Sequence record: MF327004
Strand: one strand, 5' to 3'
From: Shigella phage Sf17
DNA: 64,000 nt
Program-made: the position numbers and the translations under genes
Notes under the pieces: model-generated
What the model saw: the letters and a program-made list of their open reading frames with translations, nothing else
What the model was told of the DNA's origin: nothing
Database searches by the model: none
In this document: positions 1 to 64,000 of the stretch, one piece after another
Layout: the number at the start of each line of letters is the position of its first letter
Numbering within the stretch: the first letter of the stretch is position 1

Positions 1-2
1 TC

Positions 3-395
3 TTAAATAGACACAGCTTTGTAGTTAAAAGAAAGGTATCTGAAGATGGTCATTACAATGAAGATGGTGATTGGGTAGTTTCACAGGATATTGTATCAAT
101 TAACTGCAAAGGTAATATCCAACCTTATATTAAGGGTTCTGTAAAGAATGGTACACAGATTGTTTTACCTGAAGGTATCAGACTGACAGATACAAGAATC
201 CTTTTCACTGTAGCTGAGTTAAGAACGTCTGATGATGTTGATTGGACTGAAGCTGATATTGTCATGATTAAGGGACACGAATACGAAGTCTTTATGACAA
301 TGGATTGGTCTGAACAATTAGCTCACACATCCCATTATGAGTATATCATTATTAGAAGGGATAAGATGAATGCAGTTAGAAACAGCAGAACTTGA
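3..395 (+). CDS. hypothetical structural protein, C-terminal fragment (gene starts upstream of window)
   Basis: Frame 3 is open from the window edge to TGA at 393-395; same strand as, and overlapping, the next tail-module ORF. Confidence 0.35.
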   Translation, partial: LNRHSFVVKRKVSEDGHYNEDGDWVVSQDIVSINCKGNIQPYIKGSVKNGTQIVLPEGIRLTDTRILFTVAELRTSDDVDWTEADIVMIKGHEYEVFMTMDWSEQLAHTSHYEYIIIRRDKMNAVRNSRT

Positions 396-969
396 GAAAG
401 GTATTGTCCGAGTTTTGGTTGATGTTATTGGTCACCGTTTAGCGAGAGACAAGAATAACAGACCAAATGTTATTAGGGCTTACCCTTCAGATAATTCCAA
501 TGATAAAGGTCTGAAACCAGACCAACCTTTTATTACAGTATACTGTCAAGATGCTACCACACCTTATGGTTGGGTTCTTGATAAGTTCGTGGAAGATGAT
601 GTAGTTTGTTATAGAATTGCTTTTCAGATTCCTGTACTGATTACTGTAAATGGTAAAGGTGCTCACAGTATTATGCTTGAGCTAAAACAAAGATTAGAGA
701 TGAGTACTACAAGAGATTATCTAGCTGACATGACAGGTGCTTCAGTACTTGATACAGGGGCTATCCCGAATGATTATACTTATCTCAACACAGATTTTGA
801 AAATTCTGCACCTCTTGTTGTAACCCTTGTAAAAAATTCAGTATTAAAAGATGAGCGTGGAAGTATTATCGAGCGTATCATTGTGGATGGTGAATTGGTT
901 TACGAGGAAGGACAGGAGCCACCAGAATATACTATCCATCTAGATGTAGACTCCAAAGGGGTAAAATAA
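370..969 (+). CDS. hypothetical tail/neck structural protein
   Basis: 199-aa ORF directly before the sheath-like gene, stop abuts next start; function from position only. Confidence 0.4.
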   Translation: MQLETAELEKGIVRVLVDVIGHRLARDKNNRPNVIRAYPSDNSNDKGLKPDQPFITVYCQDATTPYGWVLDKFVEDDVVCYRIAFQIPVLITVNGKGAHSIMLELKQRLEMSTTRDYLADMTGASVLDTGAIPNDYTYLNTDFENSAPLVVTLVKNSVLKDERGSIIERIIVDGELVYEEGQEPPEYTIHLDVDSKGVK

Positions 970-2322
970 ATGTGGAATCCAATTGTTAATGTAGATATTA
1001 CATTGAACACAGCAGGAACTACAAGAGAAGGTTTTGGTTTACCATTATTCCTTGCTTCAACAGATAACTTTGAAGAAAGAATCCGTGGTTATACTTCATT
1101 AACAGAAGTAGCTGAAGACTTTGATGAAAGCACTGCTGCGTATAAAGCTGCAAAACAGCTATGGAGCCAAACTCCAAAAGTAACTCAACTGTATATTGGT
1201 AGAAGAACTATGCAATATACTGTTTCTATTCCCGACACAGTGGCTGAAGGGAGTGAATATTCATTGACAGTTGCTATTGGTGGTGGTGTTTCTCAGCCAT
1301 TCCAGTACACTGCAAAAGAAAGCGACACAGCACTTATTGTCTTGAATGAGTTTAAATCACAGATTGAAGCAAGCCCAACAATTAAAGATGGTGTTAATGT
1401 TAGTGTAACAGGTACTGGTGCTTCTGCGACGATGATTATTACTAAAGCTGGTGATAATGACTTCGTAAAAGTAACGTCTATTACACCTACAACATCTATT
1501 GCAGCAACAACTGCTGACACGGCTTCCGCTGCTCTGGCATCCATTGAAACATATTCAACAGATTGGTACTTCATCTCAGCAGAAGACAGAACTCAACAGT
1601 TTGTCTTAGCAATGGCTTCAGAGATTCAGGCTCGTAAGAAGATTTTCTTCACAGCTAATGCTGACGTTAAGGCTCTGCAAGGCACTGATTTGACCTCTGC
1701 AACAGATGTTCCAGCACAGTTAGCTAAGAGCAAGTACACTCGTACAGTTTGCTTGTGGCATCACACAGCCGAGTTTGACTACCCAGAAATGGCTTACATT
1801 GCATATGGTGCTCCATACGATGCAGGTTCAATTGCTTGGGGTAACGCTCAGTTAACTGGTGTTGCAGCATCCCTACAACCTGCTAACCAGAGACCACTGA
1901 CAAGCATTCAGAAGTCAGCTTTGGATACCCGTAGCTGTAACTTCATTGACCTCGATGGTGGGGTTCCTGTAGTGCGCAGAGGTATCACTTCTGGTGGTGA
2001 ATGGATTGATATTGTACGTGGTGTTGATTGGCTTGAATCTGATTTGAAAACATCTCTGAGAGACTTGCTAATTAATCAGAAGGGTGGTAAGATTACTTAT
2101 GATGATACTGGTATTACCCGTATTCGTCAGGTCATTGAAACATCTCTTCAGCGAGCAGTTAACAGAAACTTTTTGTCAACTTACACCGTTACTGTTCCTA
2201 AAGCCTCACAAGTTGCATTGGCAGATAAGAAAGCACGTATCCTGAAAGACATTACCTTCCACGGTATTCTTGCAGGGGCTATCTTGGATGTTGACTTGAA
2301 AGGCACAGTGGCTTACGAATAA
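970..2322 (+). CDS. putative tail sheath protein
   Basis: 450-aa ORF followed by a ~150-aa tube-like ORF, strong terminator, chaperone pair and tape measure gene: the conserved contractile-tail order; not confirmed by search. Confidence 0.5.
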   Translation: MWNPIVNVDITLNTAGTTREGFGLPLFLASTDNFEERIRGYTSLTEVAEDFDESTAAYKAAKQLWSQTPKVTQLYIGRRTMQYTVSIPDTVAEGSEYSLTVAIGGGVSQPFQYTAKESDTALIVLNEFKSQIEASPTIKDGVNVSVTGTGASATMIITKAGDNDFVKVTSITPTTSIAATTADTASAALASIETYSTDWYFISAEDRTQQFVLAMASEIQARKKIFFTANADVKALQGTDLTSATDVPAQLAKSKYTRTVCLWHHTAEFDYPEMAYIAYGAPYDAGSIAWGNAQLTGVAASLQPANQRPLTSIQKSALDTRSCNFIDLDGGVPVVRRGITSGGEWIDIVRGVDWLESDLKTSLRDLLINQKGGKITYDDTGITRIRQVIETSLQRAVNRNFLSTYTVTVPKASQVALADKKARILKDITFHGILAGAILDVDLKGTVAYE

Positions 2323-2336
2323 AGGAGTAATTAGGA

Positions 2337-2783
2337 ATGGCTATGTATCAGCAATATTCCCCTAAAGATGTAGTTTGTAGCTGGAATGGCATTGCCATTG
2401 AAGGTTTTGCACCAGACTCATTCTTGCGTCTTCAGAGAAACTCTCCACTTGTTACGCAAGTTGTAGGTGCAGGTGGTCAAGTGGCTCTGACAAGAAATGC
2501 AGACAAGACAGGTACGATTGAGATTGAGCTAATGCAGACTTCTCTATCAAACCAGATGCTTTCTGCAATTCAAGCTAAACAAGATGACATGGAACTTGAA
2601 GAAGATATCTCATCTAACTTTGTAATTTACGACCCATCTGGTTCAGTTCTGGCAACAGGTATTAATGCTTGGTTGCAAGAGCTTCCACAGATTGAATTAG
2701 GTCGTGACCAGAACTCGAAAACTTGGATTTTCGGTTGTGAGAAGTTAGACTACACTTCAACAATCCCTGCGTCAAGCGTTTAA
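2337..2783 (+). CDS. putative tail tube protein
   Basis: 148-aa ORF between sheath-like ORF and tail chaperones, followed by a terminator. Confidence 0.5.
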   Translation: MAMYQQYSPKDVVCSWNGIAIEGFAPDSFLRLQRNSPLVTQVVGAGGQVALTRNADKTGTIEIELMQTSLSNQMLSAIQAKQDDMELEEDISSNFVIYDPSGSVLATGINAWLQELPQIELGRDQNSKTWIFGCEKLDYTSTIPASSV

Positions 2784-2796
2784 CAAATCCTAATAA

Positions 2797-2830
2797 GGGG
2801 GAGACTGTAAAAGGTCTTCCCCTTTTGTGT
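2797..2830 (+). terminator. rho-independent terminator after tube gene
   Basis: GGGGGAGAC - 8-nt loop - GTCTTCCCC followed by TTTTGTGTTTTT. Confidence 0.5.
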
Positions 2831-2859
2831 TTTTATAGCATAACTTTTAAGGAATCACA

Positions 2860-3261
2860 ATGAAGACTGAAACTAAAATGATTAACGGCAAGAAGGTAAC
2901 TATTATTCTTCTTGGAGCAAGAGATGGTATCCGTATCTCTATGAAACTTGGTAAAGCAGTTGTACCAGCATTTGCACAGATGTTCTCTGGTTTAACCTCT
3001 AAAGATGGGGAAGCTAAAATCCCATTTAAAGAACTCGTTGAAGCTTGCTTTGAAAAGGTTGACGAACTAGATATTGATGCAATGGCAGAGACACTATTTC
3101 AGGGGGCAACAGTTAACGACTTCCCACTGAAAATTGATAGTTACTTCCAAGCGAACTACGGTGAATTTATTGACTTCTTAGCTTTTGCTTTGGAGGCAAA
3201 CTTCGGAAGTTTTTTCGAGGCAAGCATTTTCAAAAGCCTAACTTCTCAGCAGGAAGCTTAA
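2860..3261 (+). CDS. tail assembly chaperone (G-like, frame-0 product)
   Basis: 133-aa ORF immediately upstream of tape measure gene; carries slippery heptamer T_TTT_TTC about 45 nt before its stop. Confidence 0.5.
   Translation: MKTETKMINGKKVTIILLGARDGIRISMKLGKAVVPAFAQMFSGLTSKDGEAKIPFKELVEACFEKVDELDIDAMAETLFQGATVNDFPLKIDSYFQANYGEFIDFLAFALEANFGSFFEASIFKSLTSQQEA
3210..3216 (+). other. putative -1 programmed ribosomal frameshift site (T TTT TTC)
   Basis: X_XXY_YYZ heptamer in frame 0 of ORF 2860-3261; the -1 frame is stop-free from 3210 through ORF 3270-3497. Confidence 0.5.
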
Positions 3262-3269
3262 GTTATTCT

Positions 3270-3497
3270 ATGCAGACCCCGCTGACTGACGGGGCTGTAA
3301 AGGCAACTTATGATGAAGCAGATGAGATGAAATTTGTGCTTGCTATTTATGGTATGGATGGGTGTAAAGAAACACTCAACCAACTTTTTGATATGACCTT
3401 CGTTGATTTATTATCTCTACGTCAGTATTTAGAAATTCAGAAGTCATATAAAGAAGAAATGGCTTACAACGAACTCAGAAAAGCAGGTAAAATTTAA
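3270..3497 (+). CDS. tail assembly chaperone extension (T-like; probably made as G-T fusion)
   Basis: 75-aa ORF in the -1 frame relative to 2860-3261, open upstream across the slippery site; its stop overlaps the tape measure ATG. Confidence 0.45.
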   Translation: MQTPLTDGAVKATYDEADEMKFVLAIYGMDGCKETLNQLFDMTFVDLLSLRQYLEIQKSYKEEMAYNELRKAGKI

Positions 3498-5733
3498 TGG
3501 CACAATATACAGTTGATAGTTTTATTGTTGAACTTGGATTCAGTGAAAAGGTTGTTAAGGGTTTGCAAAGAGTTGAGAAAATGGCTATGCAGTCTGCTCA
3601 ACGTATCGAACGTAATATCAATAAAGCCTTTGATGTGAAGCCTAATAGAAGTTCACAAGACGCTCTAAACAGACTTGTAAAAAACGCTCAGACTGCTTCA
3701 GGCAGAATCAATAAATCCCTAAACAATGCTATGAATTTAGATTCACAAGGTGTAAAATCACTTCGTAGATTAGAAACACAGGGTAAGAAAACAGCCAAAG
3801 AAATTAATAAGGCTCTAAGACAAGCTATGAATGTTGAAGGTAAAGTCAATGTTCGTGGTGGAGTTGGTAGAGGCCGTGGTAATACTATCCCTCCGGTTGG
3901 AGGTGGTGGTTCACCTAGAGTTAGACCTGATATTGCTCAAAGACAGATGGAAAGAATGTTTAATAACAACTTCTACTCTGGTTTGACTCGTCGTCTTGAA
4001 ACAATTGGTGGACAAGGTAACCAAATGGCTACTTCCTTCAGAGGAAGCTTACAAGGAATCTATAATAAGTACAAAGGTAGTGGTAAAGTTGGTGAGTATG
4101 AGATGGAAGTCAAGAAACTCATTGACACTACCAAACGTTGGGTTATTGCAGAAAATGCTAGACTTAAGGCAGTCAGAGAGTCAGCTTGGTTACAAGACAG
4201 AGCAAACTCTTCACTAAGACAGCTTGTAGGTGGTTTTGTTTCAGCGTATGCTATGCTGGAATTAGCTCAGAAGACTATTGATGCAGGTGTAAAGAGACAG
4301 TCTGCACAGTTAGCCTCAACAGCTATCTTTGGAGGGGATACACAGCAAGCTAGAATGTTCGCTGCTACGTTCTCTCACCAGATTGGTCAGAACTACACAG
4401 ACACTATGAAGCAGTACTCAAACTTCGCTGCTGGTGCTCAACCAGAGTTAGGTTTTAAAGGGACTCAAGAGTTCTATAAGAATGCTGCTATGTTCTCACG
4501 TATTCGTGGTGCTTCTGATGAAGACTTGAAAGGTATCATGGTTGCTTTCCAGCAAATGGCATCTAAAGGTAAGATTCAGGCTGAAGAACTTCGTGGACAG
4601 TTAGGTGACCGTTTGGCAGGTGCTGTTCAGTTATTCTCTGATGCTATTGGTAAAACTCCACAAGAACTTGACAAGATGATGAAAGATGGTCAGCTTCTTG
4701 CTAAAGACGTTCTACCAAAAGTCTCAGAAAAAATGAGAGAGCTTGTTGAAGCAGCAGGTGGTATGAATGCAGTTTCTAAGCAGACAGCCACCTCTATGGG
4801 TCAAGCAAAAGCTATGTGGGATAACACTCTTGTAGCACTTTTCAACAACTCTAGCGAAGGTATTTCACAACTCTCTAACTCAGTTGCAATGTTCTTGCAA
4901 GGTTCCCTTGGTACATCTGAAGCACTTGGTACAGGTATTGGTTACCTTTTAAAAGGTGCTAGTAACCTTCTAGACTTCGTGACAGATATCATGTACCGCA
5001 TTTCTTCATTGTACTATACCTCAATGGGCTATTTCAAGGAATTAGATGCTAGTCAACAGAAACTAATCAAGGATTCTGCTGAGTTAGTTGCTACGTTCAC
5101 CGCTATTGGTGTCTCAATTGCAGCTATTACAAAAGTCGCTAAAATCTTTGGTGGTACTGTAGCATTTGTCAAGAGTATCTTTGAAGAAGGTATCTTAGCT
5201 AAGATTGCACAGAAGTTTGGATTAACTACAGCAGCAGAAACAGCAGCTACAACGGCTGGTGTATCAGCAACCAGAATGGCTCTTGGTGTAGGTGGTTCTG
5301 CATTAATGTTATCTGGTTCAGTTGACAAGAATGCTGGAAAGAGATTTAACGAGGTTAACACACCTAATCCTTTCAATGAAGCTATCTCAGGAATCACTAA
5401 TCCAAAACGTCCAATGTTCTTTGACCAGAATGGACAACTTCAGTTTGCACAATATACCACAGACACTTCTGGAAATATTCAGAGAGTTGATAATGGTTTG
5501 TCAAATTGGGATATTATCATGAACAACCTGTCTGAGTCTCTAAATAACTTTGCAAACAAGTTTAACCAGACACCTATGATGATGACTCCTTCTGGACTAC
5601 CATTGCAAACTAAGCAGACGCTTCACGTTTCCTTTAATCTGGATGGTAAGCAGATTGCTACTAAGATGGTGGATATCACTGATAAGAGTCAGGAAGATAT
5701 TCTGTTAAACTCTAGCTACCCAGAGGATGAATA

Positions 5734-5734
<1 letters not shown>
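3497..5734 (+). CDS. tail tape measure protein
   Basis: 745-aa ORF right after the chaperone pair; long helical-looking N-terminal half rich in A/K/Q/R, Gly-rich segment, hydrophobic C-terminal stretches; typical position and composition. Confidence 0.65.
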
Positions 5735-8495
<2,761 letters not shown>

Positions 8496-8496
<1 letters not shown>

Positions 8497-8912
8497 TGAA
8501 AACAGATTTTGCAATCAATCTTGGTGGTGACTACGTAGCTAAATTAGGAAATGATTCTGTATACGTTGCTCACGGAGATTTAAAAATTACGGGTAATCAG
8601 ATTAGAATTATCCCAGAAGACGATAAAGCTACTCAGGTAGCTCAAAGATTACATATTAGGTGTCTTCTAAGGGCTGGAGAAGTATTCTTTAATACATCTG
8701 CTGGATTCCCTTATTTACAGCTTGCGAAGTTCAAGCAGAAGACCTCTATTTTTGATAATTATATGAAAGGTTACCTTGTTGAAACGAGAGATGTAACAAA
8801 CATCTACAACTACTCTTCAACAATGGATAATGCAATGAGAAAAGTGTCAGTAAGATTTAATGCAACGACAACTGCTGACGATGTTGAAATTAATACAGAG
8901 GTAAACATTTAA
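8496..8912 (+). CDS. putative baseplate wedge protein (gp25/W-like size)
   Basis: 138-aa ORF between spike-like and J-like ORFs; position and size only. Confidence 0.35.
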
Positions 8913-10381
8913 TGGCTGGATTAACAACTACAGGTTTACAAACAAAAAGATATCAAGAAATCTTGGATGATGTTAAAGCAAGTCTGTATAGAGATATCTC
9001 ACCAAACCTTGATGTTTCTGAAGATAGCGAACTTGGGTTATTCTTAGCTTCTGTTTGCCGAGGTCTTGCAGACGTTCATGAAATCTTGTCAGAAATCTAT
9101 GATGGTGGTACTATTGACAAAGCTGAAGGATTCAGTTTAGATGATGTAACAGCTTTGAATGCTGTATACAGATATGTGGCACAGGCTACAAGAGGTCAAG
9201 CTGAGTTCACTGGTAATTCTGGTGCTCCTGTACCAGCCACTACAAGATTAAGAAGCACAGCAGGTAACATCTTTTACCCTGTGTCAACTTTCACACTGAC
9301 TCCATCTTACTGTGTAGAGGCAAACTTAGAAGTTAACTCTTTACGAACAGATGCAAACTATGTTATTATCATTGACAACATTGAGTATTCATATCAGCCG
9401 ACTAGTTCTGATACCATTACAACATTGCTACAGAAACTTGCAGATGCTATTAATGGTGGTATTATTGCAAAGGCTGAAGTTACTAATGATGGTTCAGTTC
9501 TGAGAATCTATAAAGACACTGGAGATATCATTGCCAGAACTAACCCTATGGTTGTTACTGCAACGACATTCTTAACATTTACAAAGATTACTTCAATCAG
9601 TGACGTTGTAGCAGATGAAACTGGAGCTATCCAGACTCTTGCAGGAACCTTGATTGAGATTGAAACAACTGTAGATGGTCTCGATAGTGTTTTCAACAGA
9701 TATGACTTGACAACAGGTCGTGATGAGGAAACTGACACAGAACTGAGACAACGTTACTTAGAATCTCTGGCTGTTACTGGTGTAGGTACTCTAGATGCTA
9801 TTGTAGCTGCTGTCAAGAGAGTTCAAGGTGTGTCTGATGCTTCTGGTGTAGAAAATGATACTGAGACAACAAACTCTGATGGTCTTCCTCCGAAGTCTTT
9901 TAAGATTGTTGTAGTTGGTGGTCAGAATGATAATATTGCACAGGCAATCTGGGACACGAAACCTGCTGGTATTCGCCCATATGGTTCAATCTTTGGGACT
10001 GCATATGACTTAGGTTCTCTCCCTCACGACGTTTACTTTAGTAGACCAATGCCTAAATACGTTTTTGTCAAGGTTACTTACTCTCTTTACGATGAAGAAA
10101 CTCTTAACATCCCTGAGCAGGATATTCATGACAGAATTGTTCAAGGTATTAATGCCTACGGTAGAACTTTGAAAGTTGGTAACGATGTAATCCCTAACAG
10201 AATCTATGGACATATCTATGATGTGATTCAAGGTATCGAGATTAATGAGATTAAGGTTGCACTTTCAAATAACCAAGCAATTCCACCTGCTGAGGGGCAG
10301 TACACAACCTCAAGAATCACTATTGATGGTGACCAGTACACTGTTTGGGAAAGCTCACAGTATACAATTACCAAGGAGTAA
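8912..10381 (+). CDS. putative baseplate J-like protein
   Basis: 489-aa ORF following the small wedge-like ORF, the usual position of J/gp6-type baseplate proteins. Confidence 0.4.
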
Positions 10382-10383
10382 CA

Positions 10384-11241
10384 ATGTTTAAAAAGATTGA
10401 AAACTTTTATGAGAAAACATTGGACGAAAGAACTGTAACTCAATTCAAAGATAAGTTTATTTACACAAGTCTATTGAAATCTATCACAGATGAGTTACAA
10501 TTATTAGAGGATATCAGTAATCAGTTATATACTGAAAGAAATATTCGTGTAGGTGTTGGCACACAACTTGATAACATCGGGGCTTTGATTAAAGTCCCTA
10601 GACCTATTGGTGCTGATGATGACACTTACAGAGCTATCCTCTACATTCAAATTTTCTTAAGACGTTCTGACACCACACCAAGCTTCTTACAAAGAGCTGT
10701 TATGACTCTTTACAACGCATCATTCAGCCAGATTTTTGAGCACATTACGCCAATGACTGGTGGAATTGTTATCCGTGTAAACACTCGTAATAACGTGTTA
10801 GATACAGCATACACACTTTCTAAGATTGCTGCAACAACTATTGGTTCAGCAGTTATCCTTAGAGATGTTACCTTAAATGGTACTGCTTGGACTCCTGTAG
10901 AGGTTGCTGATTCATCTCTGGCAATTACTGATGAGAACAATAACTGGTTTGTAACAAACACTAACAAGGGTCTTATTACGAACAACACAGGTGGCTCTCT
11001 AGAAGCAAATAAATTAGGTAGTTTTGCAGATGCAGGTGTAAGGGATGGTTATGTAAGAGTGGATAAAACTGGTGGAAGTACCAGTAAAGATTATTTAAAA
11101 GTCAGCAAAACAAACAATAGCAACGACTATTTCATTGCTGGTAAAGAAACAGTAGCAGGTGGTGATTATGGGATTATGGCAGAAGTCGCCCAAATCGTCA
11201 AAGGCAGAAAAGATAAATCTCAACAAGAAGGAAGTTCATAA
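10384..11241 (+). CDS. putative baseplate/tail-fibre-associated protein
   Basis: ATG at 10384 directly after previous stop (ORF-track start 10345 overlaps upstream gene); 285 aa. Confidence 0.35.
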
Positions 11242-11540
11242 TGTCTCTTTCATGGTCTACAGATACAGTTGATGCTGATGGTAACCAGCTTAAAGTTTTA
11301 CCACCTCCAGAAATTCAAGCCACTGGCCTATTAAGGGGTGAGCCTATGGGTCGTCAGTGGTTTAACTATATTATCAACTATTTGCTTAACAAAGTAAATG
11401 GTACGGTTGGAGAGGTTCGTTCATTTGCTACGGAGCAACCTGATTTAGTTTCCAATGGTTGGGAATTAATTGACACAGTAACAGGAACTGCACCCACTAG
11501 CACGACTAACCTTTACACATACGAATATAAAGGGAGCTAA
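11241..11540 (+). CDS. hypothetical tail protein
   Basis: 99-aa ORF coupled to neighbours, immediately upstream of fibre genes. Confidence 0.35.
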
Positions 11541-11542
11541 TA

Positions 11543-12718
11543 ATGCCAGTAGGTGAAATTCAAATTAGTGCATTGCCTCAAGCCTCGTTGCCTATTGATT
11601 TAAGTGATATCTTTCACCTTAAGCAAGGTATTGAGGATAAACGATGCACACTTGAGCAATTACTTGCTCCACACGCATCTTTAAGAAATAACCCACACGG
11701 TGTTACAAAGGTTCACGTAGAACTTGGTAATGTTGTTAACGCACTCCAATTAGTGGCTGCTAATAACTTGTCAGACGTGGTTAGTGTTGAAGAGGCTAGG
11801 CAGAACCTTAATATTCTATCAAGTGATGAAGTTAATGCTCTTATCCAGAATCACATTAATGACAAGAATAACCCTCACAACACTAACAAGATTCAAGTAG
11901 GTTTGTCTAATATTCAAAACTGGACATATTCAAACTCTTACTCTGAAGACGCTGATAAGTATGCTACTGCAAAAGCTGTGAATGCTTTATATAGAGCTAT
12001 CCAGAATAGCTATCCAATCGGTACTATTCATTTGTCAGTTAACCCTGCAAACCCATCTACATATTTACTTTGTGGTGGTACTTGGGAGTTAGTTTCTAAA
12101 GGAAGGTCTCTTGTCGGTTATGACACAGATACAAGACCTGTAGAATCAGTATTTGGTTCTGCTACTGTAACACTTACACAAAATAACATTCCAAGTCACA
12201 CACACTCTGTATTACTAACTGGTGGTGGACACTCCCACAATGCAACAGTAGTAATTTCTAACTTTGACTATGGGACTAAGAGCACATCAAGTTTTGATTA
12301 TGGTTCTAAGGCCACAAACGACTCTGGAAGCCACGCTCATAACGTTAATGGTTCTGTAAGCAGTGCTGGTAGTCACAGCCACAGGATTCCATTGAGGGGT
12401 TCTGACAGGGGTGGTGTGAATGCTATTACGGCAACGGCTGATGCAGGTGTTGGTAATGCGTCATATACAGACTTTGATGGGGTTCACACACATACCTTCA
12501 ACGTTAATTCTTCAGTTGGTGGTAACCACTCTCACAGTGTGTATATCGGAGCACATGGACACAGTGTTGCAATTGGTTCACATGGACACTCAGGTACTGT
12601 GACAGTTCAATCTTCTGAGCACACTCACTCAGGTACAACTGGTGCATTTGGTGCTGGACAAGCATTTAATATTGAGCAACCTTCTTATGTTGTATATGTT
12701 TGGAAGAGAACTGCGTAA
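11543..12718 (+). CDS. tail fibre protein (short) with His-rich distal domain
   Basis: 391 aa; C-terminal third carries repeated HxH motifs (GGGHSHNAT, GSHSHRI, GNHSHSVYIGAHGHSVAIGSHGHSG); ends ...VWKRTA like the next fibre. Confidence 0.55.
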   Translation: MPVGEIQISALPQASLPIDLSDIFHLKQGIEDKRCTLEQLLAPHASLRNNPHGVTKVHVELGNVVNALQLVAANNLSDVVSVEEARQNLNILSSDEVNALIQNHINDKNNPHNTNKIQVGLSNIQNWTYSNSYSEDADKYATAKAVNALYRAIQNSYPIGTIHLSVNPANPSTYLLCGGTWELVSKGRSLVGYDTDTRPVESVFGSATVTLTQNNIPSHTHSVLLTGGGHSHNATVVISNFDYGTKSTSSFDYGSKATNDSGSHAHNVNGSVSSAGSHSHRIPLRGSDRGGVNAITATADAGVGNASYTDFDGVHTHTFNVNSSVGGNHSHSVYIGAHGHSVAIGSHGHSGTVTVQSSEHTHSGTTGAFGAGQAFNIEQPSYVVYVWKRTA

Positions 12719-12729
12719 TTATTTTATAA

Positions 12730-12745
12730 GGGGCTACACAGCCCC
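12730..12745 (+). other. intercistronic hairpin GGGGCT-acac-AGCCCC
   Basis: Perfect 6-bp stem between the two fibre genes, no T-run; same stem sequence recurs at 46455 and 51519. Confidence 0.4.
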
Positions 12746-12763
12746 TAGAAAGAGGATTTATAA

Positions 12764-15142
12764 ATGGCTGAATATAAGCTAAGTGAGCTAAACAGTATTG
12801 ATACAGTTCGCTCAGAAGATTTACTTCACCTAAGAATTATCAAAAGGTCTGATATGCTAGGTGATGAAGACCGTAAAATGACCTATGCAAATTTCCTTGC
12901 CTCTTTCAAACTAGAAAGATTCTTACAACTAACTGGTGGGGATATGACAGGGAATCTTGGCATCGTTAAATTAAGATACGGTGGAAAAGACTTATTAGAC
13001 CCAACAGGTTCTTCTGAGGTTATTCTCGGTGACACTGCCAAGACCTTTAGAATTAATGCAAGTGCTTTAAGATTAACTGTAAATGATGCCACAAGGTCTG
13101 CAACAGTTTATCACACACTTAATAAACCATCTCCTAATGAATTAGGTATGAGAACTAACACTGAAAATGATGCAAGATATGCTATGAAGGAAACTGAAAA
13201 TACCTTCTTGGCAAGACAAATCATTAATATCAACGGTGTTGGTTTGACACTTAAAAGTATCTTACCAGATGGTGGAGCATATATTGAAGCAAGAGATTCA
13301 AATAATGCTTTGAGATTCACAGTTGGTAACTTGACTTCTGGTACTGATGTTACATTAGTTAACAGCAAAGGTGCTACGTTGACTCTTGGTACAAACTCTG
13401 TTAGTGTTGACAAGAACTTTGAAATCAATGGTCAGGTTCAGCCTAATAACTGGAATAACCTTGATGCAAGATTCTTTACACAGACTGCTGCTGACCAGAG
13501 ATTTGCACGACTTAATGCAAGTAATAACTTTGTTGGGGTTAACAACTTCAACGGGAAGACTTACGTTATTGCAGATAGTAATGCACTTAACTTAAGAGCG
13601 GCTACAGAGAATGCTGCATTATTTATGCGTGGTTATAACAGTGCTGGGACAGGTGCTTGGTATGTAGGTCAACCAGATGGTACGCAGTCTGAGGTTGTTT
13701 TAGCAAACCAGATGACAAATGTTAACTTGAAAATTGCTACAGAGTTTTCATTTAACAAAGCTATCAACGTAACTGGTCAGGTAAAACCAAGTGACTTTGC
13801 AAACTTTGATACAAGATATGTTCCAAGCTCTTTAACGAACGTTCTTGCAAGAACTAATGCTGCAAACGTTTTTACTAACCCACAAACTATTGTTACTACA
13901 GATGCGGCTTTCACATTGCAAAGTGGGACAGCTAATTCATCACTGTATATTGTTGGTGCTAATGCAGACGGCAATAGACGTTGGTATGTTGGTAACGGTG
14001 AAGGTAGCAGACCAAATTCCCTGTTCCTATACAACTATTCAAGTGGTGGTGTGCAGTTAGAAATTGCTGAGACTTTCATGTTTAATAGAAGCGTATCAGT
14101 ATCTGGTCAGGTTCAGCCTACAGATTGGACAAACTTTGACTCAAGATATTACACACAATCTGCTGCAAACTCAAGATATATGTTGTCTGGTGTGTCTGGA
14201 ACTGGAACAGAAGTAGGTGATGCAACAGGTATTGCTTGGAATTCAAAAACAGGTTTGTACAGTGTTACAAATTCAACTGGTGGGTCTACTCACTTAGTTT
14301 ACCAAATGCACCTTGGAGTTGGTACATCTACACCGACTGCACAGTTTAAATTTAACTACAAGAATACTGGAATCTATTATAGAACAGCAAGGGATGGATT
14401 TGGTTTTGAAGAGGTTTGGGCTAAAATCTACACAGACCAAGACAAACCTACACCCTCTGAACTTGGTGCTTACACCAAGGCTGAAGTAGACCAACGTATT
14501 GCCTCTGCGGTAACTGATTCTACAGACCTCAAGAAAGTGTATCCAGTAGGAATTGTGACGTTCTTTGCTTCTAATGTCAACCCAAATACAGCTTTCCCAG
14601 GCACTACTTGGACTTACTTGACAGAGGGTGCAAACAGAACTATTAGAATCGGTTCTGCAAATGGTTCCGATGTGAAAGGGCTTGGTGGTGCTGATACAGT
14701 TGCATTAAGTGTTGGTCATATTCCTGCACACACTCATAGCTTCTCTGGAACAACAAGTACATTTGATTATGGCACTAAGTACACAGACGCTCAAGGTGCT
14801 CACGACCATGACAGAGGTAACATGGAAATCTCTGGTGACTTTGGTTTCTTCAGAAGTGATGCAAATAGCTTCTATACAGCAAGTGGGGCATTCGCTATCT
14901 CAGGTTCACAAGCCTCTAGGGGTTATACTGGTTCACAATTCACTTATGGTACACCTGTCAACTTCTACGCATCAAGAACTTGGACAGGGAGAACAAGTTG
15001 GGTAGGTGCTCACGGTCACGGTGTAGGTATTGGTGCTCACAACCACACATTCAGTGGTAACACTGGTGCAACTGGTTCTGGTGCAGCATTCAGTGTTCTT
15101 AACACTTACATTAAATTAATGGCTTGGGTAAGAACTGCATAA
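12764..15142 (+). CDS. tail fibre protein (long), probable receptor-binding fibre
   Basis: 792 aa; three internal copies of a ~110-aa module (INGQVQPNNW.., VTGQVKPSDF.., VSGQVQPTDW..); C-terminal HxH tracts (AHTHSF, AHGHGVGIGAHNHTF); terminal WVRTA shared with ORF 11543-12718. Confidence 0.6.
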   Translation: MAEYKLSELNSIDTVRSEDLLHLRIIKRSDMLGDEDRKMTYANFLASFKLERFLQLTGGDMTGNLGIVKLRYGGKDLLDPTGSSEVILGDTAKTFRINASALRLTVNDATRSATVYHTLNKPSPNELGMRTNTENDARYAMKETENTFLARQIININGVGLTLKSILPDGGAYIEARDSNNALRFTVGNLTSGTDVTLVNSKGATLTLGTNSVSVDKNFEINGQVQPNNWNNLDARFFTQTAADQRFARLNASNNFVGVNNFNGKTYVIADSNALNLRAATENAALFMRGYNSAGTGAWYVGQPDGTQSEVVLANQMTNVNLKIATEFSFNKAINVTGQVKPSDFANFDTRYVPSSLTNVLARTNAANVFTNPQTIVTTDAAFTLQSGTANSSLYIVGANADGNRRWYVGNGEGSRPNSLFLYNYSSGGVQLEIAETFMFNRSVSVSGQVQPTDWTNFDSRYYTQSAANSRYMLSGVSGTGTEVGDATGIAWNSKTGLYSVTNSTGGSTHLVYQMHLGVGTSTPTAQFKFNYKNTGIYYRTARDGFGFEEVWAKIYTDQDKPTPSELGAYTKAEVDQRIASAVTDSTDLKKVYPVGIVTFFASNVNPNTAFPGTTWTYLTEGANRTIRIGSANGSDVKGLGGADTVALSVGHIPAHTHSFSGTTSTFDYGTKYTDAQGAHDHDRGNMEISGDFGFFRSDANSFYTASGAFAISGSQASRGYTGSQFTYGTPVNFYASRTWTGRTSWVGAHGHGVGIGAHNHTFSGNTGATGSGAAFSVLNTYIKLMAWVRTA

Positions 15143-15150
15143 TTACCTTG

Positions 15151-15179
15151 TTGACTAACTGTCAAGATGGTGTTAATAT
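15151..15179 (+). promoter_or_regulatory. sigma70-type promoter TTGACT-17-TAATAT overlapped by 10-bp inverted repeat
   Basis: -35/-10 hexamers with 17-bp spacer 9 nt after fibre stop; inverted repeat CAAGATGGTG (15163-15172) / CACCATCTTG (15197-15206) overlaps it; about 50 nt upstream of ORF 15229. Confidence 0.45.
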
Positions 15180-15228
15180 TTCTTAGTAGGTATTCTCACC
15201 ATCTTGGCTCAAGAAGTAAGGTGATTAA

Positions 15229-15423
15229 ATGCCAACCATTCTAGCAATCCTCATGAAAAACCTTGGGGCATTCTTTTGGAAGCTTCTTTTTTCTCTTCTC
15301 AGTGAATACATGATTGAAAAAGTGTTCTTTAAGCTTGCAAGATACCTTGCGAGTAAAACAGATACACCTATTGATGATGAATTTGTAGATACCTTGGAAA
15401 AGGCTTTTAAAGGTGAGAAATAA
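15229..15423 (+). CDS. small protein with hydrophobic N-terminal segment (possible membrane protein)
   Basis: 64-aa ORF with own promoter and GGTGA SD; N-terminal ILAILMKNLGAFFWKLLFSLL. Confidence 0.4.
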   Translation: MPTILAILMKNLGAFFWKLLFSLLSEYMIEKVFFKLARYLASKTDTPIDDEFVDTLEKAFKGEK

Positions 15424-15797
15424 TGAAGTGGCTTGAAGATGCTTTTAAGAATAATATTGGTGCAATCGTTGTAGGTATTTTCAGTGTAATTGGTATGTAC
15501 ACTACAATGCAGGTCTCTGATGGTAAACAGGAAGTGTCTATCACAAATAAGTTACAGCAGTTGGATGGTTACTCAAAAGGTAACTATTCAGCTATTCGTG
15601 ACTTACAATCTGATATGAAGCTCCTACAATTAGGGATGGAGAACCAGAAAGTTCAGCTAGAGAATGTTAAGGGAGAAAACGCTAAGTTGACTAAGACCCT
15701 TGATAAGTTCTCTGACAGTGTTAACAACTTAGCACAATCTGTATCAGCTTTGCAAGCAATTACAGAACAAAATACCCAAAGCACTAAAAAGAAATAA
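15423..15797 (+). CDS. membrane-anchored coiled-coil protein
   Basis: 124 aa; N-terminal hydrophobic helix IGAIVVGIFSVIGMYTT then heptad-like region; start overlaps previous stop. Confidence 0.4.
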   Translation: MKWLEDAFKNNIGAIVVGIFSVIGMYTTMQVSDGKQEVSITNKLQQLDGYSKGNYSAIRDLQSDMKLLQLGMENQKVQLENVKGENAKLTKTLDKFSDSVNNLAQSVSALQAITEQNTQSTKKK

Positions 15798-15802
15798 TTC
15801 TA

Positions 15803-15830
15803 AGGCTCCTTTTTACGGGAGCCTTTTTTG
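15803..15830. terminator. terminator at convergence of + and - blocks
   Basis: GGCTCC - loop - GGAGCC followed by T6; sits between the last + strand structural ORF and the thyA stop on the - strand. Confidence 0.55.
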
Positions 15831-15833
15831 TTT

Positions 15834-16733
15834 CTACTTACCTACTGATAAAGGTGCTTCAATCTTACCAGCATGTTTATACCCTTTCAACCCACCTAGG
15901 AAGTCATCTGCTGTCATATGTCTCAAGTCTTCAAGAGACTTCAAATCTTGATGAATTTCAAACTTAGGTGCTGGGAACTCTTCATTACCAAGAAGCTGAA
16001 AAACCTGTGACATATGGTTCTGGTAGATTTGAGTATCACCATAAGTCCCTACCAGATATCGCGGTGTATACCCCGTCAGTTTACACAACACTTCCAAGAT
16101 AAAGGCATAGGAAGCAATGTTAAATGGTAATCCTAAGAACGTATCACAAGAGCGCTGATACCATTTCAAATCTACCTCATTAGTGTTCGAGATGTAAATC
16201 TGAAAAAGTACATGGCAAGGTGCTAATGCCATAGAGTTACTTGATATATCTGCTGCATTCCATGCGTTAACGAGCATGTAACGGTCTGTAGGAGACTTTC
16301 TCATCTTCTCTACAAGATTACTCAACTGGTCTACAACAACTCCACCATGACCTTCGTAGGCTCTCCATTGGACTCCATAGATTCTTCCTCCAGCGTCCTC
16401 CAGCCAATCATTCTCTGTAGCATAGGTTGTTTTCAACCAACGTTTAAAATCATCTGTCCAGATAGTCCAACGCTCTCCGTCATTCTCCCCCCAAGTTCTG
16501 TAACGCAAATGGCCTAGTTGGTTTTCACCGTTCATAAACCATAATGCTTCACCGAGGACTTGACGCATAAACGTTTGTTTTGAGGTGATTAATGGAAATC
16601 CACTACGCATATCAAAACGGAACTCAGGTGGAGCAAAGGTAGAAATCACTGAGCCAGTTCTGGTTTTACGCAACTCACCAACTGATAAAACATGGTTTAA
16701 AATAGCTTTGTAGCTTACATCTGCTTGTGACAT
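15834..16733 (-). CDS. thyA: thymidylate synthase
   Basis: 299 aa; LAPCHVLFQIY and YQRSCDTFLGLPFNIASYA match the ThyA active-site signature; ATG at 16731-16733. Confidence 0.85.
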   Translation of the reverse strand: MSQADVSYKAILNHVLSVGELRKTRTGSVISTFAPPEFRFDMRSGFPLITSKQTFMRQVLGEALWFMNGENQLGHLRYRTWGENDGERWTIWTDDFKRWLKTTYATENDWLEDAGGRIYGVQWRAYEGHGGVVVDQLSNLVEKMRKSPTDRYMLVNAWNAADISSNSMALAPCHVLFQIYISNTNEVDLKWYQRSCDTFLGLPFNIASYAFILEVLCKLTGYTPRYLVGTYGDTQIYQNHMSQVFQLLGNEEFPAPKFEIHQDLKSLEDLRHMTADDFLGGLKGYKHAGKIEAPLSVGK

Positions 16734-16734
16734 A

Positions 16735-17280
16735 TTAGAAAAGCCCTCTTACTTGTGGAACATAGGTATCAAACACCACAGACTTATCTTCTGAAGGTTT
16801 GGACTGTACTTTAGCAAATAAATCTGTGTCATACAAGTACTGGAAGAAACCCTCATAAGGTAGCTTGACAGTAGCCTCTTCAGTAACTTCCTTAATAACA
16901 CTGTGGAAAACTACGTCAGCATACGGCAAAGCTGAGATTAAGATATTGGCTCCACCGATTACTAAAACATCTTCATCAATAGAGCTATCAATATACTTCA
17001 GGAAAGCCCCAAAAGCTTCAGGCTTAACTCTTGCTTTACAATGAGAGTCATCTTTAAAATCCAGACCATAAAAGTCAAGAGAGTTTGTCAAGACAATGTT
17101 CTCACGGTTTGGCAAAGGCTTGCTCCCAAGAGTCTTCCAAGTTTCGCTACCCATCAAGACTAACTGGTTAACAGTCTGCTTCTTAAACTCTGCCATATCT
17201 TGTTTATTACGAGGCCAAGGCATTCCAGTAGCTGTGCCAAACTCCCCGTTAATACCACTTGCAAAAATTAACTTAATCAT
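16735..17280 (-). CDS. frd: dihydrofolate reductase
   Basis: 181 aa; N-terminus IKLIFASGINGEFG..MPW and LMGSETW resemble DHFR; adjacent to thyA. Confidence 0.75.
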   Translation of the reverse strand: MIKLIFASGINGEFGTATGMPWPRNKQDMAEFKKQTVNQLVLMGSETWKTLGSKPLPNRENIVLTNSLDFYGLDFKDDSHCKARVKPEAFGAFLKYIDSSIDEDVLVIGGANILISALPYADVVFHSVIKEVTEEATVKLPYEGFFQYLYDTDLFAKVQSKPSEDKSVVFDTYVPQVRGLF

Positions 17281-17549
17281 TTTGTAAATCCTTTGATAAT
17301 GAACCAGTTCAGAACACGCTTCACAATCCTGTTTGGATGGTAAATAAGGTGGGGTTGTGGTTCATAACTTCCATAAGCCCAAAAAGATAAAATCTTTCCA
17401 CATCCACAGCAACGGGTGTACTCTTCAGCGATATTGCCAGAGACAATCTCTGAAACTTCACCTTGGAAGTTCTCACCTCCACAATGGCAGCATTTAACTG
17501 GCTCACCATCATTCATGTAACACTGTGATACTCCGCTTAAGATTTTCAT
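17277..17549 (-). CDS. small Cys-rich protein (putative zinc ribbon)
   Basis: 90 aa with CCHCGG ... CCGCGK cysteine clusters. Confidence 0.4.
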   Translation of the reverse strand: MKILSGVSQCYMNDGEPVKCCHCGGENFQGEVSEIVSGNIAEEYTRCCGCGKILSFWAYGSYEPQPHLIYHPNRIVKRVLNWFIIKGFTK

Positions 17550-18061
17550 TTTTTGTTTACCTTAAAAGTGCGTTCAAATTTTAGTATGAAATCAAGGTCA
17601 TCAACTTCACTTGACAGGAAGTCTTCAAAGTGTTTTGGAACAAAGTCTAAGAAACTCATAGAACCAAAATCACCTGTCAGCTTGATAGTGCCTTGTTCAC
17701 ACTCAGCAGTTACTACATGACCACCTTCAGTTTGCTTAACAATCTCTACAATATCAGCTATGAAGATGTTTAGCAATGCTTTAAAACTTCTTGGATACTG
17801 TGTATCTGAGTACAGTTCAATACTTGGCTCAAGATTAACTTCAATAGAACGACTATCCCGTAGCTCTGGAGTAAATAAGTGAGCAGGAAGAACACACAGA
17901 GAATCAGCAGTGTCTTCATCAATGAACTCAATAGTTCCTGCATCATAGTTAGTGTCAATCAAGAATGTCTTCTCAGTATGATTTGTGGACTTCATATGCT
18001 CAGACAACATTGATTTCAAGAACTCTGCTTCAGGCTGGCAAAGGGTAATTCCAATTTTCAT
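17546..18061 (-). CDS. hypothetical protein
   Basis: 171-aa ORF, co-oriented, overlapping stops/starts with neighbours. Confidence 0.4.
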   Translation of the reverse strand: MKIGITLCQPEAEFLKSMLSEHMKSTNHTEKTFLIDTNYDAGTIEFIDEDTADSLCVLPAHLFTPELRDSRSIEVNLEPSIELYSDTQYPRSFKALLNIFIADIVEIVKQTEGGHVVTAECEQGTIKLTGDFGSMSFLDFVPKHFEDFLSSEVDDLDFILKFERTFKVNKK

Positions 18062-18062
18062 G

Positions 18063-18566
18063 TTAAACCTCTACAAAAGTATCTTTGTCATTATCGTACT
18101 TGAAGAATTTTATACACTTTTGTGTCTTCCAGTCAACCTTTTCATCATAAGCAAGACCTTTTGCTACACGCTTTCCAATGGTCTGTATAATGATTTCACG
18201 GAGTTTTTCATATTCCTTCCAAGCTCTTGATACAACAGTTAGGTTATATTTGCGATAACTTTCAACAGATTGTTCGTTATAGCGTATCTCCATAGGGCTT
18301 GCAGGCTTGTACAGATGGGGTAGTAAATCCCAACCCATATGCCCTTCTTCTTTGGCTAGTTCTAGTTGGTGAAGATATTCATTCAACCGTCCATCTTCCT
18401 CAAGCCACCTGTGAAGTGTCTGCAAGCCTAAGATATTGTTGTTAAAGTGTGATGCACGTTTCACAGAACCTAAATCACAACGATAATCTGACTTTGGTAG
18501 TGATAGTATACTGCCTTGCAATACACTGTACCCAAAGTATAAATCGAGTTTTAAGGGAAGAGACAT
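18063..18566 (-). CDS. hypothetical protein
   Basis: 167-aa ORF, co-oriented in - strand early block. Confidence 0.4.
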   Translation of the reverse strand: MSLPLKLDLYFGYSVLQGSILSLPKSDYRCDLGSVKRASHFNNNILGLQTLHRWLEEDGRLNEYLHQLELAKEEGHMGWDLLPHLYKPASPMEIRYNEQSVESYRKYNLTVVSRAWKEYEKLREIIIQTIGKRVAKGLAYDEKVDWKTQKCIKFFKYDNDKDTFVEV

Positions 18567-18910
18567 TTGATATCCTCATTTTTAAACACAAAAGTTGTAT
18601 AGTTGTGACCATCAACATCTAACCAGACAGCCTTGACTTCAACACCATCTAGGTTCTCTGACAACTCTTTGATGAAGTGGTCTCGCACCTTTTTAGCACT
18701 TGTAGTTTCAAGTTTGATGTTAGAGATTGCAGAGCCAATTGCCATATAACCTCTTACACGATTTGCTTCAGTATGCTTCATACCACCAGTTGTGTAAACC
18801 TCTTTCAAGGTCTCCAGAATTGCATTACCATAAAGCTTCTCTGCTGGAGTTGGTTTACCATAGAAGCCAATTGCAAAGTTATCGTTAAAGATTGCATTTT
18901 CACGTTTCAT
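18551..18910 (-). CDS. hypothetical protein
   Basis: 119-aa ORF, co-oriented. Confidence 0.4.
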   Translation of the reverse strand: MKRENAIFNDNFAIGFYGKPTPAEKLYGNAILETLKEVYTTGGMKHTEANRVRGYMAIGSAISNIKLETTSAKKVRDHFIKELSENLDGVEVKAVWLDVDGHNYTTFVFKNEDIKCLFP

Positions 18911-18911
18911 A

Positions 18912-19211
18912 TTAATCTGCCAGCCTTAAGTTAAAGTTTACACCAAGTTTTGTACAAGCATTAAGCATGTACTCTAAAGAAATCTTTTGAGGGTCGTTAA
19001 TGATATTTGACACACGACTCTGTGAGATTTCACAAACAGTTGCTACTTGAGCCTGAGAAAGTTTTAGCTTCTCAATCTCTTTAGAGAATCTGAAAGATAC
19101 AAAATCTTTCATCTCTTCTATATCCATTGGACAGATATAACTCTCCATTTCCGCCTCTCTATCAGCCTCCCAAGAATCTTGAGGTGCATATGGGTCAAAG
19201 ACTTCATTCAT
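18912..19211 (-). CDS. helix-turn-helix domain protein (possible transcription regulator)
   Basis: Segment LKLSQAQVATVCEISQSRVSNII resembles an XRE/Cro-type HTH. Confidence 0.4.
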   Translation of the reverse strand: MNEVFDPYAPQDSWEADREAEMESYICPMDIEEMKDFVSFRFSKEIEKLKLSQAQVATVCEISQSRVSNIINDPQKISLEYMLNACTKLGVNFNLRLAD

Positions 19212-19407
19212 CTTTCTTTCTCCGTTTTCGAGAAGTGTCTATTAACGAATCAAGATTAGTTGCTCTGACGTTTTCACGAGTCCCATTGATGTAGTTATCT
19301 AAAGACTCTACAACGGTTGAATAATCACTTGCCCAAACTCTGTAAATAACTACTCCGTCATCATCGACTACTTCACCGTAGTCTACTCTACAGATGTTCT
19401 TCTTCAT
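19204..19407 (-). CDS. hypothetical protein
   Basis: 67-aa ORF, basic C-terminus (RKRRKKDE). Confidence 0.35.
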   Translation of the reverse strand: MKKNICRVDYGEVVDDDGVVIYRVWASDYSTVVESLDNYINGTRENVRATNLDSLIDTSRKRRKKDE

Positions 19408-19409
19408 GA

Positions 19410-19790
19410 TTATAAACCCATGCAGTGACGATTTTCAATAAAGTATTGAACACCTTTGAAAGACTCACGCATAAAATTATCTTTCACATCTTCTACAGTT
19501 TCGATACCTTTACTATCAAGAAGGTCAACGTTCTGAGTAACCATCTCATCTGCTAATCTGTCATAGTAATCTCCCATAAAATGGTAGTTGTAGTCAACCA
19601 TCTTATCAGTCATTTCTTGAACAGTCTGAGCAGATAACGGTTTAGTTAACTCTCCAGCATTTGATGCAATTTTCTGTACAATCTTACAAGATTCTAAAGC
19701 AACACCACTAAAGTTTGCTTCAGGCATCTTCATAGCTGCTGCACTAAAACTCATACCAAGAGCAATGATACCAACAAGTAACTTTTTCAT
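19410..19790 (-). CDS. secreted/periplasmic protein
   Basis: 126 aa; N-terminal signal-peptide-like MKKLLVGIIALGMSFSAAA. Confidence 0.45.
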   Translation of the reverse strand: MKKLLVGIIALGMSFSAAAMKMPEANFSGVALESCKIVQKIASNAGELTKPLSAQTVQEMTDKMVDYNYHFMGDYYDRLADEMVTQNVDLLDSKGIETVEDVKDNFMRESFKGVQYFIENRHCMGL

Positions 19791-19906
19791 AACTACCTCC
19801 TATATAAAATTTTGTATACATTTGAGTATAAAAATAAGCTATAACACCTGACTTGTCAACAGATTTTATAGCTTATTTGGCAGATTTTTTATAAGGCTAC
19901 TGCCAT

Positions 19907-19965
19907 CCTTCCGCACCCGACCTGACCTCGCCCAACCTTACCTGACTGAACCACACCCGACCAAA
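19907..19965. repeat. phased pentanucleotide (NNACC)n tract 1
   Basis: About 11 consecutive in-phase pentamers, + strand nearly G-free; left flank GGCTACTGCCATCC. Confidence 0.7.
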
Positions 19966-20004
19966 CATCACTTAAAAACCCTTTTCAAAGACTCTTAAGT
20001 GATG
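19966..20004. other. hairpin A (CATCACTTAA - 19 nt - TTAAGTGATG)
   Basis: Perfect 10-bp inverted repeat capping tract 1; second copy at 21499-21537. Confidence 0.6.
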
Positions 20005-20033
20005 TAATCGAATTTTTATGTAGCTCCGATTAA

Positions 20034-20084
20034 CTACCCATACCTAACCCCACCTTGCCACACCGAACCAGACCAAACCCAGCC
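20034..20084. repeat. phased pentanucleotide (NNACC)n tract 2
   Basis: About 10 in-phase pentamers (ctacc catac ctaac cccac ...); left flank GTAGCTCCGATTAACTACCC. Confidence 0.7.
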
Positions 20085-20104
20085 TCATTAAAAGACCCTT
20101 TTAA

Positions 20105-20136
20105 AGACCTTTTAAAAAGGAGCCTCCGAAGAGGCT
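20105..20136 (-). terminator. rho-independent terminator of - strand cassette (UUCG-tetraloop hairpin)
   Basis: On - strand: AGCCTC-TTCG-GAGGCT followed by CCTTTTTAAAAGG, 12 nt downstream of the stop of ORF 20148-20588. Confidence 0.5.
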
Positions 20137-20147
20137 ACCTAGTCAAC

Positions 20148-20588
20148 TTAGAAAGGTTTTCTACGTTGCTTGTTAATGTTAGCTTTCATGGCAGCTAAAT
20201 GGTTTTGCTGTTCAATCAGTCGTGAACGTTCTTGATGACTAAGTACCATAGTGTTCACATTCTCAATCGCTTGAGTGGCTTGTTTTAAAGCACGACCAAT
20301 CTTACTAGACATTTTACGTTTTGCAATAGTTGCTTGATGTTTAGGTTCCACCACACGATAACCAACACCCATTGAAGTGACCAGATAAATCTTCTCTTCT
20401 TTAAGAAGCTTCTCAATAAACTTCTCAAGTCGATTTAGGCGTGTAAGTGCGTAAGCTTTCATTTCATCTTCGTACTTAACAATGTCACCTTGATAAGTCG
20501 GCTTCACAATACCTAAGAAGGTGTCCATCTCAGAGTGTGATACAGTATCACCGTAACTGAACTTTGCTGCTAATGCTTTTGTATTCAT
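20148..20588 (-). CDS. hypothetical protein
   Basis: 146-aa ORF, ATG at 20586-20588, basic C-terminus (NKQRRKPF); no recognisable motif. Confidence 0.45.
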   Translation of the reverse strand: MNTKALAAKFSYGDTVSHSEMDTFLGIVKPTYQGDIVKYEDEMKAYALTRLNRLEKFIEKLLKEEKIYLVTSMGVGYRVVEPKHQATIAKRKMSSKIGRALKQATQAIENVNTMVLSHQERSRLIEQQNHLAAMKANINKQRRKPF

Positions 20589-20590
20589 AA

Positions 20591-21196
<606 letters not shown>

Positions 21197-21284
21197 TTAG
21201 TTGATTGTTAAGTTGTTTGTAAAGAACCCTCAACAGAAGACTCTTTAGAAACTTGGTAGATTTTTAACGTGGCTACTACCATCC

Positions 21285-21346
21285 ACCCTTACCTCACTTT
21301 ACCTAACCTGACCTTACCAGACCCAACCGGACACTACCCTACCTAG
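21285..21346. repeat. phased pentanucleotide (ACCNN)n tract 3
   Basis: In-phase pentamers accta acctg acctt accag accca accgg acact accct accta; left flank GGCTACTACCATCC. Confidence 0.7.
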
Positions 21347-21417
21347 CGAAACCTCATTAAAAGACCCTTTTAAAGACCTTTTAAAAAGGTGAGTCTCATT
21401 TTAATGTAGCTGAGACT

Positions 21418-21497
21418 AACTACCCTCACCAAACCGGACCAGACCCAACCCAGCCATACCAGACCATACCACACCCAACCGAACCGAACCTTACCGA
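21418..21497. repeat. phased pentanucleotide (NNACC)n tract 4
   Basis: 15 consecutive in-phase pentamers taccc tcacc aaacc ggacc agacc caacc cagcc atacc agacc atacc acacc caacc gaacc gaacc ttacc. Confidence 0.75.
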
Positions 21498-21498
21498 G

Positions 21499-21537
21499 CA
21501 TCACTTAAAAACCCTCTTAAAAGACTCTTAAGTGATG
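21499..21537. other. hairpin A, second copy
   Basis: CATCACTTAA - 19 nt - TTAAGTGATG, near-identical to 19966-20004. Confidence 0.6.
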
Positions 21538-21758
21538 CTGGTGAGTACCCGTTGGTTTATGCTGCTCAGTATACTCACCAAATTTTCTATGTCAACAACT
21601 TTATATTAAAAATTCTCTGACTACTGCATTTACTACAAATGATAACAGAGTAAGGGCTAAGGCTGATTTGTATGTTATGCTTAACAGTTTACTTATGAAG
21701 TAAGATAATGATAAAACAACAAAAACAAACAGGATAATTGCGCTAAACATGCTAACCT

Positions 21759-22859
21759 CTATTCATAATCTCGTATAACAAGCCCAACAGGGAACTGTAA
21801 AGACCCCTTACGAGTCATCTTCTGGAACTGAACCGTTAAAGGCTTCCCGATAAACTCTTCAGGATGTTCAGCAAGATACTTTTTCTTCTCGTGTGTAGTT
21901 TTCCATGAAACATCTACAAAGACGTTAGGAAGAGTCTCTACAACGAACTTACCATGACCACGTTTATCAGTCTTTACACCAGTTACTTTAAATTCCTGTG
22001 TGTGCATCTTCTTGTGCTTAATCAGGAAGTAAGAGCGATGACCACACTCATAGAACGAATCTGGTGAGATTGACCGATACATTGCCCCTTCAAACTTGAG
22101 TTTAACCCAGTTGTCATGAGCATTATCAAATTCTTCCCAAGAGTTAACACGGATTGTCTGAACAGGTACAACCCTGCAAGCATCACCGAGTTCAACGATT
22201 GGTGAATTATCAATAACTTCACGACGCTCAGGCCAAGATTTAGTCTTGTCACAGATATCATACCAGTAGAATTTAAGAAGGTGACGGTCTGGATTGTCAG
22301 CATTCTTAATCATAGATACAATATCTTCCAAGTCCCAACCATGAGCATAAATCTCCCCGTCGAAATCCTCAACATCTTTGTGCAGTTTCAGCATAAGAAG
22401 AACATCAGGAATCAACTCTACAGGAATGTTGTATACCGTGTTCTCACGAGAATATGCCGTAAAACTTTCTGAGTCAGCATCTCTTGAAATCCTGCAACGA
22501 ACACCATCAAGTTTAGGTTGAGCATCGGCAGGGAATACCAGATACTTCTTGTGACTTATCTTGGAAGCATCCTGAGCAAGCTGTACACCAACCTTCTCAA
22601 CATTCTCTGCTTCAGATTTTGTGTAAGCATATCCTTTACGGTCAACCTGCTTCTTGTACTTAGCAGCAACTTCAAAGAGAGCTTGCTGTTCAGCATTACG
22701 CTCATTCTTTTTACCGATGTTCTTAGGTTCTGCTGTGTACTCTTCAAACATCATCTTGCCATTTTCTTTACCATAAGTTGTGACGACTTTATCACCTACA
22801 GCAACACATGACCAGACGTTGAAAGAACCATCTTTATTTTGTTTGTACAGAATTGTCAT
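21759..22859 (-). CDS. ATP-dependent DNA ligase
   Basis: 366 aa; nucleotidyltransferase motif I PKLDGVRC (KxDG), motif III FDGEIYA, downstream LKFEGAMYR and KHKK; T7-type ligase size. Confidence 0.75.
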   Translation of the reverse strand: MTILYKQNKDGSFNVWSCVAVGDKVVTTYGKENGKMMFEEYTAEPKNIGKKNERNAEQQALFEVAAKYKKQVDRKGYAYTKSEAENVEKVGVQLAQDASKISHKKYLVFPADAQPKLDGVRCRISRDADSESFTAYSRENTVYNIPVELIPDVLLMLKLHKDVEDFDGEIYAHGWDLEDIVSMIKNADNPDRHLLKFYWYDICDKTKSWPERREVIDNSPIVELGDACRVVPVQTIRVNSWEEFDNAHDNWVKLKFEGAMYRSISPDSFYECGHRSYFLIKHKKMHTQEFKVTGVKTDKRGHGKFVVETLPNVFVDVSWKTTHEKKKYLAEHPEEFIGKPLTVQFQKMTRKGSLQFPVGLVIRDYE

Positions 22860-23113
22860 TTACGTTTCCCACCAATTTCTACATCAATAACTTGTGTGTC
22901 TCCACAAACATCAAACTTATGAATGATATTCTCTACAGTGTAAGTCCAACCATCAATCCTTACCCATTCACCTTCTCGTGGCACTATTGGGTTACGTTGT
23001 GCTACAGTTGTAGTTGAGTGAACAACGTCATACTTATAGATAAAATTTACCAGAACCTGCATATCAATATCCTCCATCAAAAACTGTGGTGTGTGACTGA
23101 CTATTCTTCCCAT
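22856..23113 (-). CDS. hypothetical protein
   Basis: 85-aa ORF, start overlaps ligase stop. Confidence 0.4.
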   Translation of the reverse strand: MGRIVSHTPQFLMEDIDMQVLVNFIYKYDVVHSTTTVAQRNPIVPREGEWVRIDGWTYTVENIIHKFDVCGDTQVIDVEIGGKRK

Positions 23114-23309
23114 ACTTGTAAGAAGTTGTAGTCTGAGAATTTGGGCAGCGAACTACAATAACATCCCTGCTAATGGCATCACCATTAAGCTTATAAATCT
23201 TGCAGTCTTGCATTTCTGGAGGAAGTCTGTAAGAGGCATCCTTATTCTCATAAGAAGGGTTGCACCCCACCAGTAAGACTACTAAAGCTGGTATCAATAA
23301 TTTTAACAT
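23064..23309 (-). CDS. putative lipoprotein
   Basis: 81 aa; MLKLLIPALVVLLVGC with lipobox LVGC then Cys-containing mature part. Confidence 0.5.
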   Translation of the reverse strand: MLKLLIPALVVLLVGCNPSYENKDASYRLPPEMQDCKIYKLNGDAISRDVIVVRCPNSQTTTSYKYGKNSQSHTTVFDGGY

Positions 23310-23319
23310 TTTAAACCTC

Positions 23320-23571
23320 TCAATAAAATAAGTCTGAAGCTTTTGAATTTACAGGATTCAAAGAACCTTCGTAATGTTCTTCATAACCCTCTTGGCAGAT
23401 ATTATACAGTTCTTTGAATCGGGTTTCATCAACTGGTTTAACATCTTTCTTAGCGCATAAGAAGAGATACCAATCATACCCCAAATCCCTGCACCAAGCC
23501 TCTGAGACAAAAGCTATTGATTTGTCTTCGCTCTTGAAGATTGCTAAAGCTTCTTGCTCTTTATTGCTCAC
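23320..23571 (-). CDS. hypothetical protein
   Basis: 83-aa ORF, co-oriented. Confidence 0.4.
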   Translation of the reverse strand: MSNKEQEALAIFKSEDKSIAFVSEAWCRDLGYDWYLFLCAKKDVKPVDETRFKELYNICQEGYEEHYEGSLNPVNSKASDLFY

Positions 23572-23782
23572 GATACTCTACCTCTCTAAAAGTTTTATGG
23601 TAATAGATTTTGTAGTAAGCTATCTCGTTACTTTTAACATTTGTTTTAAGAAGAGTCCAGTCATAACCTTCACCAACTCTTCCCCAAATGCTATAAAGTT
23701 TCATTAAAGATACTCCATCCAGTTTTCTGCCAAGGTTCCCCCTTGTACCATGCAGCCATTGGGTAACCCATTTCACATACAA
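23561..23782 (-). CDS. hypothetical protein
   Basis: 73-aa ORF; overlaps ORF 23691-23897 by 92 nt, internal ATG at 23704 would reduce overlap to 14 nt. Confidence 0.35.
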   Translation of the reverse strand: MYVKWVTQWLHGTRGNLGRKLDGVSLMKLYSIWGRVGEGYDWTLLKTNVKSNEIAYYKIYYHKTFREVEYREQ

Positions 23783-23897
23783 CCTTTCCGTCTTTTATTT
23801 CAAAGAACTCATCAGATGTGAAATTTTCATTTCGAACTTTCTTGCCCTGTTTCATAGCTTCGAGAGCTTCTTCGTATGTCATTTTTGGTGTCTCCAA
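23691..23897 (-). CDS. hypothetical protein
   Basis: 68-aa ORF, co-oriented. Confidence 0.4.
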   Translation of the reverse strand: METPKMTYEEALEAMKQGKKVRNENFTSDEFFEIKDGKVVCEMGYPMAAWYKGEPWQKTGWSIFNETL

Positions 23898-24088
23898 AAT
23901 TCAATGTCAATAAGTTCCTGTGCAATACTCTTCAGATTCCCTTTCAAGAAAACCTTTTCAGAGTTAGGTAGGCTTGCATTATCAATGAGTCTATTCATTC
24001 TGTCAAAAAGAGTTTTCTTCCGATTCTTGATAGTCTCTTTTGAAGCACCTTGCATCATGGCAAGATGAGTTCTTCCACGGTGGCTCAT
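23879..24088 (-). CDS. hypothetical protein
   Basis: 69-aa ORF, co-oriented. Confidence 0.4.
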   Translation of the reverse strand: MSHRGRTHLAMMQGASKETIKNRKKTLFDRMNRLIDNASLPNSEKVFLKGNLKSIAQELIDIEFWRHQK

Positions 24089-24285
24089 AGACGTTCACCT
24101 TTAAGGTAACCTGTCTTATCCTTGATAATCTTACCTCCAGCAATAAAAATATCAACCTTGCGAAGATTTTCATTAGAAAGCTTGAGGTGCTTATGGCTAC
24201 TGCAAATGATGATGCACATAGTCTCAATCTCACTTTGAGAATATCCAGCACATTGCAGTTGAACTTCAATTTCTGAAATAGTCAT
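24085..24285 (-). CDS. hypothetical protein
   Basis: 66-aa ORF directly downstream of DNA polymerase on - strand. Confidence 0.4.
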   Translation of the reverse strand: MTISEIEVQLQCAGYSQSEIETMCIIICSSHKHLKLSNENLRKVDIFIAGGKIIKDKTGYLKGERL

Positions 24286-24346
24286 ACAAGTCTCCTATAC
24301 AATATATAGTATAAGGTACTCTTCCATGAGCACCTTGTCAACACTA

Positions 24347-27046
24347 TTAGTGGACTTCAAGCCACGATTTACCAACTTTCCCTGCACCTGTGACCAATGT
24401 CTCTTTTCTTAGCCCAAGGTTCTTAGATGCTTGACCATAATACCAGTCAGTTACTGCTTTCACATCTGCTGTCATGCTCTCTGGACATTCCCAGCTTGTT
24501 TCATCGTGGTAAGCACAGAGTAAGCGAGCACCAATAGCTGGTTTACGACCATTCAACTTCATCAAACCTTCGTCAATCATACGACGACATGCAAGGTTGA
24601 TTGCTTCATTCTGAACTTGTGCTTCTGAACCCATCAGCAAATAGTTCAAGAGTTTGTGTGGAGACTTACACCACAGCCAAGCCCCAGCAACCTTCACAAA
24701 ACCACCTTTAGAGATTGCAGCAGTTTTACCAAACACCTCTTCAAGTGCTTTCTTAGTTGCTTTGAAATCAGCTTCCAAGTTGTCTAACAGTTTCTTAATC
24801 TTCGGCAAACGCACAAAGTAAGTCTGCTTAGTCAATGCACCTTCCTGAGTAGTTGCTGCTTTAATTGTCTTGGCAAACTTCTCATCACCTGCACCGAACA
24901 ACAAAGCATAGATACCATTCTTAGCTTTCTTACGTCCCTTGCTAATCTCATGAAGAAGATTCTCATCCTGAGTAGCACGACAAGTCAAGATATCTTGCTC
25001 ATCATTAAGGCTGAAGTAGATACTGTTCAGAGTGTGAGCATCAGTCCCTGAGTAAACTACGTACAAATCGTTTTCAGAGTCGTAACGCAGATACTTGTCA
25101 ATCTCTGGATTCAGATACTGGTCAAAGTGTTTACAGTAGTATCTTCCATCCTCTTGACGGACAAACTCAATCTCTTCTTTACCCTCTGTTACCGCTTTGG
25201 TGAAGTCTTTATCACCCATGAAGTTACAGAGTAGTACAAGCTGTGCAGAGTTCATATCAACAGATACTACGTTGGTTCCCTCTTCACAAATCCACACTGC
25301 CCTCATTGGCTCACCGTACACGGCAGCACCAGAAGGTACGTTTACAATACCATACTGAGTCATACGTCCAGTAGAAGTACCAAACACCATTGCACCTGCA
25401 CTCAAACGACCATCTGGACGAATCTGGTTCAGCCAACCTTTCTCATCATCCTTTGAGTTCTCAATAGTCCTGCGTCGGTGCATCAAAGTATAGTACTTCG
25501 CAATCTTCTGTCCAAGCTCACCTTCGATTGTATCATAAGAAGACTCTGTAAGCTTTGGTGAAGTCCTAATCAAGCAAGGCTCAAGCACATCTGTGTACTT
25601 CTTAACAGACCAGTTATGCTCAATGTAATAGACACCTTCATGCTCAATGTAATTCAATCCACAACGTTCAACCATCTCATCCCACTTAGGATGTTTGCGA
25701 ATCATCTTTTTGTTGTCTTTGAATCTGCAAACCTTGATAGGACGACCATCAGAATCTTTTTTATAGTTCCAATCATCAGGAATCCAACCAACGGATTTTA
25801 AGTAATCCTTCACCACAGCTACCTGAGTCATTCGTGAAACTTCAAACTCAATTGGTGTGAATGGTGCATCAATCAAACCAGTGTAGCGACTAGACTCTAA
25901 CTCAAAGTGGTTAACAACGTGAACATTGTAGTACTTCACAGTTTTCACAGTCTTAACTGGCTTCCAATCTTTACACTTCTTGCCAATCTTCTCATTCAGT
26001 TCATTACAAACTGCACGAGCATCTTTCATTGCTACAAAACCTTCAGGGTACTCTTCTTTTGTGACCGTGTTAGTTGGAGTGTAGCAGTTGCGTTTCTCAA
26101 CATTAAAAATCTTTGTAGTTGGCTTACCATACGGCTTGATAGGGTACTGCTTCAACTCGCCTTCACGCATCTGTTCACGATACTTTGTCTTAGGGTACTT
26201 GGTAATCCTTTTTAAACCGTCAACGTGACCAAATGTATCTACATACTCATTCCAAGACTTGGCAAATTCTTCACCTGTGACTTTACCTTTTGTCTTAATA
26301 GTTGGTGGAAGGTGTGGTTCAACCTCAGCAGCCAACTCATTAGTTAACTTGTCAAGCTCTTTAACGTGGAACTGCATAAGCTCTACATCAGCTTTCCAAC
26401 CGTTGATAGCTTGCTGACTCATCCAGAAAGATGTTTCTTTAGCTCGCATGTAGGTTTCATAAGTGTCAACACCACACTTCTTAAGCTTGAGGTACTCATT
26501 ATCAAGAGCACGTTTAGTTTTGGCGTTAATCTTAATATCTTCTACAACACGAGTAAGAATCTCTGCATTCCAGACACCCCACTCTTCAATCTCTGGTTTA
26601 CGGACACCTACACGAGCACCCCATGCAGCCAAACCATGAGCACCTTTGTAACCTTTTGGTGTAGGTCTATCCATCCACTGTACGCGAGATTGGATAAGTG
26701 AATCCTGAAAGAAGTCACCCCAAGGCTTACACTTAGGATTCTCAAAGTTCCACAGGTCAGGTGCAATGTGATTAAACACCCACCAGTCATAACCAAGACC
26801 ATTATGGATACAAAGACGTTTAGCTTTCAGTGCAAACTCAACCCCTTCACGCAGACCACCTTTGATGTACTTCGTGTACTTGTGACCAAGGATAGGCTCA
26901 TCAGTGAACACCCACACAGCAGGTTCGTCACTGTCATCTTTATAGTCTGCGAAAGCCATTACGTGTGCTTTTGTAAACTCAAGGAGCAACCCATCAGTTT
27001 CTGTATCACCAACCAAATGTAATTTTTCGAAATCTACATTGTCCAT
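24347..27046 (-). CDS. DNA polymerase, family A (T7 gp5-like)
   Basis: 899 aa; Exo I motif GDTETDG near N-terminus; polymerase segments GRMTQYGIVNVP, DMNSAQL, ALLFGAGDEKFA, AYHDE parallel T7 DNA polymerase. Confidence 0.85.
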   Translation of the reverse strand: MDNVDFEKLHLVGDTETDGLLLEFTKAHVMAFADYKDDSDEPAVWVFTDEPILGHKYTKYIKGGLREGVEFALKAKRLCIHNGLGYDWWVFNHIAPDLWNFENPKCKPWGDFFQDSLIQSRVQWMDRPTPKGYKGAHGLAAWGARVGVRKPEIEEWGVWNAEILTRVVEDIKINAKTKRALDNEYLKLKKCGVDTYETYMRAKETSFWMSQQAINGWKADVELMQFHVKELDKLTNELAAEVEPHLPPTIKTKGKVTGEEFAKSWNEYVDTFGHVDGLKRITKYPKTKYREQMREGELKQYPIKPYGKPTTKIFNVEKRNCYTPTNTVTKEEYPEGFVAMKDARAVCNELNEKIGKKCKDWKPVKTVKTVKYYNVHVVNHFELESSRYTGLIDAPFTPIEFEVSRMTQVAVVKDYLKSVGWIPDDWNYKKDSDGRPIKVCRFKDNKKMIRKHPKWDEMVERCGLNYIEHEGVYYIEHNWSVKKYTDVLEPCLIRTSPKLTESSYDTIEGELGQKIAKYYTLMHRRRTIENSKDDEKGWLNQIRPDGRLSAGAMVFGTSTGRMTQYGIVNVPSGAAVYGEPMRAVWICEEGTNVVSVDMNSAQLVLLCNFMGDKDFTKAVTEGKEEIEFVRQEDGRYYCKHFDQYLNPEIDKYLRYDSENDLYVVYSGTDAHTLNSIYFSLNDEQDILTCRATQDENLLHEISKGRKKAKNGIYALLFGAGDEKFAKTIKAATTQEGALTKQTYFVRLPKIKKLLDNLEADFKATKKALEEVFGKTAAISKGGFVKVAGAWLWCKSPHKLLNYLLMGSEAQVQNEAINLACRRMIDEGLMKLNGRKPAIGARLLCAYHDETSWECPESMTADVKAVTDWYYGQASKNLGLRKETLVTGAGKVGKSWLEVH

Positions 27047-27305
27047 TTTTACTCCCTCTCAAATCATTCTGGGTAATACCCTACAGCAATTTTCTGCAAA
27101 AAGCAAGTTGACAAACTGCTTGACAAGGTGTTAGTCTTTTCGAAGTGGGTTTTATCTTAATAGACTCCCTTTATAGATTAACTATACAGTTTCTTTAAAA
27201 GTCTTAAAAGATTTTTAATAGCTTTTAAAAAGCTTTAAAGTTATATGTATAACATACATAAAGATAAGAGATTAAAATCTTTATAGATACTTAACAGAGG
27301 CAATC

Positions 27306-27746
27306 ATGCAGAGGATGTACGTTCACCCAGATATCAATAACCTTGTCCAAGCTTTAGAAAGAGTTGAAGCACTTTACATCGAGGCTCAGAAGGAGTATGC
27401 TTATCAACATCGTCGAATGGTTGATGTTCAGCATGAGATAGAACTATCAAGTGGATACGACGAAGGTTTAAAGTGCTCGGTATTTGAGCACATGAAAGAG
27501 ATATCTTCAGAAAGACGTAAAGCGAAAGACACAATCTTTTTGATAGATACCTTAAAAAATAAGTTGCAAAATGGAACGGACTTAGATAGTCTATCCCAAC
27601 TGCTTCAGGATGCAGAGAATACATGGGACAGAAATTACTTCCCACGGTCTGAAAAAGGACTTGACTTCTCTTCACAAGAAAGCTTAAGATTGTCACGACT
27701 TACTATTAACAAAATGAGAGAGATTAAAGATGAAAACTGTAAATGA
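27306..27746 (+). CDS. hypothetical protein
   Basis: 146-aa ORF, first gene of + strand block after AT-rich strand-switch region. Confidence 0.45.
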   Translation: MQRMYVHPDINNLVQALERVEALYIEAQKEYAYQHRRMVDVQHEIELSSGYDEGLKCSVFEHMKEISSERRKAKDTIFLIDTLKNKLQNGTDLDSLSQLLQDAENTWDRNYFPRSEKGLDFSSQESLRLSRLTINKMREIKDENCK

Positions 27747-28524
27747 GATTCTTGAAGAAAAAGGTATTGACGAAGCATTCATGCTGAACACTGTTGAGAC
27801 TCTTGCTATCATTATGCGTAGCAACTCACTGTCAGGAAAATTTATCCCTGAATCTCTGCGTGTTGTAGAAAACGCTGTAGAGAATGACGAAGATTTCCGT
27901 AAAGAGGTTGAATACCTGCTGGCTAATAAGACTGATGCTCTGAAAACCATCCTCATTGGTGTTGATGCCTTTGCAACATACATCTTTGATGAAATGTATT
28001 CAGGTGGATACATCCAGATTACTGAGAAGGGTATTAAAGAGCTTGATAACATGAGTGATGAAGACCTTCTGAAAGCTATTTGTACGCCAGTTGCTGCTGT
28101 AATGGCATCGCTAGAGAAGCGTATGAATGATAAGTCACCACGTTATGCAAAACTGGATTGGGGCTTTGATGAAGTATCTGACAAGGCAATTCAGTATGCT
28201 GATGAGACAATGAATAAGCTGTCAGAGATTACTAATGGTCTCTCTTTAGACCCTATTCAGGTTAAGGTAACTTCACTGTTAAATGCTATCTTTAGCATCA
28301 TGGGTATCCATGCTTTACTTGAAGTGTCAAAAATGTTAGAGTCTGACCCAAGCTTTGTAGAGAGCATTTCACAAGGTGCTCATACAGCAGCACTCGGGGA
28401 TGTATTTAGCCAAACTGGTGCAGCAGTTCTTAGCACCAAGATTGCAATCAACTTCGGTGAAGAGTTTGTTCAGCAGTTAGAAGCAATGTCTGAGCGTGAA
28501 CTCACTGGTTCTAAACTACAATAA
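27730..28524 (+). CDS. hypothetical protein
   Basis: 264-aa ORF, overlaps previous stop; no recognisable motif. Confidence 0.45.
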   Translation: MKTVNEILEEKGIDEAFMLNTVETLAIIMRSNSLSGKFIPESLRVVENAVENDEDFRKEVEYLLANKTDALKTILIGVDAFATYIFDEMYSGGYIQITEKGIKELDNMSDEDLLKAICTPVAAVMASLEKRMNDKSPRYAKLDWGFDEVSDKAIQYADETMNKLSEITNGLSLDPIQVKVTSLLNAIFSIMGIHALLEVSKMLESDPSFVESISQGAHTAALGDVFSQTGAAVLSTKIAINFGEEFVQQLEAMSERELTGSKLQ

Positions 28525-28540
28525 TTGTGGCATACCCTTA

Positions 28541-28565
28541 AGCCTCCTTAATTGGGGGCTTTTTA
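28541..28565 (+). terminator. rho-independent terminator
   Basis: AGCCTCC - ttaatt - GGGGGCT (one G-U pair) followed by TTTTTATT. Confidence 0.4.
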
Positions 28566-28581
28566 TTATGGAGTGAACGAT

Positions 28582-29322
28582 ATGAAAAGTGTTATTGCAT
28601 TTACTGGAAAAGCTCGTTCTGGAAAGGATACATCTTGCAGCATTGTAAAAAATCTATTGAATGAGGCTGGATACACTGTTAAAGTGTTTGCGTTTGCCGA
28701 TAACTTAAAAGCAACTGCTGGATTTATCTTTGACTTGAACTGGCAAGACCTGTATGGTGATACGAAAGAAACACCTAAAAAGTTTAGCTTAGATTTTGAC
28801 AATCTTAACTCCCGTGTGGCATGGGCTTTCCAGCTAAACATGAAAAGTAAGGGCATCCATGAAGATGCAAAACTTTGTGGGGAAATCACAGACAGGCTTA
28901 TCAAAGAGTTAAAGAAAGTTGGTAAACCTACATTGCTTACAAAGCTTGGTTTGAAAAATGAATATATGATTTCCTCAAGACAAATACAGCAAGTCTGGGG
29001 TAGTGAGGTTATCCGTAAAATTCTTGGAGAGCGTTTCTGGATTACAGACTTGGCAGAACGTATTGAAAAATTCTATGGTGATTGTGTTAAGAAAAGTCAC
29101 ATAGGTATTGCACTGATATGTGATTTAAGGTTTGATATTGAAGCTGAGTTCCTTCAAAGCTATGATAGCCAGATAATTGAGATTACAAGAAAAGATGCTA
29201 TTCAGGTGGCTTCCCATAGCTCTGAACGTGGTATTTCCACTAACTTCTCTCGTGATATTATCCAGAATAATGGAACGATGGAAGAATTAGAGAGTAAACT
29301 TAAAACCATTATCAATCTATAA
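28582..29322 (+). CDS. deoxynucleoside monophosphate kinase (T4 gp1-like)
   Basis: P-loop GKARSGKDT; C-terminus IIQNNGTMEELESKLKTIINL parallels T4 dNMP kinase C-terminus; ATG 28582 after terminator (track start 28552 is TTG inside hairpin). Confidence 0.6.
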   Translation: MKSVIAFTGKARSGKDTSCSIVKNLLNEAGYTVKVFAFADNLKATAGFIFDLNWQDLYGDTKETPKKFSLDFDNLNSRVAWAFQLNMKSKGIHEDAKLCGEITDRLIKELKKVGKPTLLTKLGLKNEYMISSRQIQQVWGSEVIRKILGERFWITDLAERIEKFYGDCVKKSHIGIALICDLRFDIEAEFLQSYDSQIIEITRKDAIQVASHSSERGISTNFSRDIIQNNGTMEELESKLKTIINL

Positions 29323-29334
29323 AAGGTGTTGAAG

Positions 29335-29526
29335 ATGAGAGAGAATAACTTTAAAGTAATTGACCACCGTACAGTGGAACTCTCATCTCTTTCCAAAGAA
29401 GTTATGATGGAGCGACTTGAAAGGGTCGCTTCAAGAAGGAAAGAGATTGCAGAAGAAATCCATGAGCTTGATAAGATTGAAAACGGTCTTAAGGCAGAAC
29501 TACAACGAAGAGGTGTGAATGGCTAA
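29335..29526 (+). CDS. hypothetical coiled-coil protein
   Basis: ATG at 29335 with AAGGTG SD (track start 29326 is GTG); about 63 aa. Confidence 0.4.
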   Translation: MRENNFKVIDHRTVELSSLSKEVMMERLERVASRRKEIAEEIHELDKIENGLKAELQRRGVNG

Positions 29527-31510
29527 ACAGAGAAAACTGAAAGATGCTGGAACATTTGTAGGTCACTGTGCATGTCCACGCCATCAATGTTTATCTTCAG
29601 ATGCAGGTTCTATATATCGTCATGATGACGGTTCATATTCAATGACATGTTTCAGTTGTGGAAAAGGTTTTCCAGAGTGGGATTTTGATAAAGGGCAGAT
29701 TGTGAGTACTCATACTTCAGGTTCAGAGAATAAAAACCGTACATTTCGTGGTATGGATTTAGATGATGTGAAAGAAAACCTAGAAGCAATGGATTTAAAA
29801 GACAGGAAGATTCCTGCAAAAGTCCTTGAGCGTCTTGGTATTAAAGTTGATATTGATGATAACGGTGATATTGATGCACATTTCTATCCAACATACAAAA
29901 AGGATGAAGATGGGAAGTTGCAACATGTAGGTTATCGTGTTCGTCACAAATATCCAGATGACTATCATAAAGAGCACTTACGTGGGAAGTTGAAAGATTT
30001 TTCTGGTGGTGTCGGAGATATTAAAGGTGAACTGGCTATGTTCGGTTCATGGATTGCTCCAGAAGGTGGTAACCGTCTTTTCATCTGGGAAGGTGAGATG
30101 GAATGTGCTACAGCAATCTACATGACTTCTTTAGCAATTAAAGATAAGTCTAGACGTAAGAATTACTGCCACGTTTCTGTACCATCTGGTGCTAATGTTA
30201 AGTCTATCAAAGAGAACTATCAGTATATTACTTCCTTTGATGAAATCTACCTGTGCTTTGATAATGATGAAGCAGGGGCTAAAGCAACTAAGGAAGCTGC
30301 TGGTATCTTACCTATTGAGAAAGTAAGACTGTTCCAGTATCCTGAAGGTATTAAAGACCTTAGTGAGTGGTGGACTAAGTTCTTCAAAGACAAAGATACA
30401 GTCTTAGAAGGATTTAAACAACGAATCTACAATGCACCTCGTTACTGTCCTGCTGGTATCAAGAACTTTGCAGACGGTTTCGATGCTATGAAGAATCGTG
30501 GTCAGATTCCTTTAATTCCTTTCCCAGATTCTTTCGGGGATTTGAATAAGCTGACTTATGGCGGGTATGGTTTAGGTGAAATTACAACCCTTGCTGCACC
30601 TTCATCTGTAGGTAAATCTGCATATACTCGTGAGATGATTTACAAAGCATGGAAAGATACCGAGTACAACATTGGTGTGATTCCTGTAGAAGATACTTAC
30701 GAAGAACTCATGGAAATGCTCTGTGCAATCCATCTTAGTAAGCAGATTTCAGAGATTCCTTACGATGAGCGTAATTGGGATGAGATTAAGGTTGCACATG
30801 CTGAGTTATCAAAAGGTCGTCGTATTCACATCGTAGACCACCAAGGGGCAATTGACCAAGATAACCTGCTGGAGTTTGTTGACTATCTGGTTAACAGTCT
30901 CGATTGTAAGATTATCATCCTTGACCCTATTACATTGGCACTGTCACGCTCTGATACAGATGAAGAAGAAGTTCTGTCTGAGTTACTTCGTCGCTGTAAG
31001 CGTTATCAGTATGCTCAGGTAAACGTATGTCACGTTCGTAAGAGTGCAGGTGGTCAAAAGGCCAACTCTGAAGGTGGTGATATTTCTGAAGAAGATATCA
31101 AGGGTTCTGGTGCATACTTCCAGATTTCCATGAACAACATTTTGCTTATGCGTAACAAGGTTGACCCAGACCCTGTTAAAAAGAACTTGACAAAAATCAA
31201 GCTAACGAAGTGTCGTCGTCATGGTAAATCAACTGGTATTGCTGGTCACACTTGGTACAATCCAGATACAGGCCGTCTTGTAAAGGCTGCTGGATGCGGT
31301 GTTGATATTGATGGTGCAGCAGAGAATATTCGTCAGCAGTTTGGTATTGGTGAGGCTGAAGACCATTACGATGACTCTATGCCACACTATGAAGATGTTG
31401 ATTTTGACCGTGAATCTGGAGAGATTTACACACAAGAGCAACGTGAAAGCTCCACCATTCCACCTGTGATTAACGAGGATAATGATGACTGTCCGTTCGA
31501 AACTGATTGA
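29519..31510 (+). CDS. DNA primase-helicase (T7 gp4-like)
   Basis: 663 aa; N-terminal Cys cluster (CACPRHQC ... CFSCGK), TOPRIM-like acidic motifs (EGEMECATA, CFDNDEAG), helicase P-loop AAPSSVGKS. Confidence 0.8.
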   Translation: MAKQRKLKDAGTFVGHCACPRHQCLSSDAGSIYRHDDGSYSMTCFSCGKGFPEWDFDKGQIVSTHTSGSENKNRTFRGMDLDDVKENLEAMDLKDRKIPAKVLERLGIKVDIDDNGDIDAHFYPTYKKDEDGKLQHVGYRVRHKYPDDYHKEHLRGKLKDFSGGVGDIKGELAMFGSWIAPEGGNRLFIWEGEMECATAIYMTSLAIKDKSRRKNYCHVSVPSGANVKSIKENYQYITSFDEIYLCFDNDEAGAKATKEAAGILPIEKVRLFQYPEGIKDLSEWWTKFFKDKDTVLEGFKQRIYNAPRYCPAGIKNFADGFDAMKNRGQIPLIPFPDSFGDLNKLTYGGYGLGEITTLAAPSSVGKSAYTREMIYKAWKDTEYNIGVIPVEDTYEELMEMLCAIHLSKQISEIPYDERNWDEIKVAHAELSKGRRIHIVDHQGAIDQDNLLEFVDYLVNSLDCKIIILDPITLALSRSDTDEEEVLSELLRRCKRYQYAQVNVCHVRKSAGGQKANSEGGDISEEDIKGSGAYFQISMNNILLMRNKVDPDPVKKNLTKIKLTKCRRHGKSTGIAGHTWYNPDTGRLVKAAGCGVDIDGAAENIRQQFGIGEAEDHYDDSMPHYEDVDFDRESGEIYTQEQRESSTIPPVINEDNDDCPFETD

Positions 31511-31763
31511 TAGTTATCTGAAGGAGGGTTTTGAACCCTTCTATTCAGAAGAAAGCAGAGAAAAATTTGTAAAAGAGTGCTTGACTAAGATAGAGCAGTT
31601 CGGTAAAGTACTCATCAACAAGGGACATGAAGTAAAGTTTGAACACTTATCAAAAGATAATGTTGAGCAGTTTGCATTAGCGATTGATGGTTTATCTACA
31701 GTTTACATCTTTACCTTGACTAATAAACATTTTGAATATGAAATATATCGGAGAGATTCATGA
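31482..31763 (+). CDS. hypothetical protein
   Basis: 93-aa ORF overlapping the 3' end of the primase-helicase gene. Confidence 0.4.
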   Translation: MMTVRSKLIDSYLKEGFEPFYSEESREKFVKECLTKIEQFGKVLINKGHEVKFEHLSKDNVEQFALAIDGLSTVYIFTLTNKHFEYEIYRRDS

Positions 31764-31982
31764 AACATTCTAAAGCATTCGAGAAAGTATTTGGCGATTC
31801 CATGAAAGCAACTGCTGGTAAATCTGCTGAACACTATGTACAGAAGCGAGTTCGTACAGGTAAGACGGCTCGTAAAGCAGCTAAGAAATCTGCTTAAAGT
31901 GTTTGACAAGGGAGTACGAAGTCTGTAAGATTGTACTCCTTGATAGTTGAGTTGAAAGTTAATTTGAGAAAGAGGTATTAAA

Positions 31983-32846
31983 ATGTCTAAAGTTGTTAAA
32001 ATGAAAGCTCCGGTAGAGAAGTACAATGGTCAAGAACGTGAGACTCTGCGTTACCTGCTGAAAGATGTTTGGTTCTATTACCTGAACACTATTCCACGCC
32101 CTCAAAAGGGTAAATCTGTGGATAAGCATTTTCCGGGCAAAGATTGTAACTACAGCGTTTCAATTCTGGCAAAAGATGGTAACAAGCTCTTTAAAGAGTT
32201 CACCAAGTCTAAAAAGAGTCCTGAAGGTTGGGATAAAGTTACTACAGAGGCTGTTGATGCAGATGACTTCGAAGAGAAGTTTGGTTGTGAGCCTCCGTTT
32301 GAAGCTGACACCTATCACATCCTGAAGGTTAGCCGTTCAGCAGCATATAAAGATGGTGCTGTGTGGTCAGCAAAACAGAGTTTCCCTGTAATGCTGGTTG
32401 AAGAAATCAACGGTAAGCGTGTTGCAGTTAAGCAGCCTATGAAGAAAATCAAGGCAGCAAAATCTGATAAGCACGATGATGATAAGACTTACGATGTAAT
32501 TCATCCAGATATTGCAGTTGGTAACGGTTCATTTGGTAGTGTGATTCTGGCGACTCACTTCTACACATTTGAAGGTAACGTTCTGACCAAGCCAATTCAG
32601 GAACAATTTATCATTGATACTCTGGTTCCTTACACTGGTGGTACTGGTGGTGCTACTGAGACTGAACTGGATGAAGATGAACTGGCAATGCTTGGTCTTG
32701 CAGGTGTTGAAGACAACGGTGAAATCACTGAAGAAGATGCAAAAGATTCTGGTGATGAAGGTAAAGGTGGTGATGACGACGATGACGACGACCTGCCAAA
32801 CCCAGATGATGACGACGAAGATGATTTCGAAACTGACGACGAGTAA
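31983..32846 (+). CDS. ssDNA-binding protein (T7 gp2.5-like, acidic C-tail)
   Basis: 287 aa; long acidic C-terminal tail GDDDDDDDLPNPDDDDEDDFETDDE with aromatic residue; between helicase and exonuclease genes. Confidence 0.45.
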   Translation: MSKVVKMKAPVEKYNGQERETLRYLLKDVWFYYLNTIPRPQKGKSVDKHFPGKDCNYSVSILAKDGNKLFKEFTKSKKSPEGWDKVTTEAVDADDFEEKFGCEPPFEADTYHILKVSRSAAYKDGAVWSAKQSFPVMLVEEINGKRVAVKQPMKKIKAAKSDKHDDDKTYDVIHPDIAVGNGSFGSVILATHFYTFEGNVLTKPIQEQFIIDTLVPYTGGTGGATETELDEDELAMLGLAGVEDNGEITEEDAKDSGDEGKGGDDDDDDDLPNPDDDDEDDFETDDE

Positions 32847-32908
32847 TAGTCAGTAACTACTACAAAGCCCTGTACAGACGTATGGGGCTTTTTCGTATGG
32901 AGAGTACA

Positions 32909-33949
32909 ATGGAACAATACACCTTAACAAAGCTCCCAGAGAGCGTTACACACGTCTTTATTGACTCTGATAGCATTGCTTACAAAGGTGCTTGTGTAGT
33001 TGAAAAAGCAAAGTACAAGTATGTGAATAAAATCACTGCTGAAGAATCCGACGCTTTTGATAGTGCAAAACTGGCAGCACAATGGCTGTCTGACCAAAGA
33101 GTTTTAACTGAAGAGTTAGGACTTGACTTTGATGAAGATGAATGGGAAAGACAGACTTGGAAGGAGGCTAAGAGTGAAGCTGAAGCAATTATGGCTACAC
33201 AGCAAGTTCTTCAGGAGTGGTTGAAAGTCGTTGGTAAAGAACGCAAATGGATGGGTTACCTTACTGAGAAAGGTGTTCACAAACACAAGGATATCAAAGG
33301 TCTTGAACACCAATACCAAGGTAACAGAAAAGAAGCTGTAACACCTACACACCTAGTTGCTTGTCGTGAGTATCTTCTGTCACGACCAGAGTTTAAGCTC
33401 CTAAAGGGGGGCTTCGAAGCAGACTCTATCGTTATTGCAAAAGCTGAGAAGATGGGTAAAAAAGCTGCTCTGATGAGTATTGATAAAGACCTTCGTCAAG
33501 CTGAAGGAACTTACTGTATTGATATGACTTACGAGAAAGCTCCATTAATTTTCATTGCAGATAATAACGTTGGTGAGATTTGGGATTGCCCTATCAAATC
33601 TAAACCGAAAGCTAAGAAGACAGTCGGAGTAGGTTTTAAATTCCTCTGCTATCAAGCTGTAGCAGGTGATAATGCAGATAACTACTTCGGTTTAAAAGGT
33701 GCTGGTAAGGTTGCAGTGATGAATGCACTGGAAGGTAAAACTACCTACAAAGAGTGCTTAGACGCAATCTATGAGCTTTATGCTAAGAAAGAGTCATACA
33801 CCTATGAATCATGGGATGGTCAGATTGTGACAAGAACTCCACTAGAATTAATGGAGCAACACTTCTGGATTGCTTATCAAGAACGAAATCCTAAAGATGA
33901 TTTTACGTTTAAAAAATACAATTGGGAGCCAGTTATGAATGAAGATTAA
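32909..33949 (+). CDS. 5'-3' exonuclease / flap endonuclease
   Basis: N-terminal acidic cluster VFIDSDSIAYKG and GDNADNYFGLKGAGKVA (HhH-like) typical of FEN family; likely start ATG 32909 after GGAG (track start 32882). Confidence 0.6.
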   Translation: MEQYTLTKLPESVTHVFIDSDSIAYKGACVVEKAKYKYVNKITAEESDAFDSAKLAAQWLSDQRVLTEELGLDFDEDEWERQTWKEAKSEAEAIMATQQVLQEWLKVVGKERKWMGYLTEKGVHKHKDIKGLEHQYQGNRKEAVTPTHLVACREYLLSRPEFKLLKGGFEADSIVIAKAEKMGKKAALMSIDKDLRQAEGTYCIDMTYEKAPLIFIADNNVGEIWDCPIKSKPKAKKTVGVGFKFLCYQAVAGDNADNYFGLKGAGKVAVMNALEGKTTYKECLDAIYELYAKKESYTYESWDGQIVTRTPLELMEQHFWIAYQERNPKDDFTFKKYNWEPVMNED

Positions 33950-34439
33950 AGGATTTGGAAATTGCCCTGTTTATGGACATTGGGTTTCACTGTGCGGGGA
34001 AATTGACCCCGCTAACTATTTTGGTTTTGTCTATTTAGTATACTGTAAGAAAACTGGACAATATTATATTGGAAAGAAACAATTTAATAACGTCACTAAG
34101 AAAAAGGTTGCTGGAAAGACCAGACGTAAAGTCGTGACAAAAGAAAGTGATTGGATGACTTATCAAACATCTTCTGAATACATTAAGAAAGATATTGAAT
34201 CTTTTGGTGAAAAAGAGTTTGACTTCTACATCATCCAGACTTACTATACGCGAGGTGGCTTAGTTTATGGCGAAGCTAACCTACAACATAAGTTTGACGT
34301 CATGACAAAAAGGATTGACTCTAAGCTTCGACTCTTCTACAATGCAAACATTGCAGCAATCAAGTTTCTTACAAAAGAGACTTATGATGAAGCTGAGAAG
34401 AGAATCACTAAAATCATGAAACTTAATGAGAGAGTTTAA
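33939..34439 (+). CDS. GIY-YIG-type endonuclease-like protein
   Basis: Segment GFVYLVYCKKTGQYYIGKK fits GIY-(10-11)-YIG spacing; free-standing between replication genes. Confidence 0.45.
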   Translation: MKIKGFGNCPVYGHWVSLCGEIDPANYFGFVYLVYCKKTGQYYIGKKQFNNVTKKKVAGKTRRKVVTKESDWMTYQTSSEYIKKDIESFGEKEFDFYIIQTYYTRGGLVYGEANLQHKFDVMTKRIDSKLRLFYNANIAAIKFLTKETYDEAEKRITKIMKLNERV

Positions 34440-34656
34440 AATGTTTAATAAAATCAAAAATGACCATGTTTCTAAAATCCAGAGTGGTGTAGCAGCACTG
34501 AAGGAAACTATCAGTAAAGCTAAGTCAGCTACAGAAGCTGAGATGGATGCTCTGGAATCACAAATTCAACATCTGTTAAGCAAACGTGTTGAACTCAAAG
34601 AACGAATGGACTATATTGAGTCTCAACAAAAGTTGTTTGAAGATAAGGAGGCTTAA
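34426..34656 (+). CDS. hypothetical coiled-coil protein
   Basis: 76-aa ORF, overlapping neighbours. Confidence 0.4.
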   Translation: MREFKMFNKIKNDHVSKIQSGVAALKETISKAKSATEAEMDALESQIQHLLSKRVELKERMDYIESQQKLFEDKEA

Positions 34657-35411
34657 TGTTTAATTCCAGAGAATCCGTAAGAAATTGGAATCTACGTTGT
34701 GGCAATAATCCAAAAGAACCATACAGCACAGAGTATTGGGAATCACTGAAAAGCCAATCTCTGTGTATGCTTGAAGAAGCTAGAGAGTTAGTCGCAGCAG
34801 TAGAAGCCAAAGACCCTGTTGAGACCCTTGATGCTCAAGCTGATTTGCAGTATGTACTTGATGGTTTAATTTTCCTGACACAACATGACCATGATGGTGC
34901 TATCAAGGCTGTTTGTGAAAACAACAACCTCAAATACACAGACGACTATCAAGAAGCTCTACAGCGAATGTTTGATATTGAGAAACGTACTGGTGATGAA
35001 TGTTACCTGCGTCAATCAATCATCGAAGGTAAAGAGTGGTTTGCGATTATTCGCAAGTCTGATGGTAAGATTATGAAACAGTCTAATCTTCCAAAAGTTC
35101 AACTTGAAAGTTTTATTGCAGAAGTTGACGCAAAAGAATTATTTGTGGTAACATCTGACACATGCGTTATCTGCCAAGGACTGATTGGAAGTCTTGGTAG
35201 TCTTGGCATTAAAAACTTTTCTAAAGTTGAACCAATCTCTTCAAAAGCAGATAAAGATTTCTGCCGTGAGAATGGATTATGGCTTGCGGATATTGTGTAC
35301 TATGATGGTGAGAAGTTCCATGTAACCTCATATCCGAAATTGAATTATGATGCAATCAACCTCAAGCAGTGGTTGAAAGGAGTCGGTTATAATGGATTCA
35401 CAGAACATTAA
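34656..35411 (+). CDS. hypothetical protein (N-terminal region vaguely MazG/NTP-pyrophosphohydrolase-like)
   Basis: 251 aa; N-terminal helical region with conserved acidic residues (EEARELVAAVEAKD, LDGLIF); assignment unverified. Confidence 0.3.
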   Translation: MFNSRESVRNWNLRCGNNPKEPYSTEYWESLKSQSLCMLEEARELVAAVEAKDPVETLDAQADLQYVLDGLIFLTQHDHDGAIKAVCENNNLKYTDDYQEALQRMFDIEKRTGDECYLRQSIIEGKEWFAIIRKSDGKIMKQSNLPKVQLESFIAEVDAKELFVVTSDTCVICQGLIGSLGSLGIKNFSKVEPISSKADKDFCRENGLWLADIVYYDGEKFHVTSYPKLNYDAINLKQWLKGVGYNGFTEH

Positions 35412-35718
35412 TAAAGGTGAAGAAGTGGTGGCAAAAAGCCACTTCTCCAACTACAACCTCTCTATGACAGTGTTTATGAATGATTCACTGTTAGACAAGT
35501 ACGGAGAGAAGCCAGAAACGATTCTGGATAATGAACAAGTATTAGCAGCAGTGTTGTATAAGTATGGCTTAAATATTGATAAACCGTACTCTTACGAGAT
35601 TTGCCAGCACAGAAATACTTTTGGTAAAGTTGTTGTAGCCCCCCTGTTCATGGGTGTAGAGCGCACAGATGACCAGTGGATTTACTTGAAACGAAACTTG
35701 GATAGATATCATGTCTAA
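35392..35718 (+). CDS. hypothetical protein
   Basis: 108-aa ORF. Confidence 0.4.
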   Translation: MDSQNINKGEEVVAKSHFSNYNLSMTVFMNDSLLDKYGEKPETILDNEQVLAAVLYKYGLNIDKPYSYEICQHRNTFGKVVVAPLFMGVERTDDQWIYLKRNLDRYHV

Positions 35719-36046
35719 AATTAAGAAGTTAACTAAAGAAGAAATCAAAGCTGGTGAAGAACTAGGCAATGATAAGTTTGGTGAGACATTACATCATGGT
35801 GACTTTGTAATGTACACTGAAGATTGCAAAGGTCGCAGCGATATCAAATTTGGACGAGTTGTCTGCAAAGTACGTGGTAACTTTTCAATTGCAAGACTTG
35901 AAGAAGATATTAGTGAGAAACTTGACATGGCATTCGATGAAGGTAAACGTTACTGGTACATGAATACAATGTCTAAAGGTTCACTAACAAAAGTGTCACA
36001 GAAGTTCATTGAACTCTGGGAAAGTAAAAAGATTTTTAGCATTTAA
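35711..36046 (+). CDS. hypothetical protein
   Basis: 111-aa ORF followed by terminator. Confidence 0.4.
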   Translation: MSKIKKLTKEEIKAGEELGNDKFGETLHHGDFVMYTEDCKGRSDIKFGRVVCKVRGNFSIARLEEDISEKLDMAFDEGKRYWYMNTMSKGSLTKVSQKFIELWESKKIFSI

Positions 36047-36053
36047 TCTCTAA

Positions 36054-36078
36054 GGGGTCTCTTCGGAGACCCTTTTTC
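36054..36078 (+). terminator. rho-independent terminator (UUCG tetraloop)
   Basis: GGGTCTC-TTCG-GAGACCC followed by T5. Confidence 0.6.
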
Positions 36079-36097
36079 ACCTGTAGGATTTAATATA

Positions 36098-38332
36098 ATG
36101 ATTACTACTATTCGCAAATCAGACGGTACAATCGTACCATTCGAACCAGAACGTTTAAATAAGTGGGCTTCATGGGCTGACAAGAGAGGAATTATCTGGT
36201 CAGAAGTTGTAATGGAAGCTATGAAGCGTGTCTATGAAGGTTGCACAACAAAAGAAATGCACCAAGCTATGATTGACGTTTGTATTGATAAGCAAACTCA
36301 AGAGTACTCTGATATGGCTGGGAGACTACTTCTTGGCATTATCTACAAAGAAGCTTTTGGTGGATTTACAAAGGTTCCTCAATTACTTCCATTTGTGATG
36401 AAGATGGAGCAGATGGGGCTTTGGGAGCATATGGATTACACACCTGAAGAGATTGACTATTTACAAGGTCACATTGTACATTCAAAAGATATCTCTTATG
36501 GGTATGCAGTACTGAAGCAGTTCCGTGATAAGTATGGAATCCGTGACATTAAAAGTGGTAAGCTGTTTGAGTCTCCACAGTTTATGTTCATGGGTATGGC
36601 TATGAAATCCTTTGAAAGACAGCCTAAACAGCGCCGTTTAGATGATGTTATTAAGCTCTACACATATCTATCTGACCTGAAGATTAATGCCCCTACACCG
36701 TATCTGAATGGTCTGAGAGCTACAAAATCTGGCTATGCTTCATGCTGCCTAATTAAAGCAAACGATACTGCTGAATCTCTTGGCATTGCTACAAAAGTAG
36801 CTTATGACATGACCACTAAGCAAGCAGGTATTGGTATGCTGATGGAGACCAGAACAATTGGTGATGGAATCCGACAAAATACTATTGAGCATATGGGAAA
36901 ACTCCCTTATTATAAGCTTGTACGTGCTGCTGTAGAAGCTAATAAGCAGAAGAGTCGTGGTGGTTCAGCTAATAACTTCTTCACTGCATTAGACCCACAG
37001 ATTGAGGATTTGCTACGCTTGAAGCACCCTACAACGGTTCCTGCAAAGCGTATTAATGAAATGGATTACTCATTTGGTGCAAATGATTACTTCTGGCAAT
37101 GTGTACAGTACGATACAGATTGGTTGCTATTCTCTTACAAAGACGCACCAAGACTGTATGATATGTTCTACACAGCAAGTGCTGATGAATTTGCTATGGC
37201 AGTAGGTCACGCAGTTCATACAGGTGTTAAACATAAACGTGTAAAGGCTCGTGAGGTTGCCAAGTTGTTTATTCAGCAACGTTATGCTACAGGACGTGTT
37301 TACCCGTTCTTTACTAACAACGCAAACTATCATACACCTTTCAAAGAGCCTTTGAAAATGTCAAACCTGTGTATGGAGATTGTCTTACCAGTTCATGGTT
37401 TTGAGGATGAAAGAGACCTGTATAGCTACACAGCCAAGAAAGAAGATGGTGAAGTTGCTCTTTGCTTCCTAGCTAGTTTGGTTGCAGGGAGAATCACAGA
37501 AGATGAATACGCTGACGTTGCTTATTATGCTCTTGCAATGGTTGACTCCGTTATTGACCTTATGGATTATCCGTATCCGTCAATGCGTAACCATGTTCAG
37601 AAGCGTCGTTCTGTTGGTATTGGCCTTACTAATGTGGCTCATTACCTTGCGAAGAACTATGTGAACTACTCATCAAGGGCTGGTAAAACTAAACTTCATG
37701 AGTTGGCTGAGATGCACTCTTACTTCTTGCATGAAGCATCTTTAAGACTCGCAAAAGAGCGTGGTGTACCAGAGTACATGCAGTTTACTAAGTACCCTGA
37801 CGGTTGGGTTCCACCAAAGACTGCTAACAAGAAAATTGATGAAAAGCACGATGCAAAACTTCGTTATGATTGGGATGACCTGTCACATCGAATCAAAGAA
37901 AATGGAGGTATCCGTAACTCTGTGTTAGAGGCTTACATGCCTAATGAGAGTTCTTCTCTGGCAACTAACACGACAAACGGTCTGTACCCTATTCGTGACT
38001 TCATCTTAACTAAGAAGTCTGCAACTGGTAACGTTCTGTTTATTGTACCTGATTATGAAGAGTTGAAGTATGTATATGAAATTGCTTGGGATATTGATAC
38101 ATTTGATATGATTGATTGCTATGCAATTGTTCAAAAATTCACTGGTCAAGCTATCTCTTCAGATTTCTATGTTGACTACTCGAAGTCTAAGAAGGTATCA
38201 TTAGAGCAAGCTTTGAAGTACATGATTTATGCAAACCTTGTTGGTTTGAAAACTATGTACTACCTGAACAGTCGTATCGGTGTTGGCAAATCAGCACTAC
38301 AAGATGCCTACTGTGAGGGTTGCGGCGTTTAG
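36098..38332 (+). CDS. nrdA: ribonucleotide reductase class Ia large subunit
   Basis: 744 aa; segments NLCMEIVLP, SSSLATNTTNG, C-terminal KTMYYLNSR and thiol pair YCEGCGV as in NrdA. Confidence 0.9.
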   Translation: MITTIRKSDGTIVPFEPERLNKWASWADKRGIIWSEVVMEAMKRVYEGCTTKEMHQAMIDVCIDKQTQEYSDMAGRLLLGIIYKEAFGGFTKVPQLLPFVMKMEQMGLWEHMDYTPEEIDYLQGHIVHSKDISYGYAVLKQFRDKYGIRDIKSGKLFESPQFMFMGMAMKSFERQPKQRRLDDVIKLYTYLSDLKINAPTPYLNGLRATKSGYASCCLIKANDTAESLGIATKVAYDMTTKQAGIGMLMETRTIGDGIRQNTIEHMGKLPYYKLVRAAVEANKQKSRGGSANNFFTALDPQIEDLLRLKHPTTVPAKRINEMDYSFGANDYFWQCVQYDTDWLLFSYKDAPRLYDMFYTASADEFAMAVGHAVHTGVKHKRVKAREVAKLFIQQRYATGRVYPFFTNNANYHTPFKEPLKMSNLCMEIVLPVHGFEDERDLYSYTAKKEDGEVALCFLASLVAGRITEDEYADVAYYALAMVDSVIDLMDYPYPSMRNHVQKRRSVGIGLTNVAHYLAKNYVNYSSRAGKTKLHELAEMHSYFLHEASLRLAKERGVPEYMQFTKYPDGWVPPKTANKKIDEKHDAKLRYDWDDLSHRIKENGGIRNSVLEAYMPNESSSLATNTTNGLYPIRDFILTKKSATGNVLFIVPDYEELKYVYEIAWDIDTFDMIDCYAIVQKFTGQAISSDFYVDYSKSKKVSLEQALKYMIYANLVGLKTMYYLNSRIGVGKSALQDAYCEGCGV

Positions 38333-38387
38333 TTTTAATAACTATGAGGGTCGTAAAAGACCCTCTAAAATTAACTTGGAGAAAGGT

Positions 38388-38663
38388 ATGCTAGATTTAA
38401 TTCGCAATGCGAGAATACGTAGCAAAGACAACTCACTATATTTATTTTATATTCCAAGACGGTCTTTGTATTATATTGCAGACTTAGACTTAAAAGTTAA
38501 GATGCCAGATGGTTCTTGGAAAGAACATATACGATATATTGATTGTTTTAATCCAAAGCAAACATATGCAAGACCACTTGATATGTTCAACAAGGACAAA
38601 TGGGTTGTTATGACAACAACTGAAGCCAGAAACTTTCTAGATACAGGAATCTTACCAGAATGA
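38388..38663 (+). CDS. hypothetical protein between nrdA and nrdB
   Basis: ATG at 38388 after nrdA stop (track start 38280 overlaps nrdA); 91 aa. Confidence 0.35.
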   Translation: MLDLIRNARIRSKDNSLYLFYIPRRSLYYIADLDLKVKMPDGSWKEHIRYIDCFNPKQTYARPLDMFNKDKWVVMTTTEARNFLDTGILPE

Positions 38664-39733
38664 TTAACCCACATCCAATTTTCTTAGGCGGTGAACGGAA
38701 AACTTTCGATTCACTGAATAAACACTATCCAAAAATCTTTGAACTGTATAAGCAGCAGAAAGCACAAGACTGGTCTGAAGATGAGTTCCCATTTGAACAG
38801 TCACGTTTAGACTTTGAGAGTGTCCCTCAGTCAATGTCTGGTGTAATGCTTGAGATTCTGAAATGGCAATGGGAAGCAGATACACAAGTTGCTAAGAGTT
38901 TAGCTTTTGCCTTTGCACCATTCATCTCTGATGATATCTATGCAACTGCTATCATGAAGCAATCAGAAATTGAGAACCTTCATGCACTAACTTATTCAGA
39001 GATTGTTCGTCAGTGTATCAAGAACCCTGAAACAATCCTTGATGAGATTAACCAGAACGCTGCTGTACAGGACAGATTGAAGACTGTGAACAGAGCACTG
39101 GCAGAACTTCTTGACGAAGGTATTAACTATCGTTTAAGCTATGTTCGTCAAGAGCTAATGGAGAAAGACCCTTTACACTTCCACAAAGTAATCTTGAAAG
39201 GTCTCTTTGCAGTAACAGCACTTGAGGGTATTTCCTTCATGGCATCCTTTGCATGTACCTTTGCACTTGATGCACAAGATAAATTCCAAGGGATTGCACA
39301 AGCAGTACAGAAAATTATGCTTGACGAAATCATTCACACAAAGATTGATATCGAAGCATTAAAAGAAACTTTGAAAGATGAAGAGTGGCAAGAAGCTTTC
39401 CGTCAAGTACTACCAGAGATTAAAGTAATTCTGGATGAAGTAGTTGAAAGTGAAGAGAAATGGTCTTATTATATCTTCTCTGAAGGACGTGCTGTTGTAG
39501 GTTTGAATACAAAACTTCTTCACGAATGGGTTTACTACAACGCTGCTCCATTGTATGATATGTTTGGTATTCCAAGAGACTTCGTAGCTCCTAAAGAACC
39601 ACCTTTGAAATATATGATTAAGAAGATGGAAATTGATAAAGAGCAAAACGCTAACCAAGAACAACAAAATGGTGCGTACCTTTTGAATACCGTTGTTGAT
39701 GATTTAAATTCAGGATTTTTAGAGGTTCCTTAA
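38660..39733 (+). CDS. nrdB: ribonucleotide reductase class Ia small subunit
   Basis: 357 aa; diiron-site ExxH motifs (SEIENLHALTYSEIV, IMLDEIIH) and LEGISFMASFACTFA. Confidence 0.85.
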   Translation: MINPHPIFLGGERKTFDSLNKHYPKIFELYKQQKAQDWSEDEFPFEQSRLDFESVPQSMSGVMLEILKWQWEADTQVAKSLAFAFAPFISDDIYATAIMKQSEIENLHALTYSEIVRQCIKNPETILDEINQNAAVQDRLKTVNRALAELLDEGINYRLSYVRQELMEKDPLHFHKVILKGLFAVTALEGISFMASFACTFALDAQDKFQGIAQAVQKIMLDEIIHTKIDIEALKETLKDEEWQEAFRQVLPEIKVILDEVVESEEKWSYYIFSEGRAVVGLNTKLLHEWVYYNAAPLYDMFGIPRDFVAPKEPPLKYMIKKMEIDKEQNANQEQQNGAYLLNTVVDDLNSGFLEVP

Positions 39734-39975
39734 TGACTTATGTAATTTACTCAAAAGATGGATGCCCACAGTGTGTGACTGCTAAGAACTTTGCTCAGGC
39801 TCGTGGCTTAGACCATGTTGTTAGAATGCTTGGGAAAGATTATGAGCTAAGTGACCTGATGGATATTGCAAAGATACCTGTTCGTCAGATGCCTTTCATT
39901 ATGAAGGTTGAAGACAATGAAATGAAACCTGTTGGAACACTACAGAACTTTATGGCAGAGGTGAATAATGCTTAA
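39733..39975 (+). CDS. glutaredoxin/NrdH-like redoxin
   Basis: 80 aa with CPQC active-site motif near N-terminus; directly after nrdB. Confidence 0.6.
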   Translation: MTYVIYSKDGCPQCVTAKNFAQARGLDHVVRMLGKDYELSDLMDIAKIPVRQMPFIMKVEDNEMKPVGTLQNFMAEVNNA

Positions 39976-40168
39976 ACGTTTATGGGATGGTTTTGTTGAA
40001 GATGCTCCGATGATTGCTCTGGCATTCATGGTTACTAGCCTGTTTACTGATTTAAAACAAGGTGCTCTATTTGGAGCTATGCTAGTATGGGTTATCTTTG
40101 AGATATTAGATATCAAACATGATTTGAGTGGAAAGCTTAAAAAGCTTATTGAAAAGTTTTCTAAGTAG
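39968..40168 (+). CDS. small hydrophobic protein
   Basis: 66-aa ORF with hydrophobic core (IALAFMVTSLF ... LFGAMLVWVIF). Confidence 0.35.
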   Translation: MLKRLWDGFVEDAPMIALAFMVTSLFTDLKQGALFGAMLVWVIFEILDIKHDLSGKLKKLIEKFSK

Positions 40169-40178
40169 AATTAATATA

Positions 40179-40204
40179 AGGGTCTCTTCGGAGACCTTTT
40201 TTGT
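40179..40204 (+). terminator. rho-independent terminator (UUCG tetraloop)
   Basis: GGTCTC-TTCG-GAGACC followed by T7. Confidence 0.6.
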
Positions 40205-40217
40205 ATTAGGAGTCAGA

Positions 40218-42362
40218 ATGGTTAAAGTACAAATTATTAAGAAAGACGGTTCACTGGAAAAACCAAATGTAAATAAAATCGTCGAAGCAGTTACCAAGTC
40301 AGCTAATAGAGTTGGCTACAAAGAGTTACCACTAGAAGTTATCCATGCTCTTGAATCAGCCTTTATGAGACTGCTTGTCAGAGCAACTAATCAGAATGCT
40401 ATGCTCATCTCTGTAGATGATGTTCACAGTATTGTGGAAGGAACTCTGGCAGAGGTAAACCATGAAATCTATGAGTCATATTCAACCTACAGAAACTATC
40501 GTAAAGAGGTTGCACAGAATTGGGATGAACTTTACCAGAAAACTAAAGACACACTCTTCTTAGGTGACCGTGAGAATGCTAACTTTGACAGTAGCTTAAT
40601 CTCTACAAAAGGTTCAATCATCCGTGGGTATCTGACAAAAGAAATCTTTAAGCAGTATCACTTGACACCAGAAGAAGCAAGTGCTATTGAAGATGGATTC
40701 ATTTATATCCATGACTTAAGAGATTTAATCTTCGGTGGTATTAACTGTTGCTTGTTTGACATTGGAAGTGTCTTGAAAGGTGGTTTTGAAATGTCCGGCA
40801 TCGAATACTGTGAACCAAAGTCTGTACTTTCAGCTTTACAGGTTATTGGTGACGTTGTACTCTCAGCAACTGCACAGCAGTTTGGTGGGTTCACTATCCC
40901 AGAGATTGACAAGGTTCTTGTGCCATATGCTAAGAAGTCTTTTGAGTATCATCTGGAAAAAGCAAAGCAGTATAATATCACAGGGAGAGGTGGTGCATAC
41001 CACTATGCTAAAGAACAACTTCAGATTGAGCTAACCCAAGGCTTCCAATCTCTGGAAATGAAACTGAATACAGTTCCTTGCAGCCGTGGTGACTTTGCAT
41101 TCACAACCTTAACATTTGGTTTACTCGAACCAGATATGGCTAGTGAAGATAACCGCTTGCAATTTATGATTGCGAAGACTATTCTTGATGTGAGAATGAA
41201 TGGTCAAGGTAAATCTAAGAAGCCTGTTGTATTCCCTAAACTGGTTTACATTTATGATGAGACAAGACATATGCTAGACCCTTGGCAGGGAACTCTTTAT
41301 GACAAAGCTATTGAGTGCTGTTCTAAAGCTATGTACCCAGACTTCTTAAGTGTTTCTGGTCATGGTTCTGTTGCAGAAGCTTTTGAGCGTTCAGGTGCAG
41401 TCATCTCTCCAATGGGTTGCAGAGCTTTCTTATCTCCATATCATGATGAAGATGGTAAAGAGTTCTACACAGGGCGAGCAAATATCGGTGCAGTATCTCT
41501 TAATCTGCCAATGATTTACAAGTATTCTGAAGAGAATGGTTTAGACTTCTGGACAGAACTTGACAAGTATCTTGAGATGATTAGAAGCTTCCATAAAAAG
41601 CGTTATGAGATGATTGCTAATATGCCAGCAAGTTCTAACCCTCTGGCATTCACACAAGGTGGTTTGTATAAAGGTCATAAGAAGCCAACTGACAAGATTG
41701 GTTGGGATACTGTGAAGTCTTTTACAGCCTCTTTCGGTGTCACTGCATTGGATGAGTTGACAGTCCTTGCACAAGGTAAGAGATTACATGAGTCAGACGG
41801 TGATATTGCAAGTAAGGTTTTAAACTACCTGAATGGCAAACTGGAGCAGTTTAAACAGGAAGATGGTTTCTTGTATGCCCTCTATGGTACACCTGCTGAG
41901 AGCCTTTGTGGTACACAATTGAAGCAGTTTAGAAATATGTTTGGAGTTGTTAAAGGTGTATCTGATAAAGAATACTTTACAAACAGCTTCCACATGAATG
42001 TTGGTGCAGATATTACACCATTTGAAAAGCAAGACTTAGAAGAACCTTTCTTCCATGCTTGTAATGGTGGTCATATCCAGTACGTTCGTATTGCTAATCC
42101 AGAGAATCATAAAGCTATTAGGGCTTGTGTGACAAGAGGTATGGGTAAAGGCTTCTATCAAGGTGTTAACTTTGACTTGGCAATCTGTGAGAACTGTGGT
42201 CACCGTCCAAGTGCAGATGTTGAATTGTGTCCTAAGTGTAACTCACATGATATCTCTGTGATTAACCGTGTATGTGGATACCTTGGTTGGACTAAGATTA
42301 AAGGTACTTCCAGAATGAATGATGCAAAAATTGCTGAAATTCAGGATAGAAAATCTATGTAA
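40218..42362 (+). CDS. nrdD: anaerobic ribonucleoside-triphosphate reductase
   Basis: ATG 40218 after terminator and AGGAG SD; C-terminal glycyl-radical motif RVCGYLG and Zn-ribbon CENCGH ... CPKCN. Confidence 0.9.
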   Translation: MVKVQIIKKDGSLEKPNVNKIVEAVTKSANRVGYKELPLEVIHALESAFMRLLVRATNQNAMLISVDDVHSIVEGTLAEVNHEIYESYSTYRNYRKEVAQNWDELYQKTKDTLFLGDRENANFDSSLISTKGSIIRGYLTKEIFKQYHLTPEEASAIEDGFIYIHDLRDLIFGGINCCLFDIGSVLKGGFEMSGIEYCEPKSVLSALQVIGDVVLSATAQQFGGFTIPEIDKVLVPYAKKSFEYHLEKAKQYNITGRGGAYHYAKEQLQIELTQGFQSLEMKLNTVPCSRGDFAFTTLTFGLLEPDMASEDNRLQFMIAKTILDVRMNGQGKSKKPVVFPKLVYIYDETRHMLDPWQGTLYDKAIECCSKAMYPDFLSVSGHGSVAEAFERSGAVISPMGCRAFLSPYHDEDGKEFYTGRANIGAVSLNLPMIYKYSEENGLDFWTELDKYLEMIRSFHKKRYEMIANMPASSNPLAFTQGGLYKGHKKPTDKIGWDTVKSFTASFGVTALDELTVLAQGKRLHESDGDIASKVLNYLNGKLEQFKQEDGFLYALYGTPAESLCGTQLKQFRNMFGVVKGVSDKEYFTNSFHMNVGADITPFEKQDLEEPFFHACNGGHIQYVRIANPENHKAIRACVTRGMGKGFYQGVNFDLAICENCGHRPSADVELCPKCNSHDISVINRVCGYLGWTKIKGTSRMNDAKIAEIQDRKSM

Positions 42363-42371
42363 GTAGTTGAC

Positions 42372-42410
42372 AAGGTGGTGTAGGTCTTGATAGGCTTACA
42401 TCACCTTTTT
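42372..42410 (+). terminator. rho-independent terminator after nrdD
   Basis: AAGGTGGTG - 18-nt loop - CATCACCTT (one G-U pair) followed by T5. Confidence 0.45.
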
Positions 42411-42425
42411 ATTGGAGATAATAAA

Positions 42426-42608
42426 ATGTTGAAAATTGGCAAGGTTTACCTTTTCGTTGCAGGAAAGTCTAATCGCACACTTGAGGCTGTCCTCAAACAT
42501 GTATCTGAAAATAAATACACTGTGTCTTGGCAAGGTTCTAATGGGGTATGGTATGACGAGGACTTAACAAAAAACGTTTGGAAAGTGTATCAAGAGGTCA
42601 CAGCATGA
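42426..42608 (+). CDS. hypothetical protein
   Basis: ATG 42426 preceded by GGAGA SD (track start 42387 lies within terminator); about 60 aa. Confidence 0.4.
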   Translation: MLKIGKVYLFVAGKSNRTLEAVLKHVSENKYTVSWQGSNGVWYDEDLTKNVWKVYQEVTA

Positions 42609-42862
42609 GCTATGATTTTTGGCCTAAATTTTGGTTATGGTTTCTTGGGATTGCATTAGTAATTCTGATAGGTTTTGCTGTGTATGACAGTTACCACACT
42701 AAGCTTTGGATGACTGCAAACCATTGTCAGCAAACGTCACAGAGTAGAAATTACCTATACTATATGACAGTCATATCAGGCAACACTACAATCATCGTCC
42801 CACAAATCGGGACAGAGTACCTGTATGTTTGTGATAACAACCAAACAATATGGTGGTATTGA
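42578..42862 (+). CDS. putative membrane protein
   Basis: 94 aa; hydrophobic segment FWLWFLGIALVILIGFAVY. Confidence 0.4.
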   Translation: MESVSRGHSMSYDFWPKFWLWFLGIALVILIGFAVYDSYHTKLWMTANHCQQTSQSRNYLYYMTVISGNTTIIVPQIGTEYLYVCDNNQTIWWY

Positions 42863-42963
42863 TGATGATTAAGACATTCTTGTTAGTCACCTTAGTAGGC
42901 TCTGTCTTACTAGGTTTCTTGTTAGGGCTTTTATACAACACATTGAAAGGAAAGAGAAATGAC
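42862..42963 (+). CDS. small hydrophobic peptide
   Basis: 33-codon ORF MMIKTFLLVTLVGSVLLGFLLGLLYNTLKGKRND, start overlaps previous stop (TGATG), stop overlaps next start; below ORF-track cutoff. Confidence 0.3.
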
Positions 42964-43351
42964 TAAATTAAATAAAAATCAAATGGACTGGCTTAAAGAC
43001 TATGCTTTAGAGTGTGGCTCTTGTGAGAAAACTCACAGAAAATACTCAGAGTTTTACATAGCATGTACTCTTTTAATAACTGACTCTGTTATTGATGACG
43101 CAAAGGATGATGACATTGAACTCCCTACGGAGTTGAGTGATAAAGTCTTAGTAGTAACTGGAACATGGTCAGATTCATATGGTACAGAAATTGGTGACAT
43201 GTCTTTCTACAGTATTCAGCAAACAATGAATCCAAAGTATGTTGCTTTGATGACTCGTGCTCAGGAAGATGAACTGCTTCAGGAATTTATTAAAGAGCAT
43301 TGTGAAGAGTACGTCACAAAACATGTAAGTTTTGAAGTTGAGGTGTGCTAA
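42959..43351 (+). CDS. hypothetical protein
   Basis: 130-aa ORF between membrane ORFs and nrdG. Confidence 0.4.
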   Translation: MTKLNKNQMDWLKDYALECGSCEKTHRKYSEFYIACTLLITDSVIDDAKDDDIELPTELSDKVLVVTGTWSDSYGTEIGDMSFYSIQQTMNPKYVALMTRAQEDELLQEFIKEHCEEYVTKHVSFEVEVC

Positions 43352-43836
43352 TGAACTACATGGAAATACGAAAATTCGATACAGCGAACGGTGAAGGTGC
43401 TCGTGTCAGTCTTTTTGTAGCTGGCTGCAAACATCACTGTGAAGGTTGTTTTAACAAGGAATCTTGGAAGTTTAATGCTGGTAAAGAGTTTACTTATGCA
43501 AACCTTTATGGCATTATGCAGATAATGAATGATGATGGAATCAGTGGTCTATCTATCCTTGGTGGAGAGCCACTTGATGATAGGAATGTTCAGACAGTAA
43601 CAAATATCTGTAAGCGGATTAAAACCGTATACCCAGACAAATCTATATGGTTATGGACAGGTTACCAGCTACATGAAAAAATCAACTTAGAAGTGATGAA
43701 ATATGTTGACGTGGTAATAGATGGTAAGTATGATGCTTCTAAACCGACACACAAACCGTATCGTGGGTCTGACAATCAAATACTTTGGAGAAAAGAATAT
43801 GGCTGGCAAGGCGACTGTCAATGGAGAGCAGAATAG
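43351..43836 (+). CDS. nrdG: anaerobic ribonucleotide reductase activating protein (radical SAM)
   Basis: CxxxCxxC cluster CKHHCEGC near N-terminus; about 160 aa; ATG 43351 (track start 43345 is GTG). Confidence 0.8.
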   Translation: MNYMEIRKFDTANGEGARVSLFVAGCKHHCEGCFNKESWKFNAGKEFTYANLYGIMQIMNDDGISGLSILGGEPLDDRNVQTVTNICKRIKTVYPDKSIWLWTGYQLHEKINLEVMKYVDVVIDGKYDASKPTHKPYRGSDNQILWRKEYGWQGDCQWRAE

Positions 43837-43861
43837 AGCGGGTTTTCGAAGAGGTGAGATT

Positions 43862-44119
43862 ATGACCATCTCTTGCAATAGCTCACTGTTTGGAGAGTAT
43901 AAGGTTAACCCTAACACTCTTGAAGATTGGCAGAAGTACACAAAGAGTCTTTTTGATACAACTGGATTAGACGCTTTAAAAAAGCTTGCAGAAGTTGAAG
44001 TTTTCAGAGTAAAATATAAGTCACACATGTCAAACTTCTACGCAACAAATATTGTTGAAGATGACAAAGTGGTTTCCGTAACAGAAGAAGAACTGAAACA
44101 GTTCTGTATTAAACTTTAA
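43862..44119 (+). CDS. hypothetical protein
   Basis: ATG 43862 after nrdG stop (track ORF 43721 overlaps nrdG); about 85 aa. Confidence 0.35.
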   Translation: MTISCNSSLFGEYKVNPNTLEDWQKYTKSLFDTTGLDALKKLAEVEVFRVKYKSHMSNFYATNIVEDDKVVSVTEEELKQFCIKL

Positions 44120-44134
44120 TAGAGAGATATTAAA

Positions 44135-44392
44135 ATGGGAATTTTTTCAAACATGAAAGCAGGTTTCTTAGCAGCTCTGGCAAAAGCAGCAGCTATCGTT
44201 TCAATGACTGGTAAGCAGGTTGGAGTAGACGCTTCAGCAGTTGCACAGGTTCTTGCAAGCCAGATTGAACAGCAACCTTACATCCATGTTGGACGTGGTA
44301 AAGGTGGCAAGAAGCAAGCTCATCGCCAAACTGGTGCAGCAGCAATTAAACGTGCAGCTAAAAAAGCTCGCAACCGCAAACGTAGCAAGTAA
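44135..44392 (+). CDS. small basic protein
   Basis: 85 aa; Ala-rich N-terminus, strongly basic C-terminus (KRAAKKARNRKRSK). Confidence 0.4.
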   Translation: MGIFSNMKAGFLAALAKAAAIVSMTGKQVGVDASAVAQVLASQIEQQPYIHVGRGKGGKKQAHRQTGAAAIKRAAKKARNRKRSK

Positions 44393-44403
44393 GGATTATT
44401 AAA

Positions 44404-44715
44404 ATGGAAAAGATTTATAACACTCGTAAAATTCAGATTTCTATCCTGTGCCAGTTTATGGCTGATAAACACAAATCCCACTATTGTGGTACAGGTTTCC
44501 TTACTTTAGGTGGTGGCTACATTAGCTTTAAAGAAGCTGTGAAGATGTACAACGAGCACCCTGAAGATGACAAAGAGTTGAAACAACTGAAGCTTACTTA
44601 TGACAAGAAGCATAAGAAAATTGTATGCTTGAACAACCTTATCAAGCCAACTGAAAACGTTTATGATGCAATTGGTGAGGAAGGTTTCTTAAAAGTCTTG
44701 AAAATAGCTCAGTAA
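44404..44715 (+). CDS. hypothetical protein
   Basis: 103-aa ORF followed by terminator. Confidence 0.4.
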   Translation: MEKIYNTRKIQISILCQFMADKHKSHYCGTGFLTLGGGYISFKEAVKMYNEHPEDDKELKQLKLTYDKKHKKIVCLNNLIKPTENVYDAIGEEGFLKVLKIAQ

Positions 44716-44728
44716 ACGTATATGATTA

Positions 44729-44756
44729 GGGAACTGTAAAAGGTTCCCTTTTTATT
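44729..44756 (+). terminator. rho-independent terminator
   Basis: GGGAAC - tgtaaaag - GTTCCC followed by TTTTTATTTT. Confidence 0.55.
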
Positions 44757-44767
44757 TTGGAGAAATC

Positions 44768-45283
44768 ATGTACCATTCAAATCTGAAACGTGCTGCTGCA
44801 ATGTCTGTTCTTCGTCTTGATTTTGATGAGCGTCAAGAGTTCATCGATTCACATCAGTATGACCCTTCAAATTCTAACCACATGGTACTTTGGAACCGTG
44901 GTAAGTTTCGTGATAGTGCCTTGTTCCAGTACTACCCTCACTATACTATTGACAACCTCTATGAATACTGTGTTGTCAAGAACACTATTGCAACTCTTAA
45001 TAAGCTTTGTAGATATTCTGGAAAGAAAGCTTTCACATTAGGCCACCATAAGCCCGTGACAAAAGGTGGAGAGCACCATTGCTCGAACTGGTTTATCCAG
45101 ACTCAAGAAGATAACCAGAAGCAGGGAGAGAAGCTTCCAGAAGCCCCTAAGATGACTTGGGAGGAACAGAAAGCATATCTTAAAAATAATATGCCACCAA
45201 TGCTTGACAGGGAATATGCAGTTCTGGCAATATCACTCTTGTTGAAGCTTGAGACAGTTTATGAGGCAACTTATCATGGCTAG
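44768..45283 (+). CDS. HNH-type endonuclease-like protein
   Basis: His/Cys-rich core GHHKPVTKGGEHHCSNW resembles HNH motif; free-standing gene. Confidence 0.4.
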   Translation: MYHSNLKRAAAMSVLRLDFDERQEFIDSHQYDPSNSNHMVLWNRGKFRDSALFQYYPHYTIDNLYEYCVVKNTIATLNKLCRYSGKKAFTLGHHKPVTKGGEHHCSNWFIQTQEDNQKQGEKLPEAPKMTWEEQKAYLKNNMPPMLDREYAVLAISLLLKLETVYEATYHG

Positions 45284-45554
45284 AGAACAATGGGATATCA
45301 AAGAGCTTATTAGCGAAGCTGGAAATGGTAGTGAGATGTATATGATACGTGGTCACGTCCCAGATGCACTTGCTATTGAGATGATAGACCACTACTCCAA
45401 CGGATTCTATAAAGAGTTTGGAGAGCCAAATATTGAACGTACTTGGACAAAACCAGTACCAGACGGAACAGGAAACTGTTCAGTTATCTACCACATTGTA
45501 GACCCAAAGAAATGTAAATCAGCTATGGCTGTAACATTTGTAACTTTTGACTGA
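45276..45554 (+). CDS. hypothetical protein
   Basis: ATG 45276 overlapping HNH stop; about 92 aa. Confidence 0.35.
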   Translation: MAREQWDIKELISEAGNGSEMYMIRGHVPDALAIEMIDHYSNGFYKEFGEPNIERTWTKPVPDGTGNCSVIYHIVDPKKCKSAMAVTFVTFD

Positions 45555-45564
45555 GAGAGATATT

Positions 45565-46446
45565 ATGAAAACTACTATTCGAGTTCTACTTAATTCAAAT
45601 TCCAAAGGTTCTCATCAAGAGACCTTCAACATTATCCAGTTCCCTTCTGGGGAGATTGGTGGTAACTTCTCAGAAGACTTAGTAGGCTTTGTTGAACATG
45701 CTGCTGGTAAGATTGAAAATGTTATCTTCACTGTACAAGGCTATGACAAAGACACACTCTTTGCATTGGCTATGGCTAAAGAGGCTATTGACCGTTTGAT
45801 TCCTCAGAAAGCAACCATGAAAACTGTTCTTTTTGGATTCTTACCAAATGCTCGCTATGACCGTCACATGTTTAAAGGTGATTCAGCAGCACTTAAAGTC
45901 TTTGCAAATCTTGTAAATGCTATGGGGTTTGATGCAGTATGTGCTCTGGATACTCACAGTAATGTAGCAGAGAACTTGTTTAAGTGCTTCTACAACATCC
46001 CTCAAAAAGAGGCAGCAGTCCACTTTGCAAGTGACCCACGTATTGATTACTTAGTGGCTCCAGATGCAGGTGCAGCTAAGAAGACTGAAGAGGCTGCTAA
46101 AGAGGTTGAGAAACCTTATATTACAATGGCGAAGGTACGAAACCTGAAAACTGGTGAAATCACTGGTATGCGCATCCTTGATGATGTAGACTTAACAGGT
46201 AAGACTGTTATGATTCTGGATGATATCTGTGATGGTGGTCGAACCTTTATCGAGGCTGCAAAGTATCTTCGTGAAGCTGGAGCAGAACGTGTAGAGCTTT
46301 ATGTTACTCATGGGATTTTCTCTAAAGGTGTTGAAAATCTCCTTGACAATGGTATCGACCATATCTACACTACAAACTCACTAGGGGATGAAAAAGACCG
46401 TGGTCTTTCCCACTTCTCACAAGTGACCGTAGCAAATATTGAATAA
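45565..46446 (+). CDS. prs: ribose-phosphate pyrophosphokinase (PRPP synthetase)
   Basis: Segment GKTVMILDDICDGGRTFIEAAKYL matches the PRPP-binding loop; ATG 45565 after GAGAGAGA (track start 45547 is TTG). Confidence 0.75.
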   Translation: MKTTIRVLLNSNSKGSHQETFNIIQFPSGEIGGNFSEDLVGFVEHAAGKIENVIFTVQGYDKDTLFALAMAKEAIDRLIPQKATMKTVLFGFLPNARYDRHMFKGDSAALKVFANLVNAMGFDAVCALDTHSNVAENLFKCFYNIPQKEAAVHFASDPRIDYLVAPDAGAAKKTEEAAKEVEKPYITMAKVRNLKTGEITGMRILDDVDLTGKTVMILDDICDGGRTFIEAAKYLREAGAERVELYVTHGIFSKGVENLLDNGIDHIYTTNSLGDEKDRGLSHFSQVTVANIE

Positions 46447-46454
46447 CAACTTTA

Positions 46455-46470
46455 GGGGCTGAAAAGCCCC
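46455..46470 (+). other. intercistronic hairpin GGGGCT-gaaa-AGCCCC
   Basis: Perfect 6-bp stem with GAAA loop between prs and NAMPT genes; identical to the hairpin inside the rIIB promoter spacer. Confidence 0.4.
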
Positions 46471-46490
46471 ACTTTGAGAGAGATAAAAAG

Positions 46491-48308
46491 ATGACTAAAT
46501 CAATCTATGCAGTACCAGCAGGTCTTAATGCAGATGCTTATAAAGCGGGTCATATCTATCAGTATCCAGATGCTACACAGTATCTTATGCTGAACTTAAC
46601 ACCTCGTGGAGATAAATGGTTTAACTCTCCGTTAGAGATTGATGGTGTTGTAGCTTTTGGTATTCAGCGTTTTGTAAAAGACTATCTGGTAGACCACTGG
46701 AATGCAACGTTCTTTGAACGTGATAAGAAAGAAGCCATTGACGAAATCTTGGAAATCATGAATGGTGTCCTTGGTGCAGATGCTATTGGTCGTCAACATT
46801 GGGAAGAACTTCATGACTTGGGTTACCTGCCTGTTGAAGTCTACTCTGTAGAGGAAGGTACAATTGTCCCTATGCGTGTCCCGATGATTGTCTTCAAAAA
46901 CACTGTAGAAGGATTCCATTGGGTAGCTGGTTATCTTGAAGATGCTTTCTCTGCTGAAATCTGGAAGGCTTGTACGATTGCAACTATTGCACTGCATTAC
47001 AAACGTATCTGTAAGCAATGGGCTGATAAGACCTGTGACAATGACTTCCATTTACCTTGGCAGTGTCATGACTTTGCAATGCGTGGTATGTCTGGCTTCA
47101 CAGATGATGCGTTTAACGCAGTAGGTCACCTGACAAGTTTTAAAGGTACTGACAGCTTCCCTGCTGTATATACAGCTAAACGTGCATATGGTCAGTTTAT
47201 GAATGTAGGTGAGATTGGTAACTCTGTCCCGGCTACTGAGCACTCTGTGATGTGTGCAAACATCTCATGGAACAGTCTTAACAAAGAGGTAAGTGATTGG
47301 CATCTATCGCATTCTGACAACTTACTTGATGCAATGCGTTGGCGTGGTGAGGTAGAAACTTTCCATCGCCTTCTGACAGAAGTTTACCCAACTGGTATTG
47401 CAAGTGCCGTATCAGATACTTACAACTTCTGGCGTACTGTTACACAGATTCTGCCAGAGCTACGTAATGTAATCCTGAATCGTGATGGTAAGTTGGTAAT
47501 CCGTCCAGACTCTGGAGACCCTGTTCACATTGTCACAGGTTACAAAGCCATTGAATGGGAAACTGCTAAGTCAATGTTCTATAAGCACATGAAAGAGCTT
47601 GCACCGAACAATACACATCTGCATGACACAATCTTGAATTGTGAAATGTCTGATATTGGCTTTGGGTTCTCTGCTTGGCTAATCTCTGAAGGTTATGAGA
47701 TGGTTGTTGATAAAGAAGATTTTGAATCTGCTGATACAATCAACCTTATTACTGCTCAGAAGACTGGACAGTTTACTGTGAAGCGTATGTTAACAGCAGA
47801 AATTGATGGAGCTATCCACACGCTGTATAACATCTTTGGTGGCACTGTTAACTCCAAAGGGTACAAAGTACTGGATGAGCACATTGGGCTAATCTACGGT
47901 GATTCTATCACTCTGGAAAGGGCTAATGAGATTCTGTCACGTCTTGCTGATAAAGGTTTTGCAAGTTCTAACGTAGTGTTTGGTGTAGGCTCATACACCT
48001 ATCAGTACCTGACTCGTGACACCTTTGCATTTGCTGTTAAAGCAACTCTTGCACAGATGGACGGTCAAGAAATTATGCTGGCTAAAGACCCTAAAACTGA
48101 CAGCGGTCTTAAGAAGTCTGCTTTTGGTGGAGTTGTCCCTATGTGGGATGGTGACAAGCTGGTAGCTGTAGATGGTTTTGGCTTTGCAGAGTTTGAAGGT
48201 GCAATTGACAACTGTCATAGTGCTTTGAAACTGGTATTTAGCAACTCGCAACCTTATGGTTACATTAACCTGCGTGATGTTCGAAATACTATTGACAAGC
48301 AACTTTAA
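46491..48308 (+). CDS. nadV: nicotinamide phosphoribosyltransferase (NAMPT/NadV)
   Basis: 605 aa; segments LVIRPDSGDP and IYGDSITLERANEI match the NAMPT active-site region; about 100-aa insertion relative to canonical length. Confidence 0.75.
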   Translation: MTKSIYAVPAGLNADAYKAGHIYQYPDATQYLMLNLTPRGDKWFNSPLEIDGVVAFGIQRFVKDYLVDHWNATFFERDKKEAIDEILEIMNGVLGADAIGRQHWEELHDLGYLPVEVYSVEEGTIVPMRVPMIVFKNTVEGFHWVAGYLEDAFSAEIWKACTIATIALHYKRICKQWADKTCDNDFHLPWQCHDFAMRGMSGFTDDAFNAVGHLTSFKGTDSFPAVYTAKRAYGQFMNVGEIGNSVPATEHSVMCANISWNSLNKEVSDWHLSHSDNLLDAMRWRGEVETFHRLLTEVYPTGIASAVSDTYNFWRTVTQILPELRNVILNRDGKLVIRPDSGDPVHIVTGYKAIEWETAKSMFYKHMKELAPNNTHLHDTILNCEMSDIGFGFSAWLISEGYEMVVDKEDFESADTINLITAQKTGQFTVKRMLTAEIDGAIHTLYNIFGGTVNSKGYKVLDEHIGLIYGDSITLERANEILSRLADKGFASSNVVFGVGSYTYQYLTRDTFAFAVKATLAQMDGQEIMLAKDPKTDSGLKKSAFGGVVPMWDGDKLVAVDGFGFAEFEGAIDNCHSALKLVFSNSQPYGYINLRDVRNTIDKQL

Positions 48309-48322
48309 AACAGTATGATAAG

Positions 48323-48344
48323 AGGCTCCTACGGGAGCCTTTTT
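48323..48344 (+). terminator. rho-independent terminator (UACG tetraloop)
   Basis: AGGCTCC-TACG-GGAGCCT followed by TTTTT. Confidence 0.6.
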
Positions 48345-48349
48345 AATTT

Positions 48350-48577
48350 GTGGAGAATGATATGAGATTTAACACGGATTTATTTTATACAGATAGCACT
48401 GGATTTTTTGGTGGATATTGTGTAGCATCTTGGCAATTATGGTTCTCAGAAGAGTACAGGGGTGATATGCAGGTTTTTGTAGAAGACTATAAGTTCCCTG
48501 CAAAACCTACTAAACGCCAGATTAGAAAGCTTCGCAGAGAGTTTCGTAAAACTTGCAAAGGGATTAACAGGCTATGA
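48350..48577 (+). CDS. hypothetical protein
   Basis: 75-aa ORF with GTG start after GGAGAATGA; basic C-terminus. Confidence 0.35.
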   Translation: MENDMRFNTDLFYTDSTGFFGGYCVASWQLWFSEEYRGDMQVFVEDYKFPAKPTKRQIRKLRREFRKTCKGINRL

Positions 48578-48909
48578 AAATTAAACAGATGAATGTTAAT
48601 TTAATCATTGAAGAACGTTGGGAAAACATCAATCGCCCTGAAGATGGTCATAAGTTTATCAATGAACTGTTTCAAGCAGCACAATCAGAGTTAGCTTCTG
48701 AGATTTATACAACGGTTACTTTGAAGGTCTATATCAAAGGTCTTCCACAGAACCATCAAGAAGCTCTTGATTTGTTTCAAGAAAGGTTTTACAATCCAAA
48801 CAAAAAGATACTTGAGAATAGTTTTGCAGTATCTTCGAGTATTGTTCATGACAGGAGTTTTGTCCTATTCAGAACTATAGGAGATAAGGTATGCAAGGTT
48901 ATTGGTTAG
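48574..48909 (+). CDS. hypothetical protein
   Basis: 111-aa ORF overlapping previous stop. Confidence 0.4.
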   Translation: MKIKQMNVNLIIEERWENINRPEDGHKFINELFQAAQSELASEIYTTVTLKVYIKGLPQNHQEALDLFQERFYNPNKKILENSFAVSSSIVHDRSFVLFRTIGDKVCKVIG

Positions 48910-49070
48910 AAATTGTTCTTTCACTCGGTTGTATAGTTGCTATTGCAGTGTTACTATGCAAGTACTTCTCAGAGACTGAACCTTGTGATGAATGTGAAGG
49001 TTCTGGGGTAGTTGGTATAGGGCATTGTTGCCCTTACTGTAATGGAACTGGAAAGAAATTTAAAAAGTAA
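48891..49070 (+). CDS. small membrane-anchored Cys-rich protein (zinc-ribbon-like)
   Basis: 59-codon ORF MQGYWLEIVLSLGCIVAIAVLLCKYF..CDECEGSG..CCPYCNGTG; below ORF-track cutoff. Confidence 0.3.
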   Translation: MQGYWLEIVLSLGCIVAIAVLLCKYFSETEPCDECEGSGVVGIGHCCPYCNGTGKKFKK

Positions 49071-49071
49071 C

Positions 49072-49099
49072 TTGACAGTGGCATCTATAAAATTATATA
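49072..49099 (+). promoter_or_regulatory. sigma70-type promoter TTGACA-16-TATATA upstream of rIIA
   Basis: Starts 2 nt after preceding stop; GTGGCA (49078-49083) / TGCCAC (49103-49108) inverted repeat overlaps it; AAGGAG SD precedes rIIA ATG. Confidence 0.5.
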
Positions 49100-49132
49100 G
49101 TTTGCCACATCGACAACTAAGGAGATATTCTT

Positions 49133-51505
49133 ATGCGCATGGTAAATGACCACGCAACGGTAATTAAAAGCTCAAGTACACTGGAAACCTCTCAGGCTCA
49201 GATTAAGATGACACCTGAAATGTTCAGTCTTCTAAGCTCAGGTGTTTACACATATAAAGAACGTGCTGTAATTCGTGAATTGTCATGTAACGCAGTAGAT
49301 GCTCACATTGATTCTGGTAACGTTGATAAACCTTTCTTGGTTCACTTACCAACTCGTTTCGAGCCATTCTTTGAAGTTCGTGACTTTGGTACAGGACTGA
49401 CTCATGATAAAGTTATGAAACTTTACATGACCTATGGAGAATCTACAAAGAACGATTCAAACGACTACATTGGTGCTATGGGTATCGGTTCAAAGTCCCC
49501 ATTTGCAATTGCTCAGTCATTCACTGTATCAAGCTATGTTGATGGTGTAGTTAACAAATACTCAGTTTACCTTGAGAATGGTATCCCTCAAGTAACTAAG
49601 TTGACTACTAACCCAACTACAGAGCCAAATGGTTTAGCTGTTCGAGTAGCGGTATCCGATAACCGTATCAACAAGTTTCATGAAGAAGCGAGCAATGTAT
49701 ACTCGTACTTTAAAGTTAAGCCAGAGTGTAATGTTGAGTACTATGACATTCTTGAAGCAATGACTTCCATTTCTCGTGAAGATGGTGTCTATGATGCAAT
49801 GAAGTACAAAGAGAACTGGCGTTCAAATAGTAACAGTGTCCATTTCAATGTAATCATGGGTAATATTGCTTATCCTGTTGAAATGGGTGAGTTGCTTGGT
49901 TCAGAGTTTACAAGCATTCTGCCTCAGTTCTTCCGTAGTGCTGTAGACCTTGTTAACATCTACATGCCAATTGGTTCAGTGGCTATTGCTGCATCTCGTG
50001 AAGCATTGCAGATGAATGAGACCACTAAGACCAAGATTGTTGAAGCTGTGAAGAAAATCACTAAGACAATCGTAGAAGATGTGGTAAAAGAGATTGCTAA
50101 CAAGCCAACTCTGATTGATGCTGCTCAAGCCTATGATACCATGAGGAAGGAGGCTCGTGAAATCTTTATTCACGTCCAAGATTCTCTGGAATGGCAAGGC
50201 CAGAACTTGAAAAAACTTGAACAAAAACTGTTAGGTATCCGTCGTGGTCAGTTAACTGAAGCAGATGGTTCTCCGTCATTCTTGAAAGATGATGCAGGTA
50301 ACTTGAGGCTTGACAAAGATGGTAATCCAGTTCCTAATATTGGTAATCTGTATGAACCTGTAGCATACTACAAGTACAGCAGTCTGGAGAACCGTATTCG
50401 AGCAACTTCAGCAACTTATTCACAAGATGCAGCAATGTTTAGTATCTTTGGTGCAATGAGTAAAGATAAGTTGAGCAACTATTTGTTCCTTATCAATGAC
50501 CGTCGAAACAAGAACGGGTCTGAGAAGACAACTGGTAAAAACCAGATTATCCGTGGAGCTTGCCGTGACCGTGAACAGGAAGACTCTAACTTCCGTCGCT
50601 ACAACGGTATTGCTTTCTTGTTCAGCAGTCAGCAGCAATTCGATGAGTTTGTAGATTTGCATATGCTTGACAAGAGTCTGTTAAGTGTGCATACAATGTC
50701 ATCTAAAGAGCACCACTATGAGAAACGTACTATTGTACGTGGTGTTGTAAAACTGTATAAAGCATTTATATGTCCAAATACTGACATGATTCGCTATACA
50801 GAGGTTAAAGAGAACTTTGATGAGATTGAAGAACCACAACTGTATATCAAAGCACAGAGTGATGAAGTGATTGGTGGAATCTTCTCATGTTCACCAGAAC
50901 GTGCTGCAACGTTGATGACAGAGTTAACTGGACAGTCAGTTTATGTCTTCCGTAAAGCCAACTGGAAAAAGATTCCTGAAGACTGGACAGAAGTCAATGA
51001 ACAAGTGATGAAAGATTTTATTGATAATACTCATTGGATTGAGTATCACCGTTACTTGACTCACCAATATATGACTAATAATCATGATATCACTGATTGT
51101 AATGTGATTTCTCGAAACTTTATGTTTGCTGATAAGCGTAAGTCCAGAGGCCACATTTACAGTAAAGACTTTAAGAAGACTATTTTCTTAGAGGGGAATG
51201 AAGAGGCTATAGAAGCAATGTTTGGACGCTTGGCATATACTGCTGCACCAGTTGCTTACAAAGATATTACCAGCACTCTTGATACCATTCGTAGGAATAT
51301 GAGAGGTTCTTGTAAGCCAAGAAAGGTTCTGGATAATGCTAAGAAGCGTCTTGAAAGCAAGTTCAAAGATTACTTTGAGAAACGCCGTAAAGAAAACTTC
51401 TTGCTTTCTAATCTGGATTGGAATAAAGTATCACCAGTCGAAGTTGGTAAGTTTTTAGGTTTTGACACTAAGAGCATTCCAGAAGATACTGTATGCTGGG
51501 ATTAA
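49133..51505 (+). CDS. rIIA: rIIA-like protein
   Basis: 790 aa; N-terminal GHKL-ATPase-like motifs RAVIRELSCNAVDAH, RDFGTGL, IGAMGIGSKSPF parallel T4 rIIA. Confidence 0.8.
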   Translation: MRMVNDHATVIKSSSTLETSQAQIKMTPEMFSLLSSGVYTYKERAVIRELSCNAVDAHIDSGNVDKPFLVHLPTRFEPFFEVRDFGTGLTHDKVMKLYMTYGESTKNDSNDYIGAMGIGSKSPFAIAQSFTVSSYVDGVVNKYSVYLENGIPQVTKLTTNPTTEPNGLAVRVAVSDNRINKFHEEASNVYSYFKVKPECNVEYYDILEAMTSISREDGVYDAMKYKENWRSNSNSVHFNVIMGNIAYPVEMGELLGSEFTSILPQFFRSAVDLVNIYMPIGSVAIAASREALQMNETTKTKIVEAVKKITKTIVEDVVKEIANKPTLIDAAQAYDTMRKEAREIFIHVQDSLEWQGQNLKKLEQKLLGIRRGQLTEADGSPSFLKDDAGNLRLDKDGNPVPNIGNLYEPVAYYKYSSLENRIRATSATYSQDAAMFSIFGAMSKDKLSNYLFLINDRRNKNGSEKTTGKNQIIRGACRDREQEDSNFRRYNGIAFLFSSQQQFDEFVDLHMLDKSLLSVHTMSSKEHHYEKRTIVRGVVKLYKAFICPNTDMIRYTEVKENFDEIEEPQLYIKAQSDEVIGGIFSCSPERAATLMTELTGQSVYVFRKANWKKIPEDWTEVNEQVMKDFIDNTHWIEYHRYLTHQYMTNNHDITDCNVISRNFMFADKRKSRGHIYSKDFKKTIFLEGNEEAIEAMFGRLAYTAAPVAYKDITSTLDTIRRNMRGSCKPRKVLDNAKKRLESKFKDYFEKRRKENFLLSNLDWNKVSPVEVGKFLGFDTKSIPEDTVCWD

Positions 51506-51512
51506 AAATAGT

Positions 51513-51541
51513 TTGACAGGGGCTGAAAAGCCCCTTAGAAT
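51513..51541 (+). promoter_or_regulatory. sigma70-type promoter TTGACA-17-TAGAAT with hairpin filling the spacer
   Basis: Spacer is GGGGCT-gaaa-AGCCCC-T; 44 nt upstream of rIIB ATG. Confidence 0.5.
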
Positions 51542-51584
51542 ACGAACCACTAAGTAATTTTAAACAACAAAGAGAGATATTGAA

Positions 51585-52715
51585 ATGACTACTAAGACTA
51601 AAGCACAAATCGACGCAGAAATCTATGCACTGGTTAAAGAAGGTAAACTGACCAAAACTGCAATCGCTCTGAAGTATAACACTTCAACCCGTTCGGTAGG
51701 TCGTGCTGTAGAGCGTCATGAAGCAACGCTGCTGTCAGGGAAAACCAAAGCAAAACCTGCAAAGACTCTGAAAGATATTGCAAAGAGTGCAAAGAGTGCT
51801 AAGAAAGCTAAAGCGACCAAGAAAGTATCTAAGCAGAAACCTGTTACAAAAGCTGTTAAAGAAGCAGTCAAAGCAGAACCTGTAAATGCTCTGCATGAAG
51901 CAATGCAGAATAACAGCCAGATTGAATACATGATTACTGGTGATTCTGTTATCATGACTTTCGGTGCAGAGTCTGAGATTGTTGAGTCAACTCATCCTAA
52001 CTACACTGATATTGTAATGGCTGTTGTTTCAGGTGAGTACAAGAAAGCTTTTGAACTGATGAACATTCGCAAGTCTATTGAGAACTTCACTCAAGGTGCT
52101 GTAACCATCAAAGGTGACAACCTGTATTACGGTGCTGTTCAGATGCGCTCAACTCTGGTAGACCGTATTCTGGATATGATGAAGAAAGGTGATAATGGTT
52201 TTGTTCGACTGATTGCATTCTTCGAAAAACTGATGGAAAACCCATCAAAAGATTCTGTAGAACAACTTTGGGGCTTCGTATCACACCTTGATGTTGAAAT
52301 TGATGAAGAAGGTTATATCATCGGCTGGAAGAAAGTCACAACTCGTGGTGGTAAACTGTTTGACTCTCGTACCTGCAAAGTTCCAAATGATTTGGGTAAC
52401 ATTGTAGAGATGCCACGTTGGATGGTTGATAATAACCGTCATGTAACCTGCTCTCAGGGTCTGCACGTTGGTGCTTGGGATTATGTAACTAGCTTCTCTG
52501 GTGACACTATCCTAAAAGTTCGTGTTCATCCTCGTGATGTTGTTTCAGTACCAACTGACTACAACGACATGAAAATGCGAGCTTCCCGCTATGAAGTTGC
52601 AGCGATTGTAAATAGTCGCCGTGAAGTCATCAAAGAGTGGGATGGTTCAGAAGCACTCCACGTAGTTGTAGGTACTGCTGGTGAACTAATTTCTCAGCGT
52701 AAACGTGAAGTTTAA
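51585..52715 (+). CDS. rIIB: rIIB-like protein
   Basis: 376 aa; segments RSTLVDRILDMMKKGDN, CSQGLHVG, VRVHPRDVVSVPTDYNDMKMRA parallel T4 rIIB; directly downstream of rIIA. Confidence 0.8.
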   Translation: MTTKTKAQIDAEIYALVKEGKLTKTAIALKYNTSTRSVGRAVERHEATLLSGKTKAKPAKTLKDIAKSAKSAKKAKATKKVSKQKPVTKAVKEAVKAEPVNALHEAMQNNSQIEYMITGDSVIMTFGAESEIVESTHPNYTDIVMAVVSGEYKKAFELMNIRKSIENFTQGAVTIKGDNLYYGAVQMRSTLVDRILDMMKKGDNGFVRLIAFFEKLMENPSKDSVEQLWGFVSHLDVEIDEEGYIIGWKKVTTRGGKLFDSRTCKVPNDLGNIVEMPRWMVDNNRHVTCSQGLHVGAWDYVTSFSGDTILKVRVHPRDVVSVPTDYNDMKMRASRYEVAAIVNSRREVIKEWDGSEALHVVVGTAGELISQRKREV

Positions 52716-52731
52716 TAAGTAAATTCCTAAA

Positions 52732-52756
52732 GGGGCTGCTTCGGCAGCCTTTTTTA
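52732..52756 (+). terminator. rho-independent terminator (UUCG tetraloop)
   Basis: GGCTGC-TTCG-GCAGCC followed by T6. Confidence 0.6.
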
Positions 52757-52757
52757 T

Positions 52758-52785
52758 TTGAAAAATGTGCAGGTTAGTGTATAAT
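52758..52785 (+). promoter_or_regulatory. sigma70-type promoter TTGAAA-16-TATAAT
   Basis: Consensus -10 TATAAT; spacer contains TGTGCAGGT, the core of the 56.9-57.2 kb repeats. Confidence 0.5.
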
Positions 52786-52816
52786 TGTCTGCATGTTTAA
52801 CAAAATAGGAGTGCAA

Positions 52817-53365
52817 ATGAAGAAATTTGTTTTAGGTTTGTGCTTATTCTTTACAGCACATTTAGCTACAGCATCTGACTGTCCAGAGCTTACAATCAGC
52901 CAGAAAGTTAATATGTTAAAAGCATATAACTATGGCGAAGGGCAGATGGGAAAAGGTTGGGGAATCCCTTTAGCAGCTATAGCCTTACAAGAGTCACAAT
53001 TAGGTGTCATGTTAGAAAATAAAAAGACTCATGATTATGGTGTTTTCCAGAATCACTTGAAGACTGTTGTAAAGCGTAACAAGGTATCTCCAAAGGTTGC
53101 TAAGAAGAAGCTAGTAAGTGACTTCCATTACTCAGCGAAAGAGGCTCATAAGGAGCTATTATTCTGGACTAAGGTTCATGGTAACCCAGATGGAAAGTAC
53201 TCTATGAAGCGTGTCCTAGCTTCTTATAATGCTGGTTACAAATACAAGATTCCAAAGGCTAGACAATACTCTCAAGATGTGTACAATAACATGAAACTGC
53301 TGGCTCAATGTGAGTTTGCAACAAACATTAAAAAGGTAAAATATGAGCGAATCAAAACAATTTGA
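52817..53365 (+). CDS. lytic transglycosylase-like protein with signal peptide
   Basis: ATG 52817 after AGGAG; signal-peptide-like MKKFVLGLCLFFTAHLATA; motifs ALQESQLG, YGVFQ, SYNAG resemble lytic transglycosylase catalytic region. Confidence 0.45.
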   Translation: MKKFVLGLCLFFTAHLATASDCPELTISQKVNMLKAYNYGEGQMGKGWGIPLAAIALQESQLGVMLENKKTHDYGVFQNHLKTVVKRNKVSPKVAKKKLVSDFHYSAKEAHKELLFWTKVHGNPDGKYSMKRVLASYNAGYKYKIPKARQYSQDVYNNMKLLAQCEFATNIKKVKYERIKTI

Positions 53366-54038
53366 TATGGTTCTGTGTCATGCTTATGATATTAAGCCAC
53401 TTGATTTAGATATCAGTTCTGCAAGTTGGTCAGATATTGCTAAAGCTGACTTTGCAGATACAGCAAGAGATGTTGTGTGTAGCTTTGAAGACTTCCACTC
53501 AACAAAGACACAGATTCCTTGTCAGGATTTGCTAACAGGTAAAACTGTATATGTTGGTCGTAACAGCCTTATCTTGGTTGCAAAGAACTTGGAAGAAAAA
53601 CGTAAAATGGTCTTAGCAGACATTGATGGTGTTCTTACAAGTTTTGACAAGAAACTTAATGCAACTTTGTTAGATGATGGTACTTACTCACAGTATACTA
53701 ACTTGGTAGACTCTCGCAGAGCTAAACCAACATATGTTTTTAACATTCTGTGTGGTATATCAAGAAATGCTGATATAGGATTCTTAACTGCTCGTGGTGA
53801 ATCACAAAGAGTTGTCACACATCTTTTCCTGAATGAGAATGTAGACAGTGATTTCCTACTGTTTATGCGTGGATTTGGTGACAATGAGATTAGTGCAGAA
53901 AGTTTGAAAGTTCGTATGCTTCAGTCTTGCATTCTACCTTACTATGATGTAGTATGCTTTATAGAAGATACAGTGAAGAACGTGGAGAAGGTTGAAAGAA
54001 TCTTACCACACATCAAAACAATGCTTGTTAAAAACTGA
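53343..54038 (+). CDS. HAD-superfamily hydrolase-like protein
   Basis: 231 aa; motif LADIDGVLT (DxDG[TV]) typical of HAD phosphatases/nucleotidases. Confidence 0.4.
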   Translation: MSESKQFDMVLCHAYDIKPLDLDISSASWSDIAKADFADTARDVVCSFEDFHSTKTQIPCQDLLTGKTVYVGRNSLILVAKNLEEKRKMVLADIDGVLTSFDKKLNATLLDDGTYSQYTNLVDSRRAKPTYVFNILCGISRNADIGFLTARGESQRVVTHLFLNENVDSDFLLFMRGFGDNEISAESLKVRMLQSCILPYYDVVCFIEDTVKNVEKVERILPHIKTMLVKN

Positions 54039-54049
54039 GAGAGTAAACC

Positions 54050-54514
54050 ATGCAAAACATTATTACAGTAGCTATCGATGCTTCCGGTAACAAATCACAG
54101 GTAGTTCGTGAGATTATCAAAAGTAATTTCGATGGTAAAATCTTTCGTGCAGTAAACGTGAAAGCTGATGGTAACATTCGTGAGTATCGTGCAATGTTGA
54201 ATGTCACAAAACACGTTAAGGGTGTTGGTTCAACTACTGCTCATAAAGAAAATCTGATGACTATCTATGATATGGGTATGGCTTCAGAGTTAGGTGCAAA
54301 AGGGATTGTACAATCCGGTGCTCCTTACCGTTCTTTCAATCTGGAAACTGCTCTTATGCTTTCCTTTACAAGTGGTTCTCAAACTACCACTTACCTCTTC
54401 ACAGATACTGCAACGGTTTCTGCGATTAAGGACAATACCATTAAGGCTGGCGTAGCTGCTGCTTCAAAAGCCTCAACAATGGCAGCAAATGTCCTTGCGA
54501 AAGTTCTTGGTTAA
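54050..54514 (+). CDS. hypothetical protein
   Basis: 154-aa ORF followed by terminator; N-terminus ITVAIDASGNKSQVV. Confidence 0.4.
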   Translation: MQNIITVAIDASGNKSQVVREIIKSNFDGKIFRAVNVKADGNIREYRAMLNVTKHVKGVGSTTAHKENLMTIYDMGMASELGAKGIVQSGAPYRSFNLETALMLSFTSGSQTTTYLFTDTATVSAIKDNTIKAGVAAASKASTMAANVLAKVLG

Positions 54515-54525
54515 AGTTATTATAG

Positions 54526-54548
54526 AGGCTCCTTCGGGAGCCTTTTTC
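54526..54548 (+). terminator. rho-independent terminator (UUCG tetraloop)
   Basis: AGGCTCC-TTCG-GGAGCCT followed by T5. Confidence 0.6.
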
Positions 54549-54566
54549 ATTTCTAGGAGAAGTTAA

Positions 54567-54914
54567 ATGACGTTTAAAGAATTTTGTCAAGCAGCTTTTG
54601 TAATCATCTTCTTAACAGGTGTTGGTGCTTGGGGAGGTTACACTTACAAGACCAGCCAAGTTAATGAAAAGGAGCTAACTAACCAGAGACTGGTAAGTGT
54701 TGCTAAAGATGCTTATCAAGAAGGTTTATCAAATCTTAGCTCCAATTACAAAAATGATTTGAAAGATGTGCTTGCTAAAAACAAACACACCAAAGAGGTA
54801 TTGAACTATGAAAAAACTAAGACAGTCTTTATTAATGATTGTGCTACTGAGCCTTATGTCAGGGTGTTCAACGAGCAAAGTGAGCAGTACCTTCAAAAAC
54901 TCCCAAGTAAGTGA
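54567..54914 (+). CDS. putative i-spanin (inner-membrane spanin subunit)
   Basis: 115 aa; N-terminal transmembrane segment AAFVIIFLTGVGAWGGY then charged helical periplasmic part; o-spanin-like lipoprotein gene starts inside it in another frame. Confidence 0.45.
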   Translation: MTFKEFCQAAFVIIFLTGVGAWGGYTYKTSQVNEKELTNQRLVSVAKDAYQEGLSNLSSNYKNDLKDVLAKNKHTKEVLNYEKTKTVFINDCATEPYVRVFNEQSEQYLQKLPSK

Positions 54915-55077
54915 GAGTGACAAGTACACTCAAGAAGAAGCACGATATGAGGTTAAAGGCACTAAAGGTGCAGACCTTGCAAGTGCTCTTGAGTTTTATC
55001 GTGATGGTTACTATGAATGTACTATTAAGGCAAACAATTTGATTGATATGATTTTGTTAGGGAATAAGCAGCAATGA
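54808..55077 (+). CDS. putative o-spanin (outer-membrane lipoprotein subunit)
   Basis: 89 aa; MKKLRQSLLMIVLLSLMSGC lipobox (MSGC); starts within the i-spanin gene (+1 frame) and extends beyond it, with AAGAGG SD. Confidence 0.45.
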   Translation: MKKLRQSLLMIVLLSLMSGCSTSKVSSTFKNSQVSESDKYTQEEARYEVKGTKGADLASALEFYRDGYYECTIKANNLIDMILLGNKQQ

Positions 55078-55343
55078 CAGAGAAGAATGAAACATTTTTT
55101 GTGGAAGGTTATCTTCTGTTACCAAGACCAAGTAACACTTACATGAGATTTGACATTATGCCAACGGTTATGGATGATGTAACTTGTCACATCTTTATGC
55201 AGGGTGTTTCTGCACAACTTAAACATGTTGGAAGAGATTGCAAAATACGTGTTGACAACCATCCTGAAATCAACGAGAATCACTACACATGGTTCGGAGA
55301 AGATTCTAAAGAAATCTATGCAGTCCTTAAAACGAGGAAGTGA
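55074..55343 (+). CDS. hypothetical protein
   Basis: 89-aa ORF overlapping previous stop. Confidence 0.4.
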   Translation: MTEKNETFFVEGYLLLPRPSNTYMRFDIMPTVMDDVTCHIFMQGVSAQLKHVGRDCKIRVDNHPEINENHYTWFGEDSKEIYAVLKTRK

Positions 55344-55352
55344 GGTTTAGTG

Positions 55353-55679
55353 ATGCAACTAGATGGTAAGAATTATGTAGCCGTCTTTTCAGACGGTGAG
55401 AAAGAAATTGGTACAGCACAAGTCTGTCACAGTGGTAAAGAGTTTCTCTATGGGGTTGTTGCATTCATTGGTACTCGTGGAGATATGAAGTCTTTTAAAG
55501 ATTGTGTTGACAAGCTTGAAGAATCCATAGAGAATCATTGGTGTCTGATATGGCTTAATGCAGAGAATGTTAAAGAACGCTATGCAAAAGTTGGTATCCA
55601 TATTGAAAGCATCGAACATGTTGACCTGTTTGAGCTAACTGAAAAGGTGATGTATGAAAGCAATTCTGGTAAGAAGTAA
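55353..55679 (+). CDS. hypothetical protein
   Basis: ATG 55353 after GAGG (track start 55350 is GTG); about 108 aa. Confidence 0.4.
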   Translation: MQLDGKNYVAVFSDGEKEIGTAQVCHSGKEFLYGVVAFIGTRGDMKSFKDCVDKLEESIENHWCLIWLNAENVKERYAKVGIHIESIEHVDLFELTEKVMYESNSGKK

Positions 55680-55914
55680 AGTTACACGTCAAGTATTAGC
55701 AGGGGCTATATTTGTTGGAAGGGATGAGGTGATGCCATTTGGTTCACGAATCTATAAAGGTTCTGTACTATCACATAGCCACTTTAAGGCTGGTGATTTT
55801 TGTCACTATATTAACAGGGGCTATCTAAGAGAGGAACTTGGATATTGGAAGACCCGCATTAAGGAAAGATACGGTGACAGAGTATTCTTACAAGAGGTAA
55901 TTTCAAATGGCTGA
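55654..55914 (+). CDS. hypothetical protein
   Basis: 86-aa ORF with AAAGGTG SD. Confidence 0.4.
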   Translation: MKAILVRSKVTRQVLAGAIFVGRDEVMPFGSRIYKGSVLSHSHFKAGDFCHYINRGYLREELGYWKTRIKERYGDRVFLQEVISNG

Positions 55915-56107
55915 TTTCTGCACTAAGTGTTCTGTTGAGATGTTTGGAAAAGATACAGGAGACTTAAAAGGTCTCTTTACAAAAGCAGAGTTTGAAGCTG
56001 GTTCAGCAATGCCAGTAATCTGTGAAGGCTGTGGTGCTTTATGGGTAGACCATGAAGGTAACCGAGTTAAACCCTCTGAAGATAACGAACGTTGGGAGCA
56101 TTACTAA
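55907..56107 (+). CDS. small Cys-rich protein (zinc-ribbon-like)
   Basis: 66 aa with CTKCS ... CEGCG cysteine pairs. Confidence 0.4.
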   Translation: MADFCTKCSVEMFGKDTGDLKGLFTKAEFEAGSAMPVICEGCGALWVDHEGNRVKPSEDNERWEHY

Positions 56108-56108
56108 T

Positions 56109-56903
56109 ATGGGTATCGTAAAAATTATTAAAGGTGATATCTTTAAAGACTTTGATGGTAAGAAGTTTGATATCATTGGTCACGGTTGTAACTGCATGAA
56201 CTTGATGGGTTCAGGTATCGCAGCAACAATTGCTAAACGCTACCCAAAAGCTTATGAAACTGACGCTGAGGTTTATGCTACAGTAGGTGGTGAAAATCAT
56301 AACCCTAAGCACCTAATGCTTGGTAACATCTCTGTAGCACGTTTTAAGCAGGGTCGGATTGCTAACCTTTATACTCAGGTTATCACTGGCAAAGATGCAC
56401 GGTACAATGCTTTAGAAGCAGCTTTGCAGCGTCTGAATAATTACTGCAAAGTCAACCAACTTAAGAAAGTTGGGCTTCCTATGATTTGTGCAGGGATTGG
56501 TGGTCTTGATAGTATGGCTGTGCTGTCCATTATTAATCAGACTATGAAAGATGTTGACGTATATATGTATGTCTATGAAGATAAGATGTACAGTCAGTTG
56601 ACTAGTCCTGTTACTGGTTGGGAGAACTTCAGTGAGCCTCAATATTTTGATGGTGTTGCTGTGGTAGGCAAGGATAAAGTTACCCTCAAGGTGAAGCGTA
56701 ATGGCAAGGTACACACCAGTTACCCTCCGGTTGAGAAGTACAATCGAAGTAACGCTCAAGTTACCCACCCGTTACAAGGTCACCACCACAGAGCGGTAAC
56801 GTTTGGTGATGATGCAAGTGTGTATATCAATGCGACTACAGAAGAGTTTGCAGAAGATTATATCACACATGAAAACGTAAACTATGTTGAAGCACGTAAC
56901 TAA
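56109..56903 (+). CDS. macro-domain protein (Poa1p-like ADP-ribose-phosphate phosphatase family) with C-terminal extension
   Basis: ATG 56109; motifs KGDIFK, DIIGHGCNC, GSGIAATIAKRYP, GLPMICAGIGGLD parallel yeast Poa1p (IHSCNC ... GGGIAYQLALRYP); about 100 extra C-terminal residues. Confidence 0.5.
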   Translation: MGIVKIIKGDIFKDFDGKKFDIIGHGCNCMNLMGSGIAATIAKRYPKAYETDAEVYATVGGENHNPKHLMLGNISVARFKQGRIANLYTQVITGKDARYNALEAALQRLNNYCKVNQLKKVGLPMICAGIGGLDSMAVLSIINQTMKDVDVYMYVYEDKMYSQLTSPVTGWENFSEPQYFDGVAVVGKDKVTLKVKRNGKVHTSYPPVEKYNRSNAQVTHPLQGHHHRAVTFGDDASVYINATTEEFAEDYITHENVNYVEARN

Positions 56904-56930
56904 TAAGTTACCCAGATAAACATAGACAAG

Positions 56931-57156
56931 CCCTCCAAAGTTTGAGTTTAAAATCTCAGGTAAGGGGGGCTTTTTCATTTTAAATTTGTGCAGGTATAGT
57001 TGCATAGAACTCTGGACAGATTTCTTTAGCTGAACTCCAAAGGGAAAATTCATTTCAAATTTGTGCAGGTTTAGACTCCAAAGAGCTTTTTCATTTTCAA
57101 TCTGTGCAGATGCAGTTGGACTCCAAAGGGAAAATTCATTTTCAAATTGTGCAGGT
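56931..57156. repeat. tandem direct repeats (4 copies, about 36-bp unit at 41-45-bp period)
   Basis: CTCCAAAG-N-TTCATTT(T)CAAAT(T)TGTGCAGRT at 56931/56971-56995 (split copy), 57035-57070, 57076-57111, 57121-57156. Confidence 0.65.
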
Positions 57157-57173
57157 AGGTAGCTGTAGGAAAC

Positions 57174-57208
57174 CAGCCCCACCATCCCCTCTTACTCCCC
57201 TTCCTCCC
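57174..57208. other. C-rich polypyrimidine tract
   Basis: AGCCCCACCATCCCCTCTTACTCCCCTTCCTCCC, G-free on + strand, directly after the repeat array. Confidence 0.4.
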
Positions 57209-57250
57209 AAAAGTCAAGAGAAAAATTTGTAGAGAACTGAAAAATAATTC

Positions 57251-57279
57251 TTGACTAGATTTCTGTTTTAGTGTATTCG
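57251..57279 (+). promoter_or_regulatory. possible sigma70-type promoter (TTGACT-17-TATTCG)
   Basis: Good -35, weak -10. Confidence 0.3.
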
Positions 57280-57329
57280 CATACGTGCGTTCTATTCACG
57301 AAACATCAAAAATATTTTAAAAATTTTTG

Positions 57330-57358
57330 TTGACTTCATAAATCCAGTCTTATAGTAT
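57330..57358 (+). promoter_or_regulatory. sigma70-type promoter TTGACT-17-TAGTAT
   Basis: In AT-rich region; followed by CATCAACGGGAAACATCCC hairpin and the conserved leader CAATCCTAAACTGGAGAATCTAAAAATG. Confidence 0.5.
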
Positions 57359-57407
57359 TTGCATCAACGGGAAACATCCCAACAATCCTAAACTGGAGAA
57401 TCTAAAA

Positions 57408-57614
57408 ATGTTATATCAACGTGAGTTAATGATTGTTGACAACAACAAAACAAATAAACGTCGTTTCTATATGCTAATTTGTGATGTTTGGCAACGTATC
57501 TCAGAAAAGGATTTTGATGAATATGTTGATACGTCAATCAGGTCTGATTGTTATTTGACAACTCATACAAGACAGTTTACAAGGCATACAGCAATTTATT
57601 ATTATAACGTTTAA
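57408..57614 (+). CDS. hypothetical early protein
   Basis: 68-aa ORF behind conserved leader/SD CTGGAGAATCTAAAAATG. Confidence 0.45.
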   Translation: MLYQRELMIVDNNKTNKRRFYMLICDVWQRISEKDFDEYVDTSIRSDCYLTTHTRQFTRHTAIYYYNV

Positions 57615-57619
57615 AGTGC

Positions 57620-57648
57620 TTTACATGGGGTTTAAAAGCTAGTATATT
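57620..57648 (+). promoter_or_regulatory. early-cassette promoter TTTACA-17-TATATT
   Basis: Spacer starts TGGGG, -10 followed by AAGCCCCA (inverted repeat spanning the -10), then conserved leader. Confidence 0.5.
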
Positions 57649-57698
57649 AAGCCCCAGATAAAGAGCTTTACCAACAATCCTAAACTGGAGACTCTAAA

Positions 57699-58079
57699 AT
57701 GAAATATCGTGCGCCTAAATTTATCAACAAAGAAAACTTTCGTAGTATCTTAGAAGAAACTATGAAAGAAAACTTCAAAGGAAAAATAATTGTTGTTCAC
57801 GCTTACAATTTTAAGTATGATGTTAATGGTAACCGTATTAACCACTACAAAGCTACTATGCTTGACGGTACATTATCCGGTGAAAAAGCTATCATAAATG
57901 CTATTGCAGGACGTGGTAAAACTGTGATACGATGCGAAAAAAGACGCTATCAAGGCGGTAAATATGGGTATGAAGATGCAATGTACCATCTTGATAAAAT
58001 GGGGTATGATGTAGAGAAAGCTGGAGTATCTCAAACTATTGGTAGTGACGGCTACGTTACAGTTTTCAAAATTAACTAA
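57699..58079 (+). CDS. hypothetical early protein
   Basis: 126-aa ORF behind conserved cassette leader. Confidence 0.45.
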   Translation: MKYRAPKFINKENFRSILEETMKENFKGKIIVVHAYNFKYDVNGNRINHYKATMLDGTLSGEKAIINAIAGRGKTVIRCEKRRYQGGKYGYEDAMYHLDKMGYDVEKAGVSQTIGSDGYVTVFKIN

Positions 58080-58088
58080 ATAAAGTCC

Positions 58089-58117
58089 TTTACATGGGGT
58101 TTATAATTAGATAAGAT
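58089..58117 (+). promoter_or_regulatory. early-cassette promoter TTTACA-17-TAAGAT
   Basis: Same cassette architecture. Confidence 0.5.
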
Positions 58118-58170
58118 AAGCCCCAGATAAAGAGCTTTACCAAACAATAACCTAAACTGGAGTATCAAAA

Positions 58171-58428
58171 ATGGCTACTATCAAAAACATCATTGTATCT
58201 GCAAAATCTCGTGATGACGCTCGCGCAACTGCTAAAAAATTAAATGGTAAGGTGGTTGACAACGGAAAAGAATCTGCTGTAAGATGGGGCGTAAAATGTG
58301 ATAAGGAAATTACTTTAAAACGTAGTTCCTATGACCTTTTCAAAGGTGTAAAAGCAATCGGTAGAACTAACGTCTACACGAAGAAAGGTTATAAAATGCA
58401 CTTATCATTAACTGACAATTTAATCTGA
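58171..58428 (+). CDS. hypothetical early protein
   Basis: 85-aa ORF behind cassette leader. Confidence 0.45.
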   Translation: MATIKNIIVSAKSRDDARATAKKLNGKVVDNGKESAVRWGVKCDKEITLKRSSYDLFKGVKAIGRTNVYTKKGYKMHLSLTDNLI

Positions 58429-58436
58429 TAAAGTGC

Positions 58437-58465
58437 TTTACATGGGGTTTATAGTTAGATAAGAT
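58437..58465 (+). promoter_or_regulatory. early-cassette promoter TTTACA-17-TAAGAT
   Basis: Same cassette architecture. Confidence 0.5.
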
Positions 58466-58519
58466 AAGCCCCAGATAAAGAGCTTTACTAACCAATAGTC
58501 CTAAACTGGAGAATCTAAA

Positions 58520-59032
58520 ATGAATTTTGTTGAAGCTACCTTTGAAGTTCAAAAAGAAAAATTCACTATCATCTATGAAGCTGTTAATATTTGTGAAGCA
58601 TCCCATTGTGTGGAAAATTGGAAGTTTACCGATGAGCACAAAGGCGGGGTTACAATCAAACTTAAAAATCCAGAGCGTAACGGGTACAAATATGCAATTC
58701 CACAGCATTACAGCCTTTCACAATTGATGAGTGATTATGCTAAACAAGGCCGCGAAAATCCATCTATAGAGGCTTACAAGAGCTTACAAGATGAATTACA
58801 AAGAGATTTAGAGGCTAACAGCTACGTGCTATTTGCAAAGGTAGAAGATAAAGAAGGTAATACAGTATTAAATAGCTTTTCTCTTGCTTATGGCTTCGAT
58901 TGGTGCTATCTTGACGGGGAAGATTTAGATTCACGATTAGAAGAGGAAGTGTCGAACTCCGATGGAGAATCTGAAGTAATGGAACGTTTAGAAGCCTTGA
59001 AAGATTCTGTTATGAATATCTTTAATATCTAA
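58520..59032 (+). CDS. hypothetical early protein
   Basis: 170-aa ORF behind cassette leader. Confidence 0.45.
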   Translation: MNFVEATFEVQKEKFTIIYEAVNICEASHCVENWKFTDEHKGGVTIKLKNPERNGYKYAIPQHYSLSQLMSDYAKQGRENPSIEAYKSLQDELQRDLEANSYVLFAKVEDKEGNTVLNSFSLAYGFDWCYLDGEDLDSRLEEEVSNSDGESEVMERLEALKDSVMNIFNI

Positions 59033-59037
59033 AGTGC

Positions 59038-59066
59038 TTTACATGGGGTTATCAAGTTGATAAGAT
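59038..59066 (+). promoter_or_regulatory. early-cassette promoter TTTACA-17-TAAGAT
   Basis: Same cassette architecture. Confidence 0.5.
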
Positions 59067-59115
59067 AGCCCCAGATAAAGAGCTTTACCAACAATCCTAA
59101 ACTGGAGAATCTAAA

Positions 59116-59412
59116 ATGTTTATTGCCGCAAACGTTAGAACTAAATTAAGCCAGCTATTAAGTAATATTCAATTCATTGAATCCATGCGCCGTACTTCTG
59201 AAGCCGTAGAGTGGTATCATGGAAAGATTAACAAAAAAGAAGTAATAATTTGTGTATGGAACTTTTGCAAAGAATACAAAAAACCATTGCTTCAGGTTGA
59301 TATATATGATAACACTAATAAGTCATCGATTAAGACTACTAGAGATATGGTTGATTCATATGAAATTAGTCACACTGGTAAACTATTTCACAAAGGCGTG
59401 AACAAATGTTAA
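59116..59412 (+). CDS. hypothetical early protein
   Basis: 98-aa ORF behind cassette leader. Confidence 0.45.
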   Translation: MFIAANVRTKLSQLLSNIQFIESMRRTSEAVEWYHGKINKKEVIICVWNFCKEYKKPLLQVDIYDNTNKSSIKTTRDMVDSYEISHTGKLFHKGVNKC

Positions 59413-59780
59413 TCACATACACTGCAATTTTTATCTCTATTGTGGCGCTCTATAAAGCCTTGCAAGCGCACAGTATAGCTAATAAGGCACTTACAAGGGA
59501 TTTAAAAATAAATCTTGTACGGGGCTTTTTAGAGCGTTTGAGCTTAGAACAATTGAAACGTTTAGAGATGAGCTTTCGATTCAAAGCAGAAACATACCGG
59601 ATTGATAACATCCTAGATGGTGATTTTAAATTAATCAGTGATTATGACATACTTCTTGAGTCAATTCAAGATATAAACCTGAAAGATTATTATATCGTGA
59701 TAGCGCAAGAAATTAATAAAAAAGAGCTTGCAATGCGGGGCAAGATAGAAGCCCCAACAATCCTAAACTGGAGAATCTGA
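59406..59780 (+). CDS. hypothetical early protein
   Basis: 124-aa ORF with hydrophobic N-terminus; its 3' end encodes a leader-only cassette copy (59748-59782). Confidence 0.4.
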   Translation: MLITYTAIFISIVALYKALQAHSIANKALTRDLKINLVRGFLERLSLEQLKRLEMSFRFKAETYRIDNILDGDFKLISDYDILLESIQDINLKDYYIVIAQEINKKELAMRGKIEAPTILNWRI

Positions 59781-59782
59781 AA

Positions 59783-60055
59783 ATGTATACTACTAATGAC
59801 GGTCGAACTTTGAACGTAACTTTAAAACACTATATAGACGGTGTATTAAACTTTGAAGAGTTAAGAGCAGAACAGCACCTATTAGATTGGCAAGTAGCAG
59901 GTTTACAAAAACCCGCCACAGGATATGGAAAGAAAATTCCTACATCTTGGAAAGTTCGATACCTTGGAAAGTTACGCAGAATTTATCAAGATGTTTATAG
60001 TAATAGCGGTGTAAGTTACATTATTGTTAGCGGTAAAAAATTGTATTTAGTCTAA
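59783..60055 (+). CDS. hypothetical early protein
   Basis: 90-aa ORF behind leader-only cassette copy. Confidence 0.45.
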   Translation: MYTTNDGRTLNVTLKHYIDGVLNFEELRAEQHLLDWQVAGLQKPATGYGKKIPTSWKVRYLGKLRRIYQDVYSNSGVSYIIVSGKKLYLV

Positions 60056-60063
60056 TAAATTGC

Positions 60064-60092
60064 TTTACATGGGGTTATCAAGTTGATAAGAT
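60064..60092 (+). promoter_or_regulatory. early-cassette promoter TTTACA-17-TAAGAT
   Basis: Same cassette architecture, leader variant AACCTAAACTGGAGACTAGAAAATG. Confidence 0.5.
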
Positions 60093-60144
60093 AGCCCCAG
60101 ATAAAGAGATTTATCTAAAACTAACCTAAACTGGAGACTAGAAA

Positions 60145-60552
60145 ATGACTAATGTTAATCACAAAGAAGTTGCAATTTTGAAAGCACGTTTGACCATTAA
60201 CCGCATCAACATTGTAACATCAGCAGCACCAGACGAAACACTACATAATATCATCGGTAAAATTCAGGGCGCAGTAGTAGACACAAAACAGCTTAAAGAA
60301 TCCTTGCAAGATGTAGCAGCAGGAGCTATAATTGACGGTGCTCAGTATGAGATGAAAGAAATGCTGTCAAAGTCAAAAGTAATGAATAAAGAACTTGACT
60401 TGAAAATGTTTAGATTTGCTGTTAAAGTGTGGCTATGTGTTGATTTTGATGCAAACTTTGCAATTGCTGATTTCTTTGCAACATGGTTACAGCGTAACTT
60501 ACCGGTTGAAGTTTTCCGTGAAATCTGCGATGCAATTTATTCAGAGATTTGA
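60145..60552 (+). CDS. hypothetical early protein
   Basis: 135-aa ORF behind cassette leader. Confidence 0.45.
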   Translation: MTNVNHKEVAILKARLTINRINIVTSAAPDETLHNIIGKIQGAVVDTKQLKESLQDVAAGAIIDGAQYEMKEMLSKSKVMNKELDLKMFRFAVKVWLCVDFDANFAIADFFATWLQRNLPVEVFREICDAIYSEI

Positions 60553-60581
60553 TTGACATTGCAAAAGCATAGTAGTAGAGT
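60553..60581 (+). promoter_or_regulatory. sigma70-type promoter TTGACA-17-TAGAGT
   Basis: Begins immediately after preceding stop; followed by ACTCATCAACGGGGCAAG motif. Confidence 0.5.
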
Positions 60582-60658
60582 ACTCATCAACGGGGCAAGC
60601 TGATACATGCCGACTCTTAACACAACTTGATAACCTTGGCAAGCCGTTTTTATATCAT

Positions 60659-60826
60659 ATGCCAGATAACACTGCAAAAACTTACAGTTACATTGTAAAC
60701 CGTTTTACGGCTTATGGTTCAAAGTATGGCTATAATGTCAAGACTCAAAAAGTGACTTTGTTCACAAGTATTGAAGAGTTACCAACTGTTGCCGTTAAAC
60801 TAATCTTTACAAAGAAAACTAAATAA
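60659..60826 (+). CDS. possible small ORF
   Basis: 55-codon ATG ORF downstream of promoter 60553-60581, no clear SD; below ORF-track cutoff. Confidence 0.25.
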   Translation: MPDNTAKTYSYIVNRFTAYGSKYGYNVKTQKVTLFTSIEELPTVAVKLIFTKKTK

Positions 60827-60831
60827 AGTGC

Positions 60832-60860
60832 TTTACATGGGGTTTATAGTTAGATAAGAT
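60832..60860 (+). promoter_or_regulatory. early-cassette promoter TTTACA-17-TAAGAT
   Basis: Same cassette architecture. Confidence 0.5.
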
Positions 60861-60910
60861 AAGCCCCAGATAAAGAGCTTTACCAACAATCCTAAACTGG
60901 AGAATCTAAA

Positions 60911-61468
60911 ATGAAATGCTTTCATGGTACTACACAAGAAAACTTTGTAAACCTTATCAATGGCGGTGATAAACCATCAGGAGCTTGGAATTGCTCTGAT
61001 ATGGATGGATGTTTTTACGTCTACCCTGTTAACAAGTTCTATGATGTAGAGAATCTGGATGACGAACAAATCACAGATGAAGGTATTAGAAACGCGCTTG
61101 ATAGCGCAAGCATTACAGCAGCCTATCAAATGAAGTCACAAAAGCTTGTTATCTTGGAACTGGATATTCCAGAAGATGATTTACAAGATGACTGGAGCTG
61201 TGAGAACATGAGCGACGTAGCAAGCTTTACAGAATATTTCGATAAAGAATGGATTAAAAAGGTTTACACAACTGAATTTAATGCTATGTATGCACCTTTC
61301 TTTGTCCCTAACCTAAACAATAGAAATTTAGGATATGTACCAGACGAACTACGCAACATTGCAGAAATAGTCCAACGTAGTGATGGGATGAGTAATGTAT
61401 ATTGTGATATCTTTGACACCATGCAATGCAACGTAACAGAAACGGTTATAAACGACTTAACAGCATAA
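60911..61468 (+). CDS. hypothetical early protein
   Basis: 185-aa ORF behind cassette leader. Confidence 0.45.
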   Translation: MKCFHGTTQENFVNLINGGDKPSGAWNCSDMDGCFYVYPVNKFYDVENLDDEQITDEGIRNALDSASITAAYQMKSQKLVILELDIPEDDLQDDWSCENMSDVASFTEYFDKEWIKKVYTTEFNAMYAPFFVPNLNNRNLGYVPDELRNIAEIVQRSDGMSNVYCDIFDTMQCNVTETVINDLTA

Positions 61469-61531
61469 ACCATAGAATCACACCAGTTCACTAGAAAAGC
61501 CCCGCACAGGGGCTTACAAGAGGCTTAAAAG

Positions 61532-61762
61532 ATGCTTACAACAATCTATCTTATCTTATCTATCTGCAATGGTTCACAATGTGACTTTAAAGGTTTAGAA
61601 GAGTTTACAGGTAGCGAAAATAATGCTATTGTTGCTTGTCAGATAGCAAGGCAAGACTACCCTACATCAGATGATATCCAATGTTACTATAAATCAGAAG
61701 ATGAATACGGGATTTATTTTGATAGTGTGAATGGTGATTATGAAATTCTTATAGAAAAGTAG
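61532..61762 (+). CDS. hypothetical early protein
   Basis: 76-aa ORF with AAGAGG SD, preceded by hairpin AAGCCCC-gcaca-GGGGCTT. Confidence 0.4.
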   Translation: MLTTIYLILSICNGSQCDFKGLEEFTGSENNAIVACQIARQDYPTSDDIQCYYKSEDEYGIYFDSVNGDYEILIEK

Positions 61763-61791
61763 TTGACACTGAAAACGCAAACCAGTAGAGT
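61763..61791 (+). promoter_or_regulatory. sigma70-type promoter TTGACA-17-TAGAGT
   Basis: Begins right after preceding stop; followed by ACTCATCAACGGGGCAAG and cassette leader. Confidence 0.5.
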
Positions 61792-61847
61792 ACTCATCAA
61801 CGGGGCAAGTTAGAAGCCCCAACAATCCTAAACTGGAGATTCAAAAA

Positions 61848-62069
61848 ATGTTGCAAGTTCTTAACGTAAAAACCATTGATTTTAAATTCTCAAATGTTCG
61901 TCGTACCTATTTACAACCGTTTAATAACCCTGTTAGAATTCCCAATGATGACGCTAAAAAGTTGATTGATGAAATTCTAGCTAATGGCGGTTATCTGGCT
62001 AGTCATAAGCAGTATAATGATGAGGCTGGAAGCCTGATAAATGAGTTTACATATTATTACTACAAATAA
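61848..62069 (+). CDS. hypothetical early protein
   Basis: 73-aa ORF behind cassette leader. Confidence 0.45.
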   Translation: MLQVLNVKTIDFKFSNVRRTYLQPFNNPVRIPNDDAKKLIDEILANGGYLASHKQYNDEAGSLINEFTYYYYK

Positions 62070-62081
62070 CTAATAAAGTGC

Positions 62082-62110
62082 TTTACATGGGGTAAACTGG
62101 AGAATCTAAA
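62082..62110 (+). other. truncated early cassette (-35 and GGGG joined directly to SD)
   Basis: AAAGTGCTTTACATGGGGTAAACTGGAGAATCTAAAATG: the -10, CCCC arm and leader body are missing. Confidence 0.5.
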
Positions 62111-62308
62111 ATGTTATCACTGATGCAAAAACTTTCTACCTTGTGGTGTTTAAAAGGTGTAGAGTGTAACCTTAACATGGAAGGTTCAAAGATAGACCTA
62201 AAAATAGTATACAATGGAGAAATACTATTCTCACAGAATAGCAGTCATCCACACTTCAAAGATAATGCAATTATGGCCGTGAATAATCTGATGGATAGAA
62301 TTTATTAA
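62111..62308 (+). CDS. hypothetical early protein
   Basis: 65-aa ORF behind truncated cassette. Confidence 0.4.
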   Translation: MLSLMQKLSTLWCLKGVECNLNMEGSKIDLKIVYNGEILFSQNSSHPHFKDNAIMAVNNLMDRIY

Positions 62309-62313
62309 AGTGC

Positions 62314-62342
62314 TTTACATGGGGTTTAAAAGCTAGTATCTT
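62314..62342 (+). promoter_or_regulatory. early-cassette promoter TTTACA-17-TATCTT
   Basis: Same cassette architecture, weaker -10. Confidence 0.45.
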
Positions 62343-62393
62343 AAGCCCCAAAGAAAGAGCTTTACCAACAATCCTAAACTGGAGAATCTGAAA

Positions 62394-62735
62394 ATGGCCT
62401 ATGTAACAATTATCACCGATAAAGAAAATTCGTCATGGTCTACCCAAGTTAACGACAAAATGAAACCTATGCAGTGTCTCAAGTACTTTGAGCAATGGAA
62501 CAGGGGAGAAGATGTAAGCCCGTTTCAAGTGATGCAGATTGTACATGTTGACAATGAAGGGAATAAAACTACCCTTAACACTGAATACTATGCTACACGT
62601 TTCGAAACTCGCAAATCAGCTATGCAGGAGTTAAGAGAAAAGGGATATAGTCACATTGCCGCGCTCATTTGGTCTGATTTGCTTAAAAAACAGTCATTAA
62701 CCTATGTTAAGCCAGAAAAAATCTTTATAAGCTAA
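62394..62735 (+). CDS. hypothetical early protein
   Basis: 113-aa ORF behind cassette leader. Confidence 0.45.
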   Translation: MAYVTIITDKENSSWSTQVNDKMKPMQCLKYFEQWNRGEDVSPFQVMQIVHVDNEGNKTTLNTEYYATRFETRKSAMQELREKGYSHIAALIWSDLLKKQSLTYVKPEKIFIS

Positions 62736-62862
62736 TCAACAACTTATAAAAATCTTTTGAAAAACTATTGACAATGCCCCTTGACAAGTGTAACTTTGTT
62801 CGAGGGGGTTTATCTAAAAGGGATTAACTTAATAGATTCTTTATAGATAAGCGTAAAAAGTA

Positions 62863-62891
62863 CTTGCAAAGGTCTAATCATATCTATATAG
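62863..62891 (+). promoter_or_regulatory. sigma70-type promoter TTGCAA-17-TATAGT
   Basis: Upstream of leader TTCCTAAACTGGAGAATCACTAAATG. Confidence 0.45.
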
Positions 62892-62931
62892 TATCTTCAA
62901 AAGGCAACTTCCTAAACTGGAGAATCACTAA

Positions 62932-63063
62932 ATGTTAGATATCATTAAAAACCCTATCCTTTGCGGTATGATTGTTTCTGTTGTGTTGCCATTAGCAATG
63001 CTCATCATTGGTGAAATCTCAGATAAACTTTTTGATAAAAAACTAGGGAGACTTCCCCACTAA
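62932..63063 (+). CDS. small hydrophobic peptide
   Basis: 43-codon ORF MLDIIKNPILCGMIVSVVLPLAMLIIG... behind cassette leader; its last codons are the GGGAGACTTCCCCACTAA element. Confidence 0.35.
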   Translation: MLDIIKNPILCGMIVSVVLPLAMLIIGEISDKLFDKKLGRLPH

Positions 63064-63092
63064 AACAAAATTCCTAAACTGGAGAATCTAGA

Positions 63093-63620
63093 ATGAATAA
63101 GTTTAATGCTGTTAATGCAATCCGTAGCCGTGAAGTGATGAGCAAGCCTTGTAAAGATACTTGGGAATTTACCTTAAAGAGCAAAGTTTTTGCAGTTATC
63201 ACAAAAGGGGAAGATAAGAAGTTTTATGTACACCGACCAAATGTAAAAGCGGTAACAGCCAACAACTTTATGGGGGCTATTTCTCTTATTCTGAATGATT
63301 ATATGGCTATAGTCGCAGAAATTCACGAAATGGCTATTAAGGCAACTAAAAACGAGTTAAACCGCTTTAAAATGGCTTATGAGCGCTCTATTAAGTCCCA
63401 TAATCTTTTTATTGCAATCCACTATACAGGCATGTATGCTATGGGAACGGGTAACCAACAATACCCACTCTATGAAGTGGAAAACATCTTTACAAGTGAC
63501 TACCCAACAACTAATTTTAAAATTACGTTAGGGGAAGCATTAAGTAGGGGAATTAGGCTTTACGAACAATCTTTAAAAAACTTAGAAAATTCCCTTGACG
63601 AAATCATCACAAATCTATAA
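63093..63620 (+). CDS. hypothetical early protein
   Basis: 175-aa ORF behind cassette leader. Confidence 0.45.
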   Translation: MNKFNAVNAIRSREVMSKPCKDTWEFTLKSKVFAVITKGEDKKFYVHRPNVKAVTANNFMGAISLILNDYMAIVAEIHEMAIKATKNELNRFKMAYERSIKSHNLFIAIHYTGMYAMGTGNQQYPLYEVENIFTSDYPTTNFKITLGEALSRGIRLYEQSLKNLENSLDEIITNL

Positions 63621-63623
63621 AGT
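63595..63623 (+). promoter_or_regulatory. sigma70-type promoter TTGACG-17-TAAAGT inside 3' end of ORF 63093-63620
   Basis: Followed by ACTTATCAACGGGGAGGGAGACTTCCCC hairpin and leader. Confidence 0.45.
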
Positions 63624-63685
63624 ACTTATCAACGGGGAGGGAGACTTCCCCACTAAAACAAAATTCCTAAACTGGAGAATCTAGA

Positions 63686-63949
63686 ATGAATAATCAAGAA
63701 ATCACTATCCTGTTACAAATCGGTACTGACAAAGAAGATATCCAACTTTGCAAACGTATTGAAAGTGATTGGTTCAACGGTGAAATCATCGCAGAATCTT
63801 ATGAAGTAGTTGGATTTATGAATGGTGCAATTGTAAGCCATTTCGGTTTAACTAAATCTGAAGCCGTTGCAAAGTATGACGTTTTATCTTGTGAGATTCT
63901 TACAAAATACAATGAAAAAAGACTTGCAACTTATGCAGCAATGAATTAA
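63686..63949 (+). CDS. hypothetical early protein
   Basis: 87-aa ORF behind cassette leader. Confidence 0.45.
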   Translation: MNNQEITILLQIGTDKEDIQLCKRIESDWFNGEIIAESYEVVGFMNGAIVSHFGLTKSEAVAKYDVLSCEILTKYNEKRLATYAAMN

Positions 63950-63952
63950 TAT
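63924..63952 (+). promoter_or_regulatory. sigma70-type promoter TTGCAA-17-TAATAT inside 3' end of ORF 63686-63949
   Basis: Followed by TTTCAACGGGGAGGGAGACTTCCCC hairpin and start of another leader at window edge. Confidence 0.45.
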
Positions 63953-64000
63953 TACTTTCAACGGGGAGGGAGACTTCCCCACTAACCTAAATTCCTAAAC

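What the first reader, a model, noticed from the sequence alone, without database searches (positions are those of the whole stretch)
3183..3497. Canonical -1 frameshift site fusing the two tail-chaperone ORFs upstream of the tape measure gene
ORF 2860-3261 contains T_TTT_TTC (3210-3216) in frame; the -1 frame is open from there through ORF 3270-3497, which ends at the tape measure ATG. This matches the conserved G/GT tail-assembly-chaperone recoding of tailed phages and implies ORF 3270-3497 is mainly expressed as a fusion. It supports the tail-module calls.
Basis: partly seen in the sequence, partly recalled or inferred. Interest (0 to 1): 0.5.

Follow-up and report, generated by a model that had tools for sequence, protein, structure and literature searches.

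The report
Known tail-chaperone -1 frameshift site
This is the ordinary, widely conserved ribosomal slip site through which a Felix O1-like phage makes a long and a short version of its tail-assembly helper protein; close relatives already carry this annotation, so it confirms the tail-gene calls but is not new.

Summary
T_TTT_TTC lies at 3210-3216 in the codon phase of ORF 2860-3261. The -1 frame is open from 3174 to 3497. Its stop overlaps the tape measure ATG (TAATG).

The window is a Mooglevirus (Felix O1-like myophage), 99.7% identical here to Shigella phage Sf18. ORF 2860-3261 is a tail assembly chaperone (Pfam Phage_TAC_15, E 7.5e-20). It sits between the tube and tape measure genes.

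The heptamer, its phase and the open -1 frame are kept in all 39 related loci examined, about ten lineages down to 45-50% protein identity. Several lineages have no usable start codon for the downstream ORF, so there it can only be made as a fusion.

The predicted product is 212 aa with junction ...GSFF|RGKHFQK....

The same frameshift is already annotated. Mijalis has a joined CDS, the Moogle and Mijalis genome announcements mention it, and UniProt A0A0A0RQ75 (212 aa) matches.

I found no conserved 3' stimulatory structure. A 5' GGAGG 13 nt upstream is a possible stimulator but is not universal. Efficiency is unknown, and the fusion protein has not been shown experimentally in this phage group.

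Verdict: real, ordinary, already known. Interest is low.

The parts
970..2322 (+). Tail sheath gene (context)
   Evidence: phrog_205 tail sheath, E 1.1e-118; Pfam DUF3383
2337..2783 (+). Tail tube gene (context)
   Evidence: Pfam KPP10_Orf10 and phrog_280. Sf14 gp40 is called tail tube in PMC11821841.
2795..2834 (+). Terminator-like hairpin plus T-tract between the tube gene and the chaperone gene
   Evidence: 12-bp stem with TTGTGTTTTT tail. The same position is annotated as a terminator in Mijalis.
2860..3261 (+). G-like tail assembly chaperone ORF (133 aa), the product of standard decoding
   Evidence: Pfam PF21822 Phage_TAC_15, E 7.5e-20; phrog_1613, E 1.8e-48. The AF2 model (pLDDT 80.8) matches phage tail assembly chaperones in BFVD. 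AAGGAA lies 5 nt before the ATG.
3192..3196 (+). Internal Shine-Dalgarno-like GGAGG, 13 nt 5' of the heptamer; a possible 5' stimulator (inferred)
   Evidence: Sequence. A 9-14 nt spacing is reported to stimulate -1 shifts (PMC5009743). GGAGG is rare in the window, 30 against 54.6 expected. It is present in 7 lineages and absent in 5.
3210..3216 (+). Slippery heptamer T_TTT_TTC in X_XXY_YYZ phase (Ser-Phe-Phe)
   Evidence: Invariant in all 39 related loci.
3216..3261 (+). Dual-coding overlap between the shift site and the G stop
   Evidence: 2 of 13 third positions vary here, against 11 of 20 upstream (Fisher p = 0.03). blastn to Erwinia phages matches only 3199-3239.
3216..3497 (+). -1-frame segment (93 codons) added to G residues 1-119 to give the 212-aa G-T fusion
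   Evidence: Fusion built. The trans-frame product aligns across seven lineages. UniProt A0A0A0RQ75 from Moogle is 212 aa, 97% identical over 119 columns.
3270..3497 (+). T ORF as usually annotated (75 aa from ATG 3270)
   Evidence: phrog_4963, E 2.4e-51. Annotated as a separate 'putative tape measure chaperone' in Sf18.
3268..3302 (+). Stable hairpin enclosing ATG 3270; its role in recoding is unproven
   Evidence: dG -17.5 kcal/mol, z -3.45, 0 of 200 shuffles as stable. 90% of cells paired, 3 pairs changed on both sides, 24-51% paired when slid. Not present in all lineages.
3497..5734 (+). Tape measure protein gene; its start overlaps the T stop (TAATG)
   Evidence: Pfam TMP_3; phrog_4036, 1489.6 bits.

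Best explanation
This is the G/GT-type tail assembly chaperone recoding site of a Felix O1-like myophage.

Most ribosomes translate 2860-3261 and release the 133-aa chaperone. A minority shift at U_UUU_UUC. With tRNA-Phe on UUU (3211-3213) in the P site and on UUC (3214-3216) in the A site, both tRNAs slip back one base and re-pair with UUU and UUU. Decoding then continues at CGA (3216-3218) in the -1 frame to the TAA at 3495-3497.

The product is a 212-aa fusion: G residues 1-119 plus 93 -1-frame residues, with junction ...ANFGSFF|RGKHFQKP....

By analogy with lambda gpG and gpGT, the shared G part coats the tape measure protein and the T part recruits the tube protein. The low shift frequency then sets the ratio of the two forms.

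What is shown here: the anatomy, the homology and the conservation. What is inferred: the shift itself, its efficiency and the roles of the two domains.
For: - The heptamer is in phase and the -1 frame is open to the tape measure start.
- G belongs to a tail assembly chaperone family. The gene order is sheath, tube, G, T, tape measure.
- The heptamer, its phase and the open -1 frame are kept in all 39 related loci. These cover Mooglevirus, Suspvirus, Felixounavirus, Kolesnikvirus, Arno18, a Yersinia P778-like lineage and four metagenomic lineages.
- Neighbouring synonymous sites vary freely (18 of 20 third positions).
- The T segment is conserved as protein upstream of any start codon in several lineages. 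It has no Met at all in L040.
- The overlap shows reduced synonymous variation.
- In E. coli, U_UU.C is the second most shift-prone tetramer, and UUN and all-pyrimidine heptamers are favoured (PMC4066793).
- The same frameshift is annotated in Mijalis (joined CDS), in the Moogle and Mijalis announcements and as a 212-aa UniProt entry.
Against: - No protein evidence for the fusion exists in this phage group in the literature I could search.
- U_UUU_UUC alone gives only 0.121% shifting in E. coli reporters, 0.893% with the IS911 stimulators and 7.58% with the IS3 pseudoknot.
- I found no significant or conserved structure 5-9 nt downstream.
- Sf14 particle mass spectrometry reports the T ORF product but not the G product. 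That is not what a pure fusion predicts.
Confidence: 0.9

Rival explanations
1. The T ORF is made mainly on its own, by initiation at ATG 3270. The heptamer contributes little or nothing in this phage.
For: This window, Suspvirus and Felixounavirus have an ATG near the start of the T segment. GenBank records of the closest relatives list it as a separate CDS. Sf14 particle mass spectrometry detected gp42 (T) but not gp41 (G).
Against: - The ATG is missing or displaced in the Erwinia-phage lineage, L035, L040-L042 and L028, while the T segment and the heptamer are kept.
- The only SD-like sequence (AGGAAG) lies 13 nt from the ATG.
- The ATG lies in a -17.5 kcal/mol hairpin.
- The 18 -1-frame codons upstream of the ATG are conserved as protein, RxKHFQKP.
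Confidence: 0.07
2. The fusion arises by transcriptional slippage. RNA polymerase adds one U in the T6 run, and standard translation of that mRNA gives the same ...GSFFRGK... product.
For: One extra U gives exactly the same protein, so the anatomy alone cannot tell the two mechanisms apart (inference).
Against: Bacterial transcriptional slippage is described for runs of about 9 A or T (PMC5009743). The run here is exactly 6 in every lineage and is never longer. The conserved features (Ser-NNT, Phe-TTT) are those that tandem tRNA re-pairing needs.
Confidence: 0.03
3. The heptamer is a chance by-product of a conserved Ser-Phe-Phe motif and the overlap of two genes. No recoding takes place.
For: The SFF peptide is conserved, so the phase follows from it. 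About 0.32 of such codings would give a heptamer in any one lineage.
Against: The heptamer is invariant in about ten lineages with saturated synonymous sites, roughly 1e-4 for eight independent lineages. It has the longest -1 extension of 51 in-phase heptamers. The T segment lacks a start codon in several lineages yet stays conserved.
Confidence: 0.01

Closest known systems
[quoted passage not shown]
   Same: Same genus and 93.7% nucleotide identity. Same heptamer, same junction (119 shared residues) and same 212-aa fusion. Annotated as a joined CDS.
   Different: Only a few substitutions. The records closest to this window (Sf18, Sf14 and others) list two separate CDS without the join.
Phage lambda gpG / gpGT (Levin, Hendrix and Casjens 1993; Xu, Hendrix and Duda 2004, 2013, 2014)
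   Same: Two ORFs between the major tail gene and the tape measure gene. A -1 shift near the end of the first ORF. A short form and a fused form of a chaperone that is absent from virions (PMC5009743). Felix O1 virion proteomics likewise lacks Gp65 and Gp66.
   Different: Lambda is a siphovirus and uses G_GGA_AAG (from memory). I detected no sequence similarity. The heptamer here is U_UUU_UUC (Phe-Phe). The ratio of the two forms is unknown.
Phage P2 gpE / gpE+E' (Christie et al. 2002)
   Same: A contractile-tail phage with sheath, tube, chaperone pair and tape measure in the same order. It uses a U-rich heptamer, T_TTT_TTG (from memory). The -1 shift is reported as 2-3 times more efficient than in lambda.
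   Different: A different chaperone family, since I saw no Pfam or sequence link here. The last base is G rather than C, so the A-site tRNA is Leu rather than Phe.
E. coli dnaX and IS911-type -1 frameshift signals
   Same: A heptamer with an internal Shine-Dalgarno-like sequence 9-14 nt upstream. Here GGAGG lies 13 nt upstream.
   Different: Those signals also have a 3' stem-loop or three-way junction. None was found here, and the GGAGG is not kept in all lineages.

Membership tests
G/GT-type tail assembly chaperone recoding of tailed phages | Two small ORFs located between the major tail (tube) gene and the tape measure gene | tested here: met
   Sheath 970-2322, tube 2337-2783, G 2860-3261, T 3270-3497, tape measure 3497-5734
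G/GT-type tail assembly chaperone recoding of tailed phages | The second ORF is in the -1 frame, and that frame is open back across the 3' end of the first ORF | tested here: met
   -1 frame open 3174-3497; 88-nt overlap with G
G/GT-type tail assembly chaperone recoding of tailed phages | A slippery sequence in the correct phase inside the overlap | tested here: met
   T_TTT_TTC at 3210-3216, 45 nt before the end of the G stop
G/GT-type tail assembly chaperone recoding of tailed phages | The arrangement is conserved in relatives even where the sequence has diverged | tested here: met
   39 of 39 related loci, about ten lineages, down to 45-50% identity in G. PAK_P3 (27% identity) keeps the -1 layout, but the homologous site is GGTTTTTC.
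G/GT-type tail assembly chaperone recoding of tailed phages | The first ORF belongs to a tail assembly chaperone protein family | tested here: met
   Pfam PF21822, 72.2 bits against a cut-off of 22. PHROG tail assembly chaperone families. BFVD fold matches to phage tail assembly chaperones at E 1e-4 to 1e-6. No solved-structure relative was found.
G/GT-type tail assembly chaperone recoding of tailed phages | Both the short and the fused protein are made, in a fixed ratio, and both are needed for tail assembly | not testable with these tools
   No experimental report for Ounavirinae in the searched library. Raw Sf14 data exist (MassIVE MSV000096931).
G/GT-type tail assembly chaperone recoding of tailed phages | The chaperones are absent from mature virions | tested here: inconclusive
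   The Felix O1 virion proteome lacks Gp65 and Gp66. Sf14 pelleted particles: gp41 not detected, gp42 detected.
Canonical bacterial -1 programmed frameshift signal | An X_XXY_YYZ heptamer that allows both tRNAs to re-pair | tested here: met
   U_UUU_UUC; both codons are Phe and both -1 codons are UUU
Canonical bacterial -1 programmed frameshift signal | A stable stem-loop or pseudoknot starting about 5-9 nt 3' of the heptamer | tested here: not met
   The 54-nt and 84-nt folds give z +0.44 and -1.20. The alignment fold gives -0.01 kcal/mol with no covariation. Pseudoknots were checked only by eye.
Canonical bacterial -1 programmed frameshift signal | An internal Shine-Dalgarno-like sequence 9-14 nt 5' of the heptamer | tested here: inconclusive
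   GGAGG at 3192-3196 with a 13-nt spacer. It is replaced by GGAAG or others in five lineages that have the same Leu-Glu-Ala residues or different ones.
Programmed transcriptional slippage | A long homopolymer run (about 9 A or T in bacteria) | tested here: not met
   The run is exactly T6 in all lineages. Run-length requirement from PMC5009743.

The most novel reading that the evidence does not exclude
The Felix O1-group shift site works without a classical 3' structure. Its efficiency would then be set by unusual modulators. Candidates are the nearly invariant 27 nt after the heptamer, the 5' GGAGG, the conserved hairpin 51 nt downstream that also buries the T start codon, and the phage's own tRNA-Phe(GAA), which carries C32 instead of the host's U32 and would decode both slip-site codons late in infection.
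Probability: 0.12. Interest if true: 0.4.

Novelty: already known. Interest (0 to 1): 0.12.

Why it matters
It confirms the tail-module gene calls. It also shows that records listing two separate 'tape measure chaperone' genes (Sf18, Sf14, Felix O1 and many others) should carry a joined CDS of 212 aa.

Beyond annotation it adds little. The conserved G/GT frameshift has been textbook knowledge since 2004, and this exact site is already annotated in Moogle and Mijalis.

The open points are modest. No one has shown the fusion protein or measured its frequency in this phage group. On its own the heptamer is weak in E. coli reporters.

Tried and rejected
- **3' stimulator.** I folded 54, 84 and 116 nt around and after the heptamer in the window and in three other genera, and folded an eight-lineage alignment. 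Nothing was significant or conserved. A by-eye pseudoknot (AGGC/GCCU plus AAGC/GCUU) is weak and is not kept in Felix O1.
- **Ribosome-collision geometry.** The distance from the heptamer to the G stop varies from 30 to 51 nt among lineages, so I dropped the idea.
- **Sequence search of solved structures with G.** Only chance-level hits. Foldseek against the PDB gave nothing below E 0.001; the best hit was 5ir0 at E 0.25.
- **Protein search with the 212-aa fusion.** It returned only stand-alone G proteins of 123-136 aa and no fusion-length entry. The fusion turned up instead in BFVD.
- **tRNA scan of the window.** No tRNA genes, so the phage tRNA-Phe could not be examined here.
- **Peptide-level Sf14 mass spectrometry data.** Not in the supplements held.
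- **Two other in-phase heptamers whose -1 frame passes the stop (39703 and 19419).** These are ordinary junctions with downstream genes that have their own ATG.

Full report
**What the window is.**
Bases 2300-5800 are 99.7% identical to Shigella phage Sf18 and 99.1-99.5% identical to Sf14, Sf15, Sf16 and Sf19. They are 93.7% identical to Citrobacter phages Moogle and Mijalis. These belong to Mooglevirus in the Ounavirinae, the Felix O1-like myophages.

The genes around the finding form a contractile-tail module:

| Coordinates | Gene |
|---|---|
| 370-969 | tail terminator |
| 970-2322 | sheath |
| 2337-2783 | tube |
| 2860-3261 | Phage_TAC_15 chaperone (Pfam E 7.5e-20; phrog_1613) |
| 3270-3497 | small ORF (phrog_4963, 'tail assembly chaperone') |
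| 3497-5734 | tape measure protein |
| from 5734 | baseplate genes |

**Check of the observation.**
The sequence reads ...GGA AGT TTT TTC GAG... with TTTTTTC at 3210-3216. Position 3210 is the third base of AGT, so the phase is T_TTT_TTC. The -1 frame is open from 3174 to 3497, and the TAA at 3495-3497 overlaps the tape measure ATG.

After a -1 shift the next codon is CGA (3216-3218). The product has 119 + 93 = 212 residues with junction ...ANFGSFF|RGKHFQKPNFSAGSLSYSMQTPL.... Everything else in the finding is right.

**Is it more than chance?**
I made a simple 81-ORF gene set for the window (18,662 codons).
- It contains 51 in-phase XXXYYYZ heptamers. This is the only TTTTTTC. Its -1 extension of 93 codons is the longest; the median is 6.
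- Two other heptamers whose -1 frame passes the stop are ordinary junctions with genes that have their own ATG.
- Of 23 x-Phe-Phe sites, only this one is encoded T_TTT_TTN.

**Comparative evidence.**
I examined 39 related loci: five GenBank phages from different genera, 31 IMG/VR contigs and three contigs carrying more distant homologues.
- In all 39, TTTTTTC is present in the same phase, 30-51 nt before the end of the G stop. In every locus that extends that far, the -1 frame is open to a stop next to the tape measure start; L007 ends at a contig edge with the frame still open.
- The set spans Mooglevirus, two metagenomic lineages at 81-84% identity, Suspvirus, Felixounavirus, Kolesnikvirus and a relative (44-46%), Pectobacterium phage Arno18, a Yersinia P778-like contig (about 50%) and two further lineages (46-50%).
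- Synonymous sites nearby vary freely: 18 of 20 third positions vary across the whole set. The chance of coding Ser-Phe-Phe as a heptamer is about 0.32 per independent lineage, or about 1e-4 for eight lineages.
- In the overlap after the heptamer, synonymous variation is reduced, as expected for dual coding. Two of 13 third positions vary, against 11 of 20 upstream (p = 0.03).
- blastn to the Erwinia phages matches only 3199-3239, which is the slip site plus 23 nt.

**Is T made as a fusion?**
The -1-frame product aligns from the first residue after the shift (R.KHFQKP...) to the end in seven lineages. The start codon, by contrast, is not conserved.

| Lineage | Start codon for the T segment |
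|---|---|
| This window, Suspvirus, Felixounavirus | ATG near the start of the segment |
| Felixounavirus contig L028 | ATA in place of the ATG |
| Arno18 | only a GTG |
| phiEa104 | first ATG about 57 codons after the shift site; the annotated ORF is 37 aa |
| L040 | no Met in all 96 codons |

Gene callers placed no gene between G and the tape measure gene in L040-L042.

In this window the ATG at 3270 has only AGGAAG 13 nt upstream. It also lies inside a hairpin of -17.5 kcal/mol. The fusion is therefore the conserved route. Some stand-alone T cannot be excluded here.

**Mechanism.**
Both slip-site codons are Phe. After the shift both tRNAs face UUU, the classical tandem re-pairing.

Published E. 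coli reporter data (PMC4066793) are relevant:
- U_UU.C is the second most shift-prone tetramer.
- UUN codons and all-pyrimidine heptamers are favoured.
- U_UUU_UUC gave 0.121% shifting alone, 0.893% with the IS911 stimulators and 7.58% with the IS3 pseudoknot.

So context should matter, and I looked for it.
- **3' structure.** Folds of 54-116 nt give z-scores of +0.44 to -1.78. An eight-lineage alignment gives no consensus structure and no covariation.
- **5' side.** GGAGG lies at 3192-3196, 13 nt before the heptamer. That is within the 9-14 nt range reported to stimulate -1 shifts (PMC5009743), and GGAGG is depleted in this genome (30 against 54.6 expected). However, it is GGAAG or another sequence in five lineages, three of which keep the same Leu-Glu-Ala residues. 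It is a possible stimulator, not a universal one.
- **Second site.** A shift-prone tetramer, U_UUC at 3228-3231, lies in the same open -1 window.

Efficiency remains unknown.

**Rival explanations.**
- **Transcriptional slippage** would give the same protein. The run is only T6 in every lineage, whereas bacterial slippage is described for runs of about 9.
- **Independent initiation of T** is argued against by the start-codon data above. Its one support is the Sf14 particle proteome, which lists gp42 (T) as detected and gp41 (G) as not detected. That preparation was a pelleted lysate searched against separate entries. I found no peptide-level data. The Felix O1 virion proteome contains neither protein.
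- **Chance** is excluded by the conservation.

**Comparison with what is known.**
This is the conserved tail assembly chaperone frameshift of long-tailed phages, with lambda gpG/gpGT as the prototype (PMC5009743). Among contractile-tail phages it resembles P2 gpE/E+E'.

The very same site is already annotated:
- Mijalis carries a joined CDS from the G start to the T stop.
- The Moogle and Mijalis genome announcements mention the tape measure chaperone frameshift.
- The best BFVD structural match to my model of G is UniProt A0A0A0RQ75, 'Tape measure chaperone [Citrobacter phage Moogle]'. It is 212 aa and 97% identical over 119 aligned columns. That is exactly the fusion length and junction computed here.

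Other BFVD matches are tail assembly chaperones of unrelated myophages. No solved structure is a clear relative. Many records, including Sf18, Sf14 and Felix O1, still list two separate genes. A protein search with the fusion found only stand-alone G entries.

**Verdict.**
Its value is for annotation: join the two CDS. The remaining gaps are experimental: detecting the fusion, measuring its frequency, and finding what, if anything, stimulates a heptamer that is weak on its own.

Noticed in passing
window 2795-2834: Terminator-like hairpin (12-bp stem, T-rich tail) between the tail tube gene and the chaperone gene. It is annotated as a terminator in Mijalis. It may lower transcription of the chaperone and tape measure genes relative to sheath and tube.
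   Followed up: partly
window 3268-3302: Stable hairpin (-17.5 kcal/mol, z -3.45) lying 51 nt after the heptamer and 6 nt after the G stop, enclosing ATG 3270. It is kept in Mooglevirus, Suspvirus and Felixounavirus with three both-side base-pair changes (90% of cells paired, against 24-51% when slid). It is absent in the Erwinia-phage lineage, L040 and L042. Its function is unknown.
   Followed up: partly
window 3192-3196: GGAGG lies 13 nt upstream of the heptamer. GGAGG is depleted in the whole window (30 matches on both strands against 54.6 expected; every shuffle had at least 30).
   Followed up: partly
window 3228-3231: A second shift-prone tetramer, U_UUC (AUU UUC in the G frame), lies inside the open -1 window. 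A shift there would give a fusion four residues longer in the G part.
   Followed up: no
Sf14 literature (PMC11821841, Table 1); corresponds to window 2860-3497: Particle mass spectrometry lists the T ORF product (gp42) as detected and the G product (gp41) as not detected. This is odd for a pure G-T fusion and for a chaperone expected to be absent from virions. The raw data are public (MSV000096931).
   Followed up: partly
outside the window (Sf14 tRNA cluster; PMC12482277, Table 8): The near-identical phage Sf14 encodes its own tRNA-Phe(GAA), with C instead of the host's U at the first anticodon-loop position. Both slip-site codons are Phe. The window itself has no tRNA genes.
   Followed up: partly
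L039 (Pseudomonas phage PAK_P3) 1474-2102: This remote homologue (27% identity) keeps the -1 layout: 100 codons are open to the tape measure start. At the homologous spot it has GGTTTTTC (Ser-Val-Phe), which is not a canonical heptamer.
   Followed up: partly
model of window 2860-3258 against the PDB: The best solved-structure match is ORF19 of the Vibrio cholerae PICI-like element (5ir0), a protein of unknown function. Probability is 0.96 and TM 0.51-0.65, but E is 0.25. This is a weak hint that it could be chaperone-like.
   Followed up: no
public records of G homologues: Several G homologues carry misleading names: 'head closure protein' (phage C600M2), 'tape-measure protein' (BPSELC-1) and 'putative tape measure protein' (Sf13).
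   Followed up: no
window 39703 (+) and 19419 (-): Two other in-phase heptamers (T_TTA_AAT and G_GGT_TTA) sit just before stops, with long open -1 frames. The downstream ORFs have their own ATG at the junction, so these look like ordinary gene overlaps.
   Followed up: yes

Follow-up and report, generated by a model that had tools for sequence, protein, structure and literature searches.

In the window, by which we mean the whole 64,000-nt stretch of Shigella phage Sf17 analysed here (a Mooglevirus, or Felix O1-like myophage, 98.7% identical to Shigella phage Sf19), the tail-fibre gene is followed on the same strand by two small genes, which are closed off by a terminator shared with a convergent gene. 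The spacer between the fibre stop and the first small gene contains a candidate promoter and a conserved hairpin, while an Rz/Rz1 pair and a separate endolysin gene lie elsewhere in the genome. The features are as follows.

15140–15142, plus strand: stop codon TAA of the tail-fibre gene, read from the sequence
15143–15224, plus strand: possible outer helix in read-through RNA (15143–15152 with 15215–15224 in the MFE fold)
15151–15179, plus strand: candidate sigma70-type promoter with extended -10 (sequence and scan, 9/12 plus TG)
15161–15208, plus strand: conserved hairpin (fold, 98.6% of cells paired, one U-A to C-G change)
15229–15423, plus strand: gene for a 64-aa protein, assigned to the PM2 P18 family by phrog_402, PF26925 and hhalign against PM2 gp l
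15423–15797, plus strand: gene for a 124-aa protein (phrog_4038, E 8.5e-71; no Pfam family)
15802–15825, both strands: bidirectional intrinsic terminator that closes the unit (terminator scan)
15834–16733, minus strand: thymidylate synthase gene, convergent with the unit and sharing terminator 15802–15825
54567–54914, plus strand: i-spanin gene, Rz (tblastn with the Michonne Rz-like spanin, 98% identity)
54808–55077, plus strand: o-spanin lipoprotein gene, Rz1, overlapping the i-spanin gene (tblastn with the Michonne o-spanin, 98%; signal ...LMSGC)

Both small open reading frames are real and conserved genes. Each is preceded by a Shine-Dalgarno sequence and shows the pattern across codon positions that real genes have (position 2 > position 1 >> position 3), and the two overlap by one base (TAATG), the start of the 124-aa frame falling on the stop of the 64-aa frame, which suggests coupled translation. 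A preliminary description of this DNA had credited both products with hydrophobic N-terminal segments, and this is borne out: the best 19-residue Kyte-Doolittle means are 1.51 for the 64-aa protein and 1.62 for the single hydrophobic segment (residues 11–29) of the 124-aa protein, both borderline, with lambda S105, T7 gp17.5 and T4 T as a rough yardstick only. In all Ounavirinae lineages examined the order is fibre gene, P18-like gene, orthologue of the 124-aa protein and convergent thyA; an intrinsic terminator between the last two was checked in most, not all, of these lineages. That of the window combines a G+C-rich stem with a U tract, and its equivalent is annotated in Felix O1 (as t79/t80), in wV8 and in Michonne.

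Consistent with a 2007 report of P18 homologues in Felix 01 and RB49 (PMC1950889), the 64-aa protein (Felix O1 ORF78, Sf19 gp57, of the RB49 Dc5 family) is by sequence comparison a member of the PM2 P18 lysis-factor family. It matches phrog_402 (E 1.1e-21), as does PM2 gp l (8e-14), and PF26925 ('Phage_PM2_Gpl') is recorded on proteins 98% identical to it. Pairwise BLASTP alone gave no match between the 64-aa protein and gp l; hhalign of the 64-aa family alignment against gp l gave a probability of 96.2% (E 2.7e-9). We infer that gp l is P18, with PM2 ORFs k and l corresponding to genes XVII and XVIII. Members are small (nearly all of 60 cluster representatives have 50–85 aa), and the protein of the window combines a hydrophobic N-terminal helix with a conserved motif, KT-x-T-x-x-DDE, which in the family takes the form (K)T/S-x-T/N-x-x-D-D/N-E, with T44, D49 and D50 nearly invariant among 41 diverse members; AlphaFold2 predicts a helix at 2–43, a loop, and a second helix at 50–60. 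The PM2 lysis system of P17 and P18 (genes XVII and XVIII) is that of Krupovic, Daugelavicius and Bamford (2007), as far as it is related in PMC1950889, PMC6356626 and PMC9502842; P17 acts on the cytoplasmic membrane and P18 on the outer membrane, for the disruption of which it is needed at lysis, a role known for PM2 only (PMC6356626, PMC9502842).

The likeness to PM2 extends beyond the protein itself (same PHROG and Pfam families, hhalign 96%). In both phages its gene is found where a late operon ends, overlapping that of a small neighbour which combines an N-terminal membrane helix with a tail prone to coiling; in PM2 this neighbour is gp k, a membrane helix and a coil, whose gene overlaps that of gp l. 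However, the gene order is reversed, the partner has 124 aa here against 53 aa in PM2 and no detectable sequence similarity to P17 (hhalign 0.3%), and the tailed-phage homologues of gp l carry about 13 extra hydrophobic N-terminal residues. An endolysin and Rz/Rz1 are also present here, whereas PM2 is described as relying on host lytic factors.

P18-like genes occupy lysis positions across several unrelated phage groups, and a second small membrane protein is usually adjacent. In Krischvirus the gene stands between the gp37 fibre gene and a T4-type holin gene t; in viral metagenome contigs it follows a Peptidase_M15_3 endolysin gene and precedes one for a 110-aa protein with a membrane helix and a coil; in Vibrio phages it follows a gene for a protein with a lysozyme-like domain; and in T7-like contigs it occupies the gene 17.5 slot together with a small membrane protein, before homologues of gp18 and gp19. 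Exceptions are found in Grimontviridae and Lahexavirus, where the P18-like gene sits amid structural genes without a lysis neighbour, and in Proteus phage YP1. The layout at our locus recalls T4, with gp37 (the distal fibre), gp38 and t (the class III holin), and Krischvirus/RB49, with gp37, Dc5 and t: a gp37-like fibre gene leads to a small gene, next to one whose product has (here, is predicted to have) one membrane helix at its N-terminus, and finally to a terminator and convergent genes, and in the RB49 group the Dc5 protein is homologous to the 64-aa protein. Unlike holin T, to which it is unrelated, the 124-aa protein is predicted to form one long helix and not a globular domain, and unlike our locus, phage kaaroe has no promoter-like site before Dc5. 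T7 similarly has a small membrane lysis protein, the gene 17.5 holin, directly after its fibre gene 17, exactly where the T7-like marine contigs carry their P18-like gene; here, by contrast, there are two genes rather than one and no match to gp17.5 (no Pfam match for either protein).

Many Ounavirinae records call the 124-aa protein (Felix O1 ORF79, Sf19 gp58) a 'holin' or 'putative class III holin', a label that draws on architecture only. AlphaFold2 predicts helices at 3–30 and 36–123, and orthologues at 27% identity come after the P18-like gene in Kolesnikvirus and in the Hafnia-phage lineage. In hhalign comparisons the protein was unrelated to the 93-aa protein of Vibrio phage VA-RY-3 (0.4%) and reached only 24%, in a collinear alignment, with the 110-aa partner of the M15-endolysin contigs. 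Membership of the class III holin T family was considered and rejected, there being no Pfam match and an hhalign probability of 1.8% to the T4-type holin T of Krischvirus. Searches of Pfam, NCBIfam and PADLOC with both proteins returned coiled-coil noise or uncharacterised family members only, and a PDB sequence search with the 124-aa family and a BFVD fold search with both models likewise gave nothing informative. The literature searched yielded no experimental work on the 64-aa or the 124-aa protein from any phage of the Ounavirinae, and the PhageMaP text makes no mention of Bas63 genes 28 and 29.

Upstream of the pair, TTGACT (15151–15156) starts at the ninth base past the fibre stop and is followed after a 17-nt spacer by TAATAT (15174–15179), just as the preliminary description had it; TG at 15171–15172 makes the candidate one of extended -10 form, with a predicted start at about 15185–15187. 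Sites scoring 9/12 plus TG number 39 in 13 kb, against 29.4 ± 4.7 expected, so that the match by itself is no better than chance. Among 19 distinct Ounavirinae sequences from three genera, the hexamers are almost invariant (one TTAACT and one TAACAT), the 17-nt spacing and the TG are kept throughout, and indels occur only outside the -35 to -10 stretch. Erwinia phage MM7 has TTGACA, 17 nt ending in TGT, and TAGTTT at an equal distance from the stop, with a different hairpin. In the literature we found no start-site map for any Ounavirinae phage and no RNA-seq for Felix O1-like phages; crude end-point RT-PCR in Felix O1 placed ORF79 at 5 min, ORF78 at 25 min, and fibre ORFs 76 and 77 at 60 min (PMC3185647), in a table that we regard as unreliable because the major capsid gene was also scored early.

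Overlapping the candidate promoter is the perfect 10-bp inverted repeat with a 24-nt loop to which the preliminary description had also drawn attention, formed by CAAGATGGTG (15163–15172) and CACCATCTTG (15197–15206). It is a rare feature, as the 64 kb contain only 8 inverted repeats that are 10 nt or longer and lie within 50 nt. As RNA it would be contained in a lower stem of 12 pairs (15161–15172 with 15197–15208), separated by a 2x2 internal loop from an upper stem of 7 pairs (15175–15181 with 15188–15194) topped by a 6-nt loop; the whole fold has an MFE of -30.5 kcal/mol (z = -4.1), RNAalifold returns the same stems, and 98.6% of helix cells are paired across the alignment. The core from the -35 to the right arm is 88–92% identical across three genera, against 61–68% at third codon positions of both flanking genes, indicating that it is under selection, of a sort that would fit a sigma70 promoter and a conserved RNA hairpin alike, and GGTATTCTCACCATCTTGGCT, downstream of the -10, is invariant in the 19 sequences. 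In the consensus fold the inner stem has TAATAT on its left, and TTGACT can pair with the Shine-Dalgarno region; because the hexamers fall in paired parts of the RNA, their conservation is no proof of a promoter, a coincidence that the preliminary description overlooked. The hairpin is labelled a terminator in one record, a label at odds with the U-tract criterion: it is followed by GGCUCAAG and no U tract, and the terminator scan makes no call there. An Rfam search of the region gave no informative match.

The outer helix listed above contains the Shine-Dalgarno sequence AAGGTGA (15218–15224) in its right strand, and it might mask this site in read-through RNA, the site being unpaired at 0.7% in the long window RNA against 26% in RNA from the predicted start, although it is mostly paired in the short RNA too. 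Occlusion confined to read-through RNA is weakly supported, as the contrast is not kept in Felix O1, wV8, SUSP2 and others (Felixounavirus, Suspvirus). A repeated phage-specific promoter or operator motif was rejected. Matches to the 17-mer AAGATGGTGTTAATATT (5, against 0.37 in shuffles) and to the 10-mer of the left arm (19, against 5) are in excess. Three 17-mer matches that were read fall within genes, where they spell K/Y-D-G codons and lack a TTGACT upstream; in sequence, the 10-mer matches follow this pattern too.

How the spacer works may be read in three ways. A promoter for the pair itself, independent of the late operon, was proposed in the preliminary description and is plausible, in view of the conservation, the layout in MM7 and the RT-PCR timing, tempered by the overlap of the hexamers with paired RNA. 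If there were no promoter, the 86-nt spacer would be a conserved RNA structure in a polycistronic late mRNA, controlling the two genes that follow through processing, stability or translation, with the hexamers as its by-products. We rate this as possible but on the unlikely side. One would then expect what is seen in several respects: the pairing of both hexamers in the fold, a hexamer match at chance level, the invariance of GGTATTCTCACCATCTTGGCT, which a promoter alone does not require, the Hafnia-phage lineage with only a terminator and no promoter-like site at this place, and the lack of any promoter here in the list given by the Felix O1 authors. One would not expect invariance of the 17-nt spacing and TG with indels only outside the -35 to -10 stretch, retention of the promoter layout by MM7 despite its different hairpin, or detection of ORF78 and ORF79 before the fibre ORFs (PMC3185647), nor is the Shine-Dalgarno occlusion conserved between genera. 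The preliminary description had also called the palindrome operator-like, and one could imagine a phage repressor, for example the Cro/C1-like helix-turn-helix protein encoded 3 kb away (18912–19211), binding its arms and switching the promoter, since the arms are perfect, bracket the -10 and the predicted start, and belong to a class of repeat that is rare in the window. This we consider very unlikely: 34 bp separate the centres of the two arms, an uncommon distance in a dimeric operator; nowhere else between genes in the 64 kb does the half-site recur, other matches being coding K/E-D-G codons; the only change within the arms, a C to T on the left, breaks the symmetry of the DNA and keeps a U.G pair in the RNA; an inner-stem pair changes from U-A to C-G, which is compensatory as RNA; and relatives have ordinary terminator hairpins at the equivalent place. 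For these reasons an RNA hairpin is the better reading of the palindrome.

Taken together, 15151–15825 probably constitutes a compact unit of lysis genes with which the tail-fibre operon ends, served both by a promoter and by read-through transcription. Its two small proteins, whose translation is probably coupled, would be anchored in the inner membrane by their predicted N-terminal helices. The 64-aa protein would act as a homologue of P18, which in PM2 works with the membrane-puncturing P17 and aids breakage of the outer membrane (PMC6356626, PMC9502842), and its 124-aa partner would most likely serve as holin, or in the timing of lysis, for the soluble endolysin whose gene lies elsewhere in the genome. 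Transcription would probably come in two ways, from the late fibre genes by read-through and from the host-type promoter; because the -10 and the start site lie within the hairpin loop, the hairpin can form in read-through RNA only, where its probable role is to mark or stabilise the fibre message at the 3' end, or to be a site of processing. Relatives have ordinary terminators in its place. As a lysis module the unit is of a familiar type rather than a new system. The pair was already present in the literature and databases, a prior record that the preliminary description had overlooked. Against the lysis-unit reading, one may observe that Rz/Rz1 are present already, so that a P18-like protein acting on the outer membrane would be redundant, and that the 124-aa protein shares its predicted architecture, and a weak profile similarity, with Rz-like i-spanins.

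The guess in the preliminary description that the two might be of holin/antiholin type is supported as to lysis, through the P18 family and the 'holin' annotations. Alternatively, the 124-aa protein could be an i-spanin-like or other non-holin envelope protein, the holin being another gene product or the P18-like protein itself. Its predicted membrane helix and long coiled helix have the architecture of an i-spanin such as lambda Rz; the Hafnia orthologue scores on Rz-like PHROG families (phrog_739, 2e-7, against an E of only 0.099 for the protein of the window); in Vibrio phages the P18-like gene alone comes after the endolysin; and the original Felix O1 genome paper lists five holin candidates. 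Profile scores of this sort are inflated by coiled-coil composition, however, and in contrast to lambda Rz/Rz1 no o-spanin lipobox ORF was found inside, overlapping or after any of nine partner genes (that of the window and eight related or analogous ones), in a search that detected the positive control, Michonne Rz. As a complete, canonical overlapping Rz/Rz1 pair lies elsewhere in the genome (54567–55077), we rejected a canonical two-component i-spanin and hold the broader non-holin alternative to be unlikely. In some phages, exclusion genes adjoin the receptor-binding fibre gene, as the pair does here, and one might envisage superinfection exclusion, also raised in the preliminary description, or some other early membrane function in place of lysis. 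A host-type promoter candidate is present, and Felix O1 ORF79 was scored maximal at 5 min (PMC3185647), in the same table that scored the major capsid gene early. The family link to P18, an experimentally defined lysis factor (PMC1950889), the repeated adjacency to endolysin or holin genes and the lack of any PADLOC match all speak against exclusion, for which we found no positive evidence, and we think it very unlikely.

Felix O1-like phages are widely used in typing of Salmonella and E. coli, in biocontrol and in therapy, and we know of no holin identified experimentally in them. On the reading of the locus as a lysis-gene unit, the link between ORF78 and P18, together with the recurrence of a second membrane protein in the lysis positions of unrelated phages, narrows the search for the holin to this pair. 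Were the promoter within the hairpin real, it would offer a neat combination of independent and read-through expression for lysis genes. A wider proposal, which we put forward tentatively and think doubtful rather than probable, is that a P18-like protein and a one-helix protein with a coiled tail constitute a widespread, unrecognised two-component lysis module, with dual expression in Felix O1-like phages. Such a module would be common to corticoviruses, Felix O1-like and RB49-like myophages, T7-like marine podophages and others, and since it would coexist with endolysin, holin T and Rz/Rz1 it could cover a step outside the holin-endolysin-spanin scheme, either in breaking down the envelope or in timing lysis; Felix O1-like phages would express it from a hairpin-buried promoter and by fibre read-through, with the hairpin in read-through RNA only. 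For annotation, the 64-aa 'hypothetical protein' can be renamed a P18-like lysis factor, and the 'terminator' given in one record is a hairpin without a U tract.

The two small genes that lie 3' of the tail-fibre gene probably form a lysis module, a self-contained unit that would comprise a candidate promoter set within a hairpin, a gene related to that of the PM2 lysis protein P18, a coupled partner gene and a terminator. Shigella phage Sf19 (Ounavirinae, Mooglevirus) shares 98.7% identity with region 14500-16500, which is matched by 267 phage records, chiefly Felixounavirus, Mooglevirus and Suspvirus; the two ORFs correspond to gp57 ("hypothetical protein") and gp58 ("holin") of Sf19 and to ORF78 and ORF79 of Felix O1. 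Direct reading of the sequence bore out every coordinate in the preliminary description, and the hydrophobic N-termini that it claimed are present in both ORFs. The ORFs share one base (TAATG), a Shine-Dalgarno sequence precedes each, and identity by codon position (~95% at position 2, ~92% at position 1 and ~63% at position 3) follows a coding pattern in both. The features of the unit are as follows.

15151-15156 and 15174-15179, + strand: promoter-like site with extended -10 (TTGACT, 17 nt, TAATAT, with TG before it), from sequence and scan
15163-15172 and 15197-15206, + strand: perfect 10-bp inverted repeat, from sequence
15229-15423, + strand: 64-aa ORF
15423-15797, + strand: 124-aa ORF
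15802-15825, both strands: strong bidirectional terminator ending the unit, from a terminator scan

On the 5' side the neighbours are two genes for tail fibres that carry domains of the gp37 and Gp10_C types, and on the 3' side, on the opposite strand, genes for thymidylate synthase and dihydrofolate reductase. Both fibre proteins (11543-12718 and 12764-15142) have a Gp10_C-like, His-x-His-rich C-terminal domain and finish in ...W(K/V)RTA; Vibrio phage VA-RY-3, whose fibre gene lies immediately 3' of its P18-like gene, has a fibre with the same kind of end (...VWERTA).

The 64-aa protein had no match in a local copy of Pfam, matched phrog_402 ("unknown function") in PHROGs at 1e-21, and has near-identical database proteins that bear PF26925, named Phage_PM2_Gpl. 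A profile search of 1.8 billion representatives returned 60 clusters, nearly all of 50-85 aa, and residues T44, D49 and D50 are near-invariant in this P18-like family. PM2 ORF l (51 aa) matched the family with 96.2% probability and phrog_402 at 8e-14. Homologues of P18 had been reported in "PaP3, Felix 01, and RB49" and in cyanophages (Krupovic and Bamford 2007, PMC1950889); from the homology, and because the small genes still lacking an assignment at the end of the PM2 late operon are ORFs k and l, we infer that ORF l encodes P18. Later papers describe the other PM2 lysis protein, P17, as puncturing or depolarising the cytoplasmic membrane and as a holin class of its own, and assign P18 to the outer membrane (PMC6356626, PMC9502842). 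AlphaFold2 models the 64-aa protein as a long helix (2-43), a loop with a TDTPID motif and a short helix. Two family members, P0190 (101 aa) and P0182 (203 aa), carry two tandem A-x-K-T-x-T-x-x-D-D-x-x-V modules after one hydrophobic segment, and these tandem copies suggest that the conserved soluble module may be the functional unit of the family.

Gene order around P18-like genes elsewhere

PM2: gp k (53 aa, membrane helix and coil) overlaps gp l
Krischvirus kaaroe: distal fibre gp37, P18-like ("Dc5"), T4-type holin t, terminator
IMG/VR contigs L062, L064 and L066: Peptidase_M15_3 endolysin (4e-25), P18-like, 110-aa protein with membrane helix and coil
Vibrio lentus phages: lysozyme-like domain protein, P18-like
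Vibrio phage VA-RY-3: 93-aa protein with membrane helix and coil, DUF5675 protein, P18-like, fibre
IMG/VR T7-like contigs L060, L061, L063 and L065 (~2650-3200 in each): small membrane protein, P18-like, homologues of gp18 (DNA_Packaging_2) and gp19 (T7 terminase)

In the four T7-like contigs the small membrane protein and the P18-like gene fill the slot of T7 gene 17.5 (holin). The small partner in two of them matches holin family phrog_2877 weakly. In Grimontviridae, Lahexavirus and Proteus phage YP1 the P18-like gene sits within the structural module, without a lysis neighbour. As judged from gene order, the recurring theme is a P18-like gene that would be expressed late, in a lysis position, usually together with a second small protein bearing one predicted membrane helix.

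The partner in Sf17, the 124-aa protein, falls in phrog_4038 ("unknown function") and in none of the Pfam families. More than 300 near-identical proteins are in the databases, many called "holin" by transfer; the announcements of phages Moogle and Michonne (Center for Phage Technology) give the counterpart as a putative (class III) holin and describe the lysis genes as dispersed in the genome (PMC4319497, PMC4591319), the Felix O1 paper has gp79 as one of five holin candidates (PMC3185647), and a literature search found no experiment on this protein. In Kolesnikvirus and in the lineage of Hafnia phages, the P18-like gene is followed by an orthologue of 27% identity, and these orthologues have in common a membrane segment NNI-AI-VG and the motif DK(F/L)(S/T)(D/E)SVN-L at the C-terminus. 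The protein is related neither to holin T nor to PM2 P17, and both identities were rejected. AlphaFold2 models the protein as helix 3-30 joined by a short linker to one helix of 88 residues. The protein looks like an i-spanin, and the Hafnia orthologue matches an Rz-like PHROG at 2e-7; a canonical spanin reading is disfavoured, as no o-spanin ORF was found in nine partner genes of this kind, against a positive result for the Michonne Rz control. A canonical overlapping Rz/Rz1 pair is present elsewhere in the window (54567-55077). In the whole window, tblastn with the Michonne endolysin gave no match.

54567-54914: i-spanin, 115 aa, overlapping the o-spanin, 98% identical to Michonne gp090
54808-55077: o-spanin lipoprotein, 89 aa, lipobox LMSGC, 98% identical to Michonne gp091

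Promoter matches at 9 of 12 positions are common (39 in 13 kb by scan vs 29.4 expected). The hexamers, the TG and the 17-nt spacing hardly vary among 19 distinct intergenic sequences drawn from three genera, and indels are confined to the stretch 5' of the -35, the loop and the stretch 3' of the right arm. Compared with Felix O1, wV8 or SUSP2, the window has 88-92% identity in the non-coding core (from the -35 to a little beyond the right arm), more than in the fibre 3' end (62-78%) and at third codon positions in the small genes (61-68%), so the core is under purifying selection; this conservation cannot separate a promoter from an RNA structure, because in the consensus fold the -10 hexamer forms the left strand of the inner stem, and pairing of TTGACT with the Shine-Dalgarno region is possible. 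The sole experimental clue, end-point RT-PCR of Felix O1, placed peaks at 5 min for ORF79, 25 min for ORF78 and 60 min for fibre ORFs 76 and 77, timings to which we give little weight because the capsid gene is scored early in the same table; the corresponding site is absent from the promoter list of that paper (PMC3185647). We lean slightly towards the candidate promoter being active. In Erwinia phage MM7 (L047, ~2394-2470), TTGACA, 17 nt ending TGT and TAGTTT begin 5 nt past the tail-protein stop, followed without overlap by a canonical terminator and then the P18-like gene. This order of promoter, terminator and gene is attenuator-like. A predicted promoter-like site after the fibre gene is frequent within the subfamily.

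The RNA fold exceeds the inverted repeat, with 12 pairs in the lower stem and 7 in the upper, and has a minimum free energy of -30.5 kcal/mol (shuffles, -17.3 +/- 3.2); repeats of this size class number eight in the whole 64 kb, this one included. Over the 19 intergenic sequences the proposed structure is 97.8% paired, falling to 35-55% when the partners are slid. Covariation evidence is thin owing to little variation: one inner-stem pair changes from U-A to C-G, with two sequences broken at that pair, and the 10-bp arms have a single change, C to U, whose resulting U.G preserves pairing in RNA but breaks the DNA dyad. That change, together with the lack of any further intergenic copy of the half-site in the window, disfavours the operator-like role proposed in the preliminary description. 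The terminator label given to the Felix-type hairpin in one GenBank record was rejected, as the U tract is missing. The Hafnia-phage lineage has a canonical terminator at the same position, with no promoter-like site there, and with the MM7 terminator this indicates that a hairpin after the fibre gene is general across the subfamily. Since the predicted start (~15186) falls inside the loop, the hairpin would form in read-through RNA only. In such RNA from the window, 15143-15152 pairs with the Shine-Dalgarno sequence, leaving it 0.7% unpaired vs 26% in RNA from the predicted start, a contrast not conserved in other genera. We see an even chance that the hairpin works at the RNA level on read-through transcripts.

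The literature or databases already contain both genes, the link between P18 and Felix O1, and the "holin" label. Our analysis adds the explicit placing of ORF78 in PF26925 and P18, the recurrent pairing across lineages of a P18-like gene with a second small membrane protein, evidence that disfavours an operator, a T-type holin and a canonical spanin, and a description of the conserved candidate promoter-in-hairpin element, not annotated as such before.

A perfect inverted repeat, (A)CATCACTTAA, 19 nt, TTAAGTGATG(T), occurs in two copies (19965-20005 and 21497-21539), each followed on the - strand by G/T-rich degenerate GGT-type repeats. Both lie between genes of the leftward early region; strong sigma70-like sites (21595-21568 and 19859-19831) and a Cro/C1-like gene (18912-19211) are close by, and the two copies are a stronger operator or terminator-family candidate than the 15163-15206 palindrome. 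An imperfect inverted repeat of 19 nt (19832-19878, 89% complementary) spans the -35 and -10 of the promoter-like site TTGACA-17-TATTTT, which precedes a - strand gene (19410-19790) whose 126-aa product has an N-terminus resembling a signal peptide. The 10-mer CAAGATGGTG, with one mismatch allowed, occurs 19 times in the whole window vs ~5 expected from dinucleotide shuffles, which under-estimate chance matches inside genes; as the matches take the form of (K/E)-D-G-(V) codons, and those of a related 17-mer that were read lie inside genes, this excess most likely reflects codon usage.

Follow-up and report, generated by a model that had tools for sequence, protein, structure and literature searches.

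The genome of Shigella phage Sf17 (record MF327004) carries three small open reading frames among its genes for replication and nucleotide metabolism, and the question they raise is whether they are mobile cassettes or residents of that neighborhood. The initial annotation had described them as free-standing, homing endonuclease-like genes, probably selfish, that mark points of genome plasticity. The stretch analyzed here, referred to as the window, is 64,000 nucleotides long and belongs to a Mooglevirus (Ounavirinae, Felix-O1-like) with 98.6-99.2% DNA identity to Shigella phages KPS64 and Sf19. A T4-like phage as its source was ruled out by these relatives and by the taxonomy. All three ORFs are present exactly where they had been placed, and are listed below with the exonuclease gene that precedes the first of them.

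32882..33949, + strand, 5'-3' exonuclease gene (355 aa, phrog_107; weak FEN/PIN-like Pfam matches)
33939..34439, + strand, ORF1 (166 aa, ATG start), single-domain SegE-type GIY-YIG nuclease
38388..38663, + strand, ORF2 (91 aa, phrog_2652), between nrdA (36098-38332) and nrdB (38660-39733)
44768..45283, + strand, ORF3 (171 aa, phrog_3500), putative divergent HNH-like protein (β-β-α-Me)

We place the probability at roughly 80% that ORF1, ORF2, and ORF3 are resident, vertically inherited genes of a Felix-O1-like replication and nucleotide-metabolism module, and not mobile cassettes. The observations behind this reading are the domain identities, the fixation of the ORFs in the sampled relatives, synteny, purifying selection, and the lack of canonical homing endonuclease genes in the window.

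Conservation and selection across the Ounavirinae

Among 50,697 phage records, 280 are related to the window at the DNA level, and tblastn searches of the same records detected ORF1 in 834, ORF2 in 322, and ORF3 in 427. The comparison sample consisted of 36 Ounavirinae loci from 32 distinct genomes, including 17 metagenomic viral contigs, drawn from roughly 290 related records. Each ORF is present in 36/36 loci. No allele lacking ORF1, ORF2, or ORF3 was observed in this sample.

The positions of the ORFs are identical across the 36 loci with the sole exception of ORF2, which lies elsewhere in Erwinia phage phiEa21-4. The spacing from the exonuclease gene to ORF1 is either -8 nt or, where there is an insertion, +477-486 nt. 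The nrdA to nrdB interval measures 312-330 nt in 35/36 loci, and ORF3 follows the gene for a DUF7390 protein by 53-57 nt. Both the nrdA-nrdB interval and the ORF3 slot are fixed, contrary to the plasticity that had been ascribed to them.

The amino acid identity of ORF1 (85-100%) tracks that of the exonuclease (87-100%), and the divergence of ORF3 tracks that of prs. Of the proteins encoded in this region of phiEa21-4, that of ORF1 is the best conserved, with an identity of 63% versus 53, 57, 51, and 44% for the exonuclease, nrdA, nrdB, and prs, respectively. The dN/dS values are 0.03-0.05 for ORF1, 0.05-0.10 for ORF3, and 0.08-0.20 for ORF2, which are comparable to those of the exonuclease gene, nrdA, and prs. 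For ORF1 and ORF3 they are still 0.03-0.10 at dS >1.5. Profile searches of the three ORFs identified no NUMOD, AP2, IENR, or zinc-finger target-recognition modules.

These data bear directly on the suggestion that ORF1, ORF3, and perhaps also ORF2 encode free-standing homing endonucleases, whose genes now spread in co-infections through cleavage of ORF-less alleles. Several points speak for it: ORF1 belongs to a Pfam family named for T4 SegE and is labeled a "GIY-YIG homing endonuclease" in the KPS64 record, ORF3 displays an HNH-like motif, the T4 nrdA-nrdB interval hosts the HNH endonuclease MobE, and homing endonucleases abound in Felix-O1-like phages, with six HNH copies in Felix O1 (PMC3185647). 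Nevertheless, with ORF-less alleles at 0/36 loci, identities of ORF1 and ORF3 that follow those of the flanking genes, the low dN/dS values, and no target-recognition domain, such ongoing spread is highly improbable, and the description of the ORFs as selfish elements is largely refuted. The canonical endonucleases of these same phages, moreover, have another architecture (HNH_3, AP2, NUMOD) and a sporadic distribution. Since an ancient homing endonuclease that had been fixed and then domesticated would look the same, the three ORFs may still be selfish in origin.

The GIY-YIG protein ORF1 and the HNH-like protein ORF3

The assignment of ORF1 to the GIY-YIG nucleases was borne out, as was its location behind the exonuclease gene, whose stop shares an 11-nt overlap with the ORF1 start. 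Residues 22-138 match Pfam PF19835 (SegE_GIY-YIG) with E=1.1e-27 and a score of 97 bits (cutoff 25). Conserved residues include Tyr 32, Tyr 43-Ile-Gly 45, Arg 62, Glu 112, and Asn 135, and the catalytic residues are intact. A Lys/Arg-rich insert is located at about residues 50-70. As judged by profile searches and an alignment with T4 SegE, a C-terminal DNA-binding or DNA-recognition domain is absent. Small size is typical of the family: 75 complete PF19835 members, taken from a variety of viral contigs, have a median length of 148 aa, and 68/75 do not exceed 183 aa.

T4 SegE, a free-standing GIY-YIG homing endonuclease, is the protein whose catalytic domain gave PF19835 its name. An alignment places the GIY (Phe 30-x-Tyr 32) and YIG (Tyr 43-Ile-Gly 45) motifs, Glu 112, and Tyr 134-Asn 135 of ORF1 at common positions, although pairwise BLASTP is insignificant (E=0.046). 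Whereas T4 SegE contains 205 residues with a C-terminal extension of ~100 residues, ORF1 has no such extension and displays instead an N-terminal extension of ~28 residues and the Lys/Arg-rich insert of ~19 residues. It is the C-terminal DNA-recognition part that confers site specificity on T4 SegE and I-TevI. Among T-even phages, SegE is a mobile gene with a patchy distribution; ORF1, in contrast, is fixed in all of the Ounavirinae sampled.

We propose T4 endonuclease II (DenA) as a functional analog of ORF1. DenA is a small, single-domain GIY-YIG nuclease that starts the breakdown of host DNA, and its gene adjoins nrdB. Like DenA, ORF1 is a small GIY-YIG protein with no separate domain for DNA binding, and the genes for the two lie in a nucleotide-metabolism cluster near ribonucleotide reductase genes. 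The neighborhood of ORF1 includes the exonuclease, MazG, class Ia and class III ribonucleotide reductases, glutaredoxin, prs, and nadV. Cyanophage-like contigs encode PF19835 homologs at a distance of 0.2-4.6 kb downstream of nrdB. However, sequence similarity between the two is undetectable, DenA matches PF01541 and not PF19835, and DenA is not among the structural matches of ORF1. T4 DNA is protected by hydroxymethylcytosine; we know of no comparable protection for Felix-O1-like phages.

Judging from this context, ORF1, and possibly ORF3, would be a domesticated nuclease of little sequence specificity that cooperates on DNA with the adjacent exonuclease. Most likely it would degrade host DNA and so supply the neighboring nucleotide-salvage enzymes, or, alternatively, cut branched replication or recombination intermediates. 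ORF1, as a domesticated nuclease, might also be directed not at host DNA but at co-infecting unrelated phages, mobile elements, or host defenses. Such a weapon is quite improbable given that ORF1 has no specificity domain, that the structural match is weak, and that the conservation of ORF1 across genera and in cyanophages is extremely high, an uncommon pattern in genes engaged in an arms race.

The case of ORF3 is built from several weak but concordant lines, which suggest a divergent HNH-like protein. Scores of the window protein stay below the curated HNH thresholds throughout, and a Pfam search with it gave no match. PHROG HNH families match it at 2e-5 and 5e-4, the NCBIfam model for the RNA-guided endonuclease IscB matches residues 59-159 at 5e-4, and one homolog matches Pfam HNH at 0.0085. 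The AlphaFold model contains a strand-strand-helix arrangement at residues 89-118, and a Foldseek search of the model against BFVD retrieved, beyond its own family, mostly (viral) HNH proteins. Invariant in the family are His 93, Gly 100, Gly 101, His 103, Asn 107, Trp 108, Asp 115, and Asn 116. The His 93, Asn 107, and Asn 116 motif has spacings of 14 and 9 residues, which we take to be those of His 840, Asn 854, and Asn 863 in SpCas9. All matches of ORF3 in this comparison with HNH enzymes of the Cas9/IscB type fall below curated thresholds. Just ahead of the catalytic His, where a metal-binding Asp or His is found in many HNH enzymes, ORF3 has an invariant Gly, and thus it is possibly catalytically inactive. 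No recognizable relatives were found for the flanking helical regions, and an hhalign comparison of the ORF3 family with the Felix-O1-type HNH homing endonucleases was not significant. ORF3 is a core gene of the Ounavirinae and occurs also in coliphage and Klebsiella phage genomes of ~145-155 kb.

It is conceivable that ORF1 and/or ORF3 is a structure-specific nuclease for Holliday-junction resolution or debranching, analogous to T4 endonuclease VII, which has a β-β-α-Me fold, or to Slx1, a eukaryotic GIY-YIG resolvase, and needed for processing recombination-dependent replication intermediates before packaging. Consistent with this, both are core nuclease-fold proteins with no sequence-recognition domain, ORF1 overlaps a FEN-like 5'-3' exonuclease gene, ORF3 weakly matches the PHROG "endonuclease VII" family (E=0.005), and inspection of 97% of the KPS64 genome turned up no gene annotated as a resolvase or endonuclease VII. 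The argument draws, however, on context and a missing annotation, ORF3 has no conserved zinc-binding cysteines such as those of T4 endonuclease VII, and no structural match to any resolvase was obtained. We consider this role unlikely.

ORF2 and the nrdA-nrdB interval

As the coordinates show, the 91-codon ORF does separate nrdA from nrdB. Its reading as a homing endonuclease insertion is not supported, given its fixed slot and the lack of any nuclease motif or signature. A hairpin lies just upstream.

38346..38365, + strand, stem-loop GAGGGTC-GTAAAA-GACCCTC, just 3' of the nrdA stop; conserved

In SUSP2 and Erwinia phage phiEa21-4, hairpins of different sequence occupy the same place. Since the hairpin region does not code for protein, the ATG at 38388 is favored as the start of ORF2. 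A GGAG ribosome-binding site is positioned 5-6 nt 5' of this ATG, and the ORF2 stop and the nrdB start overlap in ATGA.

The same interval in T4 contains mobE and nrdB.1, the latter of which overlaps the start of nrdB as ORF2 does. ORF2, however, lacks HNH and NUMOD motifs, comparisons with T4 mobE, nrdB.1, nrdA.1, and nrdA.2 gave no similarity, and its slot is fixed in contrast to the sporadic MobE site. A Pfam search with ORF2 gave no match. Five members of its family show sub-threshold matches to DUF1653 (PF07866), a family without known function, at E=0.0075-0.06 and over the same W...Y...RP..MF segment; none reaches the gathering score of 23.5 (best 17 bits), and the window ORF2 itself does not match. 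ORF2 is thus described as a small phage protein, perhaps faintly DUF1653-like.

An accessory factor for the class Ia ribonucleotide reductase, for instance one that aids its assembly, maintains its cofactor, or regulates it, would explain the fixed place of ORF2. The slot conserved in 35/36 loci, the ATGA overlap, the conserved upstream hairpin, and the purifying selection on ORF2 are all in keeping with such a function. It is rather unlikely, though, in that the phiEa21-4 homolog lies ~2 kb downstream of nrdB, beside the ORF3 homolog, and the homolog in Vibrio phage VnaP follows an annotated DNA polymerase/3'-5' exonuclease with no ribonucleotide reductase gene in the 10 kb inspected. In addition, ORF2 evolves far faster than its neighbors (33-39% identity versus 92-96% for NrdA and NrdB), and it displays neither a cysteine cluster nor flavodoxin-like features.

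Homing endonuclease genes of the relatives and their empty sites

In this phage family, the real homing endonuclease genes are of the HNH_3/AP2/NUMOD type, some associated with group I introns, and are sporadic among the relatives. They occupy five sites, namely the exonuclease-ORF1 junction, nrdD at codon ~404, a position just after nrdD, the prs-nadV spacer, and a position downstream of the DNA polymerase gene. The window is an empty allele at all five. A tblastn search of the 64-kb window with eight queries (five Ounavirinae homing endonucleases, T4 MobE, SegE, and I-TevI) gave no matches.

33925..33949, no strand, empty insertion site (allele without the endonuclease gene), target of a 166-aa HNH_3+AP2 homing endonuclease gene

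This HNH_3+AP2 gene is present in 13/32 genomes, where it lies between ...TGGGAGCCnnT and TATGAATGAAGATTAAAGG and is inserted exactly at the start of ORF1. The last ~600 nt of the exonuclease gene constitute its co-conversion tract. Towards the insertion, the identity between the exonuclease genes of the window and Henu11 runs 100-97-100-91-89-87-75%, whereas that between Henu11 and a Felixounavirus carrying the endonuclease gene rises from 82 to 96%. Plasticity had thus been correctly placed at this one junction, albeit by accident, for it is due to a different gene that the window does not contain.

At the other sites, nrdD of relatives contains a group I intron that may or may not carry an HNH_3/NUMOD1 gene, a MobE-like HNH+NUMOD3 gene (35-36% identical to T4 MobE) follows nrdD, and HNH-AP2 genes lie between prs and nadV and after the DNA polymerase gene. 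Frequencies away from the ORF1 junction are 9/36, 7/36, and 6/36 loci. Although these Felix O1-type endonucleases (HNH_3 with AP2 or NUMOD1) share the phage family and genomic neighborhood of ORF1-3, they differ in domain architecture, sporadic occurrence, and co-conversion tracts. The MobE-like genes, absent from the window, sit after nrdD and not at the T4 nrdA-nrdB site. The suggested profile searches returned GIY-YIG for ORF1, HNH weakly for ORF3, no NUMOD, and no nuclease domain for ORF2.

The features surrounding ORF3 and nrdD are as follows.

42387..42608, + strand, 73-aa accessory ORF downstream of nrdD
44404..44715, + strand, DUF7390 protein gene (103 aa)
44728..44749, + strand, terminator-like hairpin with a downstream T-run, in the spacer that separates the DUF7390 gene from ORF3
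45276..45554, + strand, 92-aa ORF (p92, phrog_4726), between ORF3 and prs

ORF3 had been located before prs; it is not directly so because p92 intervenes. Hairpins at 44728-44749 and 48320-48343 bracket a unit of ORF3, p92, prs, and nadV that is headed by ORF3. No p92 homolog was detected in Salmonella phage BPS17W1, and Mordin and Henu11 have two extra 149-aa ORFs after p92. The 73-aa ORF is genuinely sporadic (4/36 related loci). It is the DUF7390 gene, not ORF3, that is labeled a "putative HNH homing endonuclease" in GenBank/RefSeq, a label for which HNH support was not found here. The DUF7390 alleles of the relatives fall into discrete identity classes.

Conservation of the three reading frames

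The initial annotation had singled out three open reading frames as likely selfish elements, one of them between nrdA and nrdB, a classic insertion site for homing endonucleases in T4-like phages. The 13.5-kb stretch around them displays 98.6-99.2% identity with the Shigella phages KPS64, Sf19, 3HA14, and Sf13. At the DNA level it is matched by 280 phage records, essentially all of them from Felix-O1-like myoviruses of the subfamily Ounavirinae, the genus of both KPS64 and Sf13 being Mooglevirus. This places the genome outside the T4-like phages. The gene order begins with primase/helicase, a 287-aa protein, 5'-3' exonuclease (exo), ORF1, a 76-aa ORF, MazG, two small ORFs, nrdA, ORF2, and nrdB, and continues with glutaredoxin, a small membrane protein, nrdD, small ORFs, nrdG, small ORFs, a DUF7390 gene, ORF3, a 92-aa ORF, prs, and nadV. 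All three of the reading frames are indeed present in the sequence, as follows.

33939-34439: ORF1, 166 aa, its start overlapping the stop codon of exo (32882-33949)
38388-38663: ORF2, 91 aa, between nrdA (36098-38332) and nrdB (38660-39733)
44768-45283: ORF3, 171 aa, possibly a divergent HNH protein
45276-45554: p92, the 92-aa ORF between ORF3 and prs

Judged by sequence, the three are ordinary genes of known families and are already known, their products being 97-100% identical to deposited and annotated gene products of KPS64 and Sf13.

For the comparison of gene content, 36 Ounavirinae loci were assembled, namely seven from annotated phage records and 29 IMG/VR contigs obtained with nrdA as a neutral probe, 17 of the latter being metagenomic. 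ORF1, ORF2, and ORF3 are each present in 36 of the 36 loci. The identity of ORF1 to the window protein ranges from 85 to 100%, as compared to 87-100% for the adjacent exonuclease, and that of ORF3 (75-100%) tracks that of prs (76-99%). In the distant Erwinia phage phiEa21-4, no protein of the region is as well conserved as ORF1, which shows 63% identity versus 53% for exo, 57% for nrdA, 51% for nrdB, and 44% for prs. ORF2 evolves rapidly, showing only 33-39% identity in Felixounavirus, whereas NrdA and NrdB are 92-96% identical there. The spacing is likewise constrained. The interval from nrdA to nrdB measures 312-330 nt in 35 of the 36 loci, the gap between the DUF7390 gene and ORF3 is constant at 53-57 nt, and ORF3 overlaps the 92-aa ORF by the same few bases in every locus that has the latter. 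The sole positional exception is phiEa21-4, in which nrdA and nrdB are direct neighbors and the homolog of ORF2 (gp109) is found beside that of ORF3. The dN/dS ratios, calculated by the Nei-Gojobori method for the window against five relatives, are 0.03-0.05 for ORF1 (exo, 0.01-0.06), 0.05-0.10 for ORF3 (prs, 0.08-0.15), and 0.08-0.20 for ORF2 (nrdA and nrdB, 0.01-0.05). When 50,697 phage records were searched by tblastn, ORF1 was found in 834, about 400 of them from cyanophages, ORF2 in 322, of which 30 are from Vibrio phages, and ORF3 in 427, including coliphage and Klebsiella phage genomes of ∼145-155 kb, one of them classified in the Stephanstirmvirinae. This pattern of presence, spacing, identity, and dN/dS is the signature of fixed and vertically inherited genes under purifying selection.

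Of the domains proposed for these proteins, GIY-YIG was recovered in ORF1 (Pfam PF19835, 97 bits), HNH was detected in ORF3 at sub-threshold levels only, and NUMOD was found in none of the three. ORF2 has no recognized nuclease domain in Pfam or NCBIfam. Searches of Pfam, NCBIfam, and PHROGs revealed no NUMOD, IENR1, AP2, zinc finger, or HTH module in any of the three proteins, whereas the homing endonuclease genes (HEGs) of relatives do display AP2, NUMOD1, or NUMOD3, and I-TevI displays its own DNA-binding domains. In BLASTP comparisons of the window proteins with T4 DenA, MobE, NrdB.1, NrdA.1, NrdA.2, and I-TevI, nothing significant was observed for ORF1, ORF2, or ORF3. Sporadic presence or absence at a collinear site was not seen for any of them across the 36 loci, ORF2 being merely relocated in phiEa21-4. 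Neither was there discordance with the flanks or co-conversion centered on one of the genes, the identities of ORF1 and ORF3 following those of exo and prs. The only co-conversion tract seen is centered on a neighboring HNH_3+AP2 gene and spills 150-300 nt into ORF1. Apart from ORF2 in phiEa21-4, the three ORFs are thus found at the same positions in every relative sampled, which is one half of what the initial annotation had named as speaking against its own view, and given their presence in 36 of 36 loci, their constant spacing, and the lack of a target-recognition module in these searches, the view of them as selfish elements is unsupported. For this genome the outcome is chiefly a correction, in that these genes should not be listed as mobile elements of Sf17.

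Empty homing sites and true plasticity

The window does contain sites that are occupied by HEGs or introns in its relatives. These are listed below, where L003 denotes the Henu11 locus and L006, L027, and L028 denote other loci of the sample.

33925-33949: junction between exo and ORF1, an empty HEG site; occupied copies at 2434-2934 of L003 and about 7345-7845 of L027
about 41430: codon ∼404 of nrdD; gene split in relatives (15274-15571 of L028, 23496-24225 of L006)
after nrdD: MobE-like HNH+NUMOD3 gene in seven loci
46447-46490: spacer between prs and nadV, empty here; HNH-AP2 gene in six related loci
∼23800-24346, minus strand: downstream of the DNA polymerase gene, an empty HNH-AP2 site

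The junction between exo and ORF1 carries an insert of 477-486 nt in 13 of the 35 scorable loci. Three loci duplicate genomes already sampled, such that the comparison covers 32 distinct genomes, 13 of which have the insert. It occurs in Mooglevirus, in Felixounavirus, and in at least one intermediate uncultivated lineage. Its 166-aa product matches Pfam HNH_3 (34.6 bits, above the threshold) and AP2, and by this domain composition is a canonical free-standing HNH endonuclease. There are two subtypes, with inserts of 484 and 478 nt, whose proteins are only about 53-55% identical. In HEG-minus alleles, including that of the window, the junction reads ...AATTGGGAGCCAGTT followed directly by ATGAATGAAGATTAAAGG. 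In HEG-plus alleles it reads ...GGGTGGACACCAA-ATG, then the HNH ORF, then ...CTT followed by ATGAATGAAGATTAAAGG. A comparison of the two therefore reveals a precise insertion together with recoding of ∼15 nt upstream. In sliding windows running through the exonuclease gene toward the insertion, the identity between Sf17 and Henu11, both of which belong to Mooglevirus, falls from 100, 97, and 100% to 91, 89, 87, and 75%, and in the same windows the identity of Henu11 to a HEG-plus Felixounavirus climbs from 82 to 96%. Across the same 3' half of the exonuclease gene, HEG-minus and HEG-plus alleles of Felixounavirus diverge from 99 to 73%. This is a textbook co-conversion tract covering the final ∼600 nt of exo; its reach into ORF1 was measured in the Mooglevirus pair. 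With junctions defined at the base level and a measurable tract, the HNH-AP2 gene at this position constitutes a concrete homing system, and Sf17, as a natural HEG-minus recipient, makes homing in Felix-O1-like phages directly testable.

The nrdD insert is 730 nt in length and carries an HNH_3/NUMOD1 gene in nine loci. A bare insert of 304 nt is found in two loci, and Rfam identifies the copy in L028 as a group I intron (RF00028, 55 bits). Phage KPS64, otherwise 99% identical to Sf17, has an HNH-AP2 gene (gp36) after its DNA polymerase gene, and in BPS17W1 the DNA polymerase gene is interrupted by a group I intron, an HNH gene being present as well. Six HNH endonuclease genes have been reported for Felix O1 (PMC3185647). 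In the window, the nrdD and DNA polymerase genes are uninterrupted, Rfam detects no RNA family anywhere, the group I introns being confined to relatives, and tblastn with eight queries (five Ounavirinae HEGs along with T4 MobE, SegE, and I-TevI) gave no match across the 64 kb. The sites are therefore empty throughout, none coincides with ORF2 or ORF3, and the window is devoid of canonical HEGs. The suggestion that the three ORFs mark points of genome plasticity holds only for the exo-ORF1 junction, where the variation stems from another gene, one that Sf17 lacks; the nrdA-nrdB interval and the ORF3 slot are fixed.

The true sites of variation in the nucleotide-metabolism module include the introns and HNH genes in and after nrdD, the prs-nadV spacer, the position after the DNA polymerase gene, and the small ORFs between nrdD and nrdG. 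Nowhere is the region more plastic than between the last two genes, which lie 547 to 1625 nt apart in the relatives. The 73-aa ORF located just after nrdD (42387-42608) is sporadic, occurring in four of 36 loci and missing from the 99% identical Sf13, and the 94-aa ORF that follows it (42578-42862) is patchy as well. In Henu11 and Mordin, the 92-aa ORF and prs are separated by a tandem pair of paralogous 149-aa ORFs (14381-15309 of L003 and 14022-14950 of L004, respectively). No nuclease domain was found in these ORFs, and the pair is missing from the window. A homolog of the 92-aa ORF was not detected in BPS17W1. This map of plasticity concerns phages that are used therapeutically. The value of the present analysis lies in the map, in the defined homing site, and in the correction of the name "NAD synthetase", which is considered below.

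ORF1 as a SegE-type GIY-YIG protein

ORF1 matches the Pfam family PF19835, "SegE_GIY-YIG", with an E-value of 1.1e-27 and a score of 97.1 bits, the cutoff being 25, and its Erwinia homolog reaches 99.9 bits. When ten homologs with identities as low as 47% are aligned, His 14, Trp 15, G29-F30-x-Y32 (the "GIY" motif), Y43-I-G45 (the "YIG" motif), Glu 112, Asn 114, and F133-Y134-N135 are invariant. Arg 62 is nearly invariant across the Ounavirinae homologs and one metagenomic relative. Upon inclusion of a cyanophage homolog and T4 SegE, Phe 30, Tyr 32, Tyr 43, Gly 45, Glu 112, Tyr 134, and Asn 135 are still retained. ORF1 thus retains an intact set of the catalytic residues of the GIY-YIG superfamily, the GIY, YIG, Glu, and Asn positions all being conserved.

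There are three differences between ORF1 and T4 SegE. ORF1 has an N-terminal extension of ∼28 residues, it contains a Lys/Arg-rich insert of ∼19 residues after the YIG motif, and it does not have the C-terminal region of ∼100 residues found in SegE, ending 28 residues past the catalytic domain. It also differs from T4 DenA (EndoII) and I-TevI, both of which match PF01541, whereas ORF1 matches PF19835 only; I-TevI shows zinc-finger and DNA-binding domains. Of the first 600 pattern matches listed from IMG/VR, at least 566 were confirmed as members of the family, and 80 diverse loci were taken from these. The 75 complete ORFs among them have a median length of 148 residues, 68 are 183 residues or shorter, and only seven have an extra domain. 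Thus the typical member of the family is, like ORF1, a single-domain protein rather than a two-domain protein of the Seg type. Word-indexed searches for homologs returned close relatives only (21, 3, and 11 proteins), and searches of the PDB with single sequences and profiles of the three ORFs gave nothing meaningful, matches to protein A and a TRP-channel kinase being spurious and arising from repeats or composition.

The best PHROG for ORF1, phrog_447, is oddly labeled "NAD synthetase". A 146-aa cyanophage protein bearing this name (Synechococcus phage ACG-2014f, 3941-4381 of locus L043) scores 176 bits, or 3e-52, on PF19835, so the name is an annotation error. The same label appears in RefSeq on the ORF1 homologs of Sf13, Mordin, SUSP2, BPS17W1, and phiEa21-4, and should be corrected for this GIY-YIG family. 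The auxiliary metabolic genes of cyanophages listed in PMC7238727 and PMC10452541 include an "NAD synthetase", which probably belongs to this same PF19835 family.

In cyanophage-like loci, the ORF1 homolog follows nrdB on the same strand at a distance of 0.2-4.6 kb, an order that echoes T4, where denA directly follows nrdB. A general linkage of the gene to ribonucleotide reductase is only partly borne out, with nrdA or nrdB inside the retrieved flanks of 18 among the 80 loci, most of these 18 being cyanophage-like. BLASTP of ORF1 against DenA gave no alignment at E-values up to 10, and any likeness between them lies in function and context only.

ORF1 may represent a domesticated nuclease with little sequence specificity, which would act alongside the exonuclease encoded by the overlapping upstream gene. 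By analogy with T4 EndoII, its most likely role, put forward tentatively, would be the breakdown of host DNA to feed the surrounding nucleotide-salvage enzymes. Structure-specific cleavage of branched DNA is a second choice and a rather improbable one; no resolvase annotation is found in the inspected parts of the KPS64 genome. ORF3 could serve in either of these roles, or could be catalytically inactive. For the family as a whole, with its IMG/VR matches, its fixation in the Ounavirinae, and its ∼400 cyanophage records, we place a probability of about 0.35 on the following reading: it would be a large and overlooked group of single-domain SegE-type GIY-YIG proteins, domesticated from homing endonucleases for an important core function, either host-DNA degradation, as an EndoII analogue with the adjacent exonuclease, or resolution of branched DNA. 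As the best-conserved protein of the region across genera, ORF1 merits functional attention.

ORF3, ORF2, and their surroundings

ORF3 has no match in Pfam, and its family, phrog_3500, has no assigned function. Its matches to HNH families in PHROGs are weak (best 2e-5, another 5e-4, and 5e-3 for an "endonuclease VII" family), and residues 59-159 match the NCBIfam IscB model at 5e-4, with 19 bits against a cutoff of 175. The best Pfam HNH score in the family, for one homolog, is E=0.0085. No curated HNH threshold of Pfam or NCBIfam is reached by ORF3 itself. Across 16 homologs, down to 46% identity, the invariant residues are F89-T-L-G-H93, G100-G101, H103-H104, N107-W108, I110-Q111, and D115-N116. 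Of these, His 93, Asn 107, and Asn 116 display the spacing H-(14)-N-(9)-N, that of Cas9-type HNH domains. Note that an invariant glycine precedes the putative catalytic histidine. The homologs have no conserved cysteine zinc site. In the predicted model, which is of moderate confidence (pLDDT 67), residues 89-118 form a strand-strand-helix arrangement with strands at 89-93 and 108-112 and a helix at 113-118. A Foldseek search of BFVD gave, beyond the family of ORF3 itself, next matches that are mostly viral HNH proteins (E=0.07-1.2, probability up to 0.91). Alignment of the family with local MobE-like and HNH_3 alignments by hhalign superimposed the correct motif at a non-significant E-value of 0.29. 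These independent weak signals agree on ORF3 as an HNH-like protein, short of full confidence.

Two terminator-like hairpins bracket a four-gene unit composed of ORF3, p92, prs, and nadV.

44728-44749: terminator-like hairpin ahead of ORF3; a terminator is annotated at the corresponding position in phage Mordin
48320-48343: terminator-like hairpin at the other end of the unit

From this arrangement, ORF3 is probably co-transcribed with the genes for PRPP synthetase and nicotinamide phosphoribosyltransferase, that is, with PRPP and NAD salvage. In a Klebsiella phage of the Stephanstirmvirinae, the ORF3 homolog is located 3.4 kb from the gene for the nicotinamide riboside transporter, pnuC.

The names "putative HNH homing endonuclease" and "HNH endonuclease" in GenBank and RefSeq are attached not to ORF3 but to the 103-aa DUF7390 gene (44404-44715), whose product gives no HNH signal in Pfam or NCBIfam. 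In Felixounavirus the identity of this protein to that of the window falls into discrete classes of 49-52%, 70-75%, and 91-92%, with the flanks at about 76-89%. The neighboring 85-aa ORF (44135-44392) behaves in the same manner (51-53% versus 88-100%). The discrete classes of the DUF7390 protein suggest allelic replacement. A 1355-bp ENA metagenome contig encodes a 259-aa protein (P0014) in which a truncated DUF7390 domain is fused to a full ORF3 homolog, apparently via a deletion that removed the intergenic terminator. Either the fusion arose as an artefact of sequencing or it hints at a functional link between the DUF7390 protein and ORF3.

ORF2 has no match in Pfam or NCBIfam, no nuclease motif, and belongs to phrog_2652, a family with no assigned function. 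It is preceded by a GGAG box 5-6 nt ahead of its ATG, and its TGA overlaps the ATG of nrdB. When 1.84 billion representatives were searched exhaustively with HMMER, only 15 proteins were returned, two of which, an Ig-like and a PPC repeat protein, are spurious. The family core encompasses about 60 residues, with Tyr 21, Pro 23, Tyr 28, Lys 38, Trp 44, Tyr 50, Arg 62, Phe 67, and Trp 72 invariant. Five members match DUF1653 (PF07866) over the same segment below the gathering threshold, which none reaches (best 17.0 bits versus 23.5); the window ORF2 gives no match at all. Outside of Felixounavirus, Mooglevirus, and Suspvirus, the homologs are unlinked to ribonucleotide reductase genes. A role as an accessory to that enzyme is possible but weakened by the different positions that the homologs occupy in phages of Erwinia and Vibrio.

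The non-coding stretch between nrdA and ORF2 contains one further element.

38346-38365: stem-loop GAGGGTC-GTAAAA-GACCCTC, right after the nrdA stop codon

This stem-loop is conserved across Mooglevirus and Felixounavirus. At the same place, hairpins of different sequence are found in SUSP2-like phages (AGGGGC-TGAAAA-GCCCCT) and in phiEa21-4 (GGGTCGG-TTAAGT-CCGACCC), such that a hairpin persists although its sequence differs. A possible role is that of an intercistronic element in the mRNA, setting the ratio of nrdA to nrdB expression. The presence of a conserved or replaced hairpin upstream of ORF2 favors the start that gives 91 codons over the longer models of RefSeq, and those that extend upstream through the hairpin are probably too long.
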